The notes beneath the pieces were generated by a model. That model did no database searches. It was not told the DNA's origin and saw only the letters and a program-made list of their open reading frames with translations. Below are positions 1-64,000 of a stretch of 64,000 nt of DNA, in pieces. The stretch lies in assembly GCA_964344415.1 (NCBI GenBank), contig CAYFMS010000002.1, positions 142-64,141 of the forward strand. Direction: 5' to 3'. The stretch is from an uncultured Gammaproteobacteria bacterium (GTDB taxonomy: Bacteria > Patescibacteriota > Patescibacteriia > UBA9934). Made by a program: the position numbers and the translations under genes. Each line of letters starts with the position of its first letter. The first letter of the stretch is position 1.

Positions 1-30
1 GTACATGATTTTATTGTTTTGATCAAGGTC

Positions 31-59
31 AAAAGAAAAAAGCTGCAGTAGTTGCAGCT
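31..59 (-). terminator. rho-independent terminator (minus strand)
   Basis: gctgcagtagttgcagc hairpin followed on the minus strand by a T-run (the a-run 31-41 on +). Confidence 0.55.
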
Positions 60-87
60 CGGTTCACGCCTCGATCGTCGATGACGC

Positions 88-411
88 TTACAGTGTCATA
101 TCACCGACAAAATCGATCAGCCTCCTCATCCCGTGAGGATTTGCATCCAATGTCTCGAGAATTGTCCGCAAGGGGGTGCCGCTTCCATGGTCATCCATCA
201 GGGCAAAGTGACCCCAGATGAAGAATCCAACGATGCGATCCTCTTCGGGATGCATGAGAAGGCCGACGGTATGTCCGATGTCCACATGTACTGCGTCGAC
301 ATCTTCTCCGACATGGAGCAGGCGACCAAGTTCATCGACGCGAGTGTGTGGTTCGAATGGCTTCTCCGCGGGCTTGGTCAGCCAAGCGGGGAGTTGAAAG
401 TCCGCATTCAT
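88..411 (-). CDS. hypothetical protein encoded in a GC-rich segment (strand assignment uncertain; overlapping + strand ORF 133..444 is the alternative)
   Basis: Minus-strand ATG at 409-411 preceded by AAGGAGAG RBS 5 nt upstream; stop at 88-90 followed by hairpin+T-run (31..59) on minus strand. However third-codon GC bias favours the + strand ORF 133..444 (GTG start, no RBS). Local GC clearly above window average. Confidence 0.35.
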   Translation of the reverse strand: MNADFQLPAWLTKPAEKPFEPHTRVDELGRLLHVGEDVDAVHVDIGHTVGLLMHPEEDRIVGFFIWGHFALMDDHGSGTPLRTILETLDANPHGMRRLIDFVGDMTL

Positions 412-471
412 GATCTCTCCTTAAAAGTGCTGATGCGAGTATAGCAGGAAAAGAAAAAACCGGTAAACCGG

Positions 472-837
472 TTAGATGAATATATCGCGCGGTATTGTTT
501 TCCTGCCAATGTTTTGCAGGAGTCCATTCACGCCAGGGTCGTCTTGTTTTGCGACGGAGAGTACCAATCCGCGAACAGGCACCCGAGCCGTATGCCCTGG
601 TAGTGCTTCCGCAGATGCGCGTGCTCGCATGATGAGCGCGCCAACGAATTTCCCATCTTGCTCACTTGTGAGTATGCTGAGCAGCTTGTTTACACGCTTT
701 GCGTAATAGTCTGATTCCGCAATGCGATAGATCAGCATATCTGCTTTGGGTATGTAGAAGGAATAATCAAAGGACACACTGGCTTCGGTACCTCGCAAAA
801 TATCCCTTACGCTCCTCGAGGACCTGATATTCGACAT
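472..837 (-). CDS. hypothetical protein (121 aa)
   Basis: ORF with GGAGGA RBS directly upstream of ATG (rc of catggttcctcc at 835-846); stop overlapped by hairpin aaccggtaaaccggtt plus T-run on minus strand. Confidence 0.5.
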   Translation of the reverse strand: MSNIRSSRSVRDILRGTEASVSFDYSFYIPKADMLIYRIAESDYYAKRVNKLLSILTSEQDGKFVGALIMRARASAEALPGHTARVPVRGLVLSVAKQDDPGVNGLLQNIGRKTIPRDIFI

Positions 838-904
838 GGTTCCTCCAATCTGCCATGTGCAATGTATATAAACAGATTGTGAAAACTTTTGCTATACTAC
901 GGTT

Positions 905-1411
905 ATGGATAACAATTCGAGCAAAACATCTAGAACAATCGATGCTGGAGAGGGATTGATTTCTTGGGAGGCATGGGAATTCGAACCTCAGACGCGCAGC
1001 ACTCGTTGGTATGTGGCCATTGTTTGTATTGGCATTGCTTTGATTATTTACGCTATTCTTGCCTCGAATCCTATTTTTGCTCTTATCATTTTGATGACAG
1101 GTGTGCTTATTTTGATCAATAGCCTCCACAAACCAAAACGCATACAAATTCATATCACAACGGATGGAATCGTATTTGGAAAACAATTCCACGAATATAC
1201 TGATTTAAAGGATTTTTCGATTATTTATCAGCCGCCGGTAAAAAAGCTCTATATAGATTTTAAGCGCTTTTATCGCCCGATTATGTCTATTGACCTTGCA
1301 GATGTAGACGCTATCGCCGTTCGCGACACGCTTTTGCAGTTTATTGATGAGAATATCGAACGAGAGGACCAATTGATGACGGATTTAGCTCGTCAGTCAT
1401 TCAAGTTATAA
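905..1411 (+). CDS. hypothetical membrane protein (two TM helices)
   Basis: 168 aa ORF with hydrophobic stretch YVAIVCIGIALIIYAILASNPIFALIILMTGVLILI; extended -10 (TGcTATACT) just upstream. Confidence 0.5.
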   Translation: MDNNSSKTSRTIDAGEGLISWEAWEFEPQTRSTRWYVAIVCIGIALIIYAILASNPIFALIILMTGVLILINSLHKPKRIQIHITTDGIVFGKQFHEYTDLKDFSIIYQPPVKKLYIDFKRFYRPIMSIDLADVDAIAVRDTLLQFIDENIEREDQLMTDLARQSFKL

Positions 1412-1454
1412 ATGCACTTGATTTTTATTGTTTTTTCGCGTAGACTAGGCAATT

Positions 1455-3533
1455 ATGCCCGTTACGCTTGATACGGAAGTAAAGCTGGTGCCCGGGATTG
1501 GTGCAAAAAAAGCCGCCGATCTTGCGCGTCTAGGAATCGTCACATTGCGTGATGCTCTTTTTGAATTTCCATTTCGGTATGAAGATCTTTCTCAAACAGC
1601 GACGATGGCAAGCATTGTCCCTGGAAAGAAAATAACGGTTCGTGGAACGGTTACGGCGATTCAAAACAGGCGAAGCAAGCGGAATCCCCGCATGGTTGTG
1701 ACGGAAGCAATCATTTCTGATGACACAGGATCTATCAAAGCTATTTGGTTTCATCAAGGATTTTTAACAAAGACGCTTCGAACGGGTCGGCTCGTTTCTC
1801 TTTCTGGGAAGGTTGATTCTAAATATGGACTTTCGCTCGTGAATCCAGTTTACGAAATTCTTGGACTGAGCAAGGTAACAAAGCATACGGGGAGAATTGT
1901 ACCGATGTATCGACTGACGGGAGCCCTCACACAAAAAGTGATGCGGAGCCTAACAGAGCAGGCCGTGAAATGTATGAATGGTAGTCTCGAGGATTGGGTT
2001 CCAGAATCCATTGTTGAGCGTGAGAAATTTATGCATTTGCGAGATGCCATTTGCTCAATGCATTTCCCAAACTCGAAAGTAGATGAAGAGAAAGGACTGC
2101 ATCGACTGAAATACAATGAATTTTTACTGCATCAAATTTTGCACGGAAAGGCGCGTCGAGAATTGAAAAAAGAGAAAGCAACCGTTATTCCATTCAATGA
2201 AAGTGTCGTTAAGGAAATGGTAGATTCGCTACCATTCTCACTGACAGAGGCTCAGAAAAAGGCAATTTGGGCCATTATTAAAGATATGGAGCGCGATGAG
2301 CCGATGAATCGATTGCTTGAAGGTGATGTTGGGACAGGGAAGACGATTGTTGCGGCTATTGTTGCTCGTAATGTCGCGGCATCTGGCGCGCAAACAGCTA
2401 TTTTGGCGCCAACTGAAATCCTTGCAGAACAACATGCGCAGAGCTTGCAAGAATGTTTTGGTGATTCTATGAGCATTGCCGTTTTCACACGGACAAAGCG
2501 CCGTGTCGGAACGAAGGAAGTAACAAAGCAGCAAATGCTTGATGCGCTCAAGAACGGAAAAATTGATTTGGTTGTGGGAACACATGCTCTTCTTTCTGAC
2601 GGAGTTTGTTTTAATAGACTTGGTTTTATTGTTGTGGATGAGCAGCATCGTTTTGGTGTAAAGCAGCGTAAAGCTCTCAAGGATAGGGAAGGGGATGCTG
2701 ATGGAATTCCACATTTGCTTTCGATGACGGCGACGCCAATCCCGCGGTCGCTTGCACTTGTTTTATACGGAGATCTAGACCGATCTCTTCTTGACGAGTA
2801 TCCAGCTGGCCGAAAACCTGTTACGACATCAATTGTGACACCCGATCGGGAAGAACAGGTTTATCAGAGAATGCGTGATGAAATGGACGATGGCCATCAA
2901 GTTTTTGTGGTATGTCCACTTATTGAAGAAAGTGATGCGCTTGGTGTTCAGTCTGTGAGTCAGGTATTTAGTCATTTCGAGCAGGGGCCATTTCGTGCAT
3001 ACAATATCGCCATGCTTCACGGAAAAATGAAAACACAGGAAAAGGATGAGGTAATGGCAAGATTTTCTGCCGGTGAAATTGATATGGTCATTTCAACGAC
3101 TGTTGTTGAGGTTGGTGTCGATATTCCGAATGCAACCGTTATGTTTATTGAGGGTGCTGAGCGATTTGGCCTGGCGCAACTGCATCAATTGCGCGGGCGT
3201 GTTGGAAGAAGCGATATGCAAAGTTATTGTTATTTGCATCCCACGGATGAGCTTGGGGATTTGGCGCGTCAGCGATTGCGGGCTCTTGTCATGTCTCAGA
3301 ATGGATTTGAGCTTGCCGATAAAGATCTTGAACTTCGCGGTCCGGGGAATATTTTTGGAACAGAGCAGAGCGGTTTTGAATCATTTAAGTTAGGGTCCTA
3401 TGCCGATATGGATTTGATTTCAATGGCAAGGCAGGATGCAAAGGATTTGCTAGACGAGGATCCAGATCTCGAAAAATGGCCATTACTGCGTGATAGAGTT
3501 GAAAAATACGTCGCAGAAGTGCATTTCGAATAA
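1455..3533 (+). CDS. recG: ATP-dependent DNA helicase RecG
   Basis: 692 aa; Walker A GDVGTGKT, DEQHRFG (DEQH box), C-terminal helicase motifs QLHQLRGRVGR; N-terminal wedge-domain-like region. Confidence 0.9.
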   Translation: MPVTLDTEVKLVPGIGAKKAADLARLGIVTLRDALFEFPFRYEDLSQTATMASIVPGKKITVRGTVTAIQNRRSKRNPRMVVTEAIISDDTGSIKAIWFHQGFLTKTLRTGRLVSLSGKVDSKYGLSLVNPVYEILGLSKVTKHTGRIVPMYRLTGALTQKVMRSLTEQAVKCMNGSLEDWVPESIVEREKFMHLRDAICSMHFPNSKVDEEKGLHRLKYNEFLLHQILHGKARRELKKEKATVIPFNESVVKEMVDSLPFSLTEAQKKAIWAIIKDMERDEPMNRLLEGDVGTGKTIVAAIVARNVAASGAQTAILAPTEILAEQHAQSLQECFGDSMSIAVFTRTKRRVGTKEVTKQQMLDALKNGKIDLVVGTHALLSDGVCFNRLGFIVVDEQHRFGVKQRKALKDREGDADGIPHLLSMTATPIPRSLALVLYGDLDRSLLDEYPAGRKPVTTSIVTPDREEQVYQRMRDEMDDGHQVFVVCPLIEESDALGVQSVSQVFSHFEQGPFRAYNIAMLHGKMKTQEKDEVMARFSAGEIDMVISTTVVEVGVDIPNATVMFIEGAERFGLAQLHQLRGRVGRSDMQSYCYLHPTDELGDLARQRLRALVMSQNGFELADKDLELRGPGNIFGTEQSGFESFKLGSYADMDLISMARQDAKDLLDEDPDLEKWPLLRDRVEKYVAEVHFE

Positions 3534-3535
3534 AA

Positions 3536-4852
3536 TTATTTTGATGGCGTGAATGCTTCTTTAAGCGTTCGATAGTCTTTTGATGTAATGATATGTTCAA
3601 ATCCCATGCGCTCGGCCTCTTTGATTCGCTTTTCAAGCAGGGAAACATTGCGAAGTTCACCCGATAATCCAACTTCGCCAATATAAACGCTATTTGGTTT
3701 TGGAAGCTTGTCTTGAAAACTAGAAATAATGGCAGCGATGATAGCAAGATCTGCGGCCGTTTCTTTTATTTTCATTCCACCAATGACATTTACATAGACA
3801 TCATGTGAACTCAAGCTGATGCCAGCTCGCTTGCTAATAATCGCAAGAAGCATATGTAGCCTTGAACTATCGACGCCGCTTGCGCGACGAAGTGGATTGG
3901 GATAGTGACTTTGCTCAACAAGCGCTTGAATCTCAACAAGAAAGGGTCGATTACCTTCCATGATGCAGGTGATGACGGATCCAGGGCCGTCAACACGCTC
4001 AGCTAGGAATCGTTTGGATGGGTTCTCAACAGGTATCATTCCTGATTCAGTCATTTCAAATACACCAATCTCATCTGTGCTTCCAAAACGGTGCTTAGCT
4101 ATATGCATCATGCGAAAGCTTGTTTTTTTATCTCCTTCAAGCGTAATAACGGTATCAACAAGATGTTCGAGTGTTTTTGGTCCCGCGACGGATCCCTGTT
4201 TTGTTACCTGGCCGATGAGCAGCACGGGAACATTTGTGCTTTTCGCAAATCCAATGAGTTGGGATGTTGCAGCTCGAACCGCTGTTGGTGATCCTGGTAG
4301 ATTGTCAGCATCTGCAGGAATCATGGTTTGAATCGAATCGATAATAACGAGCTGCGGTTTTATCTGATCTGCCGCTGCAATAATTGAGTCGATTTGAACA
4401 GTATTTGAAAATGAGATTTGTTTGGGTTCTATGCTGAGTCTTTTGAATCTCATCAGAACTTGACCCTCGGATTCCTCTCCAGAAATATAGAGCACAGGTT
4501 TTTGTTTCGATTTTGTAAGAGAGTCCGCTATTTGGGCGACAAGTGTTGATTTTCCAATTCCTGGTTCACCAGCAAGAAGTAGGATAGATCCCGGAACAAT
4601 TCCGCCAGAAAGAACACGGTCGAGTTCTGGTATATTCGTCGGTTCATGCTTTGCTTTTTGTTTGGATGCTGATGAAAGTTCAAGAAGAGGGGCCGGTGCA
4701 GCCCCTCCTTTTTTTGATTGTTTTTTTGTAGCGCCGATGCTGGCAGGTGCTTCAGAGGATCCTGACTCGATGAGCGTACCCCATTTTCCGCATTCACTGC
4801 ATCGACCTTGCCACTTCAAGCTCTGTGCATCGCAATGACTGCAATGATACAT
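3536..4852 (-). CDS. radA: DNA repair protein RadA/Sms
   Basis: 438 aa; N-terminal C4 zinc finger CSHCDAQSLKWQGRCSECGKW, RecA-like Walker A GEPGIGKST, KNRFG motif, C-terminal Lon-protease-like domain. Confidence 0.92.
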   Translation of the reverse strand: MYHCSHCDAQSLKWQGRCSECGKWGTLIESGSSEAPASIGATKKQSKKGGAAPAPLLELSSASKQKAKHEPTNIPELDRVLSGGIVPGSILLLAGEPGIGKSTLVAQIADSLTKSKQKPVLYISGEESEGQVLMRFKRLSIEPKQISFSNTVQIDSIIAAADQIKPQLVIIDSIQTMIPADADNLPGSPTAVRAATSQLIGFAKSTNVPVLLIGQVTKQGSVAGPKTLEHLVDTVITLEGDKKTSFRMMHIAKHRFGSTDEIGVFEMTESGMIPVENPSKRFLAERVDGPGSVITCIMEGNRPFLVEIQALVEQSHYPNPLRRASGVDSSRLHMLLAIISKRAGISLSSHDVYVNVIGGMKIKETAADLAIIAAIISSFQDKLPKPNSVYIGEVGLSGELRNVSLLEKRIKEAERMGFEHIITSKDYRTLKEAFTPSK

Positions 4853-4853
4853 A

Positions 4854-6224
4854 CTATCTGATTTGTTTGCATGAATTCTTGGTCCAATCCCATTTTACAC
4901 AAGTGTCAGGGACTGTGTACCGTTTATCCCGAGTATAGCTAATAGAATTATTGCTTGTTGAACATCCACGGGAAACGCTCAGGTTATTTAATTCAAAATG
5001 CCATGGCTCGCTTGAAATACGACAGAATCCATTGTCGATCATAGCTCGTGTCATTTCATTGGTGCATTCGACGTCTAAATTATTGCGAGTACTGCCGACA
5101 CAATAAACATCCACGGCAACAGATGAAGTATGCGGACAATTACCAATATTGGCATTTTGCGTTAATTGGCTGACAATGACGCTTTCGCTTGTTTGTCCAG
5201 CGAGACTGCCGCTTAAGGTGTATTGACCATTTACCTTTTCAACAAGTCCAGTGCCAGCCGCTGGGTTGCATGTTGGTATGGTGCAGGATCCTGTTTTAAG
5301 GCAATTGTCGTAAAAGAGTTGTGCTTGTTTCTCAGGATCGCGAAAGGCTGAAACGATTCGAATATCGGTATTGGTTTCTTCATAGAGGTCGATCGCGGCA
5401 TTTTCAAGTGCTGCAAGGGCATCGGGATTAATGCGATTATCTCTTGCATTTACAATGATATGCTGGCCGATAATTGGGACGAGGTCGCCAGATATATCCG
5501 TTCTCGGAATGGCTTCATGTTCACCGTCTGGGTGCAAATGATGGGGGCTGCTTTCAATATAGCGTAGATTCAAACTCTCAAAGCGCGTCAGGCGAGGGTC
5601 AATAAGCTCCGCAATTGCTACAATAAGCAGAACGACAACAATGCTCATAATCGCCTTCCCAAGGAGTGCTTTTGCTCTACCTGTTTGAGCGGAATCGCCA
5701 CGTGCAAGCATCCACATAAGCCCCGCAATCATAATGATAATGACGGCAATGACAGACGTGATTACAATCAAGATTTGATAAGCGGCATTTACATAAACGC
5801 CAATGAAATTTGAAGAGATTGCTTCGCCGCTTTGCGTAGGCTGCGAAAAAATGGCTCCTGGAAGTGGTATAGCAAGATTGGGGGTCTGAGCATCTTTCTT
5901 TACAACTTCTTCATCGGTAGAGCTTGGTTGATCGTCGATATTTCCAGATGTAATAGCGCTTGTGCTTGCGCCGCAGAATGCTTGAAATGTACCGCGCTCG
6001 AATCCAAGAATTTCCTTGCAGGCCGTTTGGCACTCGGTCGCAAGAACGGATTCTCCAGATGCAGCAACAGCATCTGCAATACTCCCAGTGCTATCAAGAT
6101 ATAATTCCGTTCGATCACCATCAGAGCAATCACATACATAGGGATCTTGGCAGGCGGCCAACGTTACGATTGGAAATGTAAGTAGTGCAACAATGGCTGG
6201 AACGATGAATGCGATTCGAATCAT
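4854..6224 (-). CDS. Cys-rich secreted/membrane protein: signal peptide, two-helix hydrophobic hairpin (VirB2/TrbC-pilin-like topology) fused to C-terminal peptidase M15 (VanY/D-Ala-D-Ala carboxypeptidase-like) domain
   Basis: Signal peptide MIRIAFIVPAIVALLTFPIVTLAAC; hairpin ILIVITSVIAVIIIMIAGLMWMLARGDSAQTGRAKALLGKAIMSIVVVLLIVAIAELI; M15 motifs SAFRDPEKQAQL, SVAVDVYC and EPWHFEL; >20 Cys. ATGA overlap with downstream DsbA-like gene. Confidence 0.55.
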   Translation of the reverse strand: MIRIAFIVPAIVALLTFPIVTLAACQDPYVCDCSDGDRTELYLDSTGSIADAVAASGESVLATECQTACKEILGFERGTFQAFCGASTSAITSGNIDDQPSSTDEEVVKKDAQTPNLAIPLPGAIFSQPTQSGEAISSNFIGVYVNAAYQILIVITSVIAVIIIMIAGLMWMLARGDSAQTGRAKALLGKAIMSIVVVLLIVAIAELIDPRLTRFESLNLRYIESSPHHLHPDGEHEAIPRTDISGDLVPIIGQHIIVNARDNRINPDALAALENAAIDLYEETNTDIRIVSAFRDPEKQAQLFYDNCLKTGSCTIPTCNPAAGTGLVEKVNGQYTLSGSLAGQTSESVIVSQLTQNANIGNCPHTSSVAVDVYCVGSTRNNLDVECTNEMTRAMIDNGFCRISSEPWHFELNNLSVSRGCSTSNNSISYTRDKRYTVPDTCVKWDWTKNSCKQIR

Positions 6225-6862
6225 AATTCTGTGGAGAGAAGATTGTCGAGAAGTGTCCGTAAATCATTCTCACTGACGGCTCCGGTAAGACGCTCGGTAT
6301 TTACGAAGATTGTTGGTGCGGTTGTTAGACTTAGGTCTTCAGCTTCTTGTGCAGAATCATGAACGACGCCAGCCATCTTTTCGCCAGAAAGGCAGCGATT
6401 AAATTTTGGTAGATTGAGGTCAATCATCTCCGCAATGTCGGTGTATGCCTGACCACCAAGCTCAATTCTGTGTTCATGCAAAATATCATGATATTCCCAG
6501 AAATAACCTTGATTGCCAGCACATTGCGCAGCGATAGCGGCATTCGTTGATTCGGGATTAAGTGAATCATTCGGAAAATCTTTCCAGACAATGGTGATAT
6601 TGTAATCGAGTGCGAGGCGCTGCATGATATGAGACATTTCTTTGCAACTTGGGCAGGTGAAATTGCTATAGAGAACTAAAACAGCATCGGGGCTTATACT
6701 GCCAATGAAAGGGTCGGTTGATCGAATGGTCGGTGACGTGGGTGTATTTAAATCAGTAAAAACAACGCTCCCGCGATCGAAAAGATGAAATGTAATGAAT
6801 CCTAAGATAATAATGACAAGCAAAATGGCTGGCAAAATAATGGCATGTGCTGTCAATTTCAT
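6221..6862 (-). CDS. thioredoxin-fold thiol:disulfide oxidoreductase (DsbA-like), membrane anchored
   Basis: 213 aa; N-terminal TM anchor; CPSC active-site motif (FTCPSCKEM); operonic with Cys-rich protein. Confidence 0.65.
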   Translation of the reverse strand: MKLTAHAIILPAILLVIIILGFITFHLFDRGSVVFTDLNTPTSPTIRSTDPFIGSISPDAVLVLYSNFTCPSCKEMSHIMQRLALDYNITIVWKDFPNDSLNPESTNAAIAAQCAGNQGYFWEYHDILHEHRIELGGQAYTDIAEMIDLNLPKFNRCLSGEKMAGVVHDSAQEAEDLSLTTAPTIFVNTERLTGAVSENDLRTLLDNLLSTEL

Positions 6863-6863
6863 A

Positions 6864-8087
6864 TTAGCGGAGTCTTATGGAATTTAATCGGTCAAATTCG
6901 TCTGTGAAATAGAGTGTGCTTTGATCAGCAGAAACGCTGAGGTCTTCGGCAATAATGTCGGTACTAGGTACGGCGAGGAGTTTTGATTGTCCGGTTGTGA
7001 CATTGATTTCGTATATGTCATCAGGTGCCGTGCTGAATTCATGCGAGTATCCAGTAAATGGTTCAATTTCGCGCGGAACAGCGCAAATGAGGAAGGTGTC
7101 ATCACGGAATGTACATTTCTCAATCCATGTCGGTACATTTAAATTACGTCGTTCAGCACCAATCTCATCCCCGGAAGCCTTCACATACCAAATACTTGGC
7201 CTTTCTTGATTGCTAGGATTTGATGTTGAATACGCAAGATGATTGCCGGTTGGCGACCATTTTGCAGAGAAATTTGTTCCATCAATAATGATGCTTCCTG
7301 GAGCATCTCCGTTCTGATCAATAAGAAGAACGGCATTCCGACCGAATCCAGCCTGAGCTTGCCCTGTTTGTGATAGACCGAGAAATTGATTATTTGGTGA
7401 CCAAAGGATGTCGAGCTTATGTTCATTTGATCCCAGTTCTGCAACGGCTTGTGCTTGAGTCCCATCTGTACTCATGACGACGAGTTGCCCATTATTGGCA
7501 TCAGCGATTGCCTTGCCGGCTAATGCGTCTCCATGCGGTGAAAAACCAAAGTCCTCCCAATGTGAAGGCATGGTTATTTGTTTATTCTGTTCGATATCGA
7601 AAAGAATATTGCTTCCATCTGGAAATTCCAGAATGGCCGCATCAGCATCTGGATTAAAAATAACTTCATCCGCACCAACGAATGCGGTATTTGAAATGGC
7701 AACAACACGCCCCTGTGCATCGATTTGATAAAACTGCCCATCATTTGGGTCATAATAGGCAATGTCATTTCCTGAAGATGAAGCTCCGGTAATTGCACTT
7801 GTTGTGAGCCTCGTTACAACTGTTTCGCCGCCGCGAGCAATGGGGGAAATAGGGAGTCCTGTTACCTCATCGATAATCTCTTCCTCTTCTTCGATGCGAT
7901 CCCCAACAAAGACATCCGAAGGAGAAATGACACCAGTTGCTATGTCTTCAGGAATATCGGTAATTGGTACTTCGGGTTTGCGACCGAAGAAAATCAAATA
8001 GAGAATAAGTCCAAGAAAAACAACGGATGCGGCGAATCCGGTGACTTGTAATGCAAATTTTAGGCGAGGATTCATCATATCAACCAA
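6864..8087 (-). CDS. membrane-anchored PD40/TolB-like beta-propeller protein
   Basis: 407 aa; N-terminal TM; repeated WSPxxxxLAxS motifs (WSPNNQFLGLS, WSPTGNHLAYST) typical of PD40 repeats. Confidence 0.5.
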   Translation of the reverse strand: MVDMMNPRLKFALQVTGFAASVVFLGLILYLIFFGRKPEVPITDIPEDIATGVISPSDVFVGDRIEEEEEIIDEVTGLPISPIARGGETVVTRLTTSAITGASSSGNDIAYYDPNDGQFYQIDAQGRVVAISNTAFVGADEVIFNPDADAAILEFPDGSNILFDIEQNKQITMPSHWEDFGFSPHGDALAGKAIADANNGQLVVMSTDGTQAQAVAELGSNEHKLDILWSPNNQFLGLSQTGQAQAGFGRNAVLLIDQNGDAPGSIIIDGTNFSAKWSPTGNHLAYSTSNPSNQERPSIWYVKASGDEIGAERRNLNVPTWIEKCTFRDDTFLICAVPREIEPFTGYSHEFSTAPDDIYEINVTTGQSKLLAVPSTDIIAEDLSVSADQSTLYFTDEFDRLNSIRLR

Positions 8088-8829
8088 AGAATTCAGACAT
8101 GAATGTATAAATAGTATTGAGTGGATCAGACCAAAATGCTACCCAAAAGTATAAGAGGGCTAAAATACCGAGTACAAGACCAACAAGTATTGCCCAGAGA
8201 AAGGCATTAATTCCATGATAAAGCCAGTCACTCATAACAAGCGCACTTTCTTCCGGATCATCGCCATATAATTTGAAGGCTGGGGGTGCTATTTTTTTGA
8301 ATGCTCCAATTCCACCGCCACTTCCTGCCATTTTATCAAGAGGAAGAATGGTTCGGAAAAATTGAGTCCATGTCACAATGCTCGCAATAATAAAATCAAA
8401 TGGATCATAGCTGAGGGATTTATACCCAAGCCAAAATCGTCTTGCCATCCTATCCGCCGTTTTATCAATCTGCGTATGTGATTCAAGCGCTGCCTTCTTT
8501 TGTTTTGCACTGACAATGCGTCTTGCTATTTGCAGCTGCGTATATGTCGGCAGAGCTCGCATTGGCATAGCGGATTCTGCAAATTGCCTTGCGGTACTCG
8601 AGCGTTCTTTTTGTGATTTTATGCTTAGATTCCGCCCCAAATTACGAGAAGACTGTCGAATATTGTCGATAGTGTTCTGCTGTCGCATTAAACTCTCTGC
8701 ACGATCGGATTCACTTACCCCTTGGGCGAGTGTAGATTCTGGCAAAACATTAAAAGAGAGTTGCCGTCTTGTCCTGCGCAACTCGGTTGCAATTTGCTTT
8801 TCGCTCCTAGGGCGAATCTCTGCAGCCAT
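8080..8829 (-). CDS. hypothetical membrane protein
   Basis: 249 aa ORF overlapping next gene by 8 nt; C-terminal TM helices; start not well supported by an RBS. Confidence 0.4.
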   Translation of the reverse strand: MAAEIRPRSEKQIATELRRTRRQLSFNVLPESTLAQGVSESDRAESLMRQQNTIDNIRQSSRNLGRNLSIKSQKERSSTARQFAESAMPMRALPTYTQLQIARRIVSAKQKKAALESHTQIDKTADRMARRFWLGYKSLSYDPFDFIIASIVTWTQFFRTILPLDKMAGSGGGIGAFKKIAPPAFKLYGDDPEESALVMSDWLYHGINAFLWAILVGLVLGILALLYFWVAFWSDPLNTIYTFMSEFFG

Positions 8830-8865
8830 GCATGCAGTATACCCCAGGAATCCTTCTGATTTAAA

Positions 8866-11280
8866 TTACCCTGTGACTCGAATGACGATATCTCCATCCT
8901 GAATATCAGCATGGACGGTTCGTGCATTTTTACATGACAAAAGTTGTTCTGCGATTGGTATCTCTATTTTATTCTCAATCATGCGTGAAATGTCGCGGGC
9001 ACCGTATTGTTTGCGAATATCTTTGGCGAGCTTTTGCGGTACATTGGATCCGGCACTAAAATCGAGCCCCAGATTCATGAGTCTATTCGCGAGTTCTGAA
9101 ATCTGCTTTTTAATAATGCGTTTTACATGATGATCTGTCAGCGGTTTGAAGAGACCAAGGTAATTCATTCTACCCAGAAACTCGGCCGAAAAATGCGATC
9201 GTAATTCTTTTTCAAATGCTTCATCTTTATCCGAATTCTTTGTGAATCCAAGACCGTCACTATTTGCAATGCGCGATCCGGTATTTGATGTAAAAACAAA
9301 TACAGCATTTTTTGCATTGATTGTTCTTCCTGTTGAATCGGTTGCGACACCGGAATCGAGTATTTGAAGTAAGGCATGCTGCACATGCGGATGAGCTTTT
9401 TCGATCTCGTCAAAAAGAATAAGAGAGTGTGGATGTTGTTTTAAGTGATCCGTGAGTTTCGCACTTTCGCGATAACCGACATATCCCGCTGGCGCCCCAA
9501 AAAGACTGGAAACAGTAAAACTTGATGCATATTCGCCCATATCAAGTCTTAAGATAGGCGTATTCTTGAACAGATGCTCAGCTATTTTCTCTGCAAGAGA
9601 TGTTTTTCCGCTTCCGCTTGGTCCTGCAAAGAAAAATGATGCAAGCGGACCGCGATGCTTACCGAGCCCAATCACACTTCGAACAAGAGATCGCGACACC
9701 TGATCAATGATATGATCTTGGCCAATAATATCTTTTTTGAGTGTACGTCGTAGTTTTGATAACTGCTTTGATTTCGATTTTGGCTGCACATTCATGCCCG
9801 TCATCTGCTCAATGACATGCAAAATCTCTTTCTCATCTATAACAGTTTGCTTCGCCTTACTCTCTTTTTTCAATTTCTTTAATGCACGCTTGATTTCATC
9901 TTCACGTTTTTTACATTCCTTTGCTTTGTCATACTGTTCATCGCGAGCGAATGATTCTTTTTTCTTCTTTATATCCCGAAGCTCCTTATGTAATTTTTCC
10001 TTATTTGCCAACGTTTTCGTCTTTTTCGGGCGGAATGTTGAACCGGCTTCGTCAAGAATATCTATCGCTTTATCAGGGAAGTGCCGATCAAGCATGTACT
10101 TAGAAGCACCTTTTACAGTCGACAGTATGGCTTGATCGCTATACCGCACATTATGATGTTCTTCATAATATGGAATGATGCCGCGTAGTATCTGGAGCGT
10201 TTTCTCTTCATCAGGCTCATGAACGCGAATCGACTGAAAGCGTCGCTCAATCGCATTATCCTTTTCGATATGCTTTTTATATTCACTGAGTGTAGTTGCC
10301 CCGATGCATCGAATAGTACCCCTTGCAAGTGCGGGCTTTAAAATATTTGCAGCATCAAGAGATCCGCCGGCACTTCCGGCCCCCATAATGGTATGAACTT
10401 CATCAATGAAAAGAATAATATTTCCGCATTCCTCAATTTCTTCGATGAGTTGCCGTAAGCGAGATTCGAATTCTCCTCGATACATTGTTCCAGCAAGCAC
10501 GGCAGATAGGCTGAGTGAATGCAGTTTCATTCCCTTCAAATGAACCGGAACATCACAGTCCGCAATGCGTTTTGCAAGTCCTTCGACAATAGCTGTTTTT
10601 CCAACACCAGGATGACCGATGAGAATGGGATTATTTTTACTCCGTCTACCCAATATGGTCATCATGCGACTGATTTCTTTCTCTCTGCCAAAAACCGTAT
10701 CAATATTTTTTGAGTATTCATGATGCGTGAGCTCATCCGTAAAATAATCAAGAGCCGGGTACGCTGGCGTTTTCTCGTCTTTTTGCGCAGGACTCGTTGT
10801 TAAAATCCCGTCTCCAATTTGAGGGACTGAGAAGGGAAAATCAGAACTCACCTTGAATGTTGTTTGTAGTGATTCATCAAGAAAGGCGATATCAATATCA
10901 AAATCAGAAAAATAGCTCATGACCTCATCTGATTTCATTTGAAGTAGCGCATAAAGTAAATGCTCGGTCCCGATGAATCTATGTTCATATAAATTGGCGA
11001 CGGCTACCGCTTTTTCTATCATGACTTTTGCATCATTCGATAGGGTAGGGAGAGCCTCTTTTTTCTGCTGTTTCATTGATGTGCAGGCAATGAAAATACT
11101 TTCCGCATCTGCTCCAGATTTACTGAGTACATCAGCGGCAAGCGATCCTTGCTGACTTGATAGAGCCCATAAAATGTGAATAGGGTCCACGGTTTCATGA
11201 TGCTGTTCAACAACAAATGTGAGCGCACGTGCGAGGACGCTTTTTAAATGATCGGTGAATTTTGAAATGATATCTTGCAT
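8866..11280 (-). CDS. clpC: ATP-dependent Clp protease ATP-binding subunit (ClpC-type, two AAA+ modules)
   Basis: Clp N-domain repeats, Walker A GHPGVGKTA and GPSGSGKT, charged coiled-coil linker, sensor motifs. Start chosen at internal ATG (M12 of the 815-aa ORF) so that it does not overlap htpX. Confidence 0.85.
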   Translation of the reverse strand: MQDIISKFTDHLKSVLARALTFVVEQHHETVDPIHILWALSSQQGSLAADVLSKSGADAESIFIACTSMKQQKKEALPTLSNDAKVMIEKAVAVANLYEHRFIGTEHLLYALLQMKSDEVMSYFSDFDIDIAFLDESLQTTFKVSSDFPFSVPQIGDGILTTSPAQKDEKTPAYPALDYFTDELTHHEYSKNIDTVFGREKEISRMMTILGRRSKNNPILIGHPGVGKTAIVEGLAKRIADCDVPVHLKGMKLHSLSLSAVLAGTMYRGEFESRLRQLIEEIEECGNIILFIDEVHTIMGAGSAGGSLDAANILKPALARGTIRCIGATTLSEYKKHIEKDNAIERRFQSIRVHEPDEEKTLQILRGIIPYYEEHHNVRYSDQAILSTVKGASKYMLDRHFPDKAIDILDEAGSTFRPKKTKTLANKEKLHKELRDIKKKKESFARDEQYDKAKECKKREDEIKRALKKLKKESKAKQTVIDEKEILHVIEQMTGMNVQPKSKSKQLSKLRRTLKKDIIGQDHIIDQVSRSLVRSVIGLGKHRGPLASFFFAGPSGSGKTSLAEKIAEHLFKNTPILRLDMGEYASSFTVSSLFGAPAGYVGYRESAKLTDHLKQHPHSLILFDEIEKAHPHVQHALLQILDSGVATDSTGRTINAKNAVFVFTSNTGSRIANSDGLGFTKNSDKDEAFEKELRSHFSAEFLGRMNYLGLFKPLTDHHVKRIIKKQISELANRLMNLGLDFSAGSNVPQKLAKDIRKQYGARDISRMIENKIEIPIAEQLLSCKNARTVHADIQDGDIVIRVTG

Positions 11281-11281
11281 A

Positions 11282-12184
11282 TCACATCGATCGTAACTTC
11301 GCGATACGGTCATTAATTGGTGGATGTGTATTGAAGAGCTTACTCAAGAAACTGACGGGCCTTTTCTTTCCATTCGCATCCGCTTTGAAGGGATCAGAAA
11401 TATACAGATGGGCCGTCGCATGATTTGCTCGTTTCAGCGGCGGCGCAGAGGCGATTTTTTCAAGAGCGCTTGCGAGTCCTTCAGGATGACGTGTAAGCAT
11501 CGCACCAGACGCATCTGCCAAATATTCCCTTGTTCTTGAAATAGAGAGTCGTATGATTTGTGCAAATAGAGGAGAGAGAATGCCCAAAACAAGCCCCACG
11601 ACGAGAATGGCGAGCCCGATCTTATTATCTCGATTACCGCGCCGGCGATAGAATTGCGATCGAAGTAAAATATCTGAAAGGAGAACAATCAGTCCGATTA
11701 AAACGACAACAATCGTCATGATTCGAATATCATAATTCTTAATATGGCCGAGTTCATGTGAGAGTACACCCTCGAGCTCTTGTTTATTCAGCCGTTCAAG
11801 TAATCCTGTCGTGACGGCGACAGATGCATGTTCTGGGTCACGCCCTGTTGCAAAAGCATTCGGGCTAGGATCGTCAATGACATAGACTTTTGGAACGGGA
11901 AGGCCGGCAGTAATGCAGAGATTTTCAACCATTGCATACAATTCATATGCTTCCTTTTTGGTCACCTCTTTTGCCCCCTGACTGGAAAGCGCCACTTTGT
12001 CAGCTGAATAAAAACTGATGAGCGAATAAATAAAAGTAATAACAAATCCCAGTATGGCGCTACTGACAAGGTCGAGCTCTAAAAATGCCATGCCAAAGAA
12101 AATAACAATAATCGTCGCGACGATTGAGAAGAGGAAAAGTAATATCCACGTATTGCGTTTATTGCGTGATATCGCTTTGTACAT
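11282..12184 (-). CDS. htpX: zinc metalloprotease HtpX (M48 family)
   Basis: 300 aa; HELGH zinc-binding motif (LSHELGHIKNYD); four TM helices. Confidence 0.85.
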   Translation of the reverse strand: MYKAISRNKRNTWILLFLFSIVATIIVIFFGMAFLELDLVSSAILGFVITFIYSLISFYSADKVALSSQGAKEVTKKEAYELYAMVENLCITAGLPVPKVYVIDDPSPNAFATGRDPEHASVAVTTGLLERLNKQELEGVLSHELGHIKNYDIRIMTIVVVLIGLIVLLSDILLRSQFYRRRGNRDNKIGLAILVVGLVLGILSPLFAQIIRLSISRTREYLADASGAMLTRHPEGLASALEKIASAPPLKRANHATAHLYISDPFKADANGKKRPVSFLSKLFNTHPPINDRIAKLRSM

Positions 12185-12186
12185 AG

Positions 12187-12213
12187 AGAAAAAGCCTCGA
12201 GTGATCGAGGCTT
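12187..12213 (-). terminator. rho-independent terminator after lemA
   Basis: aagcctcgagtgatcgaggctt hairpin plus T-run on the minus strand, immediately before the htpX start. Confidence 0.6.
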
Positions 12214-12766
12214 AGAATGTTACTTCTGGTGTGTTATTTACTTCATCTGGTGCATCGAAGAAATCTCGATTTTTGAACCCGAGCATGCCGGCAAATATAT
12301 TCGTTGGGAATACTTGTTGTTTTGTATTGAAATCTCGAACTTGGCCATTGTAGAACCGTCTTGCAGATTGAATCTTGTCTTCCGCGTCCACAAGTTCTCG
12401 CTGCAAATGCAAGAAATTATCTGATGCTTTCAGGTCCGGATATCCTTCCGCAACAGCGAAAAGACTTTTAATTGTTTCCGTAAGCATGTTTTCACTTTCT
12501 GCATGTTCAGCTGGGGTCTTCGCTTGCATGGCTTGACTGCGAGCTTCCGTCACTTTTGTGAAGACGCTGTCCTCGTGTTTCGCATATCCCTTTACGGTAT
12601 TCACAAGGTTAGGGATGAGGTCGTATCGACGCTTTAATTGCACCTCGATGTCAGACCATGCTTCATCAACGCGATTACGTGATCGAATAAGTCCATTAAA
12701 AACAGCAATTAGCCCGAGAGCGAGCAGGATAACAATAGCTAAAACAATAATAAGAACTGTAGGCAT
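12212..12766 (-). CDS. lemA: LemA family protein
   Basis: 184 aa; N-terminal TM then conserved LemA core (NGLIRSRNRVDEAWSDIEVQLKRRYDLIPNLV). Confidence 0.85.
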   Translation of the reverse strand: MPTVLIIVLAIVILLALGLIAVFNGLIRSRNRVDEAWSDIEVQLKRRYDLIPNLVNTVKGYAKHEDSVFTKVTEARSQAMQAKTPAEHAESENMLTETIKSLFAVAEGYPDLKASDNFLHLQRELVDAEDKIQSARRFYNGQVRDFNTKQQVFPTNIFAGMLGFKNRDFFDAPDEVNNTPEVTF

Positions 12767-12825
12767 AATATTTGTGATTATATGGCTATCTTATGTTTTT
12801 TTCGGCCATTTCGTCAATCTCTCAT

Positions 12826-12909
12826 TTAAGTCCGACTTAAATCCGGCCATTTAAGTCGGACTTAATATCGGGGCGATAGTCTCAGAAACGGTATTTGAGA
12901 TCCGATCTC
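12826..12909. repeat. perfect 16-bp-arm inverted repeat TTAAGTCCGACTTAAA-N8-TTTAAGTCGGACTTAA plus GAGATCCGATCTC palindrome in the lemA/phosphohexomutase divergent intergenic region
   Basis: 12826-12865 hairpin/operator-like palindrome; 12897-12909 gagatccgatctc. Shares the AAGTCGGAC and GAGATCGGATCTC modules with repeats A and B. Confidence 0.8.
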
Positions 12910-12933
12910 AAGGCATGATAGACTTATTTCACT

Positions 12934-14262
12934 ATGAATTTTCCAAAAAAAGTTTTTAAATCATACGATATCCGGGGGCTGTTGGATGAAATCACGCCCG
13001 ATCTTGCTCGAGCGGTGGCTGCAGCAGTAATACGGCTGACAAATGCAAAAACGATTGTCATCGGTCGAGATATGCGCGAAACAAGTCAGGGACTTATGGA
13101 TGCGGCAATTCGAGGCGCTGTAGAGCAGGGTGCGAATGTAAAAAATATTGGCCTCTGTTCATCTTCAATGTTCAATTATGCGGCCGCGCGCGAGGGTGTC
13201 GACGCTGGAATTATGATTACGGCATCGCATAATCCATCTGAATACAATGGCATGAAGGCAGTTCGGAGCGAATCACGCCCAATATCAACGCAAGATATTT
13301 GGGATGAAATACAGAGGGAGGAGAGCGTTGAAGCTCCAGATGGCGACGTGATTGAGGAAGATATTTTAAATGACTATCTTGAAAAATGCATAGATCTCGC
13401 AAATATTCCAGATATTTCCGATTTGTATGTCATTGTTGATTTCGGGAATGGCATGGGTCCGGTGAGTATGATTCCTCTTCTTGAGCGCATTGGGATTCAA
13501 TATGAAGTGATGTATGAAGATCTTGATGCTCGTTTCCCGAATCATGAGGCGAATCCTGCAAAGGTGGAGACATTAAATGATCTCATCCAGAAAATAAAAG
13601 AAACGGGTGCAGATTTTGGCATTGCGACAGATGGGGACGCGGACAGAATTGGGTTTGTGGATGGAAATGGCGATATTCTGCGTGGTGATCAGATTTTGGC
13701 ATTGCTTGCGCAGCATAAGCAGGGGAATGGCGATGAGAATATAAAGGTGACGGCTCCGGTAAATGTCGGATGGGCGCTTGATGAATATTTGAATGAGATT
13801 GGATTAGAGCGCATTGAGTCAAAAATCGGTTGGTCTAATGTATCTCAGAAAATGCGTGACGCTGGATCGAGCCTTGGTGGTGAGACTTCGAGTCATTTCT
13901 TTTTCAAGGAATTCAGCTATCGCGAGGCAATTGATTATGCATTCTTGCTCATCCTTGCTGAGATAAAGAGAACAGGAAAGACGCTTGCCGAGTTAGCGGC
14001 GCCCCTTCGCAGTATGCATAATAGCGGTGAGGTGAATGTTGAGGTTGCGGATAAAGACGCTGTTCTCCAGGATGTGAAGGATCAATATTCGGATCAAGCA
14101 AAACAGATGAATGATTTAGACGGAATTCGATTTGATTTCGATGATTGGTGGTTTATTATGCGCCCTTCTAATACGGAGCCAGTTTTGCGTTTGACGGTCG
14201 AGGCTCGTTCAGAGGAATTAATGAAAGAAAAAGTCACCGAACTTTCTGAAATGATGAAATAG
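12934..14262 (+). CDS. alpha-D-phosphohexomutase (phosphoglucomutase/phosphomannomutase or GlmM-like)
   Basis: 442 aa; active-site Ser motif TASHNPSEYNGMK; metal-binding DGDADR; sugar-binding GGETSSHFFF. Confidence 0.8.
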   Translation: MNFPKKVFKSYDIRGLLDEITPDLARAVAAAVIRLTNAKTIVIGRDMRETSQGLMDAAIRGAVEQGANVKNIGLCSSSMFNYAAAREGVDAGIMITASHNPSEYNGMKAVRSESRPISTQDIWDEIQREESVEAPDGDVIEEDILNDYLEKCIDLANIPDISDLYVIVDFGNGMGPVSMIPLLERIGIQYEVMYEDLDARFPNHEANPAKVETLNDLIQKIKETGADFGIATDGDADRIGFVDGNGDILRGDQILALLAQHKQGNGDENIKVTAPVNVGWALDEYLNEIGLERIESKIGWSNVSQKMRDAGSSLGGETSSHFFFKEFSYREAIDYAFLLILAEIKRTGKTLAELAAPLRSMHNSGEVNVEVADKDAVLQDVKDQYSDQAKQMNDLDGIRFDFDDWWFIMRPSNTEPVLRLTVEARSEELMKEKVTELSEMMK

Positions 14263-14340
14263 TTATCCCCAATCAATGTCCGACTTTGATTGTGGATAAG
14301 TAAATCCGATTTGAGATCGGATCTCAGATCGGATCTCGGG
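14263..14340. repeat. composite palindromic repeat A: TTATCCCCA-N19-TGTGGATAA (DnaA-box-like arms) followed by tandem GAGATCGGATCTC palindromes
   Basis: Directly read: 14263 ttatccccaatcaatgtccgactttgattgtggataa 14299; gagatcggatctcagatcggatctc at 14313-14337. Confidence 0.8.
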
Positions 14341-14388
14341 GAGGGGGGAGTTGCAAGGAGGTGGTTTTTTGCTAAACTTACCGTGATT

Positions 14389-15471
14389 ATGATTATCACA
14401 ACGATATTGGTTTTTCTTATCATGCTATCCATTCTTGTTGTCGCACATGAATGGGGACATTATTTTGCTGCTCGTCGCATGGGGGTGCGCGTCGACGAAT
14501 TTGCAATTGGTTTCCCTCCACGTCTTTTTTCAAAAAAAGACAAAAATGGAACAAGATGGGCTTTTAACTTAATCCCACTCGGTGGATATGTGAAAATCCA
14601 TGGAGAAACGGGCGAGCATAAGGACGATAAAGATAGTTTTGGAAGTAAATCGCTCTGGGCGCGCCTGCTCATTCTATCTGCTGGCGTCATGATGAACCTC
14701 GTTATCGCGGCTTTCATGTTTGCAATAGGTTTTGCAATTGGGCTCCCTGTTTCTACATCTGGCGAAGTTGATGAACATATCATTATTTCAGATGAAAGGA
14801 TTAGTATTGTACAGCTTGTCAGTGAATCTCCAGCTGATGGAGTGCTGAAACTCGGGGATGAACTCGTATCGATAGACGGGCGTGAATTCGAGTCGGCAGC
14901 GCAGGTGAGGGTATATCTCGACACTATTCCGGAGGGTGAGTCGACAGAATTCACCGTATTACGTTCAGATGAGCAGCAGGTGGTGGAGATAAGTCCTGAA
15001 TACCTCGAAGAAATTGAAGAAAGCGGATTTGGTATCGCATTTACCCAAGTTGGAACGGGGAAATATCCTTGGTATCTTATTCCATTTAAAGCCATTGAAA
15101 CCACATTCAATTACACGGTTTTGATCGTATTCGCATTTGTGGGACTTCTTATAAACCTTGTTACGGGATCGGGTGTCGACGCTGCGGTTGCTGGCCCAAT
15201 TGGAATCGCGGTCGTAACGGGCGAAATGGCACAGCTTGGATTTGTTTATTTGCTTCAATTCGCCGCCGTACTGTCGATTAATTTGGCCATTCTGAACATC
15301 TTGCCATTTCCAGCGCTTGATGGTGGACGGATTATGTTCCTCATCGTTGAAGCGATCAGGCGTAAGCCAAATAGCCCAAAAATAGAAGCGATGATTCACA
15401 ATGCAGGATTCTTATTCCTCATCATTTTAGTGATAGTGGTAACATATAGAGATATCGTGAACTTATTTTAA
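14389..15471 (+). CDS. rseP: RIP metalloprotease RseP / site-2 protease (M50 family) with PDZ domain
   Basis: HEWGHYFAARRMG (HExxH), PDZ region, LDG motif (NILPFPALDGGR). ATG at 14389 preceded by GGAGGTG; the ORF extends upstream to 14290 across repeat sequence. Confidence 0.8.
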   Translation: MIITTILVFLIMLSILVVAHEWGHYFAARRMGVRVDEFAIGFPPRLFSKKDKNGTRWAFNLIPLGGYVKIHGETGEHKDDKDSFGSKSLWARLLILSAGVMMNLVIAAFMFAIGFAIGLPVSTSGEVDEHIIISDERISIVQLVSESPADGVLKLGDELVSIDGREFESAAQVRVYLDTIPEGESTEFTVLRSDEQQVVEISPEYLEEIEESGFGIAFTQVGTGKYPWYLIPFKAIETTFNYTVLIVFAFVGLLINLVTGSGVDAAVAGPIGIAVVTGEMAQLGFVYLLQFAAVLSINLAILNILPFPALDGGRIMFLIVEAIRRKPNSPKIEAMIHNAGFLFLIILVIVVTYRDIVNLF

Positions 15472-15473
15472 GT

Positions 15474-16520
15474 ATGAAAGAGCAGCTTGAATCGATAAAA
15501 AAAGAATTTGAATCCGTTATTCGTGATGTAACGAGTTTGGAAGCACTTGAGTCAATTCGTGTAGATTTTCTCGGGAGAAAGGGGAAGGTTGCCGAGGTGC
15601 TCAGAGGGCTTCCCGATATGGCGGAAGATGCTCGTCGAGAGATGGGGCAGCTTGCTAATGAAGTGAAGAGTTTTATCGAAGAGCAATTTAGTATCGCCGA
15701 AATAGACGTTCTAAAGCGTGAAAAAGGTCAGAGGGTTCAAGAAGAATGGATTGATATCACTGCACCGGCCAAAGATCTGGATATTGGACATTTGCATCTG
15801 ACCACGCAGGCGATTAATGAGATTGTTGAGATTTTTGAACAAATCGGTTTTTCACGATCACGGCATCCTGAAGTCGATTGGGATTGGTATGCTTTTGAAT
15901 CTCTTAATTTACCGAAAGACCATCCAGCGCGCGATGAATGGGAAACATTCTTCATTGCAGACGGTGAACAAATCATGAAGGGGGAGAAGGGTAAGGTGGT
16001 TCTTACGCCGCATACCAGTAATGCGCAAGTGAGGCAGATGGAAGTGCAGAAACCACCGATTCGCATGATTAGCATCAATAAAACATATCGACGTCAAGCG
16101 GGTGTGCGGCATTTGCCGATGTTTCATCAATTTGAAGGCTTGCTCATTGATGAAAAAACGAGCATTGCAGAATTGAAGGGCGTGATTGACCATTTTGTGC
16201 AAAACTTTTTTGGTCCTGATAGGACGACTCGACTGCGGCCCCATCATTTTAGATTTACAGAGCCAAGTTTCGAGGTAGACATTTCGGCGGAAGCTGGTCG
16301 TGAAGATGAAAAATTATTTAAAGCTGGCTGGCTCGAGCTTGGTGGTGCCGGAATGGTGCATCCGAATGTTATAAAAGCAGCTGGACTTGATCCAGAAAAA
16401 TACACCGGTTTCGCTTTTGGATTCGGCATAGAAAGGGTGGCAATGATGAAATCAGGAATCAATTTGTCTGATATTCGGCCAATGTATAAAAATGATTTGA
16501 GGTTTTTACGACAATTTTGA
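15474..16520 (+). CDS. pheS: phenylalanine--tRNA ligase alpha subunit
   Basis: 348 aa; class II aaRS motifs FRFTEPSFEVD and GWLELGGAGMVHPNV. Confidence 0.92.
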   Translation: MKEQLESIKKEFESVIRDVTSLEALESIRVDFLGRKGKVAEVLRGLPDMAEDARREMGQLANEVKSFIEEQFSIAEIDVLKREKGQRVQEEWIDITAPAKDLDIGHLHLTTQAINEIVEIFEQIGFSRSRHPEVDWDWYAFESLNLPKDHPARDEWETFFIADGEQIMKGEKGKVVLTPHTSNAQVRQMEVQKPPIRMISINKTYRRQAGVRHLPMFHQFEGLLIDEKTSIAELKGVIDHFVQNFFGPDRTTRLRPHHFRFTEPSFEVDISAEAGREDEKLFKAGWLELGGAGMVHPNVIKAAGLDPEKYTGFAFGFGIERVAMMKSGINLSDIRPMYKNDLRFLRQF

Positions 16521-16541
16521 TAGCTGGTAAGTTGTAGCTGA

Positions 16542-16553
16542 TAGCTTGTAGGT
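16542..16553. repeat. left inverted repeat (TAGCTTGTAGGT) flanking the four-helix-bundle gene
   Basis: Pairs with ACCTACAAGCTA at 16941-16952; additional partial copies (gtagctg / cctacaacctaca) nearby. Confidence 0.7.
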
Positions 16554-16925
16554 ATGGGAACGCAATCACACAAAGACCTTATTGTATGGCAAAAGGCTAT
16601 GAATCTTGTCGAGTTGATTTACCGGATTACGAGTGAATTTCCTCGCTCGGAGCAATTCGGCCTAGGGTCACAAATGACAAAATCAGCAATATCTATACCT
16701 TCAAATATTGCTGAAGGACGGAGGCGCTCCTCGAGGAAAGATTATGCAAGATTTGTGAATACTGCATTTGCATCAGCGGCCGAACTGGAAACACAAGTAG
16801 AAATAGCTAGACGTATTGGTTACATAAATGAAATCCAGTTCGAAATGACGAATCAACTTATCGAAGAGGTGCTAAAAATATTGAATGTTATGAATCAGAA
16901 GCTTCGGCTACCAGCCACAAGCTAA
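16554..16925 (+). CDS. four helix bundle protein (23S rRNA intervening-sequence protein family, TIGR02436-like)
   Basis: 123 aa; characteristic DLIVWQKAMNLV...IPSNIAEG...SAAELETQVEIA pattern; flanked by inverted repeats (16542-16553, 16941-16952). Confidence 0.8.
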   Translation: MGTQSHKDLIVWQKAMNLVELIYRITSEFPRSEQFGLGSQMTKSAISIPSNIAEGRRRSSRKDYARFVNTAFASAAELETQVEIARRIGYINEIQFEMTNQLIEEVLKILNVMNQKLRLPATS

Positions 16926-16940
16926 AACTTAAAACCTACA

Positions 16941-16952
16941 ACCTACAAGCTA
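16941..16952. repeat. right inverted repeat (ACCTACAAGCTA) flanking the four-helix-bundle gene
   Basis: Reverse complement of 16542-16553. Confidence 0.7.
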
Positions 16953-16965
16953 ACCCCTACACCCT

Positions 16966-19341
16966 ATGAATATACTTGCGAGCTACAATTGGATTAAGGA
17001 ATATTTGAAAACGGATCAGTCGGTTGAAACATTTGCTTCTGAAATGAGTTTGAAATCCATGTCCGTGGAAGAGATTATTGATTTGAAGAAAAAATTTGAT
17101 GGAATGGTCATTGGTTTTGTGGATGAGATAAAAGATCATCCAAATGCCGACAAACTCAAAATCGCTGTAACAAATATCGGAGATAAACAAGTGGACATTG
17201 TTTGTGGTGGTATGAACCTGAAACAAGGGCAGCGTGTTGTAGTTACGCTTCCTGGGTCAAAAGTTCGTTGGCACGGGGAAGGTGACCTTATTGAATTGAA
17301 AGAAACAGAAATCCGCGGTGCAAAAAGTTATGGAATGATCTGTGCGGGTGCGGAGGTTGGTTTTGAAAAAGCGCATACGGGAGAAAAAGATATTTGGGAT
17401 TTGACTGATATCACAGATGCCGAGCCAGGAACTCCATTTTCAAAAGCATTCGATATGGAGGATTATTTGATGGACATCGAGGTAACAACGAATCGATCAG
17501 ATAGCATGAATATTATTGGGCTTGCGCGTGAAGCGGGAGTTGCTACCGATGGAGAATTTGTTCATGAACCAAATAAGCTTCCAGCTGGAGGCACTGGGAA
17601 AGATTTGAAAGTGGATATTCAGGAAAAGGATCTCTGCCCGCGATATATGGCGGTTGTCATTGATGGAATAAAGGTTGGTCCATCGCCGGCATGGCTTCAG
17701 AGGAAAATTCTTCTATCCGGACATCGGCCGATCAATAATATTGTCGATATTACAAATTTGATTTTGCATGAGTATGGGCAGCCGCTTCATGCATTTGATT
17801 ATGACAAATTAAAAGATGGAACGATTATTGTGCGTCGCGCAAATGACGGTGAGAAATTTGTGGCACTTGATGAAAAAGAATATGAGCTTGCATCCTCGAA
17901 TTTGGTTATTGCAGATGCCGAGAAATCAGTAGCCCTCGCGGGAATTATGGGAGGACTTGATTCTGGTACATGGAATGAAACGACGACTATTGTGTTCGAG
18001 GCGGCCACATTCGATGCATTGACAACACGAAAAACAGCAAGATCTCTCAATCTTTATTCGGATTCTCAATCAATGTTCGAGAAGGGGCTTTCAACCGAGT
18101 CTCCAGAATCAGCTCTGGCTCGCGCGGTGGAGTTAACACTTGAAATAGCTGGAGGGCAGGTTGCGAGTCAGGTGATCGATATTCGGAAAGAAGAGTATCA
18201 GCCACTACATTTCCCAATCAATCATGACCATATGCGTCGTATTATCGGTGTTGATATTCCGGATGAAGATCAAATCGATATTCTGAAAAAGCTTGGCTTC
18301 ACTGTGAGCGGCGGGGAAGTCACGGTTCCGTATTGGCGAGATCATGACATTGAGCATAGCGTCGATTTTGCAGAGGAAATTGCGCGCATGTATGGATATC
18401 ACAATATTCCATCGAAGCTTCCGTCCGGCCAATTATCCTTGCAGCAAAAAGATCAGAATTTGAAATGGGAGGGTTGGATGAAGCGACAATTGCAGGCCGC
18501 GGGATATACGGAATTTTTCAGCTACTCATTTATTGGTGAGGATGAATTCCGCAAATATGATTTAGATACGGACGATGCAGTGAAGATTTATAATCCGTTA
18601 TCGAGTGATTTGACGCATATGCGAACATCGCTTATGCCGTCGCTCCTTTCGAGTATTGCACAGAATCAGAAGCATACGCCTGCCGGTAGGGTTTTTGAAA
18701 TCGCAAGGATTTATGAGGCGGTTTCTGGCAATTTACCAAATGAGTTAACGCATGTCGTTATTGCAAAATTTGGACCAGGTAATTCCCTTGATGATTTTCG
18801 AGAACTGAAAGGCATTGTCGATATGTTGAATCGGGATACGGGCCTTGCGCTCACATTGCACCGAATTAACGATGACCCTTATTGGCATGCATCGCGCAGT
18901 GCAGAAATAAAACATGATGGGCGGCGTATTGGTGTTATCGGGCAAGTCGCGGATGAATATCAAAAACAATTCGGCATTGATTATCCTGTGATGGTTTTAC
19001 AGATGGATCTCGAGGCAATTATACCGTCTATGGTTGAAACGCGTTATTATGAAGTGCTGCCTGAGTACCCAGCCGTACGTCGTGATATTGCTCTACTCGT
19101 CGATAAAACGGCTGAGTTCGAATCGGTGAAAAATCTATTCAAGGCAGAGTCTACACTTCTTGAATCAGTTGATCTTGTAGAGATTTATGAAGGGAAGGGA
19201 ATAGAAAATGGTAAGAAGAGCATGACGCTTGGATTGAAGCTCCGTTCGGCAGATAAGACGCTTGCATCTGAAGAAGTCGACGCTGAAATGAAAAAGTTTG
19301 AATCAGTGGCAACGGAAAAGCTCGGAGCGGAGGTGCGATAG
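16966..19341 (+). CDS. pheT: phenylalanine--tRNA ligase beta subunit
   Basis: 791 aa; tRNA-binding N-domain, B3/B4, B5 and FDX-ACB-like C-terminus; immediately after pheS apart from the insertion. Confidence 0.9.
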   Translation: MNILASYNWIKEYLKTDQSVETFASEMSLKSMSVEEIIDLKKKFDGMVIGFVDEIKDHPNADKLKIAVTNIGDKQVDIVCGGMNLKQGQRVVVTLPGSKVRWHGEGDLIELKETEIRGAKSYGMICAGAEVGFEKAHTGEKDIWDLTDITDAEPGTPFSKAFDMEDYLMDIEVTTNRSDSMNIIGLAREAGVATDGEFVHEPNKLPAGGTGKDLKVDIQEKDLCPRYMAVVIDGIKVGPSPAWLQRKILLSGHRPINNIVDITNLILHEYGQPLHAFDYDKLKDGTIIVRRANDGEKFVALDEKEYELASSNLVIADAEKSVALAGIMGGLDSGTWNETTTIVFEAATFDALTTRKTARSLNLYSDSQSMFEKGLSTESPESALARAVELTLEIAGGQVASQVIDIRKEEYQPLHFPINHDHMRRIIGVDIPDEDQIDILKKLGFTVSGGEVTVPYWRDHDIEHSVDFAEEIARMYGYHNIPSKLPSGQLSLQQKDQNLKWEGWMKRQLQAAGYTEFFSYSFIGEDEFRKYDLDTDDAVKIYNPLSSDLTHMRTSLMPSLLSSIAQNQKHTPAGRVFEIARIYEAVSGNLPNELTHVVIAKFGPGNSLDDFRELKGIVDMLNRDTGLALTLHRINDDPYWHASRSAEIKHDGRRIGVIGQVADEYQKQFGIDYPVMVLQMDLEAIIPSMVETRYYEVLPEYPAVRRDIALLVDKTAEFESVKNLFKAESTLLESVDLVEIYEGKGIENGKKSMTLGLKLRSADKTLASEEVDAEMKKFESVATEKLGAEVR

Positions 19342-19394
19342 TGGCATACAGTTTTTCTTTCTACTAACTACGTACTGCGCTATAATCCAAATAT

Positions 19395-19673
19395 ATGATC
19401 GAAGCAAAAGAAATTTTATTTATTGTGCTTGCGTTCTGTGCGCTGTGGGTTACATTATTTTTCTGCTGGTTTGTGTATCAAATTGCAAGAGCGATTCGAC
19501 AGGTAAATACGGTGCTGAGCGAGGTGCGCGACCATTTAGCAAGGCTGGAAGAGACAATAACAGGCTTTCGCGGTCGATTCGGTGATGGAGCAACAAATCT
19601 TGGGAAAATGGCGGTGCATATAAAACATTTCATAGATGGATGGAAGGGGAGTAAGAAGAATGGGCAAGAATAG
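19395..19673 (+). CDS. small membrane protein (DUF948-like topology: N-terminal TM plus coiled coil)
   Basis: 92 aa; single N-terminal TM LFIVLAFCALWVTLFFCWFV. Confidence 0.4.
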   Translation: MIEAKEILFIVLAFCALWVTLFFCWFVYQIARAIRQVNTVLSEVRDHLARLEETITGFRGRFGDGATNLGKMAVHIKHFIDGWKGSKKNGQE

Positions 19674-19894
19674 TTGCTCATTTTTTCTATTTTGCGCTAT
19701 TCTGGATTTAGGAGGTGAATAATGACCCCGCTTCACTTGCGCCGGAATGCGCGGCGCACTTGGAAAAAAGTGTCGCCTTTTGTGGTGACGGCAGCATGCA
19801 TTGCCCTCGTGCTTGTCCCGGCCATCAGCCGGTCCCTATTCGTCGATGTCGACTATTCATGAGATATGTTTCGAGACCGGCGATTTTTATTTCA

Positions 19895-19920
19895 TCAAAA
19901 AAAGCGCAGTTTTGCGCTTT
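19895..19920 (-). terminator. rho-independent terminator after the MOSC gene
   Basis: aaagcgcagttttgcgcttt hairpin with T7 on the minus strand. Confidence 0.6.
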
Positions 19921-19945
19921 ACGGAAATTGTATTGGTGCCTTCAT

Positions 19946-20497
19946 TTACTCGAAGACGGGTCGGAATGATGGTTTGCGTGGTGGTTTGGGGATCTCAATT
20001 CCGACACGGAGCATCCCGCTCGTCATCACTTCAGCGATCAGGCCACCGCGCCCCATCATGACCTTGCCGAAATCTGGCAAATCATGTTGGCCGGTGCGCC
20101 CAAGGTTCGAGGGGCGTGCGCAAGGGTCGCAATATGCAACGCCACGGAATTGAACGTCACCGATGACGAAGGGACGGCCAAGAAGCCACATCAGATCAAC
20201 TCCCTCCGTGACAAGATTTCGCCTGGAAAACTCAGCGGGGTAATTCACCGCCGCCAAATCCTCCGCACTGATCAGTGTCACCTGTCGTCGTCCGGGCTTT
20301 TCTTTGTTGACATAGCTCCCAGTGCCAATTGCGTATCGGTCATTTTGCAAACCAGCACCAGCAATTGCCAGCACTTCATGCTGACTAATCATGGGTTCTC
20401 CGGCCCCTGGACTCGTATAGATTTTTTTAAGTCTACCAATCATCGTTGTTACCTCCGCTGCCGTTATATTACATTTATTCCACATAGGCAAATCCAT
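19946..20497 (-). CDS. MOSC domain-containing protein (YiiM-like)
   Basis: 183 aa; MOSC hallmarks GLQNDRY, RQVTLISAEDL, NLVTEGVDL, conserved Cys in GVAYCDPCARP; lies in a GC-rich island; GGAGGT RBS; own terminator 19895-19920. Confidence 0.65.
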   Translation of the reverse strand: MDLPMWNKCNITAAEVTTMIGRLKKIYTSPGAGEPMISQHEVLAIAGAGLQNDRYAIGTGSYVNKEKPGRRQVTLISAEDLAAVNYPAEFSRRNLVTEGVDLMWLLGRPFVIGDVQFRGVAYCDPCARPSNLGRTGQHDLPDFGKVMMGRGGLIAEVMTSGMLRVGIEIPKPPRKPSFRPVFE

Positions 20498-20523
20498 CGT
20501 ATATGCTAATATGATTTCGATAT

Positions 20524-23500
20524 TTGACTATGAACCCTCAGGATTTTGTACATCTCCATGTGCATTCCCATTTTTCACTTCTGGAAGCTCTGCCATCGCC
20601 AAAGGCATTGATTGCAAGGGCGAAAGAGCAGGGAATGAACGCCATCGCCATGACAGATAATGGGGCTCTTTATGGTGCGGTGAGTTTTTATCAGGCGGCG
20701 CAGGCCGAGGGGATAAAACCAATTATCGGGCTCGATGCTTTTATCGCTCAGAATCGTATGACGGATAAGCGAGCTCGAATTGACGATCGCCCGTATCGAT
20801 TAACGCTACTTGCTTTAAATGAAGCGGGCTATAAGAATTTGATGAAAATTACGACGGCGGGATTCTTGGAGGGCTTCTACTACAAGCCAAGGGTTGATCA
20901 TGAATTTCTTGCTGAACACTGCGAGGGGCTTGTGGCTCTTTCAGGGGGGCTTCGCGGCGAAATACCTAGCTATCTTGCTGAAGACAATGACACGAAAGCG
21001 GAAGAAATTGCCTTGAAGTATCGGGACATGTTTGGTGAGGAGAATTTTTATCTCGAAATCATCCATCATCCAGATTTTGGGCGCCAAATTGACATCAATA
21101 ATAAGGTGATCGAGTTGTCAAAAAAGACAGGCATTCCTCTTGTTGCTACTCGAAATATTTTTTACTTAAATCCTGAAGAGCGGGATGGGTATGAAGCGCA
21201 GCTCTGTATTCAACGCGGAAGAACGCTCGAAAATTTTCGTCAAACCAATACGCAGGATGTTGATTTATCCTTTGGCGAGCTTGAGAGCATTTTTGAATAT
21301 TTTAAAGACCAGCCAGAGGCGCTTGAAAACACCCGCCGCATTGCCGATCGTGTGAATTTTGAAATGGATTTAGGGAATGCGTATTTGCCTATTTTTCCAA
21401 TGCCGGAAGGGAAGACAGATGATGACTATCTCTATGAATTGACGCTTGAAGGGCTTAAGAATCGCTATGGAGATGAATTGAGCACTGAAGTAAAGGAGCG
21501 ATTTGAATTTGAATTTTCCGTGATTAAGAAAATGGGATATTCGTCCTATTTCATTATCGTCCAAGATTTTGTGAATTTTGCGAAAGAACGTGGGATTTTG
21601 GTGGGACCTGGCCGAGGTTCGGCCGCCGGATCGATTATTTCCTATGCTCTGAAAATTACGGATATCGACCCACTTGAATATGGACTTCTTTTCGAGAGAT
21701 TTCTTAATCCGGACCGTATCTCGATGCCTGATGTCGACATGGACTTCGCCGATTCCCGCCGCGGAGAAGTCTTGGAATATGTAAAAGAAAAATACGGTGA
21801 GGATAAAGTGGCTGGAATTATTACATTTGGAACCATGAAGCCAAAGGCTGCCGTGCGTGATGCTGCGCGTGTGCTTGGCTTGTCATTTGCGGAAGCGGAC
21901 TTGATTGCAAAAGCGGTGCCGGATCCCGTTCTTGGTCGTCACACCCCGCTCAAAATTGCGATTGATAAGGCTCCAGATTTGCGAGATCTTTATCATGGAA
22001 ATTCCATGGCTCGTGATGTGATCGATCTTGCGATGAAAATCGAGGGAAATCCGCGCCACTCATCCCAACATGCCTGCGGTTTTGTGATTGGTGATGTTCC
22101 GCTTATCGAACGCAGTCCAATTCAAGCGGGTCAGCGTGAGGATACGGCTTATGTCACGCAGTATTCGCTTAACTCTGCCGAATCGGTTGGATTGGTAAAA
22201 ATGGACTTTCTTGGACTTTCAAACCTTACGATTATTCAAGATGCTCTTGAAATCATTGATGCAGTTCATAATGTAAAAGTTGACATCGAGCATGTGCCAC
22301 TTGATGACAAAAAAACATTTGAATTACTTGGTCGTGGTGATACAACAGGTGTCTTTCAGCTGGAATCCGATGGAATGAAGCGATACATTAAGGAACTCAA
22401 GCCCTCGCATATTGAAGATATTATTGCGATGGTGTCGCTATACCGTCCTGGACCATTGTCGGCCGGGATGGTGCCGCAATATATCAATCGAAAGCATGGG
22501 CGTGAAAAGGTTCGATATGACCATCCGATGATGAAGGAAATTCTCGAGGAGACATATGGTGTGACAGTGTATCAGGAGCAAATCATGAAAATTTCCCGCA
22601 AATTGGCCGGGTTTACGGCTGGTCAAGCAGATACACTTCGAAAGGCGATGGGGAAGAAAAAGCATGAGGTTCTTGAAAAAATGTACGGCGATTTTGCAAG
22701 TGGTTGCGAGGGGAATGGCGTGCCAAAAAAGACGGCCGAAAAGATTTGGAATGACTGGAAGGGATTTGCCGATTATGCTTTTAATAAATCTCATGCGGCT
22801 TGTTATGCAATGATTGCGTATCGGACGGCGTACTTGAAGGCGCATTATCCAGCTGAATTCATGGCGGCGCTTATGAATTCGGACATGAATACGATTGACC
22901 GTATTACAATCGAGGTCGAGGAAGCAAAGCAAATGGGAATTGAGGTGTTACCACCGGATGTAAATGAATCATTCCCCGGTTTTGCAGTTGTGCCAGAAAC
23001 GGAAAATATTCGCTGGGGATTGGGAGCGGTGAAGAATTTTGGTTATGAGGCAGCGCGAATGCTTCGTGAAGAGCGCAAAGAAAATGGCCCCTTCGAAGAT
23101 CTTGCTGATTTTCTAACAAGGCTCGACACAAAGGTCGTCAATAAGAAGAATTTAGATGCACTTATAAAATCAGGCGCCTTGGATCGCTTTTCGGATCGAT
23201 CAACACTTATTGCAAATATGGACCAACTTTTGCAATTCAATAAGCAGGTTCGTAAGGATCAGGAGCAAAATCAGGTTTCACTATTTGATCTTTCGCCGAA
23301 TATGGCGACGTTTACACTTAAATTGCGAAAGGCAAAGGAATTGTCGCTTAGTGATTTGCTTGCCTGGGAGCGTGAATTACTCGGGCTATATGTATCCTCT
23401 CATCCGGGTGATTTATTTACAGATGAGATGAAAAAACGCGTCGCAACATCAGAAAGTCTGGAGAAATGTGAAGAAGGAGCCATTGTGAAAATGATTGGGG

Positions 23501-24045
23501 TCATTAGCGATGTGAAGCGCATTCTTACCAAAAAGGACCAAAAACCAATGGCATTTGTAAAAATTGAGGACTGGACAGGCGCTACTGAGGTGGTTGTATT
23601 TCCAAAAACGTATGCAAAATACAATCTAAAATTAGAAGTTAATCAATATGTCGCTTTGCAGGGGAAGGTGAGTATTCGCGAGCGAGGGGATGGAAATGAA
23701 TGGTCACTGCTTCTTGATTCACTTATTCCATTTGAAGATTCAGATATCGATAAAGTCGAACAGATGCTTATGAGCGGAGCGTGGATTGAGGATGGATTCA
23801 AAGAAGAAGAGGTCGAGGATTTTTCAGATTTTGGTATAAAAATAACTGTTCCAGAGCAACCAACACAAAAAATGATCACAGATTTGCGTGAGTTATTTCA
23901 ATCCGCCCCAGGGAGAGAGCCTGTGTATCTGATTGTTGAATCTGGAGGCAGAAAGCGACGCGTCACAACAGAATTCAGCATTGAGCGCAGTCAGGGAATC
24001 ATTCAAAAAATTGCCAATATTGTCGGGCAAGAAAATGTCGCCTAA
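20524..24045 (+). CDS. dnaE: DNA polymerase III alpha subunit
   Basis: 1173 aa; N-terminal PHP domain (HLHVHSHFSLLEA), polymerase core, OB-fold region. Confidence 0.92.
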   Translation: MTMNPQDFVHLHVHSHFSLLEALPSPKALIARAKEQGMNAIAMTDNGALYGAVSFYQAAQAEGIKPIIGLDAFIAQNRMTDKRARIDDRPYRLTLLALNEAGYKNLMKITTAGFLEGFYYKPRVDHEFLAEHCEGLVALSGGLRGEIPSYLAEDNDTKAEEIALKYRDMFGEENFYLEIIHHPDFGRQIDINNKVIELSKKTGIPLVATRNIFYLNPEERDGYEAQLCIQRGRTLENFRQTNTQDVDLSFGELESIFEYFKDQPEALENTRRIADRVNFEMDLGNAYLPIFPMPEGKTDDDYLYELTLEGLKNRYGDELSTEVKERFEFEFSVIKKMGYSSYFIIVQDFVNFAKERGILVGPGRGSAAGSIISYALKITDIDPLEYGLLFERFLNPDRISMPDVDMDFADSRRGEVLEYVKEKYGEDKVAGIITFGTMKPKAAVRDAARVLGLSFAEADLIAKAVPDPVLGRHTPLKIAIDKAPDLRDLYHGNSMARDVIDLAMKIEGNPRHSSQHACGFVIGDVPLIERSPIQAGQREDTAYVTQYSLNSAESVGLVKMDFLGLSNLTIIQDALEIIDAVHNVKVDIEHVPLDDKKTFELLGRGDTTGVFQLESDGMKRYIKELKPSHIEDIIAMVSLYRPGPLSAGMVPQYINRKHGREKVRYDHPMMKEILEETYGVTVYQEQIMKISRKLAGFTAGQADTLRKAMGKKKHEVLEKMYGDFASGCEGNGVPKKTAEKIWNDWKGFADYAFNKSHAACYAMIAYRTAYLKAHYPAEFMAALMNSDMNTIDRITIEVEEAKQMGIEVLPPDVNESFPGFAVVPETENIRWGLGAVKNFGYEAARMLREERKENGPFEDLADFLTRLDTKVVNKKNLDALIKSGALDRFSDRSTLIANMDQLLQFNKQVRKDQEQNQVSLFDLSPNMATFTLKLRKAKELSLSDLLAWERELLGLYVSSHPGDLFTDEMKKRVATSESLEKCEEGAIVKMIGVISDVKRILTKKDQKPMAFVKIEDWTGATEVVVFPKTYAKYNLKLEVNQYVALQGKVSIRERGDGNEWSLLLDSLIPFEDSDIDKVEQMLMSGAWIEDGFKEEEVEDFSDFGIKITVPEQPTQKMITDLRELFQSAPGREPVYLIVESGGRKRRVTTEFSIERSQGIIQKIANIVGQENVA

Positions 24046-24047
24046 TG

Positions 24048-24115
24048 TTATCCCCACCAAGGTTTAACCTTGATGTGGATAACTACCGTTCAAGGTTAAA
24101 CCTTGCTGTGGATAA
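24048..24115. repeat. composite repeat D: TTATCCCCA, TGTGGATAA, TGTGGATAA interleaved with two CAAGGTT(T)AAACCTTG palindromes
   Basis: Read directly between the dnaE stop and the start of gene 24120. Confidence 0.8.
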
Positions 24116-24119
24116 GTAA

Positions 24120-25289
24120 GTGAAATATAATAAGAATATGAGCAGAGCCAGAAAACCTCTTTCACGGTCACTTCGCGTGTATCAGCGCGCGGCTGTTGTA
24201 TTTGTTGTGCTTTCATTCTTGCTTTTGATCGCAGTACTGTACTTATCTGTCTCGCAGGCAACCATTCGAATCAATCCAAAACCGGAAATTATTCAGACGA
24301 CATTTGAGTTATCTCTTGTTGATAATGTGCAGCGCGAGGGCCAAATCGCAGGCCTCCTTACTCAGCAGGAGGTGACAAAGTCGAAAAGCTTTACATTGCC
24401 AGAAGAGGGGGCGAGTGCTGTTGAGTCTAAAGCCACAGGTTTTGTGACGCTTATCAATGAAACAGGTAGCGATCAGCCACTTGTAGCAACAACACGATTG
24501 CTGGCAGAAAATGGAATTTTATTCAGGCTTGATGATGCCGTCACAATTCCGGCAAATGGTGAGGTCATCGCTAAGGCTTCCGCCGATCAACCTGGTTTAA
24601 CGGGTGAGATTGATGCGACACGATTCACTATTCCGGGCCTCAATGTCACAAAGCAATCTTCAATTTACGCTGTAAGCTCTGAAAAAATGACGGGCGGTAT
24701 TCAATATGTGCGTGTATTGACGCAAGCAGATATTGATAGCGCAACACAGCAATTAAAACAGGAAATGCTCAATGATGTCATGAATGAATTACTTGCGGGT
24801 GCAGATGAAAGCGTCTTTGATGGTAAAGGTTTTGGTGTTGAATTGAGCACCGTTCAATCCGATACGGAAGTTGGATCTGAAACGGGCGTATTTTCTTTAA
24901 CAGCAACGGGAATGGTAACGGGCGCGCTGTATTCTACGGAATCGGTAGAGGTGTATGCTACAGATCAATTAGCAGCCGAAGTTCAAGACGGATTTCAACT
25001 TGCTAAGACGAATATAGATGGCTTGCAAGTTACAATTGAACAAACAGATATCGAAAAGGGAATCGCGCAAGCAAGTGTATATATTGATGGAATTTCTGTT
25101 ATTTCAGAGAAAAATGATTTGCTGGATAAATCTCGATTCGCTGGCCAGTCGCCACAAGCGGTTAAAACGATGTTGAATGTCCCTGAAGTGATCGAGGATA
25201 TTTCAGTTAGTTTTCAGCCATTCTGGCTCAAGCGCGTACCAACGCTTAAGGATCACATTAAAATTGTGATTGTAACAAGGGGATTATAA
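24120..25289 (+). CDS. hypothetical membrane-anchored protein
   Basis: 389 aa; N-terminal TM (AAVVFVVLSFLLLIAVLYL); GTG at 24120 or ATG at 24138; DnaA-box-like cluster ends at the start codon. Confidence 0.5.
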   Translation: MKYNKNMSRARKPLSRSLRVYQRAAVVFVVLSFLLLIAVLYLSVSQATIRINPKPEIIQTTFELSLVDNVQREGQIAGLLTQQEVTKSKSFTLPEEGASAVESKATGFVTLINETGSDQPLVATTRLLAENGILFRLDDAVTIPANGEVIAKASADQPGLTGEIDATRFTIPGLNVTKQSSIYAVSSEKMTGGIQYVRVLTQADIDSATQQLKQEMLNDVMNELLAGADESVFDGKGFGVELSTVQSDTEVGSETGVFSLTATGMVTGALYSTESVEVYATDQLAAEVQDGFQLAKTNIDGLQVTIEQTDIEKGIAQASVYIDGISVISEKNDLLDKSRFAGQSPQAVKTMLNVPEVIEDISVSFQPFWLKRVPTLKDHIKIVIVTRGL

Positions 25290-25305
25290 AAAAACCGCCC
25301 GCACG

Positions 25306-25578
25306 TTATTCGGGGCGATTGAGAGCAGGGCGACGTACTTGGGCCCCTTGCGCGCGGTTGTCGAATTCCTGAAGCTCAGCTTCCTCGATGCGATAAACAG
25401 CATCGAGATGCTTTTCTCGCAGTAGTCGAATCAACCGGATAATCATTTCATCCGGTAATTGCTCCAGAAGCTTCATTTCGAACTCAGAAAGAATATTTTC
25501 TACGGCCGGAACGCCGATGGAAAGAGCGTCCGGATTGAGCCATCTTCCAAGTCTCGTAACATATTTTCGCTTTGCCAC
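25306..25578 (-). CDS. small hypothetical protein, paralog A of a tandem pair (possible HTH)
   Basis: Start placed at GTG preceded by AAAGGAG 5 nt upstream (within the 129-aa ORF); about 90 aa; paralogous to 25671..25916. Confidence 0.4.
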   Translation of the reverse strand: MAKRKYVTRLGRWLNPDALSIGVPAVENILSEFEMKLLEQLPDEMIIRLIRLLREKHLDAVYRIEEAELQEFDNRAQGAQVRRPALNRPE

Positions 25579-25670
25579 CACATCTCCTTTTCTGCAATGG
25601 TTGGCGTTAATATACATAGCAAATATATGTATGTAAAGAAAAATGCTGCTCGGCGACATGACGGTGACGG

Positions 25671-25916
25671 TCATGGCTTTGCAGCTCGATTGCACGCAAC
25701 GTTCCCATTACTGGGATGGATGATGCGGCAAATGGCACGATGTTTGAGCACCGATGCCTTCAGGAGTTCGAGAATGACGTCCTCATCCAGTTCCATCAAC
25801 TGATGAAGTGTTCGATCGCTCAGCAAACATTCGCTATTGGCGAGTCCAACAATGAGCGAGCTGGAATTGAGGCAATTCCCCAGGAGGCGAATGCGGCCAG
25901 CATGTTTCTTATTCAT
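25671..25916 (-). CDS. small hypothetical protein, paralog B of a tandem pair (possible HTH)
   Basis: 81 aa from internal ATG preceded by AAGGAGG 5 nt upstream; shares the pattern LSxxxxxxLxELxDExIxxLL with paralog A. Confidence 0.45.
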   Translation of the reverse strand: MNKKHAGRIRLLGNCLNSSSLIVGLANSECLLSDRTLHQLMELDEDVILELLKASVLKHRAICRIIHPSNGNVACNRAAKP

Positions 25917-26240
25917 GATTCCTCCTTTGTGTAGGTCTTCATTCAGCGTAGCAACTTGCAGAAAAATGGTCAAAACTTGCGAAATAAAACATATTTTGTA
26001 CAATGATTTCATCACGACGATGGGGAGTAACGAACCCTTGAGTGCCGTGCCAAGCGGATCTTGGCAGAATTGAGTGATGCTATTTAGAGAAAAGAATGGC
26101 ATAACTCGGGTGGAACCGTCGAGCCAAGCTCGATCCCGAGATAATCTCGCATAAAGATGCGGGACTAATCTCGGTTTTTTGTTTAACGGAAAGTTCAACA
26201 TGTTGAAATGTTGAATCACTCGCTACGCTCACTTGTTCAT

Positions 26241-26597
26241 ATGAGATTCAATTATGAGAATTTAACAGTCGTTCAAGAGATTCGTAGTTTAATCCGTCTG
26301 GTATACGAACTTACGAAAATACTTCCATATGATGAGCGCAGAAATCTAAAAAGTCAGCTCCAACGTTCCGCGACGTCAGTACTACTAAACATTGCGGAAG
26401 GCAGTTCTCGGCAGAGCAGAAAGGAGTTCGCGCGGTTTATCAATATAAGTATTGGATCACTTGTGGAAGTGGACGCCATACTGAATATTATGGAAGATGT
26501 GAAGTACTTATCTCCCGACGCTCGTTCGCAAATTGATCCCCTGATACAGTCCATATACTTTAAACTTGTAGCACTAAGAAAATCTCAAACACATTAA
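26241..26597 (+). CDS. four helix bundle protein (second copy)
   Basis: Pattern NLTVVQEIRSLIRLVYELTKILPYDERRNLKSQLQRSATSVLLNIAEGSSRQSRKEFARF matches the family. The ORF begins at 26208, but ATG 26241 gives a family-typical N-terminus. Confidence 0.7.
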   Translation: MRFNYENLTVVQEIRSLIRLVYELTKILPYDERRNLKSQLQRSATSVLLNIAEGSSRQSRKEFARFINISIGSLVEVDAILNIMEDVKYLSPDARSQIDPLIQSIYFKLVALRKSQTH

Positions 26598-26619
26598 ACA
26601 ATTTTAACAATTTGAACAT

Positions 26620-28413
26620 ATGAGTAATAAATTACACGCCATGCGGCATTCTGCAGCACATGTACTCGCAGCAGCCGTTCAGAGGCTTTACCCTGATGCA
26701 AAATTTGGTGTCGGTCCCGTTATCGACAATGGTTTTTATTATGACATTCTTCTGCCAGATCCGATCTCTGAAAAAGATTTGAAGGGCATTCAAAGAGAAA
26801 TGATTAAAATCATTAAGGAGGGTTATGAAATGAAGCGCGAGGAAATGTCTATTGATGAAGCGGTTGATCTTTTTTCTGAAATGAAGCAAAAATTTAAGGT
26901 TGAGCTTTTGGATGCGATAAAAGAAAAGGGGACGACAAAAATAAATGCGGACGAAGCTCAGGACATTGATCCCGATTCAGATATTGTGACGGTGTATCGA
27001 ACGGGTGATTTTGTTGATTTATGCCGAGGTCCTCATGTGGAAAATGTGAAAGAGATTGGCGCATTTAAATTATGGAAATTAGCAGGTGCGTATTGGCGTG
27101 GGGATGAAAATAACCCACAAATGCAGCGCATTTACGGTCTTTGCTTTGAAACAAAAGATGAATTGAAGGCATATGAACATATGCTTGAAGAGGCGAAGAA
27201 GCGTGATCATAGAAAAATAGGTCAGGAATTAGAACTATTTACTTTTTCTGACTTGGTGGGGCCAGGCCTGCCGCTTTTTACATCGCGTGGAACTATTATG
27301 CGTGAACAGGTAACGAAATTCGTATGGGAACTCATGAAGCCTTATGGCTATGAGCGTGTGAATATCCCGCATTTAGCGAAATCGGATCTTTACAAAAAAT
27401 CTGGTCATTGGGATAAATTCGAAGATGATATTTTTCATGTTCGAAGCAAGAAAACTGATCATGAATTCGTTGTGAAGCCGATGAATTGCCCTCATCATAC
27501 GCAGATTTTCGCGTCAAAGCCACGTTCATATCGAGACCTTCCAATTCGTATGAGCGAGGTAACAACAGTGTATCGAGACGAGAATACTGGTCAGCTTCAG
27601 GGACTTACGCGTGTACGGTCAATTACTCAGGATGATGCGCATGTTTTTTGTCGAGCAGATCAGGTGAAGGATGAAGCGATGGCCCTGTATGAAATCATTT
27701 CAAAGTTTTATAAGGCATTCGACATGAAACTTGGTATGCGTCTTTCTGTGAATGACCCCGATACTCCAGAAAAGTATCTTGGTGGAGAATCTGTATGGGA
27801 GGATTCGGTTGGATCTCTTCGATCAATGCTTGAGGAGCTTGGGCAGGAATTTGAAATTGGGGTAGGTGAAGCAGCATTTTATGGTCCCAAGATTGACTTT
27901 GTTGCGATAGATGCGATTGGGCGAGAATGGCAGCTCGCCACAATTCAGCTTGATTTTGTACAGCCGGAGCGCTTTGAGCTCGAATATACGAATGCAGAAG
28001 GTGAGAAAGAGCGTCCTGTTATGATTCACAGGGCGGTACTCGGGTCCGTTGAGCGCTTCCTCGGCGTGATCATCGAACATTATGCGGGTGCATTTCCAAT
28101 GTGGCTTGCGCCAGAACAAATTCGAATTGTGCCGGTAAGCGATGATTTTGTTCCATTTGCGCGTGAATTGCATGCGAAATTCATTGCGGAAGATATTCGT
28201 TCATCCGTCGATGATTCAAAGGAAGGAGTTGGAAAGAAAATTAGAAATAGCGCAAAGATGAAGACACCTTGGACCATTGTTGTTGGGGAAAAGGAAGTGT
28301 CCGGCGGAGACTTTACGGTGAATGTCTTTGGACAGGAAGATGACATCACTATTCCGGCTGATGATATTGTGAAGGCAGCGAAAGAGGCTGCAAGTACTCC
28401 AAATGCTTCCTAA
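26620..28413 (+). CDS. thrS: threonine--tRNA ligase (lacking N-terminal TGS domain)
   Basis: 597 aa; begins at the editing-domain HxxxH zinc motif (HSAAHVLAAA); class II motifs; anticodon-binding C-terminus. Confidence 0.9.
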   Translation: MSNKLHAMRHSAAHVLAAAVQRLYPDAKFGVGPVIDNGFYYDILLPDPISEKDLKGIQREMIKIIKEGYEMKREEMSIDEAVDLFSEMKQKFKVELLDAIKEKGTTKINADEAQDIDPDSDIVTVYRTGDFVDLCRGPHVENVKEIGAFKLWKLAGAYWRGDENNPQMQRIYGLCFETKDELKAYEHMLEEAKKRDHRKIGQELELFTFSDLVGPGLPLFTSRGTIMREQVTKFVWELMKPYGYERVNIPHLAKSDLYKKSGHWDKFEDDIFHVRSKKTDHEFVVKPMNCPHHTQIFASKPRSYRDLPIRMSEVTTVYRDENTGQLQGLTRVRSITQDDAHVFCRADQVKDEAMALYEIISKFYKAFDMKLGMRLSVNDPDTPEKYLGGESVWEDSVGSLRSMLEELGQEFEIGVGEAAFYGPKIDFVAIDAIGREWQLATIQLDFVQPERFELEYTNAEGEKERPVMIHRAVLGSVERFLGVIIEHYAGAFPMWLAPEQIRIVPVSDDFVPFARELHAKFIAEDIRSSVDDSKEGVGKKIRNSAKMKTPWTIVVGEKEVSGGDFTVNVFGQEDDITIPADDIVKAAKEAASTPNAS

Positions 28414-29350
28414 GATCGTTGCCATTATTGGTCCAACCGCTTCTGGTAAAACTGACCTCGCTATCAAAATTGCGAAGGAATTTAATGGTGAAATCATTGC
28501 GACTGATTCTCGAACGATCTATCGAAAGATGAATATTGGCACAGCAAAGCCAACTCGTGACGCTGCTAATGAAGCTGCCGCGAAAGATATAACTGATCTA
28601 TTCTCTGAAAAACCATATATGGTCGAGGGAGTACCGCATTGGGGTATCGATATTGTGAATCCAGATGAGGATTATTCTGTTGCTGATTTTAAGCATTATG
28701 CCGAGCAAAAAATCGATGAAGTCCTCGAGCGTGGATCTCTACCAATTCTTGCTGGGGGAACGGGTCTATATATTTCGGCCATTGTAGATAATCTTACATT
28801 CACGGATACGGATCGCAATGAAGATTTACGAAGGGAGTTGGATGAATTGAGTGATGCAGATCTCAAAAAACGATTAGAACATCTTGATGCAGAGGCAGCA
28901 AAAACGGTTGATTTTGGTAATAGACGAAGAGTAATTCGAGCTATTGAAATTGTAGAGATGACAGGAAAGCCTCTCGCGGAGCAGCAAAGAATGGGTAGTG
29001 CAAAATACGATGTATTACAAATTGGTATCGAAGTGAATAGGGAGGATTTATATGAAAGGATTAATGATCGTGTTGAACGAATGATTGCAGACGGGTTGGT
29101 TGATGAGGTTCGAGAATTGAAGCGTGAATATGGATGTGAAGTAAATGCCATGACGGGGATTGGGTATCGGCAGATCTGCGAGTTTTTAGATGGAAAGATG
29201 AAATTGCAGGATGCGGTTGAGCTGCTCAAAAGAGATACAAGGCACTACGCAAAGAGGCAGATGACATGGTTTAAACGTGATAATCGCATTGAGTGGGTTA
29301 AAAATACAGAGGAGGCTCTAAAAATTATTCGCGGTAAGTTTCAATCATGA
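28403..29350 (+). CDS. miaA: tRNA dimethylallyltransferase
   Basis: 315 aa; P-loop IIGPTASGKTDLAIKIA; overlaps thrS by 11 nt. Confidence 0.88.
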   Translation: MLPKIVAIIGPTASGKTDLAIKIAKEFNGEIIATDSRTIYRKMNIGTAKPTRDAANEAAAKDITDLFSEKPYMVEGVPHWGIDIVNPDEDYSVADFKHYAEQKIDEVLERGSLPILAGGTGLYISAIVDNLTFTDTDRNEDLRRELDELSDADLKKRLEHLDAEAAKTVDFGNRRRVIRAIEIVEMTGKPLAEQQRMGSAKYDVLQIGIEVNREDLYERINDRVERMIADGLVDEVRELKREYGCEVNAMTGIGYRQICEFLDGKMKLQDAVELLKRDTRHYAKRQMTWFKRDNRIEWVKNTEEALKIIRGKFQS

Positions 29351-29389
29351 TGCGACAAAAATAAAAAAACGCAGACGTTCGAGTGAGGG

Positions 29390-29560
29390 CTTTGATTTGG
29401 AGGAAAGCAGGAAGTCATGGATGAGTAACGATGAAGTCTGCTGCGTCGGGTTCGACGCATAGCCCGTGAACGAATGCGTAGTGAAAAGTGCGCCCACCCA
29501 GCTCGCAGATGAAGACTCGAGTTGGATTTGGACAGTGGCTGGGTGGGCGCAAAGCAAAAG
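29390..29560. ncRNA. candidate structured non-coding element between convergent miaA and gatB
   Basis: Stems tgcgtcg-ggtt-cgacgca (29439-29458) and 13-bp stem gcgcccacccagc...gctgggtgggcgc (29491-29550); only a weak 70-aa antisense ORF covers it. No match to tmRNA, SRP or RNase P signatures that I can verify. Confidence 0.25.
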
Positions 29561-29602
29561 AACAGATGTACATTCTATAACATTCTATAAAGTATCTGTC
29601 AA

Positions 29603-29628
29603 TAAAAAATAAGCCATTTAGGCTTATT
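29603..29628 (-). terminator. rho-independent terminator after gatB
   Basis: aataagccatttaggcttatt hairpin plus T-run on the minus strand, overlapping the gatB stop. Confidence 0.6.
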
Positions 29629-31114
29629 TTAATTGTTGTCCAATGAGTTTTGCGGCAATGGCTGGATCGGCATTTCCTTTTGTTTCCTTCATGATTTGCC
29701 CAATGAAGAATTGCATTAATTTTTTCTCACCAGACTTGTATCGCTCAACTTCATCTGGATGCTCTTCAAAAACGGTTTCAAGTACGCCGAGAAGTGCATC
29801 CGCGTCATCAACGCGCTTTGCACCGAGCTCGTCAATGACATGACTTGGGTCACTACCGTCGTCGAGCATTTTAGCAAGCACTTCAAGCCCCTTTGTATTC
29901 GTCAGCTTTCCTTGAGCAATGAGGGTAATAAATTCTGCGAAGTTCTCGGGACTCACTTTCATGATACGGATATCCGTTTTTCTCTCTGCAAGCAGTCCGG
30001 GTAACTTATTCAGTAGCCAGCTTGTGAAGAGCTTATTCAACTTTTTACGCTCTTCCGGATCGGATTCGGGATCGATATCGGGTTGAGATTGCAGCCATGA
30101 TCCAAGCTCGCTGAGCGCCTGCTCTGCAAAATTGGCAAGAGCCGGATCATCAACAATTTGCCGGACATCGGTTAATTTAAATCCATACTCACTAACAAGT
30201 CTTTTACGCTTTGCATCTGGCAATTCTGGCATGCTTTTTGCAATTTCTGAAGATAAATCTTTCAGCTCCATTGGCGGAATATCTGGCTCGGGGAAGTATC
30301 GATAGTCAGCTTCTCCTTCTTTGCTGCGTTGCTCAACTGTCATTTGCTTTGCGTCATTCCATCCGCGCGTTGTCGTGACGGCAGGGGGCGTATTCATTTC
30401 CCATAATTTGGTTTGACGCTTTATTTCATATTCAATTGAGCGTTCAACCGCTTTGAATGAGTTTACATTCTTGATTTCGGTCTTTGGATGCAGTGTCGTT
30501 TCACCAACTGGTCGCATAGAAATATTCACATCACAACGAAGATGCCCCTTTTCCATATCGCCATTTGAAACATCGAGTGTACGAACAATAGATCGCAATT
30601 CACGCAAATAGGCTGTTGCTTGTGCTGGCGTACGAAAATCTGGCTTCGTCACAATTTCGCACAGCGGAGTTCCGCCGCGGTTAAAGTCGACATATGTTTT
30701 TCCATCTTCACCGTGGATATTCTTGGCTGCATCCTCTTCAAGATGCAATCGTTCAATGCCAATGCGTGTAGCGTCTTCACCCGGTACCTCGAGGTCAAGA
30801 TGTCCCTCGGACATGATCGGTAAATCATATTGAGAGATCTGATACGCTTTCGGCAAATCGGGATAAAAGTAATGCTTGCGATCGAATTTTGAATGTTCGG
30901 CAATTTGCCCATTCAATGCCAGCCCCAAAAGAATGGACCAATGAATGGCCTGCTGATTTGGTACGGGCAATACACCGGGATGTCCAAGACAAACAGGGCA
31001 AATATTCACATTTGCATTTGCAGAGTCCGATTGATTGTCGCACCGACAAAAAAGTTTACTTTTCGTTTTTAACTGGACATGTGTTTCCAGTCCAATAACA
31101 GCCTCGAATTTCAT
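29624..31114 (-). CDS. gatB: aspartyl/glutamyl-tRNA(Asn/Gln) amidotransferase subunit B
   Basis: 496 aa; conserved N-terminus MKFEAVIGLETHVQLKTKSKLFCRC; GatB/YqeY C-terminal domain. Confidence 0.92.
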   Translation of the reverse strand: MKFEAVIGLETHVQLKTKSKLFCRCDNQSDSANANVNICPVCLGHPGVLPVPNQQAIHWSILLGLALNGQIAEHSKFDRKHYFYPDLPKAYQISQYDLPIMSEGHLDLEVPGEDATRIGIERLHLEEDAAKNIHGEDGKTYVDFNRGGTPLCEIVTKPDFRTPAQATAYLRELRSIVRTLDVSNGDMEKGHLRCDVNISMRPVGETTLHPKTEIKNVNSFKAVERSIEYEIKRQTKLWEMNTPPAVTTTRGWNDAKQMTVEQRSKEGEADYRYFPEPDIPPMELKDLSSEIAKSMPELPDAKRKRLVSEYGFKLTDVRQIVDDPALANFAEQALSELGSWLQSQPDIDPESDPEERKKLNKLFTSWLLNKLPGLLAERKTDIRIMKVSPENFAEFITLIAQGKLTNTKGLEVLAKMLDDGSDPSHVIDELGAKRVDDADALLGVLETVFEEHPDEVERYKSGEKKLMQFFIGQIMKETKGNADPAIAAKLIGQQLK

Positions 31115-31542
31115 ACGCCAAGCTTAGCACAGCACATTCGGACATCGCAACCATTGTTACTCGTGAGCTTGATCGAAATCCTAAACTTGCCGCGCAAACA
31201 AAGTATACTTTCCGAAACTGCCGCCACCTGCGAGACTGTCACATTGCATGCGGCAGGAGCGAGGAATTGCAAAACAGCCGATAGGAATGAACGCATCATT
31301 GCACTAAGAAAAATAAAGACATTCCTACTCTCTGTTTTGCCCGAGCGATGACGCTCTATGCATGTGACAAAGCGAGCACTGGCGGCGTTCTTTTGCTTAC
31401 TTTTCTTTAAAGAAAAGTAAGATGAAAAAACAAGAGATCCCTGCCTGCCGGCAGGCGGGTTAAGCCCGGAATGACAGGTGGTAAACTCCCTTAAACTCCA
31501 CGGGATGCCGGATCAAGTCCGGCATGACGTAAAACTCTTCAA

Positions 31543-32427
31543 TCAAGCTTTCTTCTTCTCCTTCGTCTTTCGATAAAGCACGTAGATAGGTACAATGCTG
31601 AGCGGTGTGAAAATGACATAGAATCCCCAAGTCACGATAATATCGAGAATCCCAGCTGATCGCTCAAGCAGAGTTGGATTAAATGAGAGAAGATTTACCA
31701 GGGCAGATCCTCCATAGAATACGGCTGTATCTACGAGAATCGCAATGAGAGAAAGGAAGACAGCAATGAGGAGAATGGTGATAGCAACTGGCCACCAATT
31801 TCCTTTCACGAGACGCATGGATGACTTCATTGATTCAATAACCGTTTGGCCTTCGAGTACATATTGATAGCTGGCAAAGCTCAGCTCAACAGCATATTTA
31901 ATCATGTAAACGAGCCCAATGATTAATCCAATCAAGAAGAGAATTGCACCAATAACGCCAACGGTTGATGAAGCTGATCCAAATCCTGCCACAACAATCA
32001 GTACTGTCCCTGGAATCATCGGAATGACAAGGCAGGCGGCGAGTATAAGTGATGTAAGAATACTGATTCCGATAGCGCCAAGAAGCCATTTACCTGAACT
32101 TCGGACAATGTCTCGCACGGAAGGAATTGATCGATTATAAGCTGTATCGCAGGTCCGTATAATTCCAATACTAATCCAAATTGACACAATAGGTGCCACA
32201 ATAATTGTTGTGACAAGGCTCGCAATTGCAACGACAATTGTTAATGTTGTGAACGAATCACTGACGGCATTTACGAATGGTAGTTCATTGTATGTCGGTG
32301 CAAGAAAGAGAAGGACGGCTTGGAGAGTAGAAACAATGAAAAACCATGCAGCTATTTTCCAAAAGTATTTGAAATTATTGCGATAAAGCATCCATGCTTC
32401 ATCAATGAATTTTCCGGGAGAAAACAT
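31543..32427 (-). CDS. hypothetical polytopic membrane protein
   Basis: 294 aa; about 7 predicted TM helices; terminator hairpins downstream on minus strand. Confidence 0.5.
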   Translation of the reverse strand: MFSPGKFIDEAWMLYRNNFKYFWKIAAWFFIVSTLQAVLLFLAPTYNELPFVNAVSDSFTTLTIVVAIASLVTTIIVAPIVSIWISIGIIRTCDTAYNRSIPSVRDIVRSSGKWLLGAIGISILTSLILAACLVIPMIPGTVLIVVAGFGSASSTVGVIGAILFLIGLIIGLVYMIKYAVELSFASYQYVLEGQTVIESMKSSMRLVKGNWWPVAITILLIAVFLSLIAILVDTAVFYGGSALVNLLSFNPTLLERSAGILDIIVTWGFYVIFTPLSIVPIYVLYRKTKEKKKA

Positions 32428-32429
32428 AA

Positions 32430-33152
32430 TTATTTGATTGATATTAATTTTTTAAATAATAATTCACTTTGATGCAGTGTTTCCTCGAGTGCCGTACCGG
32501 TGTCAATCGAATGAACAGATGTTCCAGTGGCTGTAAATATAGACTGAAATTCCTCGCTATGAAAAATGTTCTGATAAGCGATTAATTTCTCCATATCCTC
32601 ATAAATGCCTTTCGACATCTCTGCTCGCTCGCGCTGCCTGGCCTGTGCAGTATCTGGATCGATGTATGTCAACACCAGATGATCCGGCGCATGCTTGATG
32701 GCATAGGTATTGCCAGGGAGTTTCATGACCTCCTCTTGGTTTATTGTATCATCCATATGGCCTTGATACACGATAGAAGTGGATACACTGCGGTCTTGTA
32801 TGATAATTTTACCGGCCTTGATTGCGGGGACGATGAGGCGACGATACTGCATATGTCGGTCGAGTGAAAAAGCATGCGCTTGCTCGATAGCCTTATATTC
32901 ATCTCCATTGAATGCTATTTCGTTACGAATTGATGACCCGATCCATGCCTTTGTTGGTTCGATAGTGAAATAAACATCATAATTGTCTATTTCGGAAAAG
33001 AGTGGAATTGAATCGTGATTTTTGTACCATTCCTGAGAATCAAATGCGCGAAGATTGCTTTGCGTGACCATATCTTTGACATGATTCAATATGGTTGTTT
33101 TTCCACTTCCGGCAATACCGTCAATGACAATAAATAGTCCCGATTTGCTCAT
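32430..33152 (-). CDS. tmk: thymidylate kinase-like (dTMP kinase)
   Basis: P-loop FIVIDGIAGSGKTT; DRSVSTSIVYQG resembles the Tmk DRYxxSxxAYQG motif; sits in a dTTP-pathway context next to dut. Confidence 0.65.
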   Translation of the reverse strand: MSKSGLFIVIDGIAGSGKTTILNHVKDMVTQSNLRAFDSQEWYKNHDSIPLFSEIDNYDVYFTIEPTKAWIGSSIRNEIAFNGDEYKAIEQAHAFSLDRHMQYRRLIVPAIKAGKIIIQDRSVSTSIVYQGHMDDTINQEEVMKLPGNTYAIKHAPDHLVLTYIDPDTAQARQRERAEMSKGIYEDMEKLIAYQNIFHSEEFQSIFTATGTSVHSIDTGTALEETLHQSELLFKKLISIK

Positions 33153-33156
33153 AGAT

Positions 33157-33588
33157 TTATTTACCTGTTGATCCGTGCCCGCCTCGATTCTTATCTCCCA
33201 ATGCGTCTACTTGAGTGAATTCGGCGCGGATATGTGGAACGATAACACCCTGCGCAACGCGGTCACCAGGTGAGAATTTCTTTTCTTCATTCGTAACATT
33301 CTCGAGTATAAGAAATATTTCATCATCATTTCCTGAATAGTCGCTATCAATGACTCCAACGTCATTTCCCATTGTTACTCCGAGTTTGAGTGGCCCGGAA
33401 GATCTAGAGAATACAAGAAGAACATGATTCTGTGGCACTTCCATCGCAAGGCCGGTGCGCACAAGTTTCATCTGTCCAGGATTCAGCTGAACATCTTCTA
33501 CGAGGTGAAAATCAAACCCGGCCGCCCCTTCTGTTTTGTATTCGGGGATGATTGCATCCGGATGAATCTTTTTTATCCTCACATTCAT
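33157..33588 (-). CDS. dut: dUTP diphosphatase
   Basis: dUTPase motifs AAGFDF, GVIDSDYSGND, RVAQGVI. Start taken at internal ATG (MNVRIKK), because the 190-aa ORF has a non-conserved N-terminal extension. Confidence 0.8.
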   Translation of the reverse strand: MNVRIKKIHPDAIIPEYKTEGAAGFDFHLVEDVQLNPGQMKLVRTGLAMEVPQNHVLLVFSRSSGPLKLGVTMGNDVGVIDSDYSGNDDEIFLILENVTNEEKKFSPGDRVAQGVIVPHIRAEFTQVDALGDKNRGGHGSTGK

Positions 33589-33644
33589 ATGCAGATAGCT
33601 TAGCAGATAACTTAGCCATTTTTTGATCTTTTCCACATGTAAAA

Positions 33645-35537
33645 TTGCCCAGAGTGGATTCTTCGCATAAGGTGATCGCGTGGCAGGGAGGGATGCGAAC
33701 CATGCTTGCGCATATGAATAAACTCCCAACAGAATTTACACAAAGCCTTTGTCATGTTTTTCAGGACAAAGAATCAGGCGAATTATATGTCGCCATAGGT
33801 GACGGTCGGCAATTGCCGTATCGTCAATTTATACAGGATAGCGTTTTTCAAATGGCGCGGTCCTATTTTTTGTCTCCAACGAGCAATATTACAGCGGTCA
33901 ATCCTCGTAAGCTTGCTGGACTTATTGGAGCGATGCTTGCTCGCCAATCTCGTGCGCCAGGAACGGTGATCGAAGTTCTTGTAAATGAATTCTTAGTTAC
34001 AGATCCTGATGAGGCTGCGGAATTGGGTGTGAATGTAGGTGATCTAAGAGAAGGGAAGCTCGACGCGCTCATTGAACGTATTCTGATTCAATACGGCGAT
34101 GATTCGGTTCAGGAGCTTGAATTTTCAACGGTTCTGTTCAACTCGGTTTCAAATCTTGCTGCGAAAGCGATTGAGGATAGGCGTCTCGGTGCCTTTATTG
34201 AACAATCAAGTCGCTACGTCTATTACAATCAAAAAGATCCGATCACGGATAGCTGGTATTATTATCGGCCAGAAGAAATACTGAATTCACATTTGAAGGA
34301 TCGGTACATTGAAGTCATGGATGCATGCTTTGAATTGTATGCAAAGCTCGCGGATCAGCTTGAAACACATTATCGAAATATCAAGCCACTCGAGTCATGT
34401 GAATATGCGATTAAGCCAAATGACAAGAAAAAATACCGCTTCAATGAATTAGACAATCCAAAGCAGAAACGATTATTTAAACGCACATACGGTTTTGATA
34501 TTCGGACAAAGGCGGCTGACACATCAAGAATTATGCTTCCTGCGGGGACACTTACGAGTCTTGCAATGGTGGCAAATGGCCGAACCTTCGAGCATCTTTT
34601 AAAGCGGCTCTATTCATCTCCATACGGTGAATTCAAGGATATTGCTCGCAAAGGGCATGAAACGCTCAACAAAGTCATTCCAAAATATGTGAAGCGGGCG
34701 AATCCGGAGGGAGAGAAATTCTGGATGCAGGTTGATGATGATATTCGAAATGATTTGCGAGAAGCCATTCCTGCGGCTATGAGTTTTGATGGTGATGATA
34801 CGGAAGTGAAATTGCTCGATGTGCCTCGATTGATGTCGAGTGACCCAGATGCGCGCATTCACTATCTTGCGGCGGCGTATTTCCCATATGCTCGAACGGA
34901 TTATGGGCGTATTGTGAATGAATTGCGAGCATTGCCAGCAGAGCGAGTTGCGGAATTATTTAGACATGCTATTGGCGCCCGTGAAACGCGGCGTGATCGG
35001 TCTCCTCGAGGATTCGAGCATGGGTATGATATTACGGCGGAAATTGTAGGGGACTTTGGAATTTTCCGAGATTTGCATCGCCATCGCATGTGTACACTTC
35101 AGTGGCAGCGTCCAAATCCGCATCTAGGATTTATTATCCCTCAGGATATTGTCGATATCGGTCTTGCTGATGAATGTCGAGCAGTTGAGCAGCAGGTGAG
35201 GGCGCTTTATGATGATATTTCTTCAAGCCTTGATCCGTATTTGGCCGAATATGTGACATTATTTGGTCACAAAATTCGTTTTACAATTGGTATGAATTTA
35301 CGTGAATCGCAGCATTTGCTCGAGCTTCGAACCGTGAAGCAGGGACATCCGAATTATCGGCGTGTTTGTCAGAAGATTCACAACGAAATGAGGCGTCGCG
35401 CTCCGTGGATTGATGAATGTGATGTGCTGAAATTCGTGGATCATAACAGTTACAGTTGGGCCCGCGCTGATGCGGAAGCTCGGCAAAGTCAAAAAATGAT
35501 TGAGCGCAAGATCGATGATGAAATGATTAATGAATAA
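33645..35537 (+). CDS. ThyX-like protein, long form with two ThyX-like halves (putative flavin-dependent thymidylate synthase)
   Basis: 630 aa. First half carries DRRLGAFIEQSSRYV, resembling the ThyX RHRxxSxxxxSQRY signature. Second half carries LHRHRMCTLQWQ (RHR motif). Embedded between dut/tmk and dcd. Confidence 0.45.
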   Translation: MPRVDSSHKVIAWQGGMRTMLAHMNKLPTEFTQSLCHVFQDKESGELYVAIGDGRQLPYRQFIQDSVFQMARSYFLSPTSNITAVNPRKLAGLIGAMLARQSRAPGTVIEVLVNEFLVTDPDEAAELGVNVGDLREGKLDALIERILIQYGDDSVQELEFSTVLFNSVSNLAAKAIEDRRLGAFIEQSSRYVYYNQKDPITDSWYYYRPEEILNSHLKDRYIEVMDACFELYAKLADQLETHYRNIKPLESCEYAIKPNDKKKYRFNELDNPKQKRLFKRTYGFDIRTKAADTSRIMLPAGTLTSLAMVANGRTFEHLLKRLYSSPYGEFKDIARKGHETLNKVIPKYVKRANPEGEKFWMQVDDDIRNDLREAIPAAMSFDGDDTEVKLLDVPRLMSSDPDARIHYLAAAYFPYARTDYGRIVNELRALPAERVAELFRHAIGARETRRDRSPRGFEHGYDITAEIVGDFGIFRDLHRHRMCTLQWQRPNPHLGFIIPQDIVDIGLADECRAVEQQVRALYDDISSSLDPYLAEYVTLFGHKIRFTIGMNLRESQHLLELRTVKQGHPNYRRVCQKIHNEMRRRAPWIDECDVLKFVDHNSYSWARADAEARQSQKMIERKIDDEMINE

Positions 35538-35735
35538 AAAAAAGGGCCTTGATGGCTCTTTTTACTACCAAAATTCGCCAAAATAATCATATAAGTGTAG
35601 ATCGGCACTTATATGGAAAAAGGGCTAATTTTAGCTATTTACCATTGACGAAGCCGTCATCTTTTGCTATTCTTACTCTTCCTTTACCAATCAGGGTGAG
35701 GATTCACGCGCTAGAAAAAGCGCAAGGAGTTTGTC

Positions 35736-36224
35736 ATGACGACCAACATTGTCACCGACGAGCAGCTGGGCGTTCTCGCCCGGCGTCAACATGATCTTTC
35801 AGGTCGATTCATCGACTGCGACGCGCAGCCTTTCGTCCCGGACGGTTGGAGTGTGGAAGAGCATCGCAAGGGCGGGCTGCTAGAGTTCGATCCTGCAAAG
35901 ATCGAACTCTACCTCGACCGCCGGCAGAAGAGTGGTAAGATCGTCGGCCATTATTTCCGGCAGAAGCTGGTAGATAAGCCTGTGCTCAACGCATGCGTGC
36001 TCGACCACCTGCTCGCCAACACGGCTCTCATCCCAGGGGATTGGAAGCGTGATGAACAGGGCAGGACACGCTATATTTACTTCTGGGGAACGGTTTACCG
36101 CGACTCGATTGCCTATCAGCGCGTGCGTTACCTCTGCTGGAGCGGCGGGCGGTGGCAATGGCGCTCCGGCGAGCTCGACCGCGGCTGGCACGATCGGGGT
36201 CCGGCTGCGATTCTAGCGAGTTAA
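35736..36224 (+). CDS. hypothetical protein encoded by a GC-rich island
   Basis: 162 aa; AAGGAG RBS 8 nt upstream; strong 14-bp hairpin plus T6 terminator at 36294-36335; markedly higher GC than its neighbours. Confidence 0.45.
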   Translation: MTTNIVTDEQLGVLARRQHDLSGRFIDCDAQPFVPDGWSVEEHRKGGLLEFDPAKIELYLDRRQKSGKIVGHYFRQKLVDKPVLNACVLDHLLANTALIPGDWKRDEQGRTRYIYFWGTVYRDSIAYQRVRYLCWSGGRWQWRSGELDRGWHDRGPAAILAS

Positions 36225-36293
36225 GAACTGAGGGCTTTGGGACTTTGAACTTCTGTTCTTTGTCCCTTGACTCTTTGTCCTTTGCTTCGCTAG

Positions 36294-36335
36294 GGGTTAT
36301 GAATGACAGGAATATCATTCATAACCCCTTTTTTA
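36294..36335 (+). terminator. strong hairpin terminator after the GC-rich ORF (abuts the dcd stop)
   Basis: ggggttatgaatga-caggaata-tcattcataacccc (14-bp perfect stem) followed by tttttt. Confidence 0.7.
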
Positions 36336-37454
36336 ATCTTGCTTGAAATGCTTTGAAAGTCTTGGTCCGATTTGTCGATAGTAATTATTGCTCAGCTCGG
36401 GCGCTCCATAAGAAACGGTTGTTGGTTCTATGAGTCTGCTGTACACCATTTGGCAAATAGGCTGGCCATCGCGGAGTATGAAATCATTATCATGCGTAAA
36501 TACTTCGAGTACGGCAGGTGATCCGAGTGTTTCTCCTGAAGTTCCATAGCCAAATCCAGGGTCAAAAAATCCGGCATAATGAGATCGAAATTCACCTTTA
36601 CTGACATCATAAGGCACCATTTCAACGGCATATTCATTCGGTACGCGTATTCCTTCCTTCGTTACGAATATATAGAATTCATCTCTTTTCATGATGAGCT
36701 GGCCATCTCGTGGTCTTTCGATGGGTTCGAAGAAATCGAGCGGGTTATAGTCTCGGCGGCTATAATCGAGCACTTTACTTGTTGTTGGGTAACATTTATA
36801 TCCAATAATTTCTTCACTTGTAAGGTCAATGGTCATGGTGATTCCTTGCGCGCCAACGAATTGAGGGGCGGGCAGAACGGCATGATTGAGCCCGCGCAGC
36901 AGGCCATAGCGATTGTACTCGCTCTGATATTCCTGTGCATTCAAAAGGGCATCGTCCGTAAAGAACATCATTTGATTTAGTCTTTCACCCTCACTGAGTT
37001 TAACGGGGAATGATTTCGGAATAACCTCAAGCCATAATTCACCGCTATATCCACGTGGAGCGAAATCGAAAGATGAAACGCCGTCAACAATAAGGCGAGT
37101 TTGCAAATTCACGCGCCCCGTACTTGATTTATTATTTGTCCGCGCAAAAAGAGCGTCCGGTAAATCAAGCCGTTCATTTAACCTAATCAGATAAACACAA
37201 TTGAGCTCGAGCGGTTGGTCAATCGATGTCTGGAAAAGTGATCCATGCTTTACAATGTCGCGTATGGATTCATGACGCTTTGGCAAAAAGCTACCCTTCA
37301 TTCGGTACGCCTCTGCTGAAATCGAAAGGTCAATTGATGACGGCTGTAAATGCTCTCTCTGTGATCCGGTTACATGACCGGCACTGAGCAGTGTTTCTAA
37401 ATGCTGATACGCAAGCGTCCCCCTCGATTGCGCGATATCTTCTAGACGCTTCAT
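36333..37454 (-). CDS. dcd: dCTP deaminase, long (about 370 aa) form
   Basis: PSSIDLSI and GFFDPGFGYG match dCTP deaminase/dUTPase-superfamily motifs; length fits the long 2'-deoxycytidine 5'-triphosphate deaminase family; pathway context. Confidence 0.6.
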   Translation of the reverse strand: MKRLEDIAQSRGTLAYQHLETLLSAGHVTGSQREHLQPSSIDLSISAEAYRMKGSFLPKRHESIRDIVKHGSLFQTSIDQPLELNCVYLIRLNERLDLPDALFARTNNKSSTGRVNLQTRLIVDGVSSFDFAPRGYSGELWLEVIPKSFPVKLSEGERLNQMMFFTDDALLNAQEYQSEYNRYGLLRGLNHAVLPAPQFVGAQGITMTIDLTSEEIIGYKCYPTTSKVLDYSRRDYNPLDFFEPIERPRDGQLIMKRDEFYIFVTKEGIRVPNEYAVEMVPYDVSKGEFRSHYAGFFDPGFGYGTSGETLGSPAVLEVFTHDNDFILRDGQPICQMVYSRLIEPTTVSYGAPELSNNYYRQIGPRLSKHFKQD

Positions 37455-37486
37455 AATGAAACGATCTTACCATATATACACATCCC

Positions 37487-37537
37487 GAGATCCGATCTAC
37501 TTATCCACAGCCAAAGTCGGACATTGAATGTGGATAA
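37487..37537. repeat. composite repeat B: GAGATCCGATCT + TTATCCACA-N19-TGTGGATAA (reverse-complement arrangement of repeat A)
   Basis: 37487 gagatccgatctacttatccacagccaaagtcggacattgaatgtggataa 37537, between dcd start and rplA terminator. Confidence 0.8.
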
Positions 37538-37542
37538 CTCAA

Positions 37543-37575
37543 TAAAAAAAACCGCCGGTGGGGCGATTTTTTCTT
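37543..37575 (-). terminator. rho-independent terminator after rplA
   Basis: GC stem ccgcc/ggcgg-like hairpin with T9 on the minus strand (aaaaaaaaaccgccggtggggcgatttttt). Confidence 0.5.
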
Positions 37576-37577
37576 TT

Positions 37578-38264
37578 TTAGAATTGTGCTAGATCGAGGG
37601 CGATTGCAGGTCCCATCGTGCTCGCAATATATGCGCTCTTGATATAAATACCTTTCATGGCATTTGGTCGCGCTTTTTTGATCGCTTCGATTGTCGTGCT
37701 CAAATTCTCTTCAATCTTTGCATCTTCGAATGATGCTTTTCCAATTATCGCATGAACATTAGAAGTGTTGTCATTCTTGAATGCTGTCTTTCCGCCTTTT
37801 TGCTCTTCGATCATCTTGGCAACATTTGGTCCAACAGTATCTGTTTTCGGATTCGGCATCAGTCCGCGTGGTCCAAGTACACGTGCAGCTTTTGCAAGCT
37901 TCGGCATCATGCTTGGCACGGCTACGGCAACATCGAATTCGATTTTTCCTGTATTGATGATTTCAGCGATTGTTTCTTCGGTACCGACGATATCAGCGCC
38001 AGCGTCCTTTGCTGCTGTCTCATTCGCGCTGTCTACGAATGCCGCAACACGCGTTACCTTACCCGTTCCATGTGGCAAAACAACCGTTCCACGGATTTGC
38101 TGATCACCCTTCTTTGGGTCAATCCCGGTTCGAAGATGCAATTCAACAGTCTCGTCGAACTTTGCTGTCGCAAGTTCTTTCACGAGCTTTGAAGCTTCTT
38201 CGATTGTATATAACTTTCCAGCTTCAACTTTCGTCTTAGCGTCATTAAATCTTTTTCCTGACAT
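37578..38264 (-). CDS. rplA: 50S ribosomal protein L1
   Basis: 228 aa; conserved L1 sequence throughout (e.g. FDVAVAVPSMM, GPRGLMPNPK). Confidence 0.92.
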   Translation of the reverse strand: MSGKRFNDAKTKVEAGKLYTIEEASKLVKELATAKFDETVELHLRTGIDPKKGDQQIRGTVVLPHGTGKVTRVAAFVDSANETAAKDAGADIVGTEETIAEIINTGKIEFDVAVAVPSMMPKLAKAARVLGPRGLMPNPKTDTVGPNVAKMIEEQKGGKTAFKNDNTSNVHAIIGKASFEDAKIEENLSTTIEAIKKARPNAMKGIYIKSAYIASTMGPAIALDLAQF

Positions 38265-38373
38265 AACTATGTTTATAGTGGTTAGCGCCTTTCGGCTCCC
38301 ACGGTTTAAATTAGTATCGTCTTATTGTGGACGAAGTCGATGAGTCCGTGAAGACTCATCTCATCGGCCAAAA

Positions 38374-38769
38374 TTAGCTTTTTATCTTTTTCCAATCCCT
38401 ATATACAATTCTGAAATGTAAAAGGAAAAGTGGAAGCGCGACAAGTAATGTGGCAAGACTTTGAACTGCCTGACTTGCTTCAGACTGTCTATGTGATGTC
38501 ACGGCGCGTGCATTTCGAGATTCACATGCCTCAATTCGTTCCTCTTCTGAAATCTCATTTTCCGCATCGATATCCTTGATTGGATCTGGATACATGTCGT
38601 ACTGATCTAAGCAAGATTCGAGATATGCCGGAACATTCGCGGCGGGGAAGATATACGTTTTGAGCCCGGTATTCAAGAGACTTCCCAGGGCTATGGATAC
38701 GATCACAAGTGTCACGGCCGAAACCACGACAAAGTAGAGTCGTACGAGGAATGAAGTTGCTGCATTCAT
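38374..38769 (-). CDS. hypothetical membrane protein
   Basis: 131 aa; N- and C-terminal TM helices. Confidence 0.4.
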   Translation of the reverse strand: MNAATSFLVRLYFVVVSAVTLVIVSIALGSLLNTGLKTYIFPAANVPAYLESCLDQYDMYPDPIKDIDAENEISEEERIEACESRNARAVTSHRQSEASQAVQSLATLLVALPLFLLHFRIVYRDWKKIKS

Positions 38770-38802
38770 AGTAAATGGGTTAATAACCCGAATGATACTA
38801 TA

Positions 38803-39225
38803 TTATTTGATCTCTACACCCATTTGACGGCAAGTACCGGCAACGATGCGCTTTGCCATTTCAACATCTGTTGTATTGAGGTCTGGCATTTTAACCTTTG
38901 CAATCTCTTCAAGTTGAGCATCGGTAATGCTTCCAACTTTCTCGATATGCGGCTTTCCTGAACCACTCTTGATTCCAGCAGCTTTCTTTACAAGTTCAGC
39001 TGTTGGGGCGGTTTTTAGGATGAAGCTGAAGCTTCGATCTTCGTAAATAGTTAGTACCGCTGGTACAACTTCTCCGCGGCGATCTTGTGTCGCAGCATTG
39101 AATTGATTCACGAAGTCTTGAATATTTACACCATGCTGACCGAGGGCCGGTCCAAGTGGAGGTGCTGGCGTTGCAGCTCCGCCCATAGCCTGGACTTTCA
39201 TGGTTGTAAGAACTGGTTTTGACAT
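38803..39225 (-). CDS. rplK: 50S ribosomal protein L11
   Basis: Start at internal ATG (MSKPVLTTMKVQ); the longer ORF extension is not conserved; PPLGPALGQHGVN motif. Confidence 0.92.
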   Translation of the reverse strand: MSKPVLTTMKVQAMGGAATPAPPLGPALGQHGVNIQDFVNQFNAATQDRRGEVVPAVLTIYEDRSFSFILKTAPTAELVKKAAGIKSGSGKPHIEKVGSITDAQLEEIAKVKMPDLNTTDVEMAKRIVAGTCRQMGVEIK

Positions 39226-39317
39226 ACGATTTGTCTTTATAGTAGATTCCCGAGCTCGCGAGCAACTACATCGTTTATTAGTGGTGGGATTTTGCCAGAA
39301 TTTGCTGTTTTTGTCAA

Positions 39318-39349
39318 TAAAAACCCCGTGAAGGGGCTTTTGATTTTTG
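39318..39349 (-). terminator. terminator/attenuator between nusG and rplK
   Basis: ccccgtgaagggg hairpin flanked by A/T runs; canonical position of the nusG-rplK attenuator. Confidence 0.55.
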
Positions 39350-39364
39350 TGTAACAAGAATCTC

Positions 39365-39910
39365 TTACACTTTTTTCACCTGCAAGAAGTCTAGCTCCAC
39401 AGGTGTTTCGCGTCCGAATACGGAAACGAGAACCTTGACTTTACCGCGTTGTTCATCAACTTCTGAAACCTTACCTTGCTGACCTTTAAATGGTCCGTCA
39501 GAAATAAGAACAGGATCGTCTTTGTGCAGGTCAACCTTGAACTCAGGCTCATCAACACGTGTTCGCTTGAGAAGTGCTTCCACTTCTTCTGGCGCGATTG
39601 GGGTAGGGGTTGTTCCTGCACCAATGAATCCAGTTACATTTGGGGTATTTCGAACGACATACCAAGAATCATCTGTCACAATCATTTCAACGAGAACATA
39701 TCCGGGAAAAATCTTTTCCTCGACAATGCGTCGTTTTCCATTCTTGATTTTGATTTTCTTTTCTTTTGGCACGATGACATCGAAGATTTTCTCTTCCATA
39801 TCCATTGTGCTGATACGCTGCTGAAGATTTTCTGTCACTTTTTCTTCATAGCCACTGTATGTATGGATTGCGTACCAACGCCGACCATATTGAGCTGTTT
39901 GTTTTGCCAT
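39365..39910 (-). CDS. nusG: transcription termination/antitermination protein NusG
   Basis: NGN domain (RRWYAIHTYSGYEEKV) and C-terminal KOW motif; start at internal ATG (MAKQTAQ). Confidence 0.88.
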   Translation of the reverse strand: MAKQTAQYGRRWYAIHTYSGYEEKVTENLQQRISTMDMEEKIFDVIVPKEKKIKIKNGKRRIVEEKIFPGYVLVEMIVTDDSWYVVRNTPNVTGFIGAGTTPTPIAPEEVEALLKRTRVDEPEFKVDLHKDDPVLISDGPFKGQQGKVSEVDEQRGKVKVLVSVFGRETPVELDFLQVKKV

Positions 39911-40055
39911 ATAACTTGTTATTTTGCACGTAGACTTTGCTGCAACTTTGCTCCTCGACATTGTACGTTTCAGTACAATTTACTGCGGTGCGCGTTGCGC
40001 CGCGTATTAGAGCAAAATTCCTGCGTTAAATATTGAATAATGTTAAATTATTATT

Positions 40056-40283
40056 TTACAGACCGATAAGCGCTCCGAGGCCAAGATTCAAAATATAATC
40101 GAGCGCTCCGAAATATGCGGCTGCCAAAATGACTAAAATGATCACAAGAATACTGTAACGAATCACTTCTGTCCGTGTCGGCCAGGTGACTTTTTCGAGT
40201 TCTTCTTTCGATCCTCGTAAGTATGCGAAGACTTTTTTCATAGTTTTTAAGATTTTTAAAAAGCCCTGTTGGGCCATCAGCAA
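40056..40283 (-). CDS. secE: preprotein translocase subunit SecE
   Basis: Conserved LKKVTWPTRTE-like motif (EKVTWPTRTEV) plus single C-terminal TM; canonical position upstream of nusG. True start may be the internal ATG (MKKVF). Confidence 0.7.
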   Translation of the reverse strand: MLMAQQGFLKILKTMKKVFAYLRGSKEELEKVTWPTRTEVIRYSILVIILVILAAAYFGALDYILNLGLGALIGL

Positions 40284-40557
40284 TGAATATAACGCATTTT
40301 ATTTCCTTTGACAAGGCTTTTTTGGATAAAAAAATGCCCGCAGCCACCCCCGAGCTTTCGATACTTTCGAAAGTGGGTAGCTGCGGGCCGGTCCAATAGG
40401 CAGTAGCTGGACCACGACCTCGCAATCGATGTAAACCTACCGGACTTTCCCCTTTTTGTCAATAGGATCAGACAAAAAACCTGATGTTTTGGTATTCACC
40501 AGGCTTTAAATGAACATTAAAACATCTTGAACAATTTGAACGGGCGCAAAACGGTTG

Positions 40558-42579
<2,022 letters not shown>

Positions 42580-42629
42580 TTACCACAGGATGTACATCAA
42601 AACAATGACTGCTGTGATATGATTTCGCT

Positions 42630-43535
42630 ATGGATGAGAATAAAAAGCAACTCGATTCTGCTTATAAGGATATTGAGAAAGACTACAGGCGAGGCATAAC
42701 GCTGACGCAGTTTTTGCCGCGGGCGAAGCGGGCGTTTTATGTCATATGGGCCATTGTCGATATCGCACTTCTTTTATTCTTTTTTGGATTTATCACTTGG
42801 TATCTCATTAATGGGATTTTTGTTGAGAAGCGGACGGTGGCGCGTATTGGGTTGAATTTAGGGACTCATCATGACATAACCGGAGCGAATCAGGCCGAGG
42901 CATTGGTGACGAGCGACCCTCTACTTTTTGCGAGTGGGGATCGATTTGATTATGTGGCCGAGATAGAGAATGGAAATGATGATTGGTATGCAGATTTTCG
43001 ATATTATTTCAAAACAGCGGAAGGAACGACTGATTTTGAGCGAGGTTTTGTGCTTCCTGGGGAGAAAAAAGTGCTTGCTTCGATAGGGCAGGACATTGGC
43101 GGGCGTAATGCTGATTTAGTTATCGAGGATTTAACTTGGCATCGCATTGATGCGAGAGAGGTTGGTGATGCGGATATTTGGTTTGCCGAGCATCGTGATA
43201 TTGAAATTCTTGATGTGAGTCATGGGGCAGGAGCGATTATTGGTGACCAATCGTTGATTCAGACGACATTTTCGGTGATCAATAATTCCCCATATTCGTA
43301 TTGGACAAGTGATTTTTATGTTGTGCTTCGTCGAGGGAAGACGATTGTTGGGGTGAATAAGGTTCAGCTTGCGGGCCTTGTGGCTGGTGAAGAACGTGAT
43401 GTGAAAGTAAATTGGTTTAATGGTGTTCCTGCCGGTGCGACAGCTGATGTGGAGATGTCGATCAATTTCTTCGATGAGGATTTATACATGCCAAACCCCG
43501 AGGACGGCGCTGATGAAATTTTGGATTTTCTTTAG
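42630..43535 (+). CDS. hypothetical membrane-anchored protein
   Basis: 301 aa; single N-terminal TM (FYVIWAIVDIALLLFFFGFITWYLI). Confidence 0.45.
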   Translation: MDENKKQLDSAYKDIEKDYRRGITLTQFLPRAKRAFYVIWAIVDIALLLFFFGFITWYLINGIFVEKRTVARIGLNLGTHHDITGANQAEALVTSDPLLFASGDRFDYVAEIENGNDDWYADFRYYFKTAEGTTDFERGFVLPGEKKVLASIGQDIGGRNADLVIEDLTWHRIDAREVGDADIWFAEHRDIEILDVSHGAGAIIGDQSLIQTTFSVINNSPYSYWTSDFYVVLRRGKTIVGVNKVQLAGLVAGEERDVKVNWFNGVPAGATADVEMSINFFDEDLYMPNPEDGADEILDFL

Positions 43536-43620
43536 AGAAAAGTTGGGGAAGTTAGAAAAGCGAGTAAAGTTGGGGGAATGAGATGCATGGAGGAGATAGA
43601 AGAGATTCAGGAGACTTATG

Positions 43621-43813
43621 AGCTTGTAGGTTTTAGGTGGTAGCTTGTAGGGTTGTTGTCATCCAGGATCTTCGCTTTCGTATTACGATGGATTCCGGCT
43701 CGGAGGCCGGAATGACGTGAAGCTCCTAAATCTCCTTTGTCTCTTTCGCACCTAAATACGTATATCTGTACCATCTGTACATCCGTAACGACAACCTAAA
43801 ACCTAATAGCTAC
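43621..43813. repeat. gene-less copy of the TAGCTTGTAGG inverted-repeat pair enclosing about 130 bp of non-coding sequence
   Basis: agcttgtaggttttaggtggtagcttgtagggttgttgtc at 43621-43660 and acaacctaaaacctaatagctac at 43791-43813 (reverse-complementary). Interior contains the CCGGAATGAC motif also seen at 31465. Confidence 0.6.
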
Positions 43814-43841
43814 GTGCTGGGTACTACGCTATAATGTCCGC

Positions 43842-44990
43842 ATGTTGCTGCGAAGCATTTTAAAAAAATTGGTAAAACTTGACTGGCTGATGATTCTATC
43901 CGTCTTTGCTCTCTTTATTTTTGGCTTATCGGCGATATATTCGGTTGAGCTTTCACATGCAGCTTCAGACTTTATTTTTCTGCGCAAACAATTGATAGCG
44001 GCTGGGATTGGGTTGGTTATTGGGGTGGCCGCAATGAGCATGCATTACATGCAGTGGCGAAATCTGGCGCGTATTCTCTACATCACTGGTGTCATTTTAC
44101 TTATTCTCGTTCTGATTTTTGGAACAACGGTACGTGGAACAACAGGTTGGTTTGTATTTGGTGGATTCTCATTTCAGCCGGTTGAGTTTATGAAGCTCGG
44201 GCTTGCGGCCGAGCTCGCGAGATTCTTTTCAAAGCTCGGCCGCCCAAATATCGGTTGGCGCGAAATAGGAATTAGCGGCTTTTTAACATTCATACCGACT
44301 GTTCTCACAATGATGCAGCCGGATCTTGGGAGTGCCATGCTTCTTGTGGGGATGTGGATGATTTTCCTTTTATTTGCAGGGGTGAAAATGAAACATGTCG
44401 CGGCGTTTATTTTGGCGACAATTATAATTGGTCTTTTTTCGTGGCAGCTTGTTCTGCGTGACTATCAAAAAGAGCGAATAGCGGTATTTATGAATCCAGG
44501 TCTTGATCCACTTGGAGCTGGTTACAATATTACGCAAGCAAAAATTGCCATTGGGTCCGGAAAAATTCTAGGCCGAGGTCTTGGTTCTGGGTCGCAATCA
44601 CAGCTACGCTTTTTACCAGAAAGCCAAACTGACTTCGTATTTGCTGTTATTGCAGAGGAACTCGGATTTTTAGGTTCCATGTTTATCTTTCTCGCCACAG
44701 CTCTCTTACTTTCAAGAATGCTCAGGCTTGCCTATGGCAGCAGGGATCCATTTGCCTCCTATCTTGTCATTGCAATATTCGCACTCTTTTTTGCGCAGAT
44801 TTTCCTAAATATCGGTGTGAACCTGTCTTTATTGCCAGCAACAGGTGTCGCATTGCCATTTGTGAGTTACGGAGGAAGCTCGCTTCTTATATCCTTTTTA
44901 CTTATCGCTATTGTGCAATCTGTAGCAATCGAGTATCGTCCTCAGGGAAAAAATGATCATGGTATACTTGATATGCCCATTACATTATGA
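43842..44990 (+). CDS. SEDS family peptidoglycan glycosyltransferase (FtsW/RodA/SpoVE)
   Basis: 382 aa; 10 TM helices; conserved PESQTDFVFAV and SYGGSSLL motifs. Confidence 0.85.
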   Translation: MLLRSILKKLVKLDWLMILSVFALFIFGLSAIYSVELSHAASDFIFLRKQLIAAGIGLVIGVAAMSMHYMQWRNLARILYITGVILLILVLIFGTTVRGTTGWFVFGGFSFQPVEFMKLGLAAELARFFSKLGRPNIGWREIGISGFLTFIPTVLTMMQPDLGSAMLLVGMWMIFLLFAGVKMKHVAAFILATIIIGLFSWQLVLRDYQKERIAVFMNPGLDPLGAGYNITQAKIAIGSGKILGRGLGSGSQSQLRFLPESQTDFVFAVIAEELGFLGSMFIFLATALLLSRMLRLAYGSRDPFASYLVIAIFALFFAQIFLNIGVNLSLLPATGVALPFVSYGGSSLLISFLLIAIVQSVAIEYRPQGKNDHGILDMPITL

Positions 44991-45304
44991 AAAAACATGA
45001 CGAAGAAGGCCTGCAATTGATGTCTCATTGCAGCAAATGCAAGTCACGATTTACAAAGGAGGAATTACAATATATTGGGGAAGAAAATGGGGGTACGATA
45101 CTTCATATTTCCTGCGGAACTTGCAGGCAAAATATGCTTGTATCAACCCTGAAAAAGGATGGTGGAATTATCTGTCAGGGCATGATTACAGATCTGTCTT
45201 TGGATGATGCAAAGCGCATGCTGAAAGCGGGGAAAGTGTCGATTGATGATGTTTTATCGATTCATGAAGCGCTTCAGCTTGACAATTTTATGAAAATCGG
45301 TTGA
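44987..45304 (+). CDS. small zinc-ribbon protein
   Basis: 105 aa; CSKC...CGTC paired CxxC; ATGA start/stop overlap with the SEDS gene suggests translational coupling. Confidence 0.4.
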   Translation: MKKHDEEGLQLMSHCSKCKSRFTKEELQYIGEENGGTILHISCGTCRQNMLVSTLKKDGGIICQGMITDLSLDDAKRMLKAGKVSIDDVLSIHEALQLDNFMKIG

Positions 45305-45323
45305 AATACGGCCAAAATAAGGT

Positions 45324-45971
45324 ATGGAAACAATGACACTTACGGCGACGAGCCGACAAGAAATGGGGCGAAAAACAAATGCACTTCGCGCAGAGGGGCA
45401 GGTACCGGCAGTTGTGTACGGACTTGATGCTGAACCAAAGAATATTGTGATTGCTCGCAATGACTTTGATCGCGTTTTGAAAGGCGCTGGTGAAAGTACG
45501 GTAATTCAGCTTAGCATTGATGGAACAGAAGAGCCTGTGCTTATTCAGGATATTCAAAGAAATCCACTTACGGAATTCACTACACATGTTGATTTTCGTC
45601 GGGTAGACATGAATACGGCTGTTGAAACATCTATTTATATTTCTATCATTGGTGTATCTCCAGCGGTGAAGGACTTGGGTGGAACGCTTATTCAGAGTGT
45701 TGATGCAATTGACGTAAAGGCTTTGCCATCTGCGCTTGTGAAGGAAATTGAAGTTGATGCTGCAAAGATTACGACATTTGAAGATGCGATTCACATTTCA
45801 GATCTTGTTCTTCCAGAAGGTATTGAATTGCTTTCTGATCCGGAACAGACAATTGCAACGGTTGCTCCGCCTCGTGTCGAGGAAGCCGTAGTAGTATCAG
45901 AAGATACCGAAGGTGAAGCAGGTGACTCTGAGGAAGGTCAAACTGAAGAAAATCAAGCGGATGCCGAGTAA
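45324..45971 (+). CDS. rplY: 50S ribosomal protein L25 / general stress protein Ctc
   Basis: 215 aa; N-terminus RQEMGRKTNALRAEGQVPAVVYG; acidic C-terminal tail. Confidence 0.85.
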   Translation: METMTLTATSRQEMGRKTNALRAEGQVPAVVYGLDAEPKNIVIARNDFDRVLKGAGESTVIQLSIDGTEEPVLIQDIQRNPLTEFTTHVDFRRVDMNTAVETSIYISIIGVSPAVKDLGGTLIQSVDAIDVKALPSALVKEIEVDAAKITTFEDAIHISDLVLPEGIELLSDPEQTIATVAPPRVEEAVVVSEDTEGEAGDSEEGQTEENQADAE

Positions 45972-47088
45972 GAAAAAGAAAAAAGGAGGTTGGGAAGTCG
46001 AGTTTAAGAAAAAACTCGCTTCTTTTATTTCAGGGTTAAAAAAATGGAGTAAAGATGTCGCGGGCGGGACATTTTCAAAAGAGGTCATCGCCGGTGGAAT
46101 TGTCATGATTGGTGTGATTGCGGTTATTATTTTTGGCTTTCTCGCATCAAATAAAAATGTGCCACTTCCTGAAATTTCAATTCCTTCGGGATCTGGACCG
46201 ACACATCCCTTAACGGGCAAGTCAGTTGATCAATCTCTCGATGATTCGCCAAGAGTTTTTGCAGTCATGGTTGAGAATGCGGCAGATGCCTGGCCTTTGT
46301 CGGGAATCAACGAAGCTTTTCTTGTGGTTGAAGCCCCAGTCGAGGGGGATATTCCTCGTTTTATAACGTTTTTTCACGAGGACAATGACACACAAAAAAT
46401 CGGTCCAGTTCGCAGTGCGCGGCCATACTATCTAGATTGGGCAGCGGAATTTGATGCACTATATGCACATGTCGGAGGTTCGCCGGAAGCTTTGGATTTG
46501 ATTGCGAATTCCGACCTGCGAGATGTCAATGAATTTTTCAATGCCGACACATTCTATCGGCAACATAGTGGGCGATTTGCACCACACAATGTTTTTACCT
46601 TTATTGATCTACTTACTGATGCATGGGATACAAAATCATTTGAGAATCCAGATTATGAGTATTGGAAATTTGAAGAAAAGTCTGCCCAGGGTGGTGAATC
46701 GGTAGAAATTGATTGGGCTGATGGATCTCTTTATGATGTTTTTTGGGAATTTGATTCATCTGAAAATGCTTATCTTCGCCATCAGGGAAATGATGTCATG
46801 GAGCTCGAGGATGGAGAGAATATTTGGGCGGACAATATCATCGTCATGGCTACCGATATCCGCACAATTGATAATGTCGGCCGAAAAGAAATCCGCACAA
46901 TAGGGGAGGGTGATGCAATGATTTTTAGGCGTGGAGTGTCTGAACTGGTGACATGGAAAAAAGAGAGTGCAGAAGATCGATTGCGATTTTTTGACGCTTC
47001 CGGAGAGGAAATTACTTTACAGTCGGGTGTGACATGGATTGAAGTAGTATACGATCTCGATCAAATTGAAATAAAGAATGGACAATAG
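45961..47088 (+). CDS. DUF3048-like (YerB-family) membrane-anchored protein
   Basis: Lys-rich N-terminus, TM, then conserved core ...IGPVRSARPYYLDWAAEFDALYAHVGGSPEA... Start at the first ATG within the GTG-initiated ORF; overlaps the rplY end by 11 nt. Confidence 0.5.
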   Translation: MPSKKKKKGGWEVEFKKKLASFISGLKKWSKDVAGGTFSKEVIAGGIVMIGVIAVIIFGFLASNKNVPLPEISIPSGSGPTHPLTGKSVDQSLDDSPRVFAVMVENAADAWPLSGINEAFLVVEAPVEGDIPRFITFFHEDNDTQKIGPVRSARPYYLDWAAEFDALYAHVGGSPEALDLIANSDLRDVNEFFNADTFYRQHSGRFAPHNVFTFIDLLTDAWDTKSFENPDYEYWKFEEKSAQGGESVEIDWADGSLYDVFWEFDSSENAYLRHQGNDVMELEDGENIWADNIIVMATDIRTIDNVGRKEIRTIGEGDAMIFRRGVSELVTWKKESAEDRLRFFDASGEEITLQSGVTWIEVVYDLDQIEIKNGQ

Positions 47089-47124
47089 ACTAGGCATGTC
47101 TTAAAGTGAGTGAAGGAGGTTTGC

Positions 47125-47448
47125 ATGAAGGATGTCTTTTGGCTTATCTTGCTACATGTCATTGGATTCGTGGGATTCGTGCTTGCGATCACGATGGCAT
47201 ATGAAGCGCATCGTAGAGATCAGTTCATGACCGTCGTAGCTTTACTCGCGGTCGCACTGATTTTGCATGTGGCTTCAGGGGAGCTCTTTCACAGGATGAG
47301 GCAGAATGTGAGGCTTGTGCTGCGTTCTAAGAAACGGGAGAAGGGAGTGTTGTATTTGCAGGAAACTCCAATAGAAAAAGAGGGCAGGGTGCTTGCATTC
47401 AGGCAGAATGACACTATGTCGGATGGTTCAGGCGATGACGCCGCGTAA
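47125..47448 (+). CDS. small hypothetical membrane protein
   Basis: ATG with GAAGGAGG RBS 6 nt upstream; two TM helices. Confidence 0.4.
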   Translation: MKDVFWLILLHVIGFVGFVLAITMAYEAHRRDQFMTVVALLAVALILHVASGELFHRMRQNVRLVLRSKKREKGVLYLQETPIEKEGRVLAFRQNDTMSDGSGDDAA

Positions 47449-47469
47449 GGGAAGTGATGCTTCTCTTTT

Positions 47470-48357
47470 TTATTTAACCTTGAAATGAGCGAATCGTGTT
47501 TTCCCATTGAGATCTTCAATAAAGTGAACGGTAGACGATGGAATGTATTTCTTAGACTCTGACATTGTTACATCTTTTTGCCTCGGGTCTATTTCGATGA
47601 GGAGATCAACAGTTTTTGGTAATGCATCTCGACTTTCTGATATCTGCTTGAGCAGTGCGCGGTAATGGTCGAATCCGTCTATTCCAGAAGTAATAGCGGT
47701 CTGTGGCTCAAAATTCTTTACATCTGGATCAAGAAAATCCCAATCCCGTTCAGGTATATAGGGGAGATTTGCGATGATGACTCCATGAAGACTTCCAGCT
47801 AAACTCACATTATTATTCAGAATAGGATCAAGCAAACTTCCTTCAGAAAATGTGATCAAATGTTCTACATGTAGATTTTTTGCATTTTTTCTTGCTATTT
47901 CGAGTGCATCACTGCTCATATCCGTTGCGATAATCGGAAGACGTGTTTCGCAAGCAAGGGTGATGGCGATTGCACCTGATCCGGTCCCAATATCAGCAAT
48001 AAATGTCCCGTCTTTTATAAGGGGGAGGGTATATTCTATTAAGCTTTCTGTTTCAGGCCTCGGAATGAGCGTTGATTCATTTACAAGAAATTCGCGCTTA
48101 TAAAAACCTTTTTTACCTGTAATATATGCAATGGGTTCATGTTGCTTGCGCCTTGATATCCAGTCCTGATAGCGCGCGGCTGCATCGGAGCTTATTTCAT
48201 CTTCCATATGCATGACGAGATAGCTTGGACTTTTTTGCAGAATCTCAGCGAGTAAAAACTGGGCATCTAATTTTGCATTATGAATATCGAATCGTTTCTC
48301 ATGATATGTTTCAGACAGTTCCGATTCACCAAAATGCAATGCCTCGAGAATATTCAT
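47470..48357 (-). CDS. prmC: release factor glutamine N5-methyltransferase PrmC (HemK)
   Basis: 295 aa; SAM-binding DIGTGSGAIAI and NLPY motif (IIANLPYIPERD); adjacent to prfA. Confidence 0.85.
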   Translation of the reverse strand: MNILEALHFGESELSETYHEKRFDIHNAKLDAQFLLAEILQKSPSYLVMHMEDEISSDAAARYQDWISRRKQHEPIAYITGKKGFYKREFLVNESTLIPRPETESLIEYTLPLIKDGTFIADIGTGSGAIAITLACETRLPIIATDMSSDALEIARKNAKNLHVEHLITFSEGSLLDPILNNNVSLAGSLHGVIIANLPYIPERDWDFLDPDVKNFEPQTAITSGIDGFDHYRALLKQISESRDALPKTVDLLIEIDPRQKDVTMSESKKYIPSSTVHFIEDLNGKTRFAHFKVK

Positions 48358-48360
48358 AAT

Positions 48361-49425
48361 TTATTCGGAATCGATATTCTCACTTGCGAGCCGAAGTGCG
48401 GATACGATGTGGTCAATTGATCCGTTCAAAATGTCATCAAGATTATGCCAGCTTTGCTTTATGCGATGATCTGTAACGCGATCTTGGGGGACATTATATG
48501 TCCGAATTTTTTCACTGCGATCGCCGGTACCAATTTGGCTGCGCCTTGCATCGGACTCCTCCTTCATCTTTTTTTCCTGTTCATGAGCAAAAACGCGTGC
48601 ACGGATAATCTCGAGCGCCTTTTCTTTATTCTGTTTTTGCGATCGCTCCTGTTGCGAATACACCATAATTCCCGTAGGGATATGGATGATTCGAATAGCT
48701 GAATAGGTCGTATTTACAGATTGACCACCGGCACCCGTTGATGTTGTTGCTTCGATTTTCAAATCATTCATGTCTAGGTGAAAATCTTCCTGCTCAACTT
48801 TAGGAAAAACGGCTACGGTCGCTGTAGATGTGTGGACGCGTCCTTGCTTCTCAGTGCTTGGAACTCGTTGAACGCGATGAACACCGGATTCAAATTTCAT
48901 ATCACCATAGGTTCCCGATCCAGTAATTTCGAAAATGATTTCTTTCAAACCGCCGAGGTCATTGGAACTTTCGGATGAAATCGATATTTTTCTTGCATTA
49001 TCCTCGCTGAATTTTGAATACATGCGGAAAAGATCGCCTGCAAAAAGTGCAGCTTCATCACCGCCAGCGCCAGCGCGAATCTCAACAATGGCATCATGCG
49101 AATCAAGTGGATCCGGTGGAATAAGTGCGAGCTTTAGCGCTTGCTGTAATTCTGGAATTTTTTCATTGAGCTCATCAATTTCGCTTTGAGCAAGATCTTT
49201 CATTTCTTCGTCCTCAGTTTCTTGAAGGGTCTGCTTTGCCTGATCTAAATATTTTGATGATCGTTCAAGCTCTTTTGCAATATCCAGAATATGACGTGCA
49301 TGATTGAATTCTTGATTTACTGTCTTGAGCTTTTTTTGATCAGAAATGACAGCTGGATCAACCAATTGCGCTTCCAGTAGTTCGCGTTTCTTCTCGTATT
49401 CTTCAATATATTTTTGGTAATTCAT
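48361..49425 (-). CDS. prfA: peptide chain release factor 1
   Basis: GGQ motif ([22 protein letters not shown]) and PxT-like region; start at internal ATG ([10 protein letters not shown]). Confidence 0.92.
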
Positions 49426-49487
49426 AGTCTTGAAAATAATAACATGCAAATACAAAAACACTCGTGAAGAGTGTTTTTGTGAGGTGG

Positions 49488-49799
49488 CTATTTTTTGTGC
49501 ATTTCTGCTTTTTCAGCTTCCTCGCGCTTTTCTTGCTTAGCCTGTGCTCGTTTCGCCTTCTTTTCAAGCTTTGCTTGATGATTACGAACGGCATCTGCTT
49601 TTGCGCCCATTCGCTTTTCGAATTTCTCAACACGACGTGCCGTGTCAACAATTTTCTGCTTACCAGTATAGAATGGGTGGCAATTTGAACAGAGCTCAAC
49701 ATCGGTATGATCCTGAGTAGATCCGACCGTGAATTTCTGCCCGCATGCGCAAGCGATTGTTGCGCTTGAATTGTAATTTGGATGAATATCAACCTTCAT
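49488..49799 (-). CDS. rpmE: 50S ribosomal protein L31 with Lys/Glu-rich C-terminal extension
   Basis: MKVDIHPNY start; CxxC...[10 protein letters not shown] zinc ribbon; about 35-aa K/E/A-rich tail. Confidence 0.85.
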
Positions 49800-49862
49800 A
49801 GTAGTAAAAAGTGACCGAACTTTAACATGAGCAGGGGAGTATGTCAATACAATTGCTCGGTA

Positions 49863-49940
49863 TTCGCAAAATTGTCCACAGCAAGGTTAAACCTTGAGCG
49901 TCACTTATCCACATCAAGGTTTAACCTTGAAATCGGCTAC
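49863..49940. repeat. composite repeat E: TTGTCCACA, TTATCCACA, TGTGGATAA with two CAAGGTT(T)AAACCTTG palindromes
   Basis: Read directly in the rpmE / 50055-gene divergent intergenic region; same architecture as repeat D in the opposite orientation. Confidence 0.8.
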
Positions 49941-50006
49941 CTGTGGATAACTTTGATTTTTGGCTAGGGTAGGGGGAGAATTGTACATAATTTTGCCAGA
50001 TTAGGC

Positions 50007-50035
50007 TTGACATGCCGTTTTATGGTTGTTAAGTT
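50007..50035 (+). promoter_or_regulatory. sigma-70-like promoter (TTGACA-17-TAAGTT)
   Basis: Read directly; positions 50007-50012 and 50030-50035. Located after the DnaA-box-like repeat E. Confidence 0.35.
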
Positions 50036-50054
50036 CCGGTCTTCGGAAAAAAGT

Positions 50055-51107
50055 ATGAATATTTCACTAGTTTTAGCAACAAAATCAAAAAATCTAATTG
50101 AGCAAGCTCCCCTACTCTGTCAGGAATATATAAAAGACGAGTATGATGCATGTATTGTCGATATGTCATCTAAGCGAAGTCGGAAGGAGGATGGCATTAC
50201 AATATTTGGTGCATATGCCGGAATGCTTCATATTCTTTTACGCGCAAAAATTCAGATAGTGCATGTTTTAGGACAGCGGTCAGGTTTATTTGTAAAACTA
50301 TTGTCAGTACTTCGGCCCAATGTTCGCATTATTGCCACGATTGACTCGGTGCATGATTTTCGTGAAATGCGATCTGGCATAAGGCGTGCTTTCATGTCTC
50401 TGAGTGAAAAATGGACATTGCGTTGCGCGCATCGAATTATTGCGACAAATCCCCTATTGGAAACGATGTTGCACGGTAAACAAATAGATATTATTCCAAA
50501 TACCGTACTTCCAAAGCGTGCAGCTTGCGACCCAGTACTTTTGCAGTGTTATGGAATAAACAGCGCGCAGTATGTACTCGCATATCTGCATACTGACGAT
50601 AAAGAGCGATATGATCATTTAATGAAGGCGTGGAAGAATTTAGAAAATGATGCGAAAGGTGCATGCAAACTTGCCATTGTATTTATGGGGTCTGAAAAAC
50701 CTGTGATGCCTATTGTGAAGGATGAATCCATCCGATACTTCTCAAATATCAAGGGAGATGTTTTGGCATCAATGCAAATGGGTGCTCGATGTGTAATCAT
50801 TCTTGATGAGTCAAATGGAGCACTTCCCCTACTTGAACGGTCCTGGAGCTTTGGAAAGATGGTCATTGCGTCTGACTCGGTAACGGATAATGAATATGCA
50901 ATTCAGTACGCAAGTGGGTCGGTGGATCAATTAGCCGAATGTATGCGAGCAGTATTGTCAGGACAGAGTATTACAGACACTGCCGGACATCGCGCGAGAG
51001 TATTTGTAGAAACATATCAACATCCACATGTGATTGCTCATGCCTATACGGGCATGTATGAGCGGCTGCTCATCGATTTGCATGGAGATGTGGCAATGAG
51101 AATATAA
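50055..51107 (+). CDS. hypothetical protein, possibly a glycosyltransferase-like (GT1/GT4 fold) enzyme
   Basis: Start moved to the ATG at 50055 downstream of a TTGACA-17-TAAGTT promoter-like site; weak Rossmann-like similarity only. Confidence 0.35.
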   Translation: MNISLVLATKSKNLIEQAPLLCQEYIKDEYDACIVDMSSKRSRKEDGITIFGAYAGMLHILLRAKIQIVHVLGQRSGLFVKLLSVLRPNVRIIATIDSVHDFREMRSGIRRAFMSLSEKWTLRCAHRIIATNPLLETMLHGKQIDIIPNTVLPKRAACDPVLLQCYGINSAQYVLAYLHTDDKERYDHLMKAWKNLENDAKGACKLAIVFMGSEKPVMPIVKDESIRYFSNIKGDVLASMQMGARCVIILDESNGALPLLERSWSFGKMVIASDSVTDNEYAIQYASGSVDQLAECMRAVLSGQSITDTAGHRARVFVETYQHPHVIAHAYTGMYERLLIDLHGDVAMRI

Positions 51108-51115
51108 AAAGGCCC

Positions 51116-51403
51116 TCATGAGGGGTCTTTTTTTATACTGTCTGGATTTGGTGAAAAGGGCGTATTCTTGATTCTCCATTGCTCGACAAATTGGCCGATG
51201 CCCGACGTATCGCGTTTTTTGCGAACGGTCGTTGTTGATTGAGACCATTTTAATAATGATTCGAAATTAATTTTATATCGTCCATGAACGACGATATAGC
51301 TGATCTCTTTTTTTGCAATAGCGCGCCGTATTGTCCGTGAACTGATACCGAATAGCTTTGCGGCTTCTGATACGGATAGGCGGATAACATTATCAATACT
51401 CAT
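51116..51403 (-). CDS. excisionase-family helix-turn-helix DNA-binding protein
   Basis: LSVSEAAKLFGISSRTIRRAIAKKEISYIVVHGRYKI matches the excisionase/MerR-like HTH pattern. The ORF could start at 51424, inside the DnaA-box-like repeat. Confidence 0.55.
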   Translation of the reverse strand: MSIDNVIRLSVSEAAKLFGISSRTIRRAIAKKEISYIVVHGRYKINFESLLKWSQSTTTVRKKRDTSGIGQFVEQWRIKNTPFSPNPDSIKKDPS

Positions 51404-51416
51404 ACATTCATTTATT

Positions 51417-51470
51417 TTATCCACATTCTAAGTCGGACATTGAATGTGGATAAGTTATATATTTGTCCAC
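51417..51470. repeat. composite repeat C: TTATCCACA-N19-TGTGGATAA plus TTGTCCAC half-site and adjacent TTTGTCCAC-TCTAG-TGTAGACAAA palindrome
   Basis: 51417 ttatccacattctaagtcggacattgaatgtggataa 51453; overlaps the 5' end of the excisionase-family HTH gene. Confidence 0.8.
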
Positions 51471-51590
51471 TCTAGTGTAGACAAATGGAGAAGTTAAGTC
51501 AAAAATAATTGCAAAATATGGCTAGTGAGAGTAATTTTTTAGTCTATAGAACATTACTGTAATGTTTTCGTTCAAATAACGACATAGTAA

Positions 51591-52121
51591 ATGTCCATGC
51601 GACGACAAAAATTTCTTTTATTCCGTGTCTACAGATTTCGTGACGCAAAAGCATATGGAAAGCTCTATGATGCCTATGCGCCGAGAATTCGACGCTATGT
51701 AACATTTAAACTTCCAAGCCGTGATGACGTGGATGAGCTTACGGGTGAAGTGTTCTTGCGAGGCTGGGAATATGCAACATCGAGTCAGGTGGAGAATGCA
51801 AATGCCCTTTTCTACCGCATAGCGAGAAATCTGATTGCAGATTTCTATCGATCTCGACGCATTACTGAATCTCTTGATAATACTGATGAGATCGCGAGTC
51901 AGGCGAGAAAATTCACAGAAGAACTCGATTTAGAGGAAGAAAAGAAATTGATTCTCAAGTCGCTACAAAAATTGAAGGAGGAATATAAGGAGGTGCTGAT
52001 CATGAAATACCTCGATGAGATGTCTACGAAAGAGATAGCTCAAGCAATCGATAAAACGGTGAATAATGTGCGAGTCCTGCTCCATCGAGCAAAACGTGCC
52101 TTAAAGGAAATCCATGAATAA
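51591..52121 (+). CDS. RNA polymerase sigma factor, ECF subfamily
   Basis: 176 aa; sigma-70 region 2 (FLRGWEY) and region 4 HTH (LSTKEIAQAIDKTVNNVRVLLHRAKRAL). Confidence 0.85.
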   Translation: MSMRRQKFLLFRVYRFRDAKAYGKLYDAYAPRIRRYVTFKLPSRDDVDELTGEVFLRGWEYATSSQVENANALFYRIARNLIADFYRSRRITESLDNTDEIASQARKFTEELDLEEEKKLILKSLQKLKEEYKEVLIMKYLDEMSTKEIAQAIDKTVNNVRVLLHRAKRALKEIHE

Positions 52122-53217
52122 AGCCATTGAACAATTGAAGAGCATCAAAGATTGCAAGCAGGCAGGTTATGCCGATGCCAATGTTCATGCTTCTAGCCGA
52201 GAAAAGCTGATGCAGGCAATCGCGCATGGTCAGCGCGAGCATGTTCAGCATCACGCGGAAGTTCGTGGTGGACTTGCATATTTGCGATTTGCCTTTGCCG
52301 ACCTGATCTCTTCACCTGCAATAGGAATTGCATCGATGGCATTGTTATTATTTGGCGGCTTGACGACAGTGTCGGCTGCTTCTTCAAGTTTGCCAGGAGA
52401 TCCACTCTACGGATTAAAGCTCGCAACGGAGCGTGCACAGCTCCAATTAGTTTCTGCTGATAAACGCGCCGTGCTTCATACCGAGTTTGCGGAGCGGCGT
52501 CTTGAAGAATATTTGGCGCTTGATGATGCAAAGCGCGACACATTCGCGGGTCCAACACTTGATGCTTTCCGCAATCAAGTTGAGCAGGCGGCGGGAGAAA
52601 TAGAAAAGCTAAAGGATCAAAATAGTCGAGATGCCGTGGCAGCAGCAACTGAAATTGATCAAAAATTGCATACACTTGGAGCTTCCCTCGATGAAAGTCA
52701 GCCGATGCAGGAGATGGAAGATGTTCAACAAATTACAAAAGATGCATCCGAACAGGTCACAAATGTTGCTGTCGACATACATGAACAAGAGCCTGAAGAA
52801 ACGACGGAAGATTTACAGCAGCTATTCAAAGCTCAGCTTATTACCGTGACGGATAAACATACATTCAATATCGGTCGAATCAATGTCATTGAATCGATCG
52901 CGATTGAAAGAGATTTCCTCACACGGCAAGATATACGGTCATATACACAGCAATTGAATGAGTCGACGGATCGCATTGCAGAAGCAAGGCAATTGGCAGC
53001 TGCTGGAGGTTATAGAACGGCATTCGACATATTGCGAAGCGTGAATGAATCAATTACAGAAGTGGAACGCATACTGACGCATACGGAAACACGCATTATT
53101 TTCGAGGATGAGGCAGAGCTTCTTGATGAGGCGACTGTATCTGAAACTGATCTGGAAACAGATCCATCACCGTCCCCCGACGGAGATGAGGCGATAGAGC
53201 AAGAAGAGACAGAATAA
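52114..53217 (+). CDS. putative anti-sigma factor / DUF5667-like single-pass membrane protein
   Basis: Overlaps the sigma gene by 8 nt; single TM (IGIASMALLLFGGLTTV); LPGDPLYGLKLATE motif; acidic C-terminal tail. Confidence 0.4.
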   Translation: MNKAIEQLKSIKDCKQAGYADANVHASSREKLMQAIAHGQREHVQHHAEVRGGLAYLRFAFADLISSPAIGIASMALLLFGGLTTVSAASSSLPGDPLYGLKLATERAQLQLVSADKRAVLHTEFAERRLEEYLALDDAKRDTFAGPTLDAFRNQVEQAAGEIEKLKDQNSRDAVAAATEIDQKLHTLGASLDESQPMQEMEDVQQITKDASEQVTNVAVDIHEQEPEETTEDLQQLFKAQLITVTDKHTFNIGRINVIESIAIERDFLTRQDIRSYTQQLNESTDRIAEARQLAAAGGYRTAFDILRSVNESITEVERILTHTETRIIFEDEAELLDEATVSETDLETDPSPSPDGDEAIEQEETE

Positions 53218-53487
53218 TGCCTCTCCGTGTGCAGCGCCGCAGAGTGGGTCTGCGGCTTTGCCATGGAGATGTATCCAAGTTTACGCTTGGTTATCTCCGT
53301 CATTTTAAATCTCAGTGCGAACTTAAAGGTCGAGGCTTTTTCTTTAAAAGGGGCGTCTACCTAACGGCATTTTGCAGACCAAATGTATCTGGAAAAGTAC
53401 CATTAGGCAGACGCCCTACACGTTATGCGTGTGAAGAATAAGTCGTTTGCGCTTTTACTCTTAACTATAAGAAAGGATAAATCATTT
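53218..53487 (+). promoter_or_regulatory. long structured 5' leader of the giant surface-protein gene
   Basis: 270-nt ORF-free region with nested stems (ggagatgtatccaag...cttggttatctcc; 14-bp stem gggcgtctacctaa...ttaggcagacgccc). Confidence 0.5.
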
Positions 53488-56400
53488 ATGAATGATTCAA
53501 CTTTTGCAAAACGTGCCCTCTCTGTAGCTGTTGCTGCTGCAACCATTCTATGGGCTGTTGGAGCTGCAGCTTTCGCTGTGCCAACAACAGCAAGCGCAGC
53601 TGATGCTGGAGACGTCGTTCGAAGCACATCACTTTCAACAGTGTACTTCGTTGGTTACGACGGTGCGCGTTACGCATTCCCTAATGAAAAAACCTACGAC
53701 ACTTGGTTCGATGGTTTTGGAAGCGTAGAGACTATCTCTGACGCTGACGTTGCTGGCATGACACTTGCTGGAAACGTCGTATACCGTCCAGGTTCACGGT
53801 GGATTAAAATTACTTCTGCAGCAGAAACATATGCTGTTGGACGTGATGGAATGATCTACTGGATTGAAACTGAGGACGTTGCTACTGACCTCGCTGGAAG
53901 CGACTGGAACCAGAACATCGACGATGTTTCTGATTCACTATTCACCGACTACTCTGAAGGAGTTTCACTCTCATCTGCAACAGTATGGGATGGAGCACTT
54001 TACATGGATGGAAGCGATTACATGCTTTCATGGGACGGTGAAGCTCGAACAGTAACTGCCGCAGGTCGAAGTGCTAATGACCTTGAAGACGGATTCTTCC
54101 TTGACGGAGATTCAATCGACGCAAGCTCACTTTCTGCAGGATCAGACCTTGATGGTGCTGACTGTGATGTAAGCGATGCTTCGCAAACTGATTGTGTTGT
54201 TACCTCTGCTGGAGGTGATGTAACTGTTTCTACTTCTTCAAGTACTGCAGCTGGAGCTACTATTCCAGGTGGAGCTACTTCTGTTGAAGTATTCAGTTTC
54301 GACCTTACAGCTGCCGATGCCGCAAATGTTAATGGTGTAACCCTTGACTTTAACGGTATTGCTGCAGTATCTAATATTTCAAATGTATACCTTTATGAAG
54401 GTATGACTCGTTTGACAGAATCACGAAGCGTGAACAGTTCTACACGAGAAGTAACATTTGGAAGCCTTGACCTTGACATTGCTGCGGGAGCAACGCGAAC
54501 AATTACTGCTCGTGTTGAAATCGCAACTGCACAAACAGCTGGAGATGAATTCTACTTCTCTATCGATGGTGCAAATGCTGAGGCTGATGGAACTGTTTCA
54601 GGTTCTGCTACCGGTGAAACATTCACCATGGGTGCGCAGGATGTTGGAACGGTGACTGTTTCAAACAATGGAACGGTTACAAACCCATCTCTTGGTGAAG
54701 ATGATGCTAAGATTGCTCAATTCCAAGTAGCACCTTCTGGAGAAGATGTGGACCTTGAAGAATTGACACTTAAGATCGACAATGCAGCTGATCACTCTGA
54801 CTTCAAGCTATGGACTCTTTCTAATGAGCTCGTTGGAACTGGTGAATACATCGGTGACAAGCTTGTAAGTTTCGATGTTGATGGTGTTGACACTATCGAA
54901 GATGGTGACAATGACATCTTCAAGGTAACAGCTGACATTGGTGGAGAATCAGGTGATACAGTTGACCCATACCTTGATAATACGGTTGATGTGCTCGCTG
55001 TTGGTACTGACTATGGTTTCGGAAACGCAATCACAAATAGTTATGCATCTGCAAGTCAGTCAACGACCATTCAAGGTGGTAATGTAACATTTACCTTCTC
55101 AGGTCCAAGTGCAGGAGACATCTTGGTAGATAGCCAGGATCAGGTTCTTCTCGAATTCACATTGACATCTGCTGAAGATATCACTGTGAAGGATCTAGAC
55201 GTTATCGTGTACGCTGATGATGATGCGGACAATGACGCTACTGACGGAACAGATAGTAGTGACAGTGATAATGATGGTCTTATCAATACTGGTGATGAAG
55301 CAAACTTGAAGGATATCCGTATTATTAATGCTGATACTGGAAAGACACTTATGGGACCACTTGAGCTTGACTGTACAGCTGACAACACTGCTTGTTCTGC
55401 TACAGGATCAAGTACCCAGGGTGACGGTTCTCAGACCATTGACTTCACAGACGATTTCGGTGTTGATGCTGGCGAAGTTCTTCGATTGCAAGTTACAGGT
55501 GACATTGATGACACGGTAACAAGCGGTACAGAATTCGCGGCAACTATCGACATTTCAGGATTCGTTGCTGAAGATACAAATGGAGATAACCTAACACTTG
55601 CAACAGATGTTGTTCCTACAGGTGACATCATTGGTAATAACCAGGAAGCACTTTCTGCTTCATTGACACTTACTCTTGGATCTACTCCAGGTGATGTGAC
55701 AACAGTTCACGGAACAAGTGATGTTGTTGTAAACCGATTCAACCTGCAAGCAGGTGATGCTGGAACAATTGACGTCTCTCAAATCGTGGTATCTGTTTAC
55801 TCAGATGACACAGTAGCTTCTGGTGCATATACACTTGGTGACCATACAACGGCTCCAGATGTAAATGACTATGTATCTAGCTGTACTATCTACGATGTAG
55901 ATGACAACTTGCTTGACGGCCCAACATCTCCGGCTGCTAATGGTCAAACCATTACATTCGATGATGTTGACTGGACGATTGAAGCGAGTGAAAATGAAGA
56001 GATTGAAGTACGTTGTGACTTCCACAATCCTTCATCTACAACGGAATATTACTTCGCTTGGGACATTAACGATGCTTCTGAAGACATCGTTGCTCAGGAT
56101 GAAGAAGGTACAGACGTTGATCCGACGGCTGATGATCCAAACGGAGCAACCAACCCAACAAACATTGTGACGGTTGCGGCTTCTGGAAGCCTTGCTCTTA
56201 CACAAGACTCTAGTGCCCCTGCAGCTGACTTTGTTCTTACCGGAACAAATGACAATCACGTTTCAGCATTCCGATTGGATGCAACGAATGAGTCATTTGA
56301 AGTAACGCGATTCACGCTTACAGAGGAAGAAGCTGAAGACATGGGTCTTGGTACGGATGCAACGGATTATGTGAACAATATCTCTAGCATGACGATTGAA

Positions 56401-57630
56401 TACCCAATGGAAGATGGTTCTACGGGTACTGCGTCTGCATCAATAAGTACGAATGAAGCTATCTTCACAGGACTTGAGATGTATGTTGAAGAAGGTGAAG
56501 CTGCGGTAGTCGACGTATATGTTGATGTCCCAGCGACAGACCGAACTGGAAGTGGTTCTGCTACTTCTAATGAACGTATCTCTATTGGTTGGGATGCAGA
56601 TACCACAAACAATAATCACATTATTGCGAATGGTGTCGGATCAGGATTCCAGCTTACGGATACGGACAATGATGGTTCTGGTACTAACTTCTCAGACGTT
56701 GTAAGCGGAAATGCATTCGTTGTTCGAGAAACAGCACCTACAATCACATTGAATTCATCTTCTCCAAGTGGAACAGGATTTGTTCCTGGAGATCAGGAAG
56801 TTATCCGATTCAATGTTTCAGCAAGTTCAAATGAGAGCGTTGTATGGGAAGAAATGGTATTCGATGTCGCAGCAACAGATAACACGGGTACTCCAACTCA
56901 GTGGGATCATTGTGACGACGGAGATACAACGAATGGATTCATTGCTGAATCACAATTCGATCTCTACAACCTTTCAGATGCAGGTCTAACGACAGCTCTT
57001 GATACGGCAGACGGTGACTGGACTCTCTACTCAACAGAGGGTGGTACACTCGATATTTGTGACGAAACAGCTGACACCAATGCTGGTGAGGTTGTAACGC
57101 ATGCAAAGATCACATTGCCAACTGCTGAAACGGTTCCTGCTGGAGAGACATACATCTACTCTCTGTACTATGACTCTCAGTACGCTTCTGCGGCGAATGA
57201 TGATTCTGTACAATTCGGAATTGCATCAGATCCAATCGTTGCAGTAACATCGGCTGAAGCTATGACAGACGTTGATGAAGGTGGAGGTGTAACAGCTACT
57301 GATACTAACTTCACATTGACATCTGGAACAGGAATTTCTCGTGGAGACATTCTCTGTCTGGACGATGAAGATGTAGCTGGTTGTGACACTGCGGACGAGC
57401 TCGCTCTCGTTACCTACATCACTGGTGCAGAGGTATATCTTGTTCGAGGTTACCTCGGAACAACCCCTGCAGCTCTTGTTGATGCAGATGACGTAGACAT
57501 GGTTCCTGCATCATTCGTATGGCGTGACGACGGTTCTACAACCGCGCTTACGACAACCTCTATGGATGAGTACTGGGGATCTTACCTCGTTGATAGTCTT
57601 CCTATTGACGGTGGTGCGATGGGATTCTAA
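53488..57630 (+). CDS. giant secreted acidic surface protein (S-layer/adhesin-like; Thr/Asp/Gly-rich, Ig-like repeats probable)
   Basis: Start at ATG 53488 (MNDSTFAKRALSVAVAAATILWAVGAAAFA signal peptide) within the 1401-aa ORF; low-complexity acidic composition; 270-nt structured leader; terminator 57694-57720. Confidence 0.7.
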   Translation: MNDSTFAKRALSVAVAAATILWAVGAAAFAVPTTASAADAGDVVRSTSLSTVYFVGYDGARYAFPNEKTYDTWFDGFGSVETISDADVAGMTLAGNVVYRPGSRWIKITSAAETYAVGRDGMIYWIETEDVATDLAGSDWNQNIDDVSDSLFTDYSEGVSLSSATVWDGALYMDGSDYMLSWDGEARTVTAAGRSANDLEDGFFLDGDSIDASSLSAGSDLDGADCDVSDASQTDCVVTSAGGDVTVSTSSSTAAGATIPGGATSVEVFSFDLTAADAANVNGVTLDFNGIAAVSNISNVYLYEGMTRLTESRSVNSSTREVTFGSLDLDIAAGATRTITARVEIATAQTAGDEFYFSIDGANAEADGTVSGSATGETFTMGAQDVGTVTVSNNGTVTNPSLGEDDAKIAQFQVAPSGEDVDLEELTLKIDNAADHSDFKLWTLSNELVGTGEYIGDKLVSFDVDGVDTIEDGDNDIFKVTADIGGESGDTVDPYLDNTVDVLAVGTDYGFGNAITNSYASASQSTTIQGGNVTFTFSGPSAGDILVDSQDQVLLEFTLTSAEDITVKDLDVIVYADDDADNDATDGTDSSDSDNDGLINTGDEANLKDIRIINADTGKTLMGPLELDCTADNTACSATGSSTQGDGSQTIDFTDDFGVDAGEVLRLQVTGDIDDTVTSGTEFAATIDISGFVAEDTNGDNLTLATDVVPTGDIIGNNQEALSASLTLTLGSTPGDVTTVHGTSDVVVNRFNLQAGDAGTIDVSQIVVSVYSDDTVASGAYTLGDHTTAPDVNDYVSSCTIYDVDDNLLDGPTSPAANGQTITFDDVDWTIEASENEEIEVRCDFHNPSSTTEYYFAWDINDASEDIVAQDEEGTDVDPTADDPNGATNPTNIVTVAASGSLALTQDSSAPAADFVLTGTNDNHVSAFRLDATNESFEVTRFTLTEEEAEDMGLGTDATDYVNNISSMTIEYPMEDGSTGTASASISTNEAIFTGLEMYVEEGEAAVVDVYVDVPATDRTGSGSATSNERISIGWDADTTNNNHIIANGVGSGFQLTDTDNDGSGTNFSDVVSGNAFVVRETAPTITLNSSSPSGTGFVPGDQEVIRFNVSASSNESVVWEEMVFDVAATDNTGTPTQWDHCDDGDTTNGFIAESQFDLYNLSDAGLTTALDTADGDWTLYSTEGGTLDICDETADTNAGEVVTHAKITLPTAETVPAGETYIYSLYYDSQYASAANDDSVQFGIASDPIVAVTSAEAMTDVDEGGGVTATDTNFTLTSGTGISRGDILCLDDEDVAGCDTADELALVTYITGAEVYLVRGYLGTTPAALVDADDVDMVPASFVWRDDGSTTALTTTSMDEYWGSYLVDSLPIDGGAMGF

Positions 57631-57693
57631 TCACACACATTATCGTGTAGTGATCAGATCCACCTCGTGGACTTATCTGCCATACGGCAAAAC

Positions 57694-57720
57694 AAAAAAC
57701 CGCCTTCGGGCGGTTTTTTG
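57694..57720 (+). terminator. rho-independent terminator after the giant surface-protein gene
   Basis: aaccgccttcgggcggtt hairpin followed by ttttt. Confidence 0.75.
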
Positions 57721-57760
57721 GTGCTTTACTTTTCTCCCTAAATGGGTAAACTATGCGAAT

Positions 57761-58477
57761 ATGGAATTATTGAAAAAATATCGGGTAATTGTAATTATCG
57801 TAGCTATTCTTGCGCTTGCTCTGGTGGCGATTATCGCTGGTCAAAACGGGAGTGATGATGCATACAGTGGATTGGTCACGCAGAAGAATGTTCAAATAAC
57901 TGATGGTGAGCGTGAAATGCTTCGGCAACGAATTCTTGTGTCGCAGCAAACATTAGAACAGCAGCAGCGTTCGGATGAAGATGTTGATTTAGATTTAATA
58001 TCTGACATTGCATATGACTCGATGCTCATTGGTGATTTGGTTACAGCTCGAGAATATTATGAAATGTATTTGGATCTTCATAATATTAATCCAGCTATTT
58101 GGCAGAACTATGCAGGCGTACTGCGGGACATGGAAGACTGGCAGGCAAGTGAAGATGCATATAGGCAATTGTCGGTTGTTAGTCTATCTGAATCGACGGT
58201 TATTTCTTTGGTAAAAGCAATTGACCGCAATAATCCAGACGGTAGTAGAGATGAAGAAATTCTAAATCTCCTTCTCACCTCGCTCGAAACGAGTGTGGGG
58301 CGGACGCCGGCGCTTTTGACGCATATTGCGCGTTGGTATGAAGATCACGGTGAATGTCAGAAAGCTATTGATCATTTCGAAGTTGTCGAAGATATGCTAG
58401 ATGAGCTTGGTGAGGATACGAGCGGCGTCATTGCTGACATCGAGCATGTGGAATCAACATGCGTCCCGACTGAATAA
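57761..58477 (+). CDS. membrane-anchored hypothetical protein (helical repeat, TPR-like)
   Basis: ATG at 57761 after the terminator; N-terminal TM (VIVIIVAILALALVAIIA); helical, acidic C-terminus. Confidence 0.45.
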   Translation: MELLKKYRVIVIIVAILALALVAIIAGQNGSDDAYSGLVTQKNVQITDGEREMLRQRILVSQQTLEQQQRSDEDVDLDLISDIAYDSMLIGDLVTAREYYEMYLDLHNINPAIWQNYAGVLRDMEDWQASEDAYRQLSVVSLSESTVISLVKAIDRNNPDGSRDEEILNLLLTSLETSVGRTPALLTHIARWYEDHGECQKAIDHFEVVEDMLDELGEDTSGVIADIEHVESTCVPTE

Positions 58478-58494
58478 CATGATAAAATAGGCCT

Positions 58495-60030
58495 ATGAAG
58501 AAATTTTTAGCGCCTATTTTTATTTTTGCGATTGCTTTTCCGGCTTCGGTTTTGGCGATCACGCCGAATGATCCACTCATCGATGAGCAATGGTATCTCG
58601 ATAAAATTGCGGCAAAAGATGCATGGGATCAGCAGCAGGGTAGCGATGATATTGTTGTTGCGATACTCGATAGCGGTGTTGATTATGTTCACGATGATCT
58701 TCTCGATAATATTTGGGTAAATCGTGGAGAAATCGATGGAAATGAAATTGATGATGATGGAAATGGGTATATTGATGATGTCTATGGGTATGACTTTGTT
58801 TGGGATGAACCAAGCCCTTTTCCGGTCATTGGCGGCGAGTCAATTCCAATTGCGGTTTCGCATGGGACGGTCATTGCAGGCATTATTGGCGCGGTTGGCG
58901 ACAATGCGGAAGGTATTACGGGCATTAACTGGGATGTATCGCTCATGCCTCTTCGAATTTTGAATGAAACGGGATCAGGCACGCCAAATGATATGATCGA
59001 TGCTGTGCATTATGCGGTCGATAATGGAGCGGATGTCATCAATATGAGCTTCGCTGGTTATTTTACGAGTGATGCGCTTGAAGAGGCGGTAACATATGCG
59101 TATGAACAGGGGGTGGTCATTGTTGCGGCGGCTGGAAATGATGATGTAAGTTTGAATCAAAGACCGATTTACCCAATCTGCTATTCAGGCGAGGAGGATT
59201 GGGTTTTGGGTGTTTCTGCTTCCGATGATACGGACGCGAAGGCTGATTTTTCAAATTTTGGATCTGATTGCGTCGATATCTCTGCACCGGGAACAGATGT
59301 CTTTTCTGTGAATTATTATGACCCGCCAAATGGATATGACGATGAATATATTGGAGGATGGGATGGGACATCACTTGCGGCTCCTATGGTTTCTGGGGCG
59401 GCTGCATTACTGCTTTCCGCTTATCCAAGTATGACACCGACTGATGTTATGACGGTACTCAAGCTTTCTGTCGATCCGCTCATTGGCGAGCGCCGCGTTC
59501 ATATGGGCGCTGGGCGGCTAAATATAGACTCGGCTCTTGAACTTGCTGAGGATATGGGATTTTCAACGGTATATGACCCACTGTCGGATATGCGCTTTAT
59601 TCGTACGGAAGATTCCTCGAGCGTGTATATATTGCCGGGTGATGGTACGAGAAGGGTCGTGATAGATACGCAAACATTCTTCACGCATAGGGATGATTTT
59701 AACGCGGTTGAGATTATTGATTCGGCAGAACTCTCTGATTATAAATTGTCTGGAATTCTATTGCCGAAGCCAGAATCGGCACTGATAAAAATCCCAAGCG
59801 ACCCTACGGTGTATTGGCTTGAAGAAAATCCAAGAGATGTGTTTTCACCAATTCTCAGACCGATTCCATCCGAAGACTACGCCACGGAGCAAATTGGGAA
59901 TGACTGGGCGGATTATGTCATCGACATTAATCAGATTCACTTTTCAAAATTCACATCGGGTCTTCCTGTTGATTTGGAAGAAGAATTGGATGCCTCGAAT
60001 TTAATTCAAAGAGAAATACTGAATAGATAA
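58495..60030 (+). CDS. subtilisin-like serine peptidase (S8) with C-terminal domain shared with the giant surface protein
   Basis: Catalytic triad motifs ILDSGVD (Asp), HGTVIAG (His), GTSLAAPMVSGAAALL (Ser); signal peptide; about 130-aa C-terminal extension. Confidence 0.88.
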   Translation: MKKFLAPIFIFAIAFPASVLAITPNDPLIDEQWYLDKIAAKDAWDQQQGSDDIVVAILDSGVDYVHDDLLDNIWVNRGEIDGNEIDDDGNGYIDDVYGYDFVWDEPSPFPVIGGESIPIAVSHGTVIAGIIGAVGDNAEGITGINWDVSLMPLRILNETGSGTPNDMIDAVHYAVDNGADVINMSFAGYFTSDALEEAVTYAYEQGVVIVAAAGNDDVSLNQRPIYPICYSGEEDWVLGVSASDDTDAKADFSNFGSDCVDISAPGTDVFSVNYYDPPNGYDDEYIGGWDGTSLAAPMVSGAAALLLSAYPSMTPTDVMTVLKLSVDPLIGERRVHMGAGRLNIDSALELAEDMGFSTVYDPLSDMRFIRTEDSSSVYILPGDGTRRVVIDTQTFFTHRDDFNAVEIIDSAELSDYKLSGILLPKPESALIKIPSDPTVYWLEENPRDVFSPILRPIPSEDYATEQIGNDWADYVIDINQIHFSKFTSGLPVDLEEELDASNLIQREILNR

Positions 60031-60046
60031 TTGCTTAATATATTTT

Positions 60047-61048
60047 ATGTCAAAAAAGATAGCATTAGTTACCGGAGGGGCTGGATTCATTGGATCATTT
60101 TTATGCGAGGCGCTTCTTCGAGATGGGATGCGCGTCATAGCGATAGATAATTTCTCGACGGGGCATGTTCGCAATATTGAACCTTATTTAAGCAATCCTG
60201 ATTTTCAATTTCTGCGTTTAGATATTAATAAGCCATTCGATATCACGGAGTTTGCTGAGCTTGAGGGATTTCAGGTTGAGCATATTGGTATCGCTGAGAT
60301 TTACCATTTGGCATCGCCGACATCGATTCGGAATTTCAAAGAGCATTGCGTGCAGACTCTATTGACGAATTCTGTGGGGACGCATCATATTTTGGAACTT
60401 GCCAGCCAATTCAAATCATCGGTTTTGCTTGGATCTTCTGGTGTTGTTTATGGAGGTGTGCAAGACGGGAAGGGGGTATTTTCTGAGGGAGATATTGGTT
60501 TGCTGGATCACCTCACTCCTCGTGCTTGTTATGATGAAAGTAAGAAATTTGCAGAGACGATGCTTGATACATATGCACGTAACCGTGATCTTGATGTAAA
60601 AATTGCTCGTATTTTCAGATCTTTCGGTCCTCGCATGCCTATTTTTGACGGTCATCAAATAGCAGATTATGTTATGGCTGCACTCGATAATCAGGAAGTG
60701 ATTGTGCATGGAAGAGAGAATGAGGAAACATCGCTGCTTTATGTTTCTGATATTGCTGATGCTCTCATTCGATTAATGCGGGCAAAGAAAGGGATTGGAC
60801 CGGTGAATATCGGAAGCGATCAATCGATAACGTTGAAGGCGGTTGCGGAATTGGTGATTCAAATGACCGAATCTCAGTCAACAATTAAGATGGAGGGTCC
60901 AATCGATGGAGCAATGGAAACAGGATTGCCCGACATCACAAAAGCTAAAGAAGAATTGGGCTGGCTGCCACTGACAAGTATTGAGGATGGACTGCAAAAG
61001 ACTATTGACTATGTTCGAGCAAATAAGATTCTTTTGAACTCGGATTAA
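60047..61048 (+). CDS. NAD-dependent epimerase/dehydratase (UDP-glucuronate decarboxylase-like)
   Basis: GGAGFIGS Rossmann motif; YDESKKFAETM (YxxxK catalytic) and IARIFRSFGPRM resemble the UXS family. Confidence 0.85.
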   Translation: MSKKIALVTGGAGFIGSFLCEALLRDGMRVIAIDNFSTGHVRNIEPYLSNPDFQFLRLDINKPFDITEFAELEGFQVEHIGIAEIYHLASPTSIRNFKEHCVQTLLTNSVGTHHILELASQFKSSVLLGSSGVVYGGVQDGKGVFSEGDIGLLDHLTPRACYDESKKFAETMLDTYARNRDLDVKIARIFRSFGPRMPIFDGHQIADYVMAALDNQEVIVHGRENEETSLLYVSDIADALIRLMRAKKGIGPVNIGSDQSITLKAVAELVIQMTESQSTIKMEGPIDGAMETGLPDITKAKEELGWLPLTSIEDGLQKTIDYVRANKILLNSD

Positions 61049-61095
61049 CCCCCATCTCTTGACGAAATTCCTGCATTTCAGCACACTGCACATGT

Positions 61096-61776
61096 ATGAA
61101 AGTTGCTGTTGTCATGCCGGCATATAATGAATCATCTCGAATCGCTCATGCGATTGAAGACGCATCCATTTTTAGTGATGCTGTTATTGTGATTGATGAT
61201 GCATCAGTAGATAGGACATCTGAAAATGCAAAAAAAGCGGGCGCCATTGTACTCCGCCATGCAATCAATCGAGGCCAAGGCGCAGCGATTCAAACGGGTA
61301 CGCAATATGCACTCGATGTTATCGGCGCAGATATTATTGTGCATTTTGATGCAGATGGTCAGATGACCGGTGAAGAAATCCCTCATTTGATCGAACCAAT
61401 CAAGAATCAAGAAACGGAAATTGTGCTCGGATCACGTTTTCTTGGAAGAGATGCAAAGAATATGCCATTCACTCGCTGGCTCACTCTGAAAGCATCGCTA
61501 TTATTCACTTGGCTTGTTTCAGGATTGCCGGTGAGTGATGTGCATTGCGGATTCAGGGCTCTTTCAGCGGATGCAGCTCGGAAGGCAACGCTCACCATTG
61601 ACCGTATGGCACATGCATCACAGGTGTATGACCTCATCAAGATAAATAAGATTCACTTCAAAGAAGTGCCGGTGACAATTAAGTATAGTAAGGAAACTCT
61701 GAGAAAGGGTATGTCATTCAAGGGCGGCTTTACCGTACTCAAGGATTTCTTCAAGCATAAGTTTTTCGGAATGTAA
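61096..61776 (+). CDS. glycosyltransferase family 2 (polyprenyl-phosphate sugar transferase-like)
   Basis: VVMPAYNESSRI, DDASVD (DxD) motifs; 226 aa. Confidence 0.85.
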   Translation: MKVAVVMPAYNESSRIAHAIEDASIFSDAVIVIDDASVDRTSENAKKAGAIVLRHAINRGQGAAIQTGTQYALDVIGADIIVHFDADGQMTGEEIPHLIEPIKNQETEIVLGSRFLGRDAKNMPFTRWLTLKASLLFTWLVSGLPVSDVHCGFRALSADAARKATLTIDRMAHASQVYDLIKINKIHFKEVPVTIKYSKETLRKGMSFKGGFTVLKDFFKHKFFGM

Positions 61777-61777
61777 T

Positions 61778-62107
61778 ATGATTTTCAAAATTTTTCTCAT
61801 TATTTTTGCGATTATCGCTTTGTGGAGGACATTCAGACAGTATCAGAAAGACCATGTGAGCCTGCATTGGTTTTGGGTTTGGCTTCTATTGTGGTCGGGC
61901 GTGGTAGTGGTTGCGATATCTCCACAGACGACGGATATTGTGGCGAACTTTGTCGGTGTGGAGCGGGGTGCGGATCTGCTCGTATATCTCGCCGTGATTG
62001 TATTAATTTTCGGTTTTGCGCGTATTCTGGTTCGGCAAGAAAAGCATCGGCAAGAATTAACGAAGCTGGTTCGAGAAATGTCAATTAAGCATGCAGAAAA
62101 AGAATAA
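61778..62107 (+). CDS. small membrane protein (DUF2304-like, GT2-associated)
   Basis: 109 aa; three TM segments; immediately follows the GT2 gene and overlaps the next GT gene. Confidence 0.5.
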   Translation: MIFKIFLIIFAIIALWRTFRQYQKDHVSLHWFWVWLLLWSGVVVVAISPQTTDIVANFVGVERGADLLVYLAVIVLIFGFARILVRQEKHRQELTKLVREMSIKHAEKE

Positions 62108-63170
62108 GCCAAAAATTGGAATTGTTTATGTCCCCTTCACATACATTGATTATGTGAAGGATATTTTTGATTCTTGGCAAATGCAGGACTATCCCGCTGA
62201 CCGAATCTCAATATATATTGTGCCGAATGGGGCGCCGGATACCGTTGAAGTCTTAAACAGGGAATTGCAGAATCGGCCTGATATGTCGAGTGTTCATATT
62301 ATTGACGATGGGGTGAATCATGGTTTTGCAGGGGGGCATAATATTGGCATGAAAGCGGCTCTTGAAGACGGATGCGATTATATATTCCTCAATAATGGTG
62401 ACTTGAAATTGGGCGAGGGGACGCTAACTTCTTTGGTTGAACGCTTGGAATCGGATCGAGGTATTGGATCTATTCAGCCATTGATTCGCTATTGGAAAAA
62501 TGCAGATTTAATAAATACATCCGGTGGTGTAGCGCATATTTTTGGTTATGCATATGGTCGAGATAATCTGCGAAGTATAAATGATGCAGGGGATTTTGAT
62601 GCTGGCATTGCCTATGCATCTGGCGCAGCTGTTATGTATCGATCTGAAGTACTGATAGAGGTTGGATTGCTCGAGGAGGGCTTTTTCATGTATCACGAGG
62701 ATTTTGAAATGGGGCTGCGACTTCTGATCTCGGGATATAAAAATAGGCTTGATGCCAACGTGTCTGCATTTCATGATTATGAATTCAAAAGGAATCCAGG
62801 AAAGTTTGGTTGGATGGAATTATATAGATGGATGATTGTATTGGGATATTTTCGAATCGGTACGCTTGCATTGCTATTGCCGGTAATGCTACTTCATGAA
62901 ATATCAACTTGGCTTTTTGCACTGAAAGGTGGTTGGTTCAGGGCGAAGCTCTGGCAGTATATGCAATTGCTACATCCAAGAACATATGCGCTTCTTTTTA
63001 AGATTCGTGCGCGAACCAAATCATTGCGTAAAATATCGGATCGCGAACTTCTTCGTTACTTTACGGGGAATATTGAAGCGCAAGAACAGTCGAGCTGGAT
63101 CGTTGAACGCATTGGAAATCCTGTCATTTCGACATATCTTCGGTGCATAAAGGTGATTATTTTTTGGTAA
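62091..63170 (+). CDS. glycosyltransferase family 2-like
   Basis: 359 aa; N-terminal GT-A-like region (IYIVPNGAPD, DDG); C-terminal membrane-associated segment. Confidence 0.65.
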   Translation: MQKKNKPKIGIVYVPFTYIDYVKDIFDSWQMQDYPADRISIYIVPNGAPDTVEVLNRELQNRPDMSSVHIIDDGVNHGFAGGHNIGMKAALEDGCDYIFLNNGDLKLGEGTLTSLVERLESDRGIGSIQPLIRYWKNADLINTSGGVAHIFGYAYGRDNLRSINDAGDFDAGIAYASGAAVMYRSEVLIEVGLLEEGFFMYHEDFEMGLRLLISGYKNRLDANVSAFHDYEFKRNPGKFGWMELYRWMIVLGYFRIGTLALLLPVMLLHEISTWLFALKGGWFRAKLWQYMQLLHPRTYALLFKIRARTKSLRKISDRELLRYFTGNIEAQEQSSWIVERIGNPVISTYLRCIKVIIFW

Positions 63171-63172
63171 AT

Positions 63173-64000
63173 ATGAGAATTGCTCAAATAACGCCAGTAT
63201 ATCCTCCGTATCGCGGGGGTATGGGAAATGTTGCATACGATTATGTAGAGGCATTGAAACAAGAGGGGCATGAAGTTCAAGTCTTTGCTCCTTCTACCAT
63301 TAAGCCTGTTTTTTCATGGGGAAATGCAGCCTTCATTCCTCAGTTGATGTGGCGTCTGCGAGGATTCGATGTCATACATTTACATTATCCATTTTATGGA
63401 TCTGCTATAGCAACATGCATTGCTGCATTTTTCACAAAAACTCCGATTGTGATGACATATCACATGAAAACAGTTGCGTCTGGATGGCTTGGACTCATTT
63501 TCAAACTTTATCGTTTTTTTGTAGAGCCTTTTCTTCTGGCATCAATGAATCAAATTTTGATTAGTTCTGTCGATTATGCGAATAGCATAGGTATAGCGGG
63601 CGAGAAGGTGATAGATTTTCCATTTCTTATCGATACAGAAAAGTATGCTCCTGGCGAATCAGATATTCGTCAGACATTAAATATATCTTCAGATGAAAAA
63701 GTTATTCTTTTTGTTGGTGGCATGGATGATGCACATTATTTTAAGGGAATTGATGTTCTCATGCACGCATTTGCAAAGGCAAAGAATGGGCACCTCATTT
63801 TAGTGGGTGATGGGAATTTACGTTCAGGATATGAACGCCTCGCAAATGATCTGGAGATAGAAAATAGGGTACATTTTGCTGGAAATGTTGATTCTCTGAT
63901 TGATTTTTACCGCGCGGCAGATTTGCATGTGCTTCCATCGGTGAATCAGGCGGAGGCATTTGGATTGGTGACGCTTGAGGCAGCATCCTCAGGGCTTCCA
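63173..64000 (+). CDS. glycosyltransferase family 4 (GT-B), 3' truncated by window end
   Basis: MRIAQITPVYPPYRGGMGNVAYD N-terminus and EAFGLVTLEAASSGLP near the window end; no stop codon within the window. Confidence 0.7.
   Translation, partial: MRIAQITPVYPPYRGGMGNVAYDYVEALKQEGHEVQVFAPSTIKPVFSWGNAAFIPQLMWRLRGFDVIHLHYPFYGSAIATCIAAFFTKTPIVMTYHMKTVASGWLGLIFKLYRFFVEPFLLASMNQILISSVDYANSIGIAGEKVIDFPFLIDTEKYAPGESDIRQTLNISSDEKVILFVGGMDDAHYFKGIDVLMHAFAKAKNGHLILVGDGNLRSGYERLANDLEIENRVHFAGNVDSLIDFYRAADLHVLPSVNQAEAFGLVTLEAASSGLP

Follow-up and report, generated by a model that had tools for sequence, protein, structure and literature searches.

A two-domain ThyX with active-site residues divided between its halves, in a thymidine-nucleotide gene neighbourhood of Candidatus Uhrbacteria

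Does a long open reading frame beside dut encode a thymidylate synthase if neither of its halves carries the complete ThyX signature, and what are the GC-rich ORF and the DnaA-box-like repeat that lie close to it? These questions are raised by a locus within a 64-kb window (the whole stretch of DNA analysed) of a Candidatus Uhrbacteria (Patescibacteria) genome, which the initial annotation described as a compact dTTP-synthesis cluster interrupted by a foreign ORF.

Gene content and layout of the locus

An ORF check confirmed five ORFs at the positions originally assigned to them, the start of the longest having since been moved. The features of the locus are as follows:

32430..33152, minus strand: tmk, dTMP kinase, 240 aa (TIGR00041 equivalog, 102.1 bits, cut-off 83.25; PF02223, E = 2.5e-21)
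33157..33588, minus strand: dut, dUTP diphosphatase, 143 aa (TIGR00576, 119.8 bits, cut-off 102.55; NF001862, 119.4, cut-off 103, full-length)
33629..33673, plus strand: putative thyX promoter (consensus match only)
33702..34766, plus strand: N-terminal half of thyX, residues 1-355 of 611, a Thy1 domain with the dUMP-holding residues
34767..35537, plus strand: C-terminal half of thyX, residues 356-611 and stop, a Thy1 domain with the RHR/FAD residues and R174
35539..35563, plus strand: terminator-like hairpin directly after the thyX stop (-12.9 kcal/mol, z = -3.15; stem flanked by an A-run and a U-run)
35645-35673, plus strand: promoter-like site of ORF162, TTGACG-17-TATTCT (consensus match only)
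35724-35729, plus strand: Shine-Dalgarno of ORF162, AAGGAG, as read from the sequence (consensus match only)
35736..36224, plus strand: ORF162, 162 aa, compositionally foreign, of a Patescibacteria- and phage-associated family
36292..36335, plus strand: strong intrinsic terminator between ORF162 and the 3' end of dcd (15-bp stem and U-run)
36333..37454, minus strand: dcd, long-form dCTP deaminase, 373 aa (NF005734, 329.1 bits, cut-off 283)
37501..37537, no strand assigned: palindrome TTATCCACA-N19-TGTGGATAA, 47-83 nt upstream of the dcd start codon

The locus is a thymidine-nucleotide gene neighbourhood. The identities first proposed for tmk, dut and dcd were borne out, each protein scoring above a curated family cut-off. 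The dcd product carries PF06559 and PF22569 (DCD_N and DCD_C) together with two PF22769 stretches; it matches the long-form dCTP deaminase (PRK07559/NF005734) over its full length and above the equivalog cut-off, with no notable difference, and joins two DCD-like domains in a single chain, a parallel to the fused ThyX described below. Dcd would convert dCTP to dUTP, Dut dUTP to dUMP, ThyX dUMP to dTMP, and Tmk dTMP to dTDP. Since tmk begins 4 nt past the end of dut, these two genes are probably co-transcribed on the minus strand, while thyX and ORF162 are separate units on the plus strand and dcd, on the minus strand, is convergent to them. Therefore, the four functions do lie together as a cluster, but with strands that differ and separate units they are not a single operon.

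Synteny comparison gave the order gatB-memb-tmk-dut<->thyX-(slot)-dcd-L1-L11-nusG in relatives, in one of which the slot between thyX and dcd is occupied by DHFR and dCMP deaminase; this convergent gap is naturally variable. In 39 of 80 genome loci, a dut homologue was located no more than 4 kb from the long thyX. A canonical thyA or thyX elsewhere, with the long ORF assigned to an unrelated family, would speak against the proposed enzyme, as was recognised at the outset, and neither thyA nor a second thyX was found in the 64-kb window; no Rfam family, and no tRNA gene as a possible integration site, was detected in it either.

The fused ThyX and its divided active site

The long ORF had been read as 630 aa from TTG 33645. 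The ORF exists, but its start is ATG 33702, giving 611 aa, according to the database form and the alignment; TTG 33645 falls inside a -35-like hexamer. The whole chain matched PF02511 (Thy1) with 110.2 bits against a gathering score of 24.8, and both the N half (66.1 bits, E = 4.7e-18) and the C half (47.8 bits, E = 1.9e-12) exceeded the same threshold when searched alone. An AF2 model (pLDDT 90.1, pTM 0.84) showed the ThyX fold in both halves, with secondary-structure order collinear between them, and all 28 of the 28 Foldseek matches in the PDB at E <= 1e-3 were ThyX (TM-score to target ~0.6). Profile search and structure thus agree with the two-domain architecture originally suggested. No fused form was among the solved ThyX structures that the PDB search yielded. 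Direct profile-profile comparison of the two halves (hhalign) gave only E = 0.09 over 40 columns; the duplication rests on Pfam and fold, not on half-to-half likeness.

Conserved residues were mapped onto the ThyX proteins of C. glutamicum and T. maritima (Tm), the latter sequence being validated against the alignment and 17 published residue numbers. In the N half, conserved K155, R161, E167, S169 and R171 correspond to Tm R74, R80, E86, S88 and R90, and Y172, R276, N292 and R294 to Tm Y91, R147, N163 and R165. D159 and R160 stand in for Tm R78 and H79, and the motif reads DRRLGAFIEQSSRY, the first Arg and the His of RHR being gone. The C half has invariant R456, R460-H461-R462, R534 and R543, equivalent to Tm R74, R78-H79-R80, R165 and R174, and has lost the positions of Tm S88, R90, Y91 and R147; its motif, RHRMCTLQWQRPN, is without the Ser and Arg. 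Both motifs quoted in the initial annotation are present in invariant alignment columns, and the division of the signature between the halves held residue by residue: RHRxxSxxxxSxR is complete in neither domain and only becomes so when the halves are pooled. Combined in this way, the set that contacts dUMP and the FAD phosphates (Tm R78, H79, R80, E86, S88, R90, Y91, R147, R165 and R174) is invariant throughout the family. In the relevant halves Tm H53 is replaced by Asp and Tm N169 by His. The complementary split is invariant across Uhrbacteria, other Patescibacteria (CPR), Micrarchaeota (DPANN) and gp50 of the jumbo phage Tunturi_5.

Could a protein with this pattern have another job, for instance as some other nucleotide C5-methylase or as a scaffold of ThyX fold that lacks activity, with dTMP supplied by thyA or thymidine salvage elsewhere in the genome? 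The TIGR02170 score is consistent with such a paralogue, at 46.7 bits against an equivalog cut-off of 87.9, this profile having 211 positions, about the length of one ThyX domain; so are the great distance of the protein from solved ThyX (E about 0.004-0.3), the lack of a full motif in either half, and a genome stretch of 64 kb. However, every residue that contacts dUMP or the FAD phosphates is retained, invariant, in one half or the other, and the gene's place in the pathway is between the source of dUMP (dut) and the consumer of dTMP (tmk), an arrangement that is conserved. Moreover, the long thyX adjoins DHFR in one relative and dCMP deaminase in the phage, and databases routinely name the long proteins "FAD-dependent thymidylate synthase". 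We therefore regard the paralogue as improbable.

Canonical ThyX is a homotetramer with four active sites, each formed by three subunits, and its synthesis of dTMP depends on FAD, NADPH and CH2H4folate. Indeed, ThyX active sites reportedly need three subunits, going by the title of a 2004 article by Leduc. In one description of the canonical site, RHR/R199 come from subunit A, S71/R190 from B, and R87/S105/R107/Y108 from C (PMC6514825). In Tm numbering, one subunit gives RHR and R174, a second the dUMP loop of E86/S88/R90/Y91, and a third the NxR arginine. The fused chain consists of two anciently duplicated domains that have degenerated in complementary ways, with the N half supplying only the dUMP-loop set, plus presumably the R147 equivalent, the C half only RHR and R174, and NxR kept by both. 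Since the halves hold complementary residue sets, a dimer of fused chains is the most likely working form, a pseudo-tetramer in which, by prediction, two of the FAD/dUMP sites are complete and the other two dead. Domain content, fold, residue pattern and synteny were observed directly; from them we infer the quaternary structure, site count and enzyme activity.

A monomeric pseudo-dimer, or an assembly in which N-half R160/R161 or R302, or C-half R470, rescues the dead sites to give four, appears unlikely, if slightly less so than the paralogue. One RHR Arg (R161) does persist in the N half, and R302 lies near the R174 position in Uhrbacteria. But R302 is unconserved beyond the Uhrbacteria clade, and no member has Ser, Arg or Tyr at the C-half positions of S88, R90 and Y91; furthermore, because canonical sites need three subunits, a lone pseudo-dimer cannot provide one. 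The dimer of fused chains thus remains our preferred form. Compared with canonical ThyX/FDTS (T. maritima TM0449, M. tuberculosis ThyX, PBCV-1 A674R; PF02511, TIGR02170), both fused halves have the same fold, the pooled halves have the same catalytic, dUMP- and FAD-binding residues, and the pathway position beside dut and tmk is the same. In contrast, the fused form is one 611-aa chain of two diverged domains, for which two sites per assembly are predicted, not four.

The architecture was at first considered unusual, a view that the wider family does not support: in Patescibacteria and DPANN archaea it is the standard form of ThyX, with about 970 clusters at 50% identity and representatives in 294 species genomes. 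Since the fused form is common and already annotated, the finding is correct, not new. The ThyX of Chlamydia trachomatis (~529 aa), which has been used in enzymology, is probably also a fused form. Among the literature searched, a single relevant statement described such proteins explicitly, reporting a domain-duplicated ThyX in Chloroflexi and "a few other species" (Valas and Bourne, 2009; PMC3224940); the two-domain chain is the same, the Chloroflexi members being compared by published description only. Long ThyX proteins of DPANN archaea and jumbo phage share the architecture and the complementary residue pattern seen here, but are without two features of the Uhrbacteria protein, namely an extra N-terminal beta-rich extension of ~55 residues and an insertion at residues ~228-252.

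ORF162 and the DnaA-box-like elements

ORF162 was initially reported as a high-GC ORF with a strong terminator of its own, and this proved accurate. Its GC of 0.595 (0.441 +/- 0.03 for 48 window ORFs) and GC3 of 0.693 (0.40 +/- 0.07 for the same ORFs) make it the top outlier, and it is a separate transcription unit, followed by a hairpin (36292-36329 plus UUUUUU) of -23.1 kcal/mol (z = -6.5) that none of 200 shuffles matched. It had also been described as foreign and as interrupting the cluster; the composition is indeed foreign, but the gene sits in the variable convergent gap and breaks no operon. ORF162 is unrelated to dTTP synthesis. It had no match in Pfam, NCBIfam, PHROGs, PADLOC, INPHARED phages or PLSDB plasmids, its model (pLDDT 89) had no fold match in the PDB or BFVD by Foldseek, and no tandem repeat was found in 35500-36400. 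A 151-aa gene in the same slot of one relative (L003) was considered as an ORF162 homologue and rejected.

We propose that ORF162 is a recently acquired mobile gene that landed in the thyX-dcd gap as a self-contained transcription unit. Were it instead native, its high GC would reflect a protein rich in Arg, Gly and Trp, with which raised GC1 (0.656) and GC2 (0.436) agree; the family is also confined to Patescibacteria, so the donor is not distant. Against this stand the GC3 value and the behaviour of the homologues, of which 379 were found; those looked at are of ~0.60 GC and keep GC3 at 0.74-0.84 in every host examined (0.41-0.55 GC). They sit in unrelated gene contexts, one on a phage contig within the replication module, and ORF162 is absent from beside thyX in 80 of 80 relatives' loci. 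A native origin is accordingly very improbable. Like phage morons and free-standing mobile ORFs, the presumed mobile gene is single and self-contained, with promoter-like site, Shine-Dalgarno and terminator, and it shares their foreign composition, varying contexts and phage-borne relatives, but no nuclease, integrase or defence domain was recognised in it, and it has no flanking repeats. No boundaries can be drawn for the element, since DNA likeness to homologue loci extends only ~35 nt beyond the stop and repeats were not seen on either side.

The repeat upstream of dcd consists of perfect inverted DnaA-box consensus 9-mers, TTATCCACA at 37501-37509 (+) and TGTGGATAA at 37529-37537 (-). It had been noted as lying at the dcd promoter; the two 9-mers are there, but they form one of at least five dispersed intergenic copies and are not dcd-specific. 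Similar palindromes occur at 14263-14299, 24048-24115, 49872-49950 and 51417-51453, and the neighbours of the dispersed sites (PGM/M50 protease, dnaE, RF/glycosyltransferase, ECF sigma factor) include genes unlinked to DNA synthesis. In total the window holds nine exact DnaA boxes, compared with about 0.5-0.7 expected. An oriC reading of these boxes was rejected, the sites being scattered beside unrelated genes in a window in which dnaA was not found.

The putative thyX promoter comprises a DnaA-box-like TTTTCCACA (33629-33637), a -35-like TTGCCC (33645-33650) and a -10-like TAAGGT (33668-33673). The layout box-N7-9-TTGNCN-N16-17-TANNNT occurs eight times in the relatives' loci examined and this segment, seven of them immediately before thyX, and in five relatives the box is a perfect TTATCCACA. 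We suggest that this genome uses DnaA-box-like sequences as promoter-proximal elements at many sites and that, within this clade, the thyX promoter has conserved a box immediately 5' of the -35; such a box may link dTTP synthesis to DnaA, or else to a different factor with the same 9-mer as its target. DnaA controls dNTP-synthesis genes in E. coli (nrdAB), where consensus boxes likewise occur in promoter regions of nucleotide-synthesis genes, as here at dcd and thyX. Compared with nrdAB, the boxes here form 37-nt palindromes dispersed at no fewer than five loci beside unrelated genes. The chance that the TTATCCACA palindromes are unrelated to DnaA, and represent a dispersed hairpin of the REP kind or an operator bound by some other dimeric regulator, falls only a little short of even. 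Such an element would account for the many copies beside unrelated genes; the spacers are conserved and an extension (TGTGGATAAGTA..GATCGGATCTCGGG) is shared, as would suit a repeated element, the palindrome folds as a hairpin, and the palindromic form is absent from relatives. It fits less well with arms that are exact DnaA-box consensus, with the 4.6-fold enrichment of single boxes across Patescibacteria loci, with the fixed distance between box and thyX -35 in six relatives and the window, and with the nrdAB precedent.

Biological meaning

Taken together, we consider it quite probable that the locus is a dTTP-gene neighbourhood in which a complementary fused ThyX would act as a dimer of chains, ORF162 would be mobile and the promoters would carry DnaA-box-like elements. 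A bolder combination appears less likely than not: that the fused ThyX is obligately asymmetric, with precisely two working sites, two dead sites and ~1 FAD per 611-aa chain; that ultra-small symbionts (CPR, DPANN) and some jumbo phages have it as their main thymidylate synthase; and that the DnaA-box elements of the Uhrbacteria thyX and dcd promoters couple dTTP supply to replication initiation.

ThyX is an antibacterial target because humans do not have it, but the practical value of these results is modest, and they do not overturn current understanding of an enzyme family already recognised and annotated. The ORF162 family and the DnaA-box palindromes are cheap leads into phage-host exchange and gene regulation in CPR, both little-known fields. 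For ThyX itself, the complementary degeneration is a natural experiment that supports a composite, three-subunit active site, and the fused pattern predicts half the active sites per unit mass. For lineages of minimal metabolism such as CPR and DPANN, the locus shows that the complete route from dCTP to dTDP is encoded.

Gene order and transcription units around thyX

The initial annotation described a compact dTTP-synthesis cluster interrupted by a GC-rich ORF, and the ORFs were found where it had placed them:

32430-33152, minus strand: tmk (TIGR00041, 102.1 bits against a cut-off of 83.25)
33157-33588, minus strand: dut (TIGR00576, 119.8 bits against a cut-off of 102.55)
Start most likely at 33702, plus strand: thyX, a long ORF with two stretches matched as Thy1/ThyX protein by curated models
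35736-36224, plus strand: ORF162, a high-GC ORF of 162 codons
36333-37454, minus strand: long-form dcd (NF005734, 329.1 bits against a cut-off of 283)

All four enzymes of the proposed cluster were recognized by curated models. The genes do not constitute one operon. On the minus strand, dut and tmk are followed by a membrane protein gene, with thyX divergent from dut; on the plus strand, thyX precedes ORF162, and dcd is convergent on both. The closest database proteins named Candidatus Uhrbacteria (Patescibacteria/CPR) as the organism, and an identical 611-aa ThyX is recorded from a 768-kb contig. A scan of the whole window (1-64000) returned no tRNA genes and no Rfam families at the gathering threshold.

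The order common to relatives is gatB, membrane protein, tmk and dut, then, divergently, thyX, a variable slot, dcd, L1, L11, nusG and secE. Of 80 loci, 39 had a dut homologue no more than 4 kb from thyX, as did 17 of the 22 Uhrbacteria-type loci. This conserved linkage to dUMP-making and dTMP-using enzymes is the strongest contextual support for a thymidylate synthase function, and neither thyA nor a second thyX occurs within the 64-kb window. The content of the thyX-dcd slot differs among relatives: in a related Uhrbacteria genome (L001 7884-9576, GCA_018664485.1) it holds DHFR, dCMP deaminase and a short-form dcd, with ORF162 absent, and in another relative (L003) it holds two unknown genes. 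In a Parcubacteria relative (L004 1-1595, GCA_016196625.1), we also observed near thyX a 2226-aa GyrB with several intein-splicing domains and a LAGLIDADG domain.

Domains, active site and distribution of the fused ThyX

The long ORF had been read as a 630-aa tandem ThyX, of which the two-domain structure held and the length did not. The start codon is most likely ATG 33702, giving 611 aa, which is also the length of the database entry and fits the family alignment, while TTG 33645, the start of the 630-aa reading, sits inside a -35-like hexamer. Searched separately with the Pfam profile, as the initial annotation had proposed, each half alone passed the Thy1 threshold (N half, E = 4.7e-18; C half, E = 1.9e-12). 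The structure prediction it had also called for, an AlphaFold2 model built from a 45-sequence alignment, was confident (pLDDT 90.1, pTM 0.84) and placed strands and helices in a like order in both halves. Foldseek returned 28 significant PDB matches, every one a single-domain ThyX (M. tuberculosis, PBCV-1, T. maritima and C. glutamicum), with no fused ThyX among them. A profile-profile comparison of the N half with the C half gave only E = 0.09; the halves are thus strongly diverged and the duplication is therefore ancient.

Active-site residues were mapped onto C. glutamicum and T. maritima ThyX. For the T. maritima sequence used, the C-terminal 92 residues fit the alignment obtained, and 17 published residue numbers agree.

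Active-site residues of the two halves, with T. maritima (Tm) equivalents in brackets
N half, family-conserved: K155 (R74), R161 (R80), E167 (E86), S169 (S88), R171 (R90), Y172 (Y91), R276 (R147), N292/R294 (N163/R165)
N half, lost: Tm R78 and H79 (here D159, R160); the Tm R174 position lacks a conserved Arg
C half, family-conserved: R456 (R74), R460-H461-R462 (R78-H79-R80), N532/R534 (N163/R165), R543 (R174)
C half, lost: the positions of Tm S88, R90, Y91 and R147

In the canonical site, as reviewed from M. tuberculosis and H. pylori structures (PMC6514825), subunit A supplies RHR and R199 (Tm R174), subunit B supplies S71 and R190 (Tm R165), and subunit C supplies R87, S105, R107 and Y108 (Tm S88, R90, Y91), which hold dUMP. 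The C half therefore keeps the "A" role and the N half the "C" role. If the 222 symmetry of ThyX is applied to a dimer of fused chains, two sites are predicted to be complete and two dead. The complementary loss pattern was invariant in an alignment of Uhrbacteria, other Patescibacteria, Micrarchaeota-type archaea, unassigned lineages and one jumbo-phage protein. Together with the Thy1 match in each half and the model, these complementary residues support the structural interpretation originally offered.

The long-form Dcd (36333-37454) is itself fused, with two PF22769 stretches plus DCD_N and DCD_C, i.e., two DCD/dUTPase-like domains. Dcd and ThyX normally build their active sites between identical subunits; thus, two enzymes of the cluster are fused duplicates of such proteins.

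The fused form, which had been described as unusual if confirmed, proved to be widespread and annotated, and had already been mentioned in a 2009 paper (PMC3224940). When 1.84 billion cluster representatives were searched with a profile, 969 clusters matched at E <= 1e-30, and most of the best 150 of these were 500-620 aa in length. Two peptide patterns alone recovered relatives in 294 species-level genomes; by record title, the best 80 of these were mostly Patescibacteria (Uhr-, Azam-, Peri-, Gracili-, Sacchari- and Doudnabacteria, Kazan, Parcubacteria). DPANN archaeal proteins of 520-550 aa, many named FAD-dependent thymidylate synthase, were neighbours of one distant member, and gp50 of Tunturiibacter phage Tunturi_5 is a 518-aa double-Thy1 protein, annotated as thymidylate synthase, that adjoins a dCMP deaminase. 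The two-domain architecture is therefore real and already known, and the window protein is a further example. We also observed Patescibacteria-type long ThyX and ribosomal-protein synteny on many contigs titled 'uncultured Gammaproteobacteria', 'Woesearchaeota' or 'Methanosarcinales' (L017, L019, L020, L022, L043, L058 and others); these public titles look unreliable as taxonomy for MAGs.

ORF162, a GC-rich gene between thyX and dcd

ORF162 had been called a GC-rich foreign ORF with its own strong terminator, and both descriptions were borne out. Its GC of 0.595 and GC3 of 0.693, against 0.441 +/- 0.03 and 0.40 +/- 0.07 for the window genes, make it the top composition outlier. It has a promoter-like site, an AAGGAG Shine-Dalgarno and a terminator of -23.1 kcal/mol (z = -6.5), separate from the hairpin terminator that thyX has of its own. 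Every taxon-named member of its 379 homologues is from Patescibacteria; none of the 379 carries a family annotation, and its model, although confident (pLDDT 89), found no fold match in the PDB or BFVD.

The homologues' neighbourhoods were unrelated to one another, none of 80 relatives had ORF162 beside thyX, and one relative of the gene lay on a 40-kb viral contig, inside its replication/recombination module. Homologues kept a GC of ~0.60 (GC3 0.74-0.84) in hosts whose own GC was 0.41, 0.46 and 0.55, and family GC3 including the window copy spanned 0.69-0.84 (copies compared: window 35736-36224; L005 5001-5594; L009 5001-5609; L012 5001-5597; L094 3974-4495). The favoured reading of ORF162 is that of a mobile gene acquired recently and inserted into a permissive gap between convergent genes. 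Compared with its nearest homologues, the copy in the window is internally deleted for ~33 codons in the N-terminal region and retains the conserved core. Its 3' flank (36225-36290) is rich in CTTTG/CCTTG pentamers, with no tandem array detected there by Tandem Repeats Finder; since the first ~35 nt resemble the flank of the L012 homologue, the transferred unit may run slightly past the stop codon.

The window's second most GC-rich ORF, which encodes a MOSC-domain protein, lies immediately upstream of dnaE (19946-20497, minus strand; GC 0.525, GC3 0.527) and may be another acquired gene.

DnaA-box palindromes and the putative thyX promoter

A DnaA-box-like repeat had been placed at the dcd promoter, and two perfect consensus boxes do lie there, 47-83 nt before the dcd start, as TTATCCACA-N19-TGTGGATAA at 37501-37537. 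The element is, however, not specific to dcd: it belongs to a set of ~37-nt palindromes scattered between genes, with arms that match the DnaA-box consensus exactly (TTATCCACA ... TGTGGATAA), spacers of two types (..AAGTCGGACATTGAA.. and CAAGGTTTAACCTTG) and a common 3' extension, TGTGGATAAGT. The window contains nine exact boxes against ~0.5-0.7 expected, most of them in such palindromes (also at 14263-14299, 24048-24115, 49872-49950 and 51417-51453), and the flanked genes are mutually unrelated (PGM/M50 protease, dnaE, RF/glycosyltransferase, ECF sigma factor and dcd). Since copies are dispersed beside unrelated genes and dnaA is absent from the 64-kb window, a reading of them as oriC markers was rejected.

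Across 95 loci, exact boxes were 4.6-fold enriched, and in 22 of 80 loci the 300 nt preceding thyX contained a box with no more than one mismatch, against a background of 9%. In Uhrbacteria, the conserved layout upstream of thyX is a DnaA-box 9-mer, 7-9 nt, a TTGACC-like -35, 16-17 nt and a TAAGAT-like -10. The pattern box-N7-9-TTGNCN-N16-17-TANNNT occurred eight times overall, seven of them directly upstream of thyX, counts that are not independent because several of the genomes are closely related:

33629-33673, window: putative thyX promoter, matching the consensus
L022 3901, L024 3829, L026 3830, L027 3958, L028 3830 and L034 3839: the same layout in relatives

In E. coli, nrdAB is under DnaA control and, by analogy, DnaA control via these boxes is plausible. 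Testable points are two side leads, namely the promoter-proximal DnaA-box elements and the mobile ORF162 family of constant GC, together with the lack of fused chains among the solved ThyX structures matched and the predicted two-site asymmetric assembly of the fused ThyX.

Follow-up and report, generated by a model that had tools for sequence, protein, structure and literature searches.

Gene content of the envelope locus

The window, the 64,000-nt stretch of DNA that was analysed, comes from an Uhrbacteria (Patescibacteria/CPR) genome, and its last part holds a conserved cell-envelope locus centred on a secreted protein of 140 kDa (Table 1). The elements that a first-pass annotation had listed were each recovered at, or a few bases from, the positions it gave; the ECF sigma factor, the S8 protease, the SDR epimerase/dehydratase, both GT2 enzymes, the DUF2304 protein and the GT4 enzyme were all confirmed. 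The order of the HTH, sigma, DUF5667, giant, TPR, S8 and glyco genes is shared by about 75 Uhrbacteria species representatives, with the HTH_17 gene in the same place in nearly all related loci, and the sigma-DUF5667-leader-giant core is retained in three more distant relatives that have other downstream genes.

Table 1. Features of the envelope locus, with positions in the window
Feature	Position	Strand	Remarks
HTH_17 (excisionase/MerR-like) regulator	51116..51424	-	divergent from sigma gene; Pfam HTH_17, E = 2.3e-10
Palindrome TTTGTCCACTCTAGTGTAGACAAA	51462..51485		between HTH gene and sigma gene; candidate operator
ECF-type promoter-like motif TGTAAT-N16-CGAC	51558..51583	+	ends 7 nt before sigma ATG
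ECF (group 4) sigma-70 factor	51591..52121	+	Pfam Sigma70_r2 and r4_2; TIGR02937, 86.3 bits (cut-off 42.9)
DUF5667 single-pass membrane protein	52114..53217	+	Pfam DUF5667, E = 2.3e-14
Structured intergenic region (leader)	53218..53487	+	5' of giant gene; 270 nt
Conserved RNA motif, expanded variant	53314..53453	+	MFE folds; 11-nt bulge UUAAAGGUCGA
Shine-Dalgarno-like GAAAGGAT	53471..53478	+	9 nt before ATG 53488
Giant acidic secreted protein, 1380 aa	53488..57630 (incl. stop)	+	candidate S-layer-type surface protein
Predicted Sec signal peptide, aa 1-37, ...TTASA/ADAGD	53488..53598	+	sole hydrophobic segment, aa 9-33
Module, N-terminal copy on giant (aa 40-165)	53605..53982	+	two ~60-aa subrepeats; putative cell-wall-binding anchor
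Membrane-anchored TPR protein	57761..58477	+	weak TPR Pfam matches; N-terminal transmembrane helix; position conserved
Secreted S8 subtilase	58495..60030	+	Pfam Peptidase_S8, 162.9 bits; triad D59/H123/S293
Module, C-terminal copy on S8 protease (aa 366-495)	59590..59979	+	BLASTP; HMM scan
Extended SDR: NAD-dependent nucleotide-sugar epimerase/dehydratase	60047..61048	+	Pfam GDP_Man_Dehyd and Epimerase
GT2, PpgS/AglJ-like polyprenyl-phosphate sugar synthase	61096..61776	+	Pfam Glycos_transf_2
DUF2304 small membrane protein	61778..62107	+	Pfam DUF2304, E = 4.5e-25; three transmembrane helices
Second GT2 glycosyltransferase	62091..63170	+	Pfam Glycos_transf_2
GT4 glycosyltransferase, cut by window end	63143..64000	+	gene at L001 19719-20798: Glyco_transf_4 and Glycos_transf_1 matches

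Regulatory genes and the leader of the giant gene

The sigma gene and its DUF5667 membrane partner always lie 5' of the giant gene. In related loci the DUF5667 gene always follows the sigma gene, which here it overlaps by 8 nt, and its product crosses the membrane once (helix at aa 60-83) and carries an acidic extracytoplasmic domain (ectodomain pI 4.3). As no anti-sigma domain can be recognised in this product, the label of putative anti-sigma factor that it had been given is a matter of context, and we regard the protein as a putative anti-sigma or sensor partner. The palindrome TTTGTCCACTCTAGTGTAGACAAA may serve as an operator, and the pattern TGTCTAC-N6-GTAGACA is seen in most of 67 sigma upstream regions. 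The promoter-like pattern TGTAA[TC]-N16/17-CG[AT]C is present in 44 of these 67 regions, in 34 of which exactly 7 nt separate its end from the start codon, and 50 of its 74 plus-strand matches in the 1.4 Mb scanned lie at a sigma gene. Because the motif ends so close to the ATG, the sigma mRNA would be leaderless or nearly so, the gene apparently being transcribed from its own promoter.

The region 53218-53487 folds at -101.6 kcal/mol vs -69.5 +/- 5.0 for dinucleotide shuffles (z = -6.4; 0 of 200 shuffles as stable), and the orthologous leaders (73 loci, one per species), of 145-270 nt, have a median z of -4.2, which upholds the earlier description of a highly structured leader and extends it to a conserved structure. 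A long hairpin (53218-53273) opens the region. The motif that it contains is laid out as a variable helix (P1), an invariant 9-nt AAAGGUCGA bulge and a hairpin (P2). In the window, 53314-53322 pairs with 53445-53453 to form P1, the bulge has 11 nt (UUAAAGGUCGA, 53323-53333) and P2 is expanded into a branched hairpin of about 110 nt (53334-53444). Using a covariance model (R1), we found the compact form of the motif in 62 related leaders, once per locus, and elsewhere in 1.47 Mb only as two weak matches; the window's own expanded variant is not scored by this compact model, so that it is assigned to the motif by its MFE fold and the invariant bulge sequence. Within the motif, 94.7% of cells are paired vs 34-44% in slid controls, compensatory changes occur in 14 of 14 pairs, and P1 is wholly different in sequence between species yet still paired around the invariant bulge. 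Distant relatives, whose leaders measure 390-504 nt, keep the helix-bulge-hairpin pattern too, and the motif has no Rfam match.

The first-pass annotation had the giant expressed from this 270-nt leader. The structured region is real, but a promoter of its own was not found: giant-gene leaders gave no conserved promoter, and the ECF-type promoter motif is present in 0 of 73. Hence the leader may be intercistronic, part of one sigma-DUF5667-giant transcript. It is very improbable, in our judgement, that the leader merely comprises the terminator of the sigma operon and the promoter of the giant gene and plays no regulatory role as an RNA. Its place between two coding regions and the long hairpin at its start would suit such a reading, stable hairpins being common at operon ends, but the hairpins are followed by no U-tract, the plus strand had no scored site resembling a terminator or a promoter, P1 stays paired around a single-stranded bulge despite full sequence change, and a generic terminator leaves the pattern in the long leaders of distant relatives unexplained. 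We prefer to see in the leader RNA an element for processing and 5' stabilisation, or one for protein or ribosome binding, that would uncouple a high output of the giant from a low output of its regulators.

The cggR-gapA transcript of Bacillus subtilis shows processing-dependent differential stability, and cryIIIA has a STAB-SD element. The slpA 5'UTR provides a further precedent, a 5'UTR stem-loop stabilising slp mRNAs (PMC10221546). As in these three systems, a long structured region stands 5' of a presumably abundant structural gene, with a regulator gene in the same orientation upstream. Most related leaders have AAAGGA 5' of the start codon, and the leader bulge shares AAAGG with the giant gene's own Shine-Dalgarno sequence. 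The three systems differ from the present motif, which combines covarying helices with a specific, invariant bulge of 9 nt and is unrelated to them in sequence.

The giant protein, the S8 protease and their shared module

The giant protein, previously given as 1381 aa, has 1380 aa. Gene callers place its start at an upstream ATG (53425), giving 1401 aa; the start at 53488, chosen in the first-pass annotation, is backed by the N-termini of orthologues and by the GAAAGGAT ribosome-binding site. The protein (pI 4.05) contains 12.6% D, 12.0% T, 10.8% A, 9.3% G and 9.2% S, and its ten Cys occur as five close pairs. Its signal-peptide pattern is conserved among orthologues and, judging from the sequence, cleavage would occur at ASA/AD. 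It has no match in Pfam or NCBIfam; more than 311 full-length orthologues (43-57% identity), all annotated as "hypothetical", come from Patescibacteria/Uhrbacteria. S-layer proteins usually diverge fast, and this full-length identity is high for such proteins, a point against an S-layer-type reading. The AF2 model of aa 181-1380 is all-beta (pLDDT 87.7), and Foldseek retrieved with this body only generic tandem Ig-like arrays (TM-scores 0.1-0.18), among them the adhesin-type arrays of PrgB and of a large adhesion protein repeat, with no solved S-layer protein in the top 50 matches. The giant is predicted to consist of a Sec signal peptide, a module of about 125 aa and about ten beta-sandwich domains.

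This module, the most conserved part of the giant, had been noticed as a region of about 110 aa homologous to the C-terminal extension of the subtilase. The homology lies far beyond chance, as BLASTP aligns aa 44-161 of the giant with aa 368-491 of the subtilase at 30% identity over 124 columns (E = 2e-15). The module is an internal tandem duplication of a unit of about 60 aa, and a six-frame HMM scan found only these two copies in the window. Both are acidic (pI 4.05 and 4.4), which sets them apart from many domains whose ligands are anionic polymers. No sequence-family match to the module was obtained in Pfam, NCBIfam, PHROGs or PDB. At E <= 1e-3, at least 4,546 clusters of proteins contain it (3,583 at E <= 1e-10), almost always in secreted proteins of Patescibacteria and in terminal position, with 248 N-terminal, 20 C-terminal and 3 internal copies among the retrieved proteins. 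Its partners include fn3, Big_5, CARDB, GH44, C25 and trypsin proteases, polysaccharide deacetylase, DUF3048, PG_binding_1 and cupredoxins; there are also many stand-alone forms of about 180 aa, and in a viral contig a module protein is encoded directly 3' of a lysozyme-like SLT_3 gene. The earlier proposal of a shared targeting or anchoring module is supported, the module being found at one terminus or the other of secreted proteins that number in the thousands and whose catalytic or Ig-like partners are unrelated. It is probably a cell-wall-binding domain, which would hold the giant non-covalently on the cell's own wall, on peptidoglycan or a wall glycopolymer.

The model of the module (pLDDT 92, pTM 0.83) weakly resembles EccB repeats and phage-lysin wall-binding domains (PlyCB) most; the closest known domains are the EccB repeats of type VII secretion and the wall-binding domains of PlyCB, Lys170 and LysIME-EF1. 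The EccB1 repeat has itself been linked to PlyCB, which acts as an octameric ring (PMC4769845). The top ten Foldseek matches are all EccB, a core component of type VII secretion, and the best NCBIfam match of the S8 protease is the type-VII-associated mycosin (178.9 bits, E = 1.5e-52). Such matches could indicate that the module serves in protein-protein oligomerisation or docking (PlyCB-like rings, docking of accessory proteins on the giant, even a type-VII-like secretion apparatus) and not in wall binding. We consider this improbable, because the mycosin score lies below the 278.75 cut-off, other type VII genes (EccC, EccD, WXG100) are not visible in the locus or in related loci, and so many unrelated fusion partners are more in keeping with a generic address tag than with a specific complex.

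As a wall anchor, the module would set the S8 protease beside what is likely its substrate. Only 19 of 49 syntenic S8 orthologues carry the module, so co-anchoring is not essential; among orthologues of about 700 aa, FG-GAP repeats take its place in 3 of the 4 scanned.

Sugar genes and proposed anchoring of a surface protein

NCBIfam matches of the SDR gene are all below equivalog cut-offs. The first GT2 matches PpgS (E = 1.7e-46; 158 bits, cut-off 370) and AglJ (E = 1.7e-22), the second is weakly similar to rhamnosyl- and galactofuranosyl-transferases, and a gene for a 14-helix membrane protein lies just past the window end. The DUF2304 gene always adjoins a GT2 gene in related loci, and its product is probably the partner of the GT2; Rv3632 is, we take it, also a DUF2304 member. 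In mycobacteria and corynebacteria, an epimerase (Rv3634c), PpgS, Rv3632 and a GT-C enzyme (Rv3779), with an extra GT2 in C. glutamicum, decorate the wall polymer arabinogalactan via a polyprenyl-phosphate sugar (PMC9671496). The present locus likewise has an adjacent epimerase, PpgS-like GT2, small membrane partner and extra GT2, with a many-helix membrane protein nearby; it differs in a PpgS score below the equivalog cut-off, and CPR bacteria are not known to have arabinogalactan. Of the glycosylation proposed for the surface protein, the sugar genes are thus present, but most resemble the PpgS/Rv3632/epimerase wall-polymer pathway and so may build a wall ligand rather than glycosylate a protein. 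They would make a polyprenyl-phosphate-linked sugar and then use it outside the membrane, either on a wall polymer recognised by the module or on the Thr/Ser-rich giant.

Taking these elements together, we lean towards the giant being a wall-anchored S-layer-type protein, with the module as its anchor, the sugar genes and a structured RNA leader. Its beta-sandwich body would form the outermost protein coat, presumably as an S-layer-type lattice. SLH domains, found on S-layer proteins and exoenzymes of Bacillus and Paenibacillus, bind pyruvylated secondary cell-wall polymers. The parallel is a terminal module common to a candidate S-layer protein and diverse exoenzymes, the anchor end being the most conserved; unlike in that system, there is no SLH (PF00395) match and no pyruvyl-transferase (CsaB) gene was seen. 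In Clostridioides difficile, the S-layer protein SlpA has the same anchor as the protease Cwp84, namely CWB2, whose ligand is the polymer PSII (PMC4973711). Here too a surface protein and a secreted protease encoded close by have in common a candidate non-covalent anchoring module that is also present on many other surface proteins, and putative genes for the synthesis of a wall glycopolymer lie alongside. In contrast to the C. difficile cassette, the module is unrelated in sequence to CWB2 (no Pfam match) and has two units of about 60 aa instead of three repeats, the protease is a serine (S8) and not a cysteine protease, and the module is on only part of the protease orthologues.

Closer relatives offer a comparable precedent, as large proteins with Ig-like folds and wall-binding domains rank, in cultured Paceibacteria, with the secreted proteins of highest expression (PMC10936435), and similar Patescibacteria proteins have been predicted as S-layer proteins (SymProFold preprint 10.1101/2024.05.28.596244), although the list in that preprint has no Uhrbacteria entry. 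These published CPR candidates (643-1274 aa) are, like the giant, large, secreted, multi-Ig-like and functionally unannotated, with a terminal wall-binding domain that in the giant is a putative one; going by their description, their anchors are InterPro peptidoglycan-binding domains and not this module. Kuroda et al. read the Paceibacteria proteins with peptidoglycan-binding and Ig-like domains as host-attachment factors (PMC10936435), and the giant could similarly be an adhesin of an episymbiotic CPR cell, its module binding host wall or surface glycans. CPR bacteria are often epibionts, the body matches PrgB and a large adhesion protein repeat, the module resembles phage-lysin domains that recognise foreign walls, and some loci have paralogous copies. 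We nevertheless find this explanation rather unlikely, since each locus of the roughly 75 species has one conserved, non-repetitive orthologue of constant length, whereas host-range adhesins are usually more variable; moreover, the module is also on housekeeping-type exoenzymes and small stand-alone proteins, and its N-terminal position beside the signal peptide suits anchoring on the producer's own wall.

The helix-bulge-hairpin leader RNA is a new conserved RNA motif, and the module is an uncatalogued domain that would act as a general address tag on many secreted enzymes across Patescibacteria.

Gene order and conserved core of the putative envelope locus

The first-pass annotation read this part of the window as an envelope locus, and its gene map is borne out by the ORF list and by profile scans, as is the observation as a whole. 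The features are collected in the following table.

Features of the putative envelope locus, in window coordinates
Feature	Position	Strand	Basis or remark
HTH_17 regulator	51116-51424	-	profile scans
Palindrome TTTGTCCACTCTAGTGTAGACAAA	51462-51485		conserved, between HTH gene and sigma gene
ECF-type motif TGTAAT-N16-CGAC	51558-51583	+	7 nt between its end and the sigma start codon (51591)
ECF sigma factor	51591-52121	+	ORF list and profile scans
Single-pass membrane protein with DUF5667 ectodomain	52114-53217	+	overlaps sigma gene
Leader (intergenic region, 270 nt)	53218-53487	+	between DUF5667 and giant genes
Leader helix P1	53314-53322 with 53445-53453	+	
Leader bulge	53323-53333	+	
Giant protein, 1380 aa	53488-57630	+	ORF list and profile scans, no family match
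Conserved C-terminus of giant protein (aa 1362-1380)	57571-57627	+	
Membrane-anchored TPR protein	57761-58477	+	ORF list and profile scans
S8 subtilase	58495-60030	+	ORF list and profile scans
SDR nucleotide-sugar epimerase/dehydratase, GT2, DUF2304 protein, second GT2		+	after S8, profile scans
GT4	truncated by window end at 64000	+	ORF list and profile scans

Scanning one genome per species, we collected 129 stretches that encode relatives, and 80 loci were kept and annotated with the proteins of the window. Essentially every locus that is long enough has the same order, with HTH_17 on the minus strand followed by the sigma factor, DUF5667, giant, TPR, S8, SDR, GT2 and DUF2304 genes and, in part, a further GT2. 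Three distant giant homologues (E = 1e-60 to 1e-14 over the body of the protein) are followed by genes unrelated to those of the window, and all three have a sigma gene, a DUF5667 gene and an intergenic region of 390-504 nt directly upstream. This retention identifies sigma-DUF5667-leader-giant as the conserved core, and the deep conservation of this unit is a finding beyond the first reading. An ORF at 50007-51107, upstream of the HTH gene, gives faint GT4-family matches, and many related loci have a counterpart at a distance of a few kb on the same side of HTH_17; the glyco genes may thus flank the core on both sides.

The module shared by the giant protein and the S8 protease

Homology between the N-terminal region of the giant protein and the C-terminal extension of the subtilase had been claimed from the sequence and is confirmed by BLASTP, in which residues 44-161 of the giant protein align with residues 368-491 of the subtilase (30% identity, E = 2e-15); in a six-frame HMM scan these are the only two copies of the module in the 64-kb window. 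Using a profile of the two window copies and one orthologue, we searched 1.84 billion cluster representatives and retrieved 4,546 proteins at E <= 1e-3 (3,583 at E <= 1e-10 and 792 at E <= 1e-30), that is, thousands of module-bearing clusters. The exhaustive profile search was needed for this, as a word-indexed search with the module alone returned three fragments only.

Among the listed matches of the word-indexed and profile searches, the module is N-terminal, just after the signal peptide, in 248 proteins, C-terminal in 20 and internal in 3, and nine of the retrieved proteins carry two copies. It is fused to fn3, Big_5, CARDB and purple-acid-phosphatase N domains, GH44, C25 and trypsin proteases, polysaccharide deacetylase, DUF3048, PG_binding_1 and cupredoxins, and many module proteins consist of a signal peptide and the module alone (~180 aa in total). 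The syntenic S8 proteases carry it in 19 of 49 complete cases, and three of the four ~700-aa S8 orthologues scanned have FG-GAP repeats in its place. One related locus, L023, encodes two S8 paralogues, both with the module. In the giant orthologues the module is the most conserved stretch, with 64-69% pairwise identity as against 38-63% (mostly 40-55%) for the body.

A Pfam scan of 74 module-bearing proteins found a model covering the module in none of them, and neither the two window copies nor the consensus gave more than noise at thresholds up to E = 10, with no match to the SLH, CWB2, PG_binding_1 or LysM profiles. Searches of NCBIfam and PHROGs and a tblastn of the consensus against GenBank phage were likewise without a match, and a sequence-profile search of the PDB returned spurious antibody matches only. 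The module is an internal duplication: its two halves align with each other in a profile-profile comparison (82% probability, E = 1e-5, 57 columns), and its consensus is LIKg.s.s.VYYv..dGKRyvFPNe.tY.SWY and then LvKI.tDPKVYAV..gG.LRWv.sE..A..LYG..W.

Structure prediction from 120 sequences gave a confident model of the module (pLDDT 92, pTM 0.83), composed of two beta-beta-beta-alpha-beta-alpha-beta units. Its structural matches are EccB1 of the mycobacterial type VII system (score 6.1), a C-terminal domain from S. mutans (3l9a, 4.4), the wall-binding domain of the endolysin LysIME-EF1 (4.3 and 4.1), PlyCB (3.9) and the wall-binding domain of Lys170 (3.3), and in Foldseek ten EccB chains rank first, weakly (E = 0.06-1). 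The ~50-aa repeat of EccB1 has been likened to PlyCB, the subunit by which a streptococcal phage lysin binds the cell wall, and peptidoglycan binding by EccB1 is put forward in the structure paper as a suggestion only (PMC4769845). The terminal position, the promiscuous partners, the stand-alone forms and the consistent though weak likeness to wall-binding folds together point to an address tag that binds the cell wall as the most likely function of the module. The shared anchoring module proposed in the first-pass annotation is well supported as a reading. Both window copies are acidic (pI 4.05 and 4.4). An IMG/VR scan with a six-sequence module alignment found module proteins encoded on two viral contigs; on one of them (L084, 2357-3813) a lysozyme-like SLT_3 gene overlaps the start of the adjoining secreted module-protein gene, a pair reminiscent of two-component lysins such as PlyCA/PlyCB.

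The S8 protease matches PF00082 at 162.9 bits (cut-off 21.8) and its triad, D59, H123 and S293, lies within canonical motifs, as expected of a subtilase. Its best NCBIfam match is the mycosin family TIGR03921, at 178.9 bits and below the equivalog cut-off of 278.75; given this score and the absence of other type VII genes near the locus, we do not class it as a mycosin. The best structural match of the module, EccB, also belongs to a type VII system, and this double likeness may be a coincidence or a distant evolutionary link.

Sigma factor, promoter and leader RNA

The sigma factor (176 aa) has Sigma70_r2 at residues 25-90 and r4_2 at residues 120-171 and scores 86.3 bits with TIGR02937 (cut-off 42.9); having regions 2 and 4, no region 3 and a length within ~170-200 aa, it is an ECF (group 4) factor. 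The DUF5667 gene adjoins the sigma gene in every sigma-bearing related locus examined. The product had been proposed as an anti-sigma factor: its position fits, as it is a membrane protein (single transmembrane helix at residues 60-83) encoded directly after the sigma factor with an 8-nt overlap, but the DUF5667 domain at residues 92-185 is the only domain detected, no N-terminal anti-sigma domain of the zf-HC2 or RskA type was found, and the cytoplasmic 59 residues match no family in Pfam or NCBIfam.

Of 67 loci, 44 have the ECF-type motif TGTAA[TC]-N16/17-CG[AT]C in front of the sigma gene, and in 34 of them the distance from its end to the start codon is exactly 7 nt, a spacing that implies a putatively leaderless or nearly leaderless sigma mRNA in a compact regulatory unit. 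The motif has 74 plus-strand matches in the 1.4 Mb of locus sequence, and 50 of these are at the sigma gene (by our own estimate ~16 matches are expected by chance), and the motif recurs in two of the three distant loci. The palindrome between the HTH and sigma genes has perfect arms, TTTGTCCAC-N6-GTAGACAAA, and recurs in most related loci; it is a plausible candidate for the operator of the HTH_17 protein.

We also considered that the sigma factor's own promoter precedes the giant gene, and rejected this, the motif being found in none of 73 leaders. A sigma-70 -10 box at a fixed distance upstream of P1, which would make P1 the primary 5' end, was rejected as well (<=0.4 bit per position). As neither a promoter nor a terminator was scored on the plus strand of the leader of the giant gene, and no position-specific promoter signal was found upstream of the RNA motif, the giant gene may be co-transcribed with the sigma and DUF5667 regulators.

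The window leader folds with z = -6.4, in agreement with the structured leader claimed for it, and the leaders of 73 species are 145-270 nt long with a median z of -4.2. The sequence AAAGGTCGA is nearly invariant (71 of 73 leaders), and leaders aligned on it have in common a helix P1 of ~10 bp, the sequence of which is wholly different between species, a 5' bulge of 11 nt (YNAAAGGUCGA) and a directly stacked hairpin P2, typically GGCC-N4-GGCC or GACC-N4-GGUC. RNAalifold on a MAFFT alignment recovered P2 only, because P1 shifts register, and a covariance model was seeded on 20 sequences of the same register. This model places the motif where expected in 62 leaders and gives only two weak matches elsewhere in 1.47 Mb, both strands included. 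In the resulting alignment 94.7% of cells are paired, as against 34-44% with the partners shifted by 1-3 columns, compensatory changes occur in each of the 14 pairs, and the covariation score is 0.67 against ~0.1 for controls. The alignment was fitted to the covariance model, which favours pairing, but the 4-6 pair types per P1 position are more than model fitting can explain. In some lineages a separate upstream hairpin replaces P1 and the 9-mer is the linker between two helices, and variants of the motif are present in all three distant loci.

In the window the AAAGGUCGA part of the bulge is at 53325-53333, and P2 is expanded to a branched hairpin of ~110 nt, as it is in the related loci L073 and L078; the compact covariance model leaves the window's own copy unscored, probably for this reason, and finds no second copy there. 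Rfam gave no match at gathering score anywhere in the window, and chance-level matches only at E <= 1 for the window leader and two compact orthologous leaders. The motif is new and, like the conserved core, goes beyond the first reading; it is well supported by strong covariation and tied to one gene family.

The bulge and the Shine-Dalgarno sequence of the giant gene have AAAGG in common. By analogy, we favour for the motif a putative role in processing or 5' stabilisation, or in ribosome or protein binding. The processing of cggR-gapA and the STAB-SD element are comparable cases. Another is the stabilisation of slp mRNAs by stem-loops in the 5'UTR (PMC10221546). As a sign of very high expression of the giant protein, as supposed in the first-pass annotation, the structured leader is circumstantial. 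Leaders of a subclade (e.g. of the loci L046, L021, L069 and L031) have two more conserved hairpins ~20-60 nt upstream of the motif, TTCCTTCA...GAAGGGA and then GGGAU.GCG...CGC.AUCCC.

Giant protein, sugar genes and known S-layer systems

The giant protein (140 kDa, pI 4.05) is rich in D (12.6%), T (12.0%), A (10.8%), G (9.3%) and S (9.2%), with just 0.9% K. Public gene calls place its start at ATG 53425 (1401 aa), within the structured leader; the N-termini of orthologues and the ribosome-binding site GAAAGGAT, 9 nt before the codon, favour the start at ATG 53488 chosen in the first-pass annotation. The sole hydrophobic segment is N-terminal and signal-peptide-like, ending ASA|AD, and the ten Cys form five close pairs, from which we infer secretion to the cell surface. 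Self-BLAST found no internal repeats. An identical protein is encoded on a 768-kb metagenomic contig (ENA ERZ930061, run ERR2281801). More than 311 full-length relatives of 1330-1490 aa (43-57% identity) were retrieved by a word-indexed search, every one annotated as hypothetical and almost none with a Pfam match; those with a named source are all from the Patescibacteria group or Candidatus Uhrbacteria. Residues 1362-1380 (...WGSYLVDxLPxxGGxLxF) are strongly conserved among orthologues, the last residue being a nearly invariant Phe, and this pattern is not known to us as a sorting signal in a monoderm. A second, shorter giant paralogue lies a few kb downstream of the giant gene in five related loci (L050, L055, L059, L071, L085).

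The AlphaFold monomer model of residues 181-1380, built with 79 orthologues, is confident (pLDDT 87.7) and all beta, a chain of sandwich domains. In a Foldseek search of the PDB its matches were all tandem Ig-like arrays of a generic kind (alpha-2-macroglobulin, hydin, integrin legs, PrgB), with TM-scores of 0.1-0.18 and no solved S-layer protein in the top 50, and the protein has no family match in Pfam, NCBIfam or PHROGs. No homology to a characterised S-layer family was found in Pfam, NCBIfam or this top 50. S-layer protein is a good but unproven label for it.

The glycosylation genes of the first-pass annotation were recovered as an epimerase/dehydratase, two GT2, a DUF2304 and a GT4 gene, the epimerase being assigned as far as the SDR family. 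The GT2 protein encoded at 61096-61776 is a member of its family (PF00535, 76 bits, cut-off 23.3) and is closest to PpgS (NF058614, polyprenyl-phospho-GalNAc synthase; E = 1.7e-46), with AglJ as the next-best match; at 158.5 bits against a cut-off of 370 it is not a PpgS equivalog. Its length is like that of PpgS, and so is its DUF2304 neighbour, a protein with three transmembrane helices encoded directly after it. The arabinogalactan of mycobacteria and corynebacteria is decorated by PpgS together with the small membrane protein Rv3632, the epimerase Rv3634c and the GT-C protein Rv3779, and C. glutamicum has an additional GT2 in this system (PMC9671496). The present cluster has the same set, with an epimerase and a PpgS-like GT2 accompanied by a small membrane protein and a further GT2. 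Some 1.5 kb past the end of the window (L001 22034-24031, minus strand), a 665-aa protein is encoded that has ~14 predicted transmembrane helices and a soluble C-terminal domain and is without a Pfam match; it adjoins glycosyltransferases in a relative as well (696 aa) and is a candidate GT-C-type transferase using a lipid-linked sugar. The likeness to the PpgS system and this membrane protein suggest, by analogy, that a lipid-linked sugar may be transferred outside the membrane; it would be accepted either by a wall polymer, which may also be the ligand of the module, or by the giant protein with its many Thr and Ser residues.

The SLH/secondary-polymer system works on the same principle as the SlpA/Cwp84 cassette, and the module belongs to neither the SLH nor the CWB2 family in our searches. 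The closest known system is this S-layer cassette of C. difficile, in which SlpA and the protease Cwp84 both carry CWB2 motifs that bind the polymer PSII (PMC4973711). A preprint (10.1101/2024.05.28.596244) predicts S-layer proteins of 643-1274 aa in several Patescibacteria lineages, with no Uhrbacteria entry in its list, and some of its candidates correspond to the secreted proteins with the highest expression in cultured Paceibacteria (PMC10936435). The locus provides a concrete, testable candidate for the S-layer protein of Uhrbacteria.

What is new beyond the first reading of the module is its scale and its uncatalogued status: it occurs in thousands of secreted proteins of Patescibacteria, has no entry in the copies of Pfam, NCBIfam and PHROGs searched, and is a candidate family entry and an obvious candidate for binding and structure studies. 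A bolder reading, which we offer tentatively and think rather unlikely as a whole, is that the module is the Patescibacteria-wide counterpart of SLH or CWB2, an uncatalogued family of wall-anchoring domains by which a large part of the CPR surface proteome, with the S-layer protein itself, is addressed, and that the leaderless ECF sigma gene, the DUF5667 sensor, the AAAGGUCGA-bulge RNA and the giant gene form a dedicated feedback circuit of envelope supply, the RNA being a new class of cis-regulator that senses protein, ribosome or ligand. Much of bacterial diversity belongs to the Patescibacteria and, to our knowledge, almost nothing is known of how their envelope is built and how surface proteins are attached to it. 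If the module is a wall anchor, it would provide a sequence handle for predicting the surface proteome of Patescibacteria and a bait for isolating their wall polymers.
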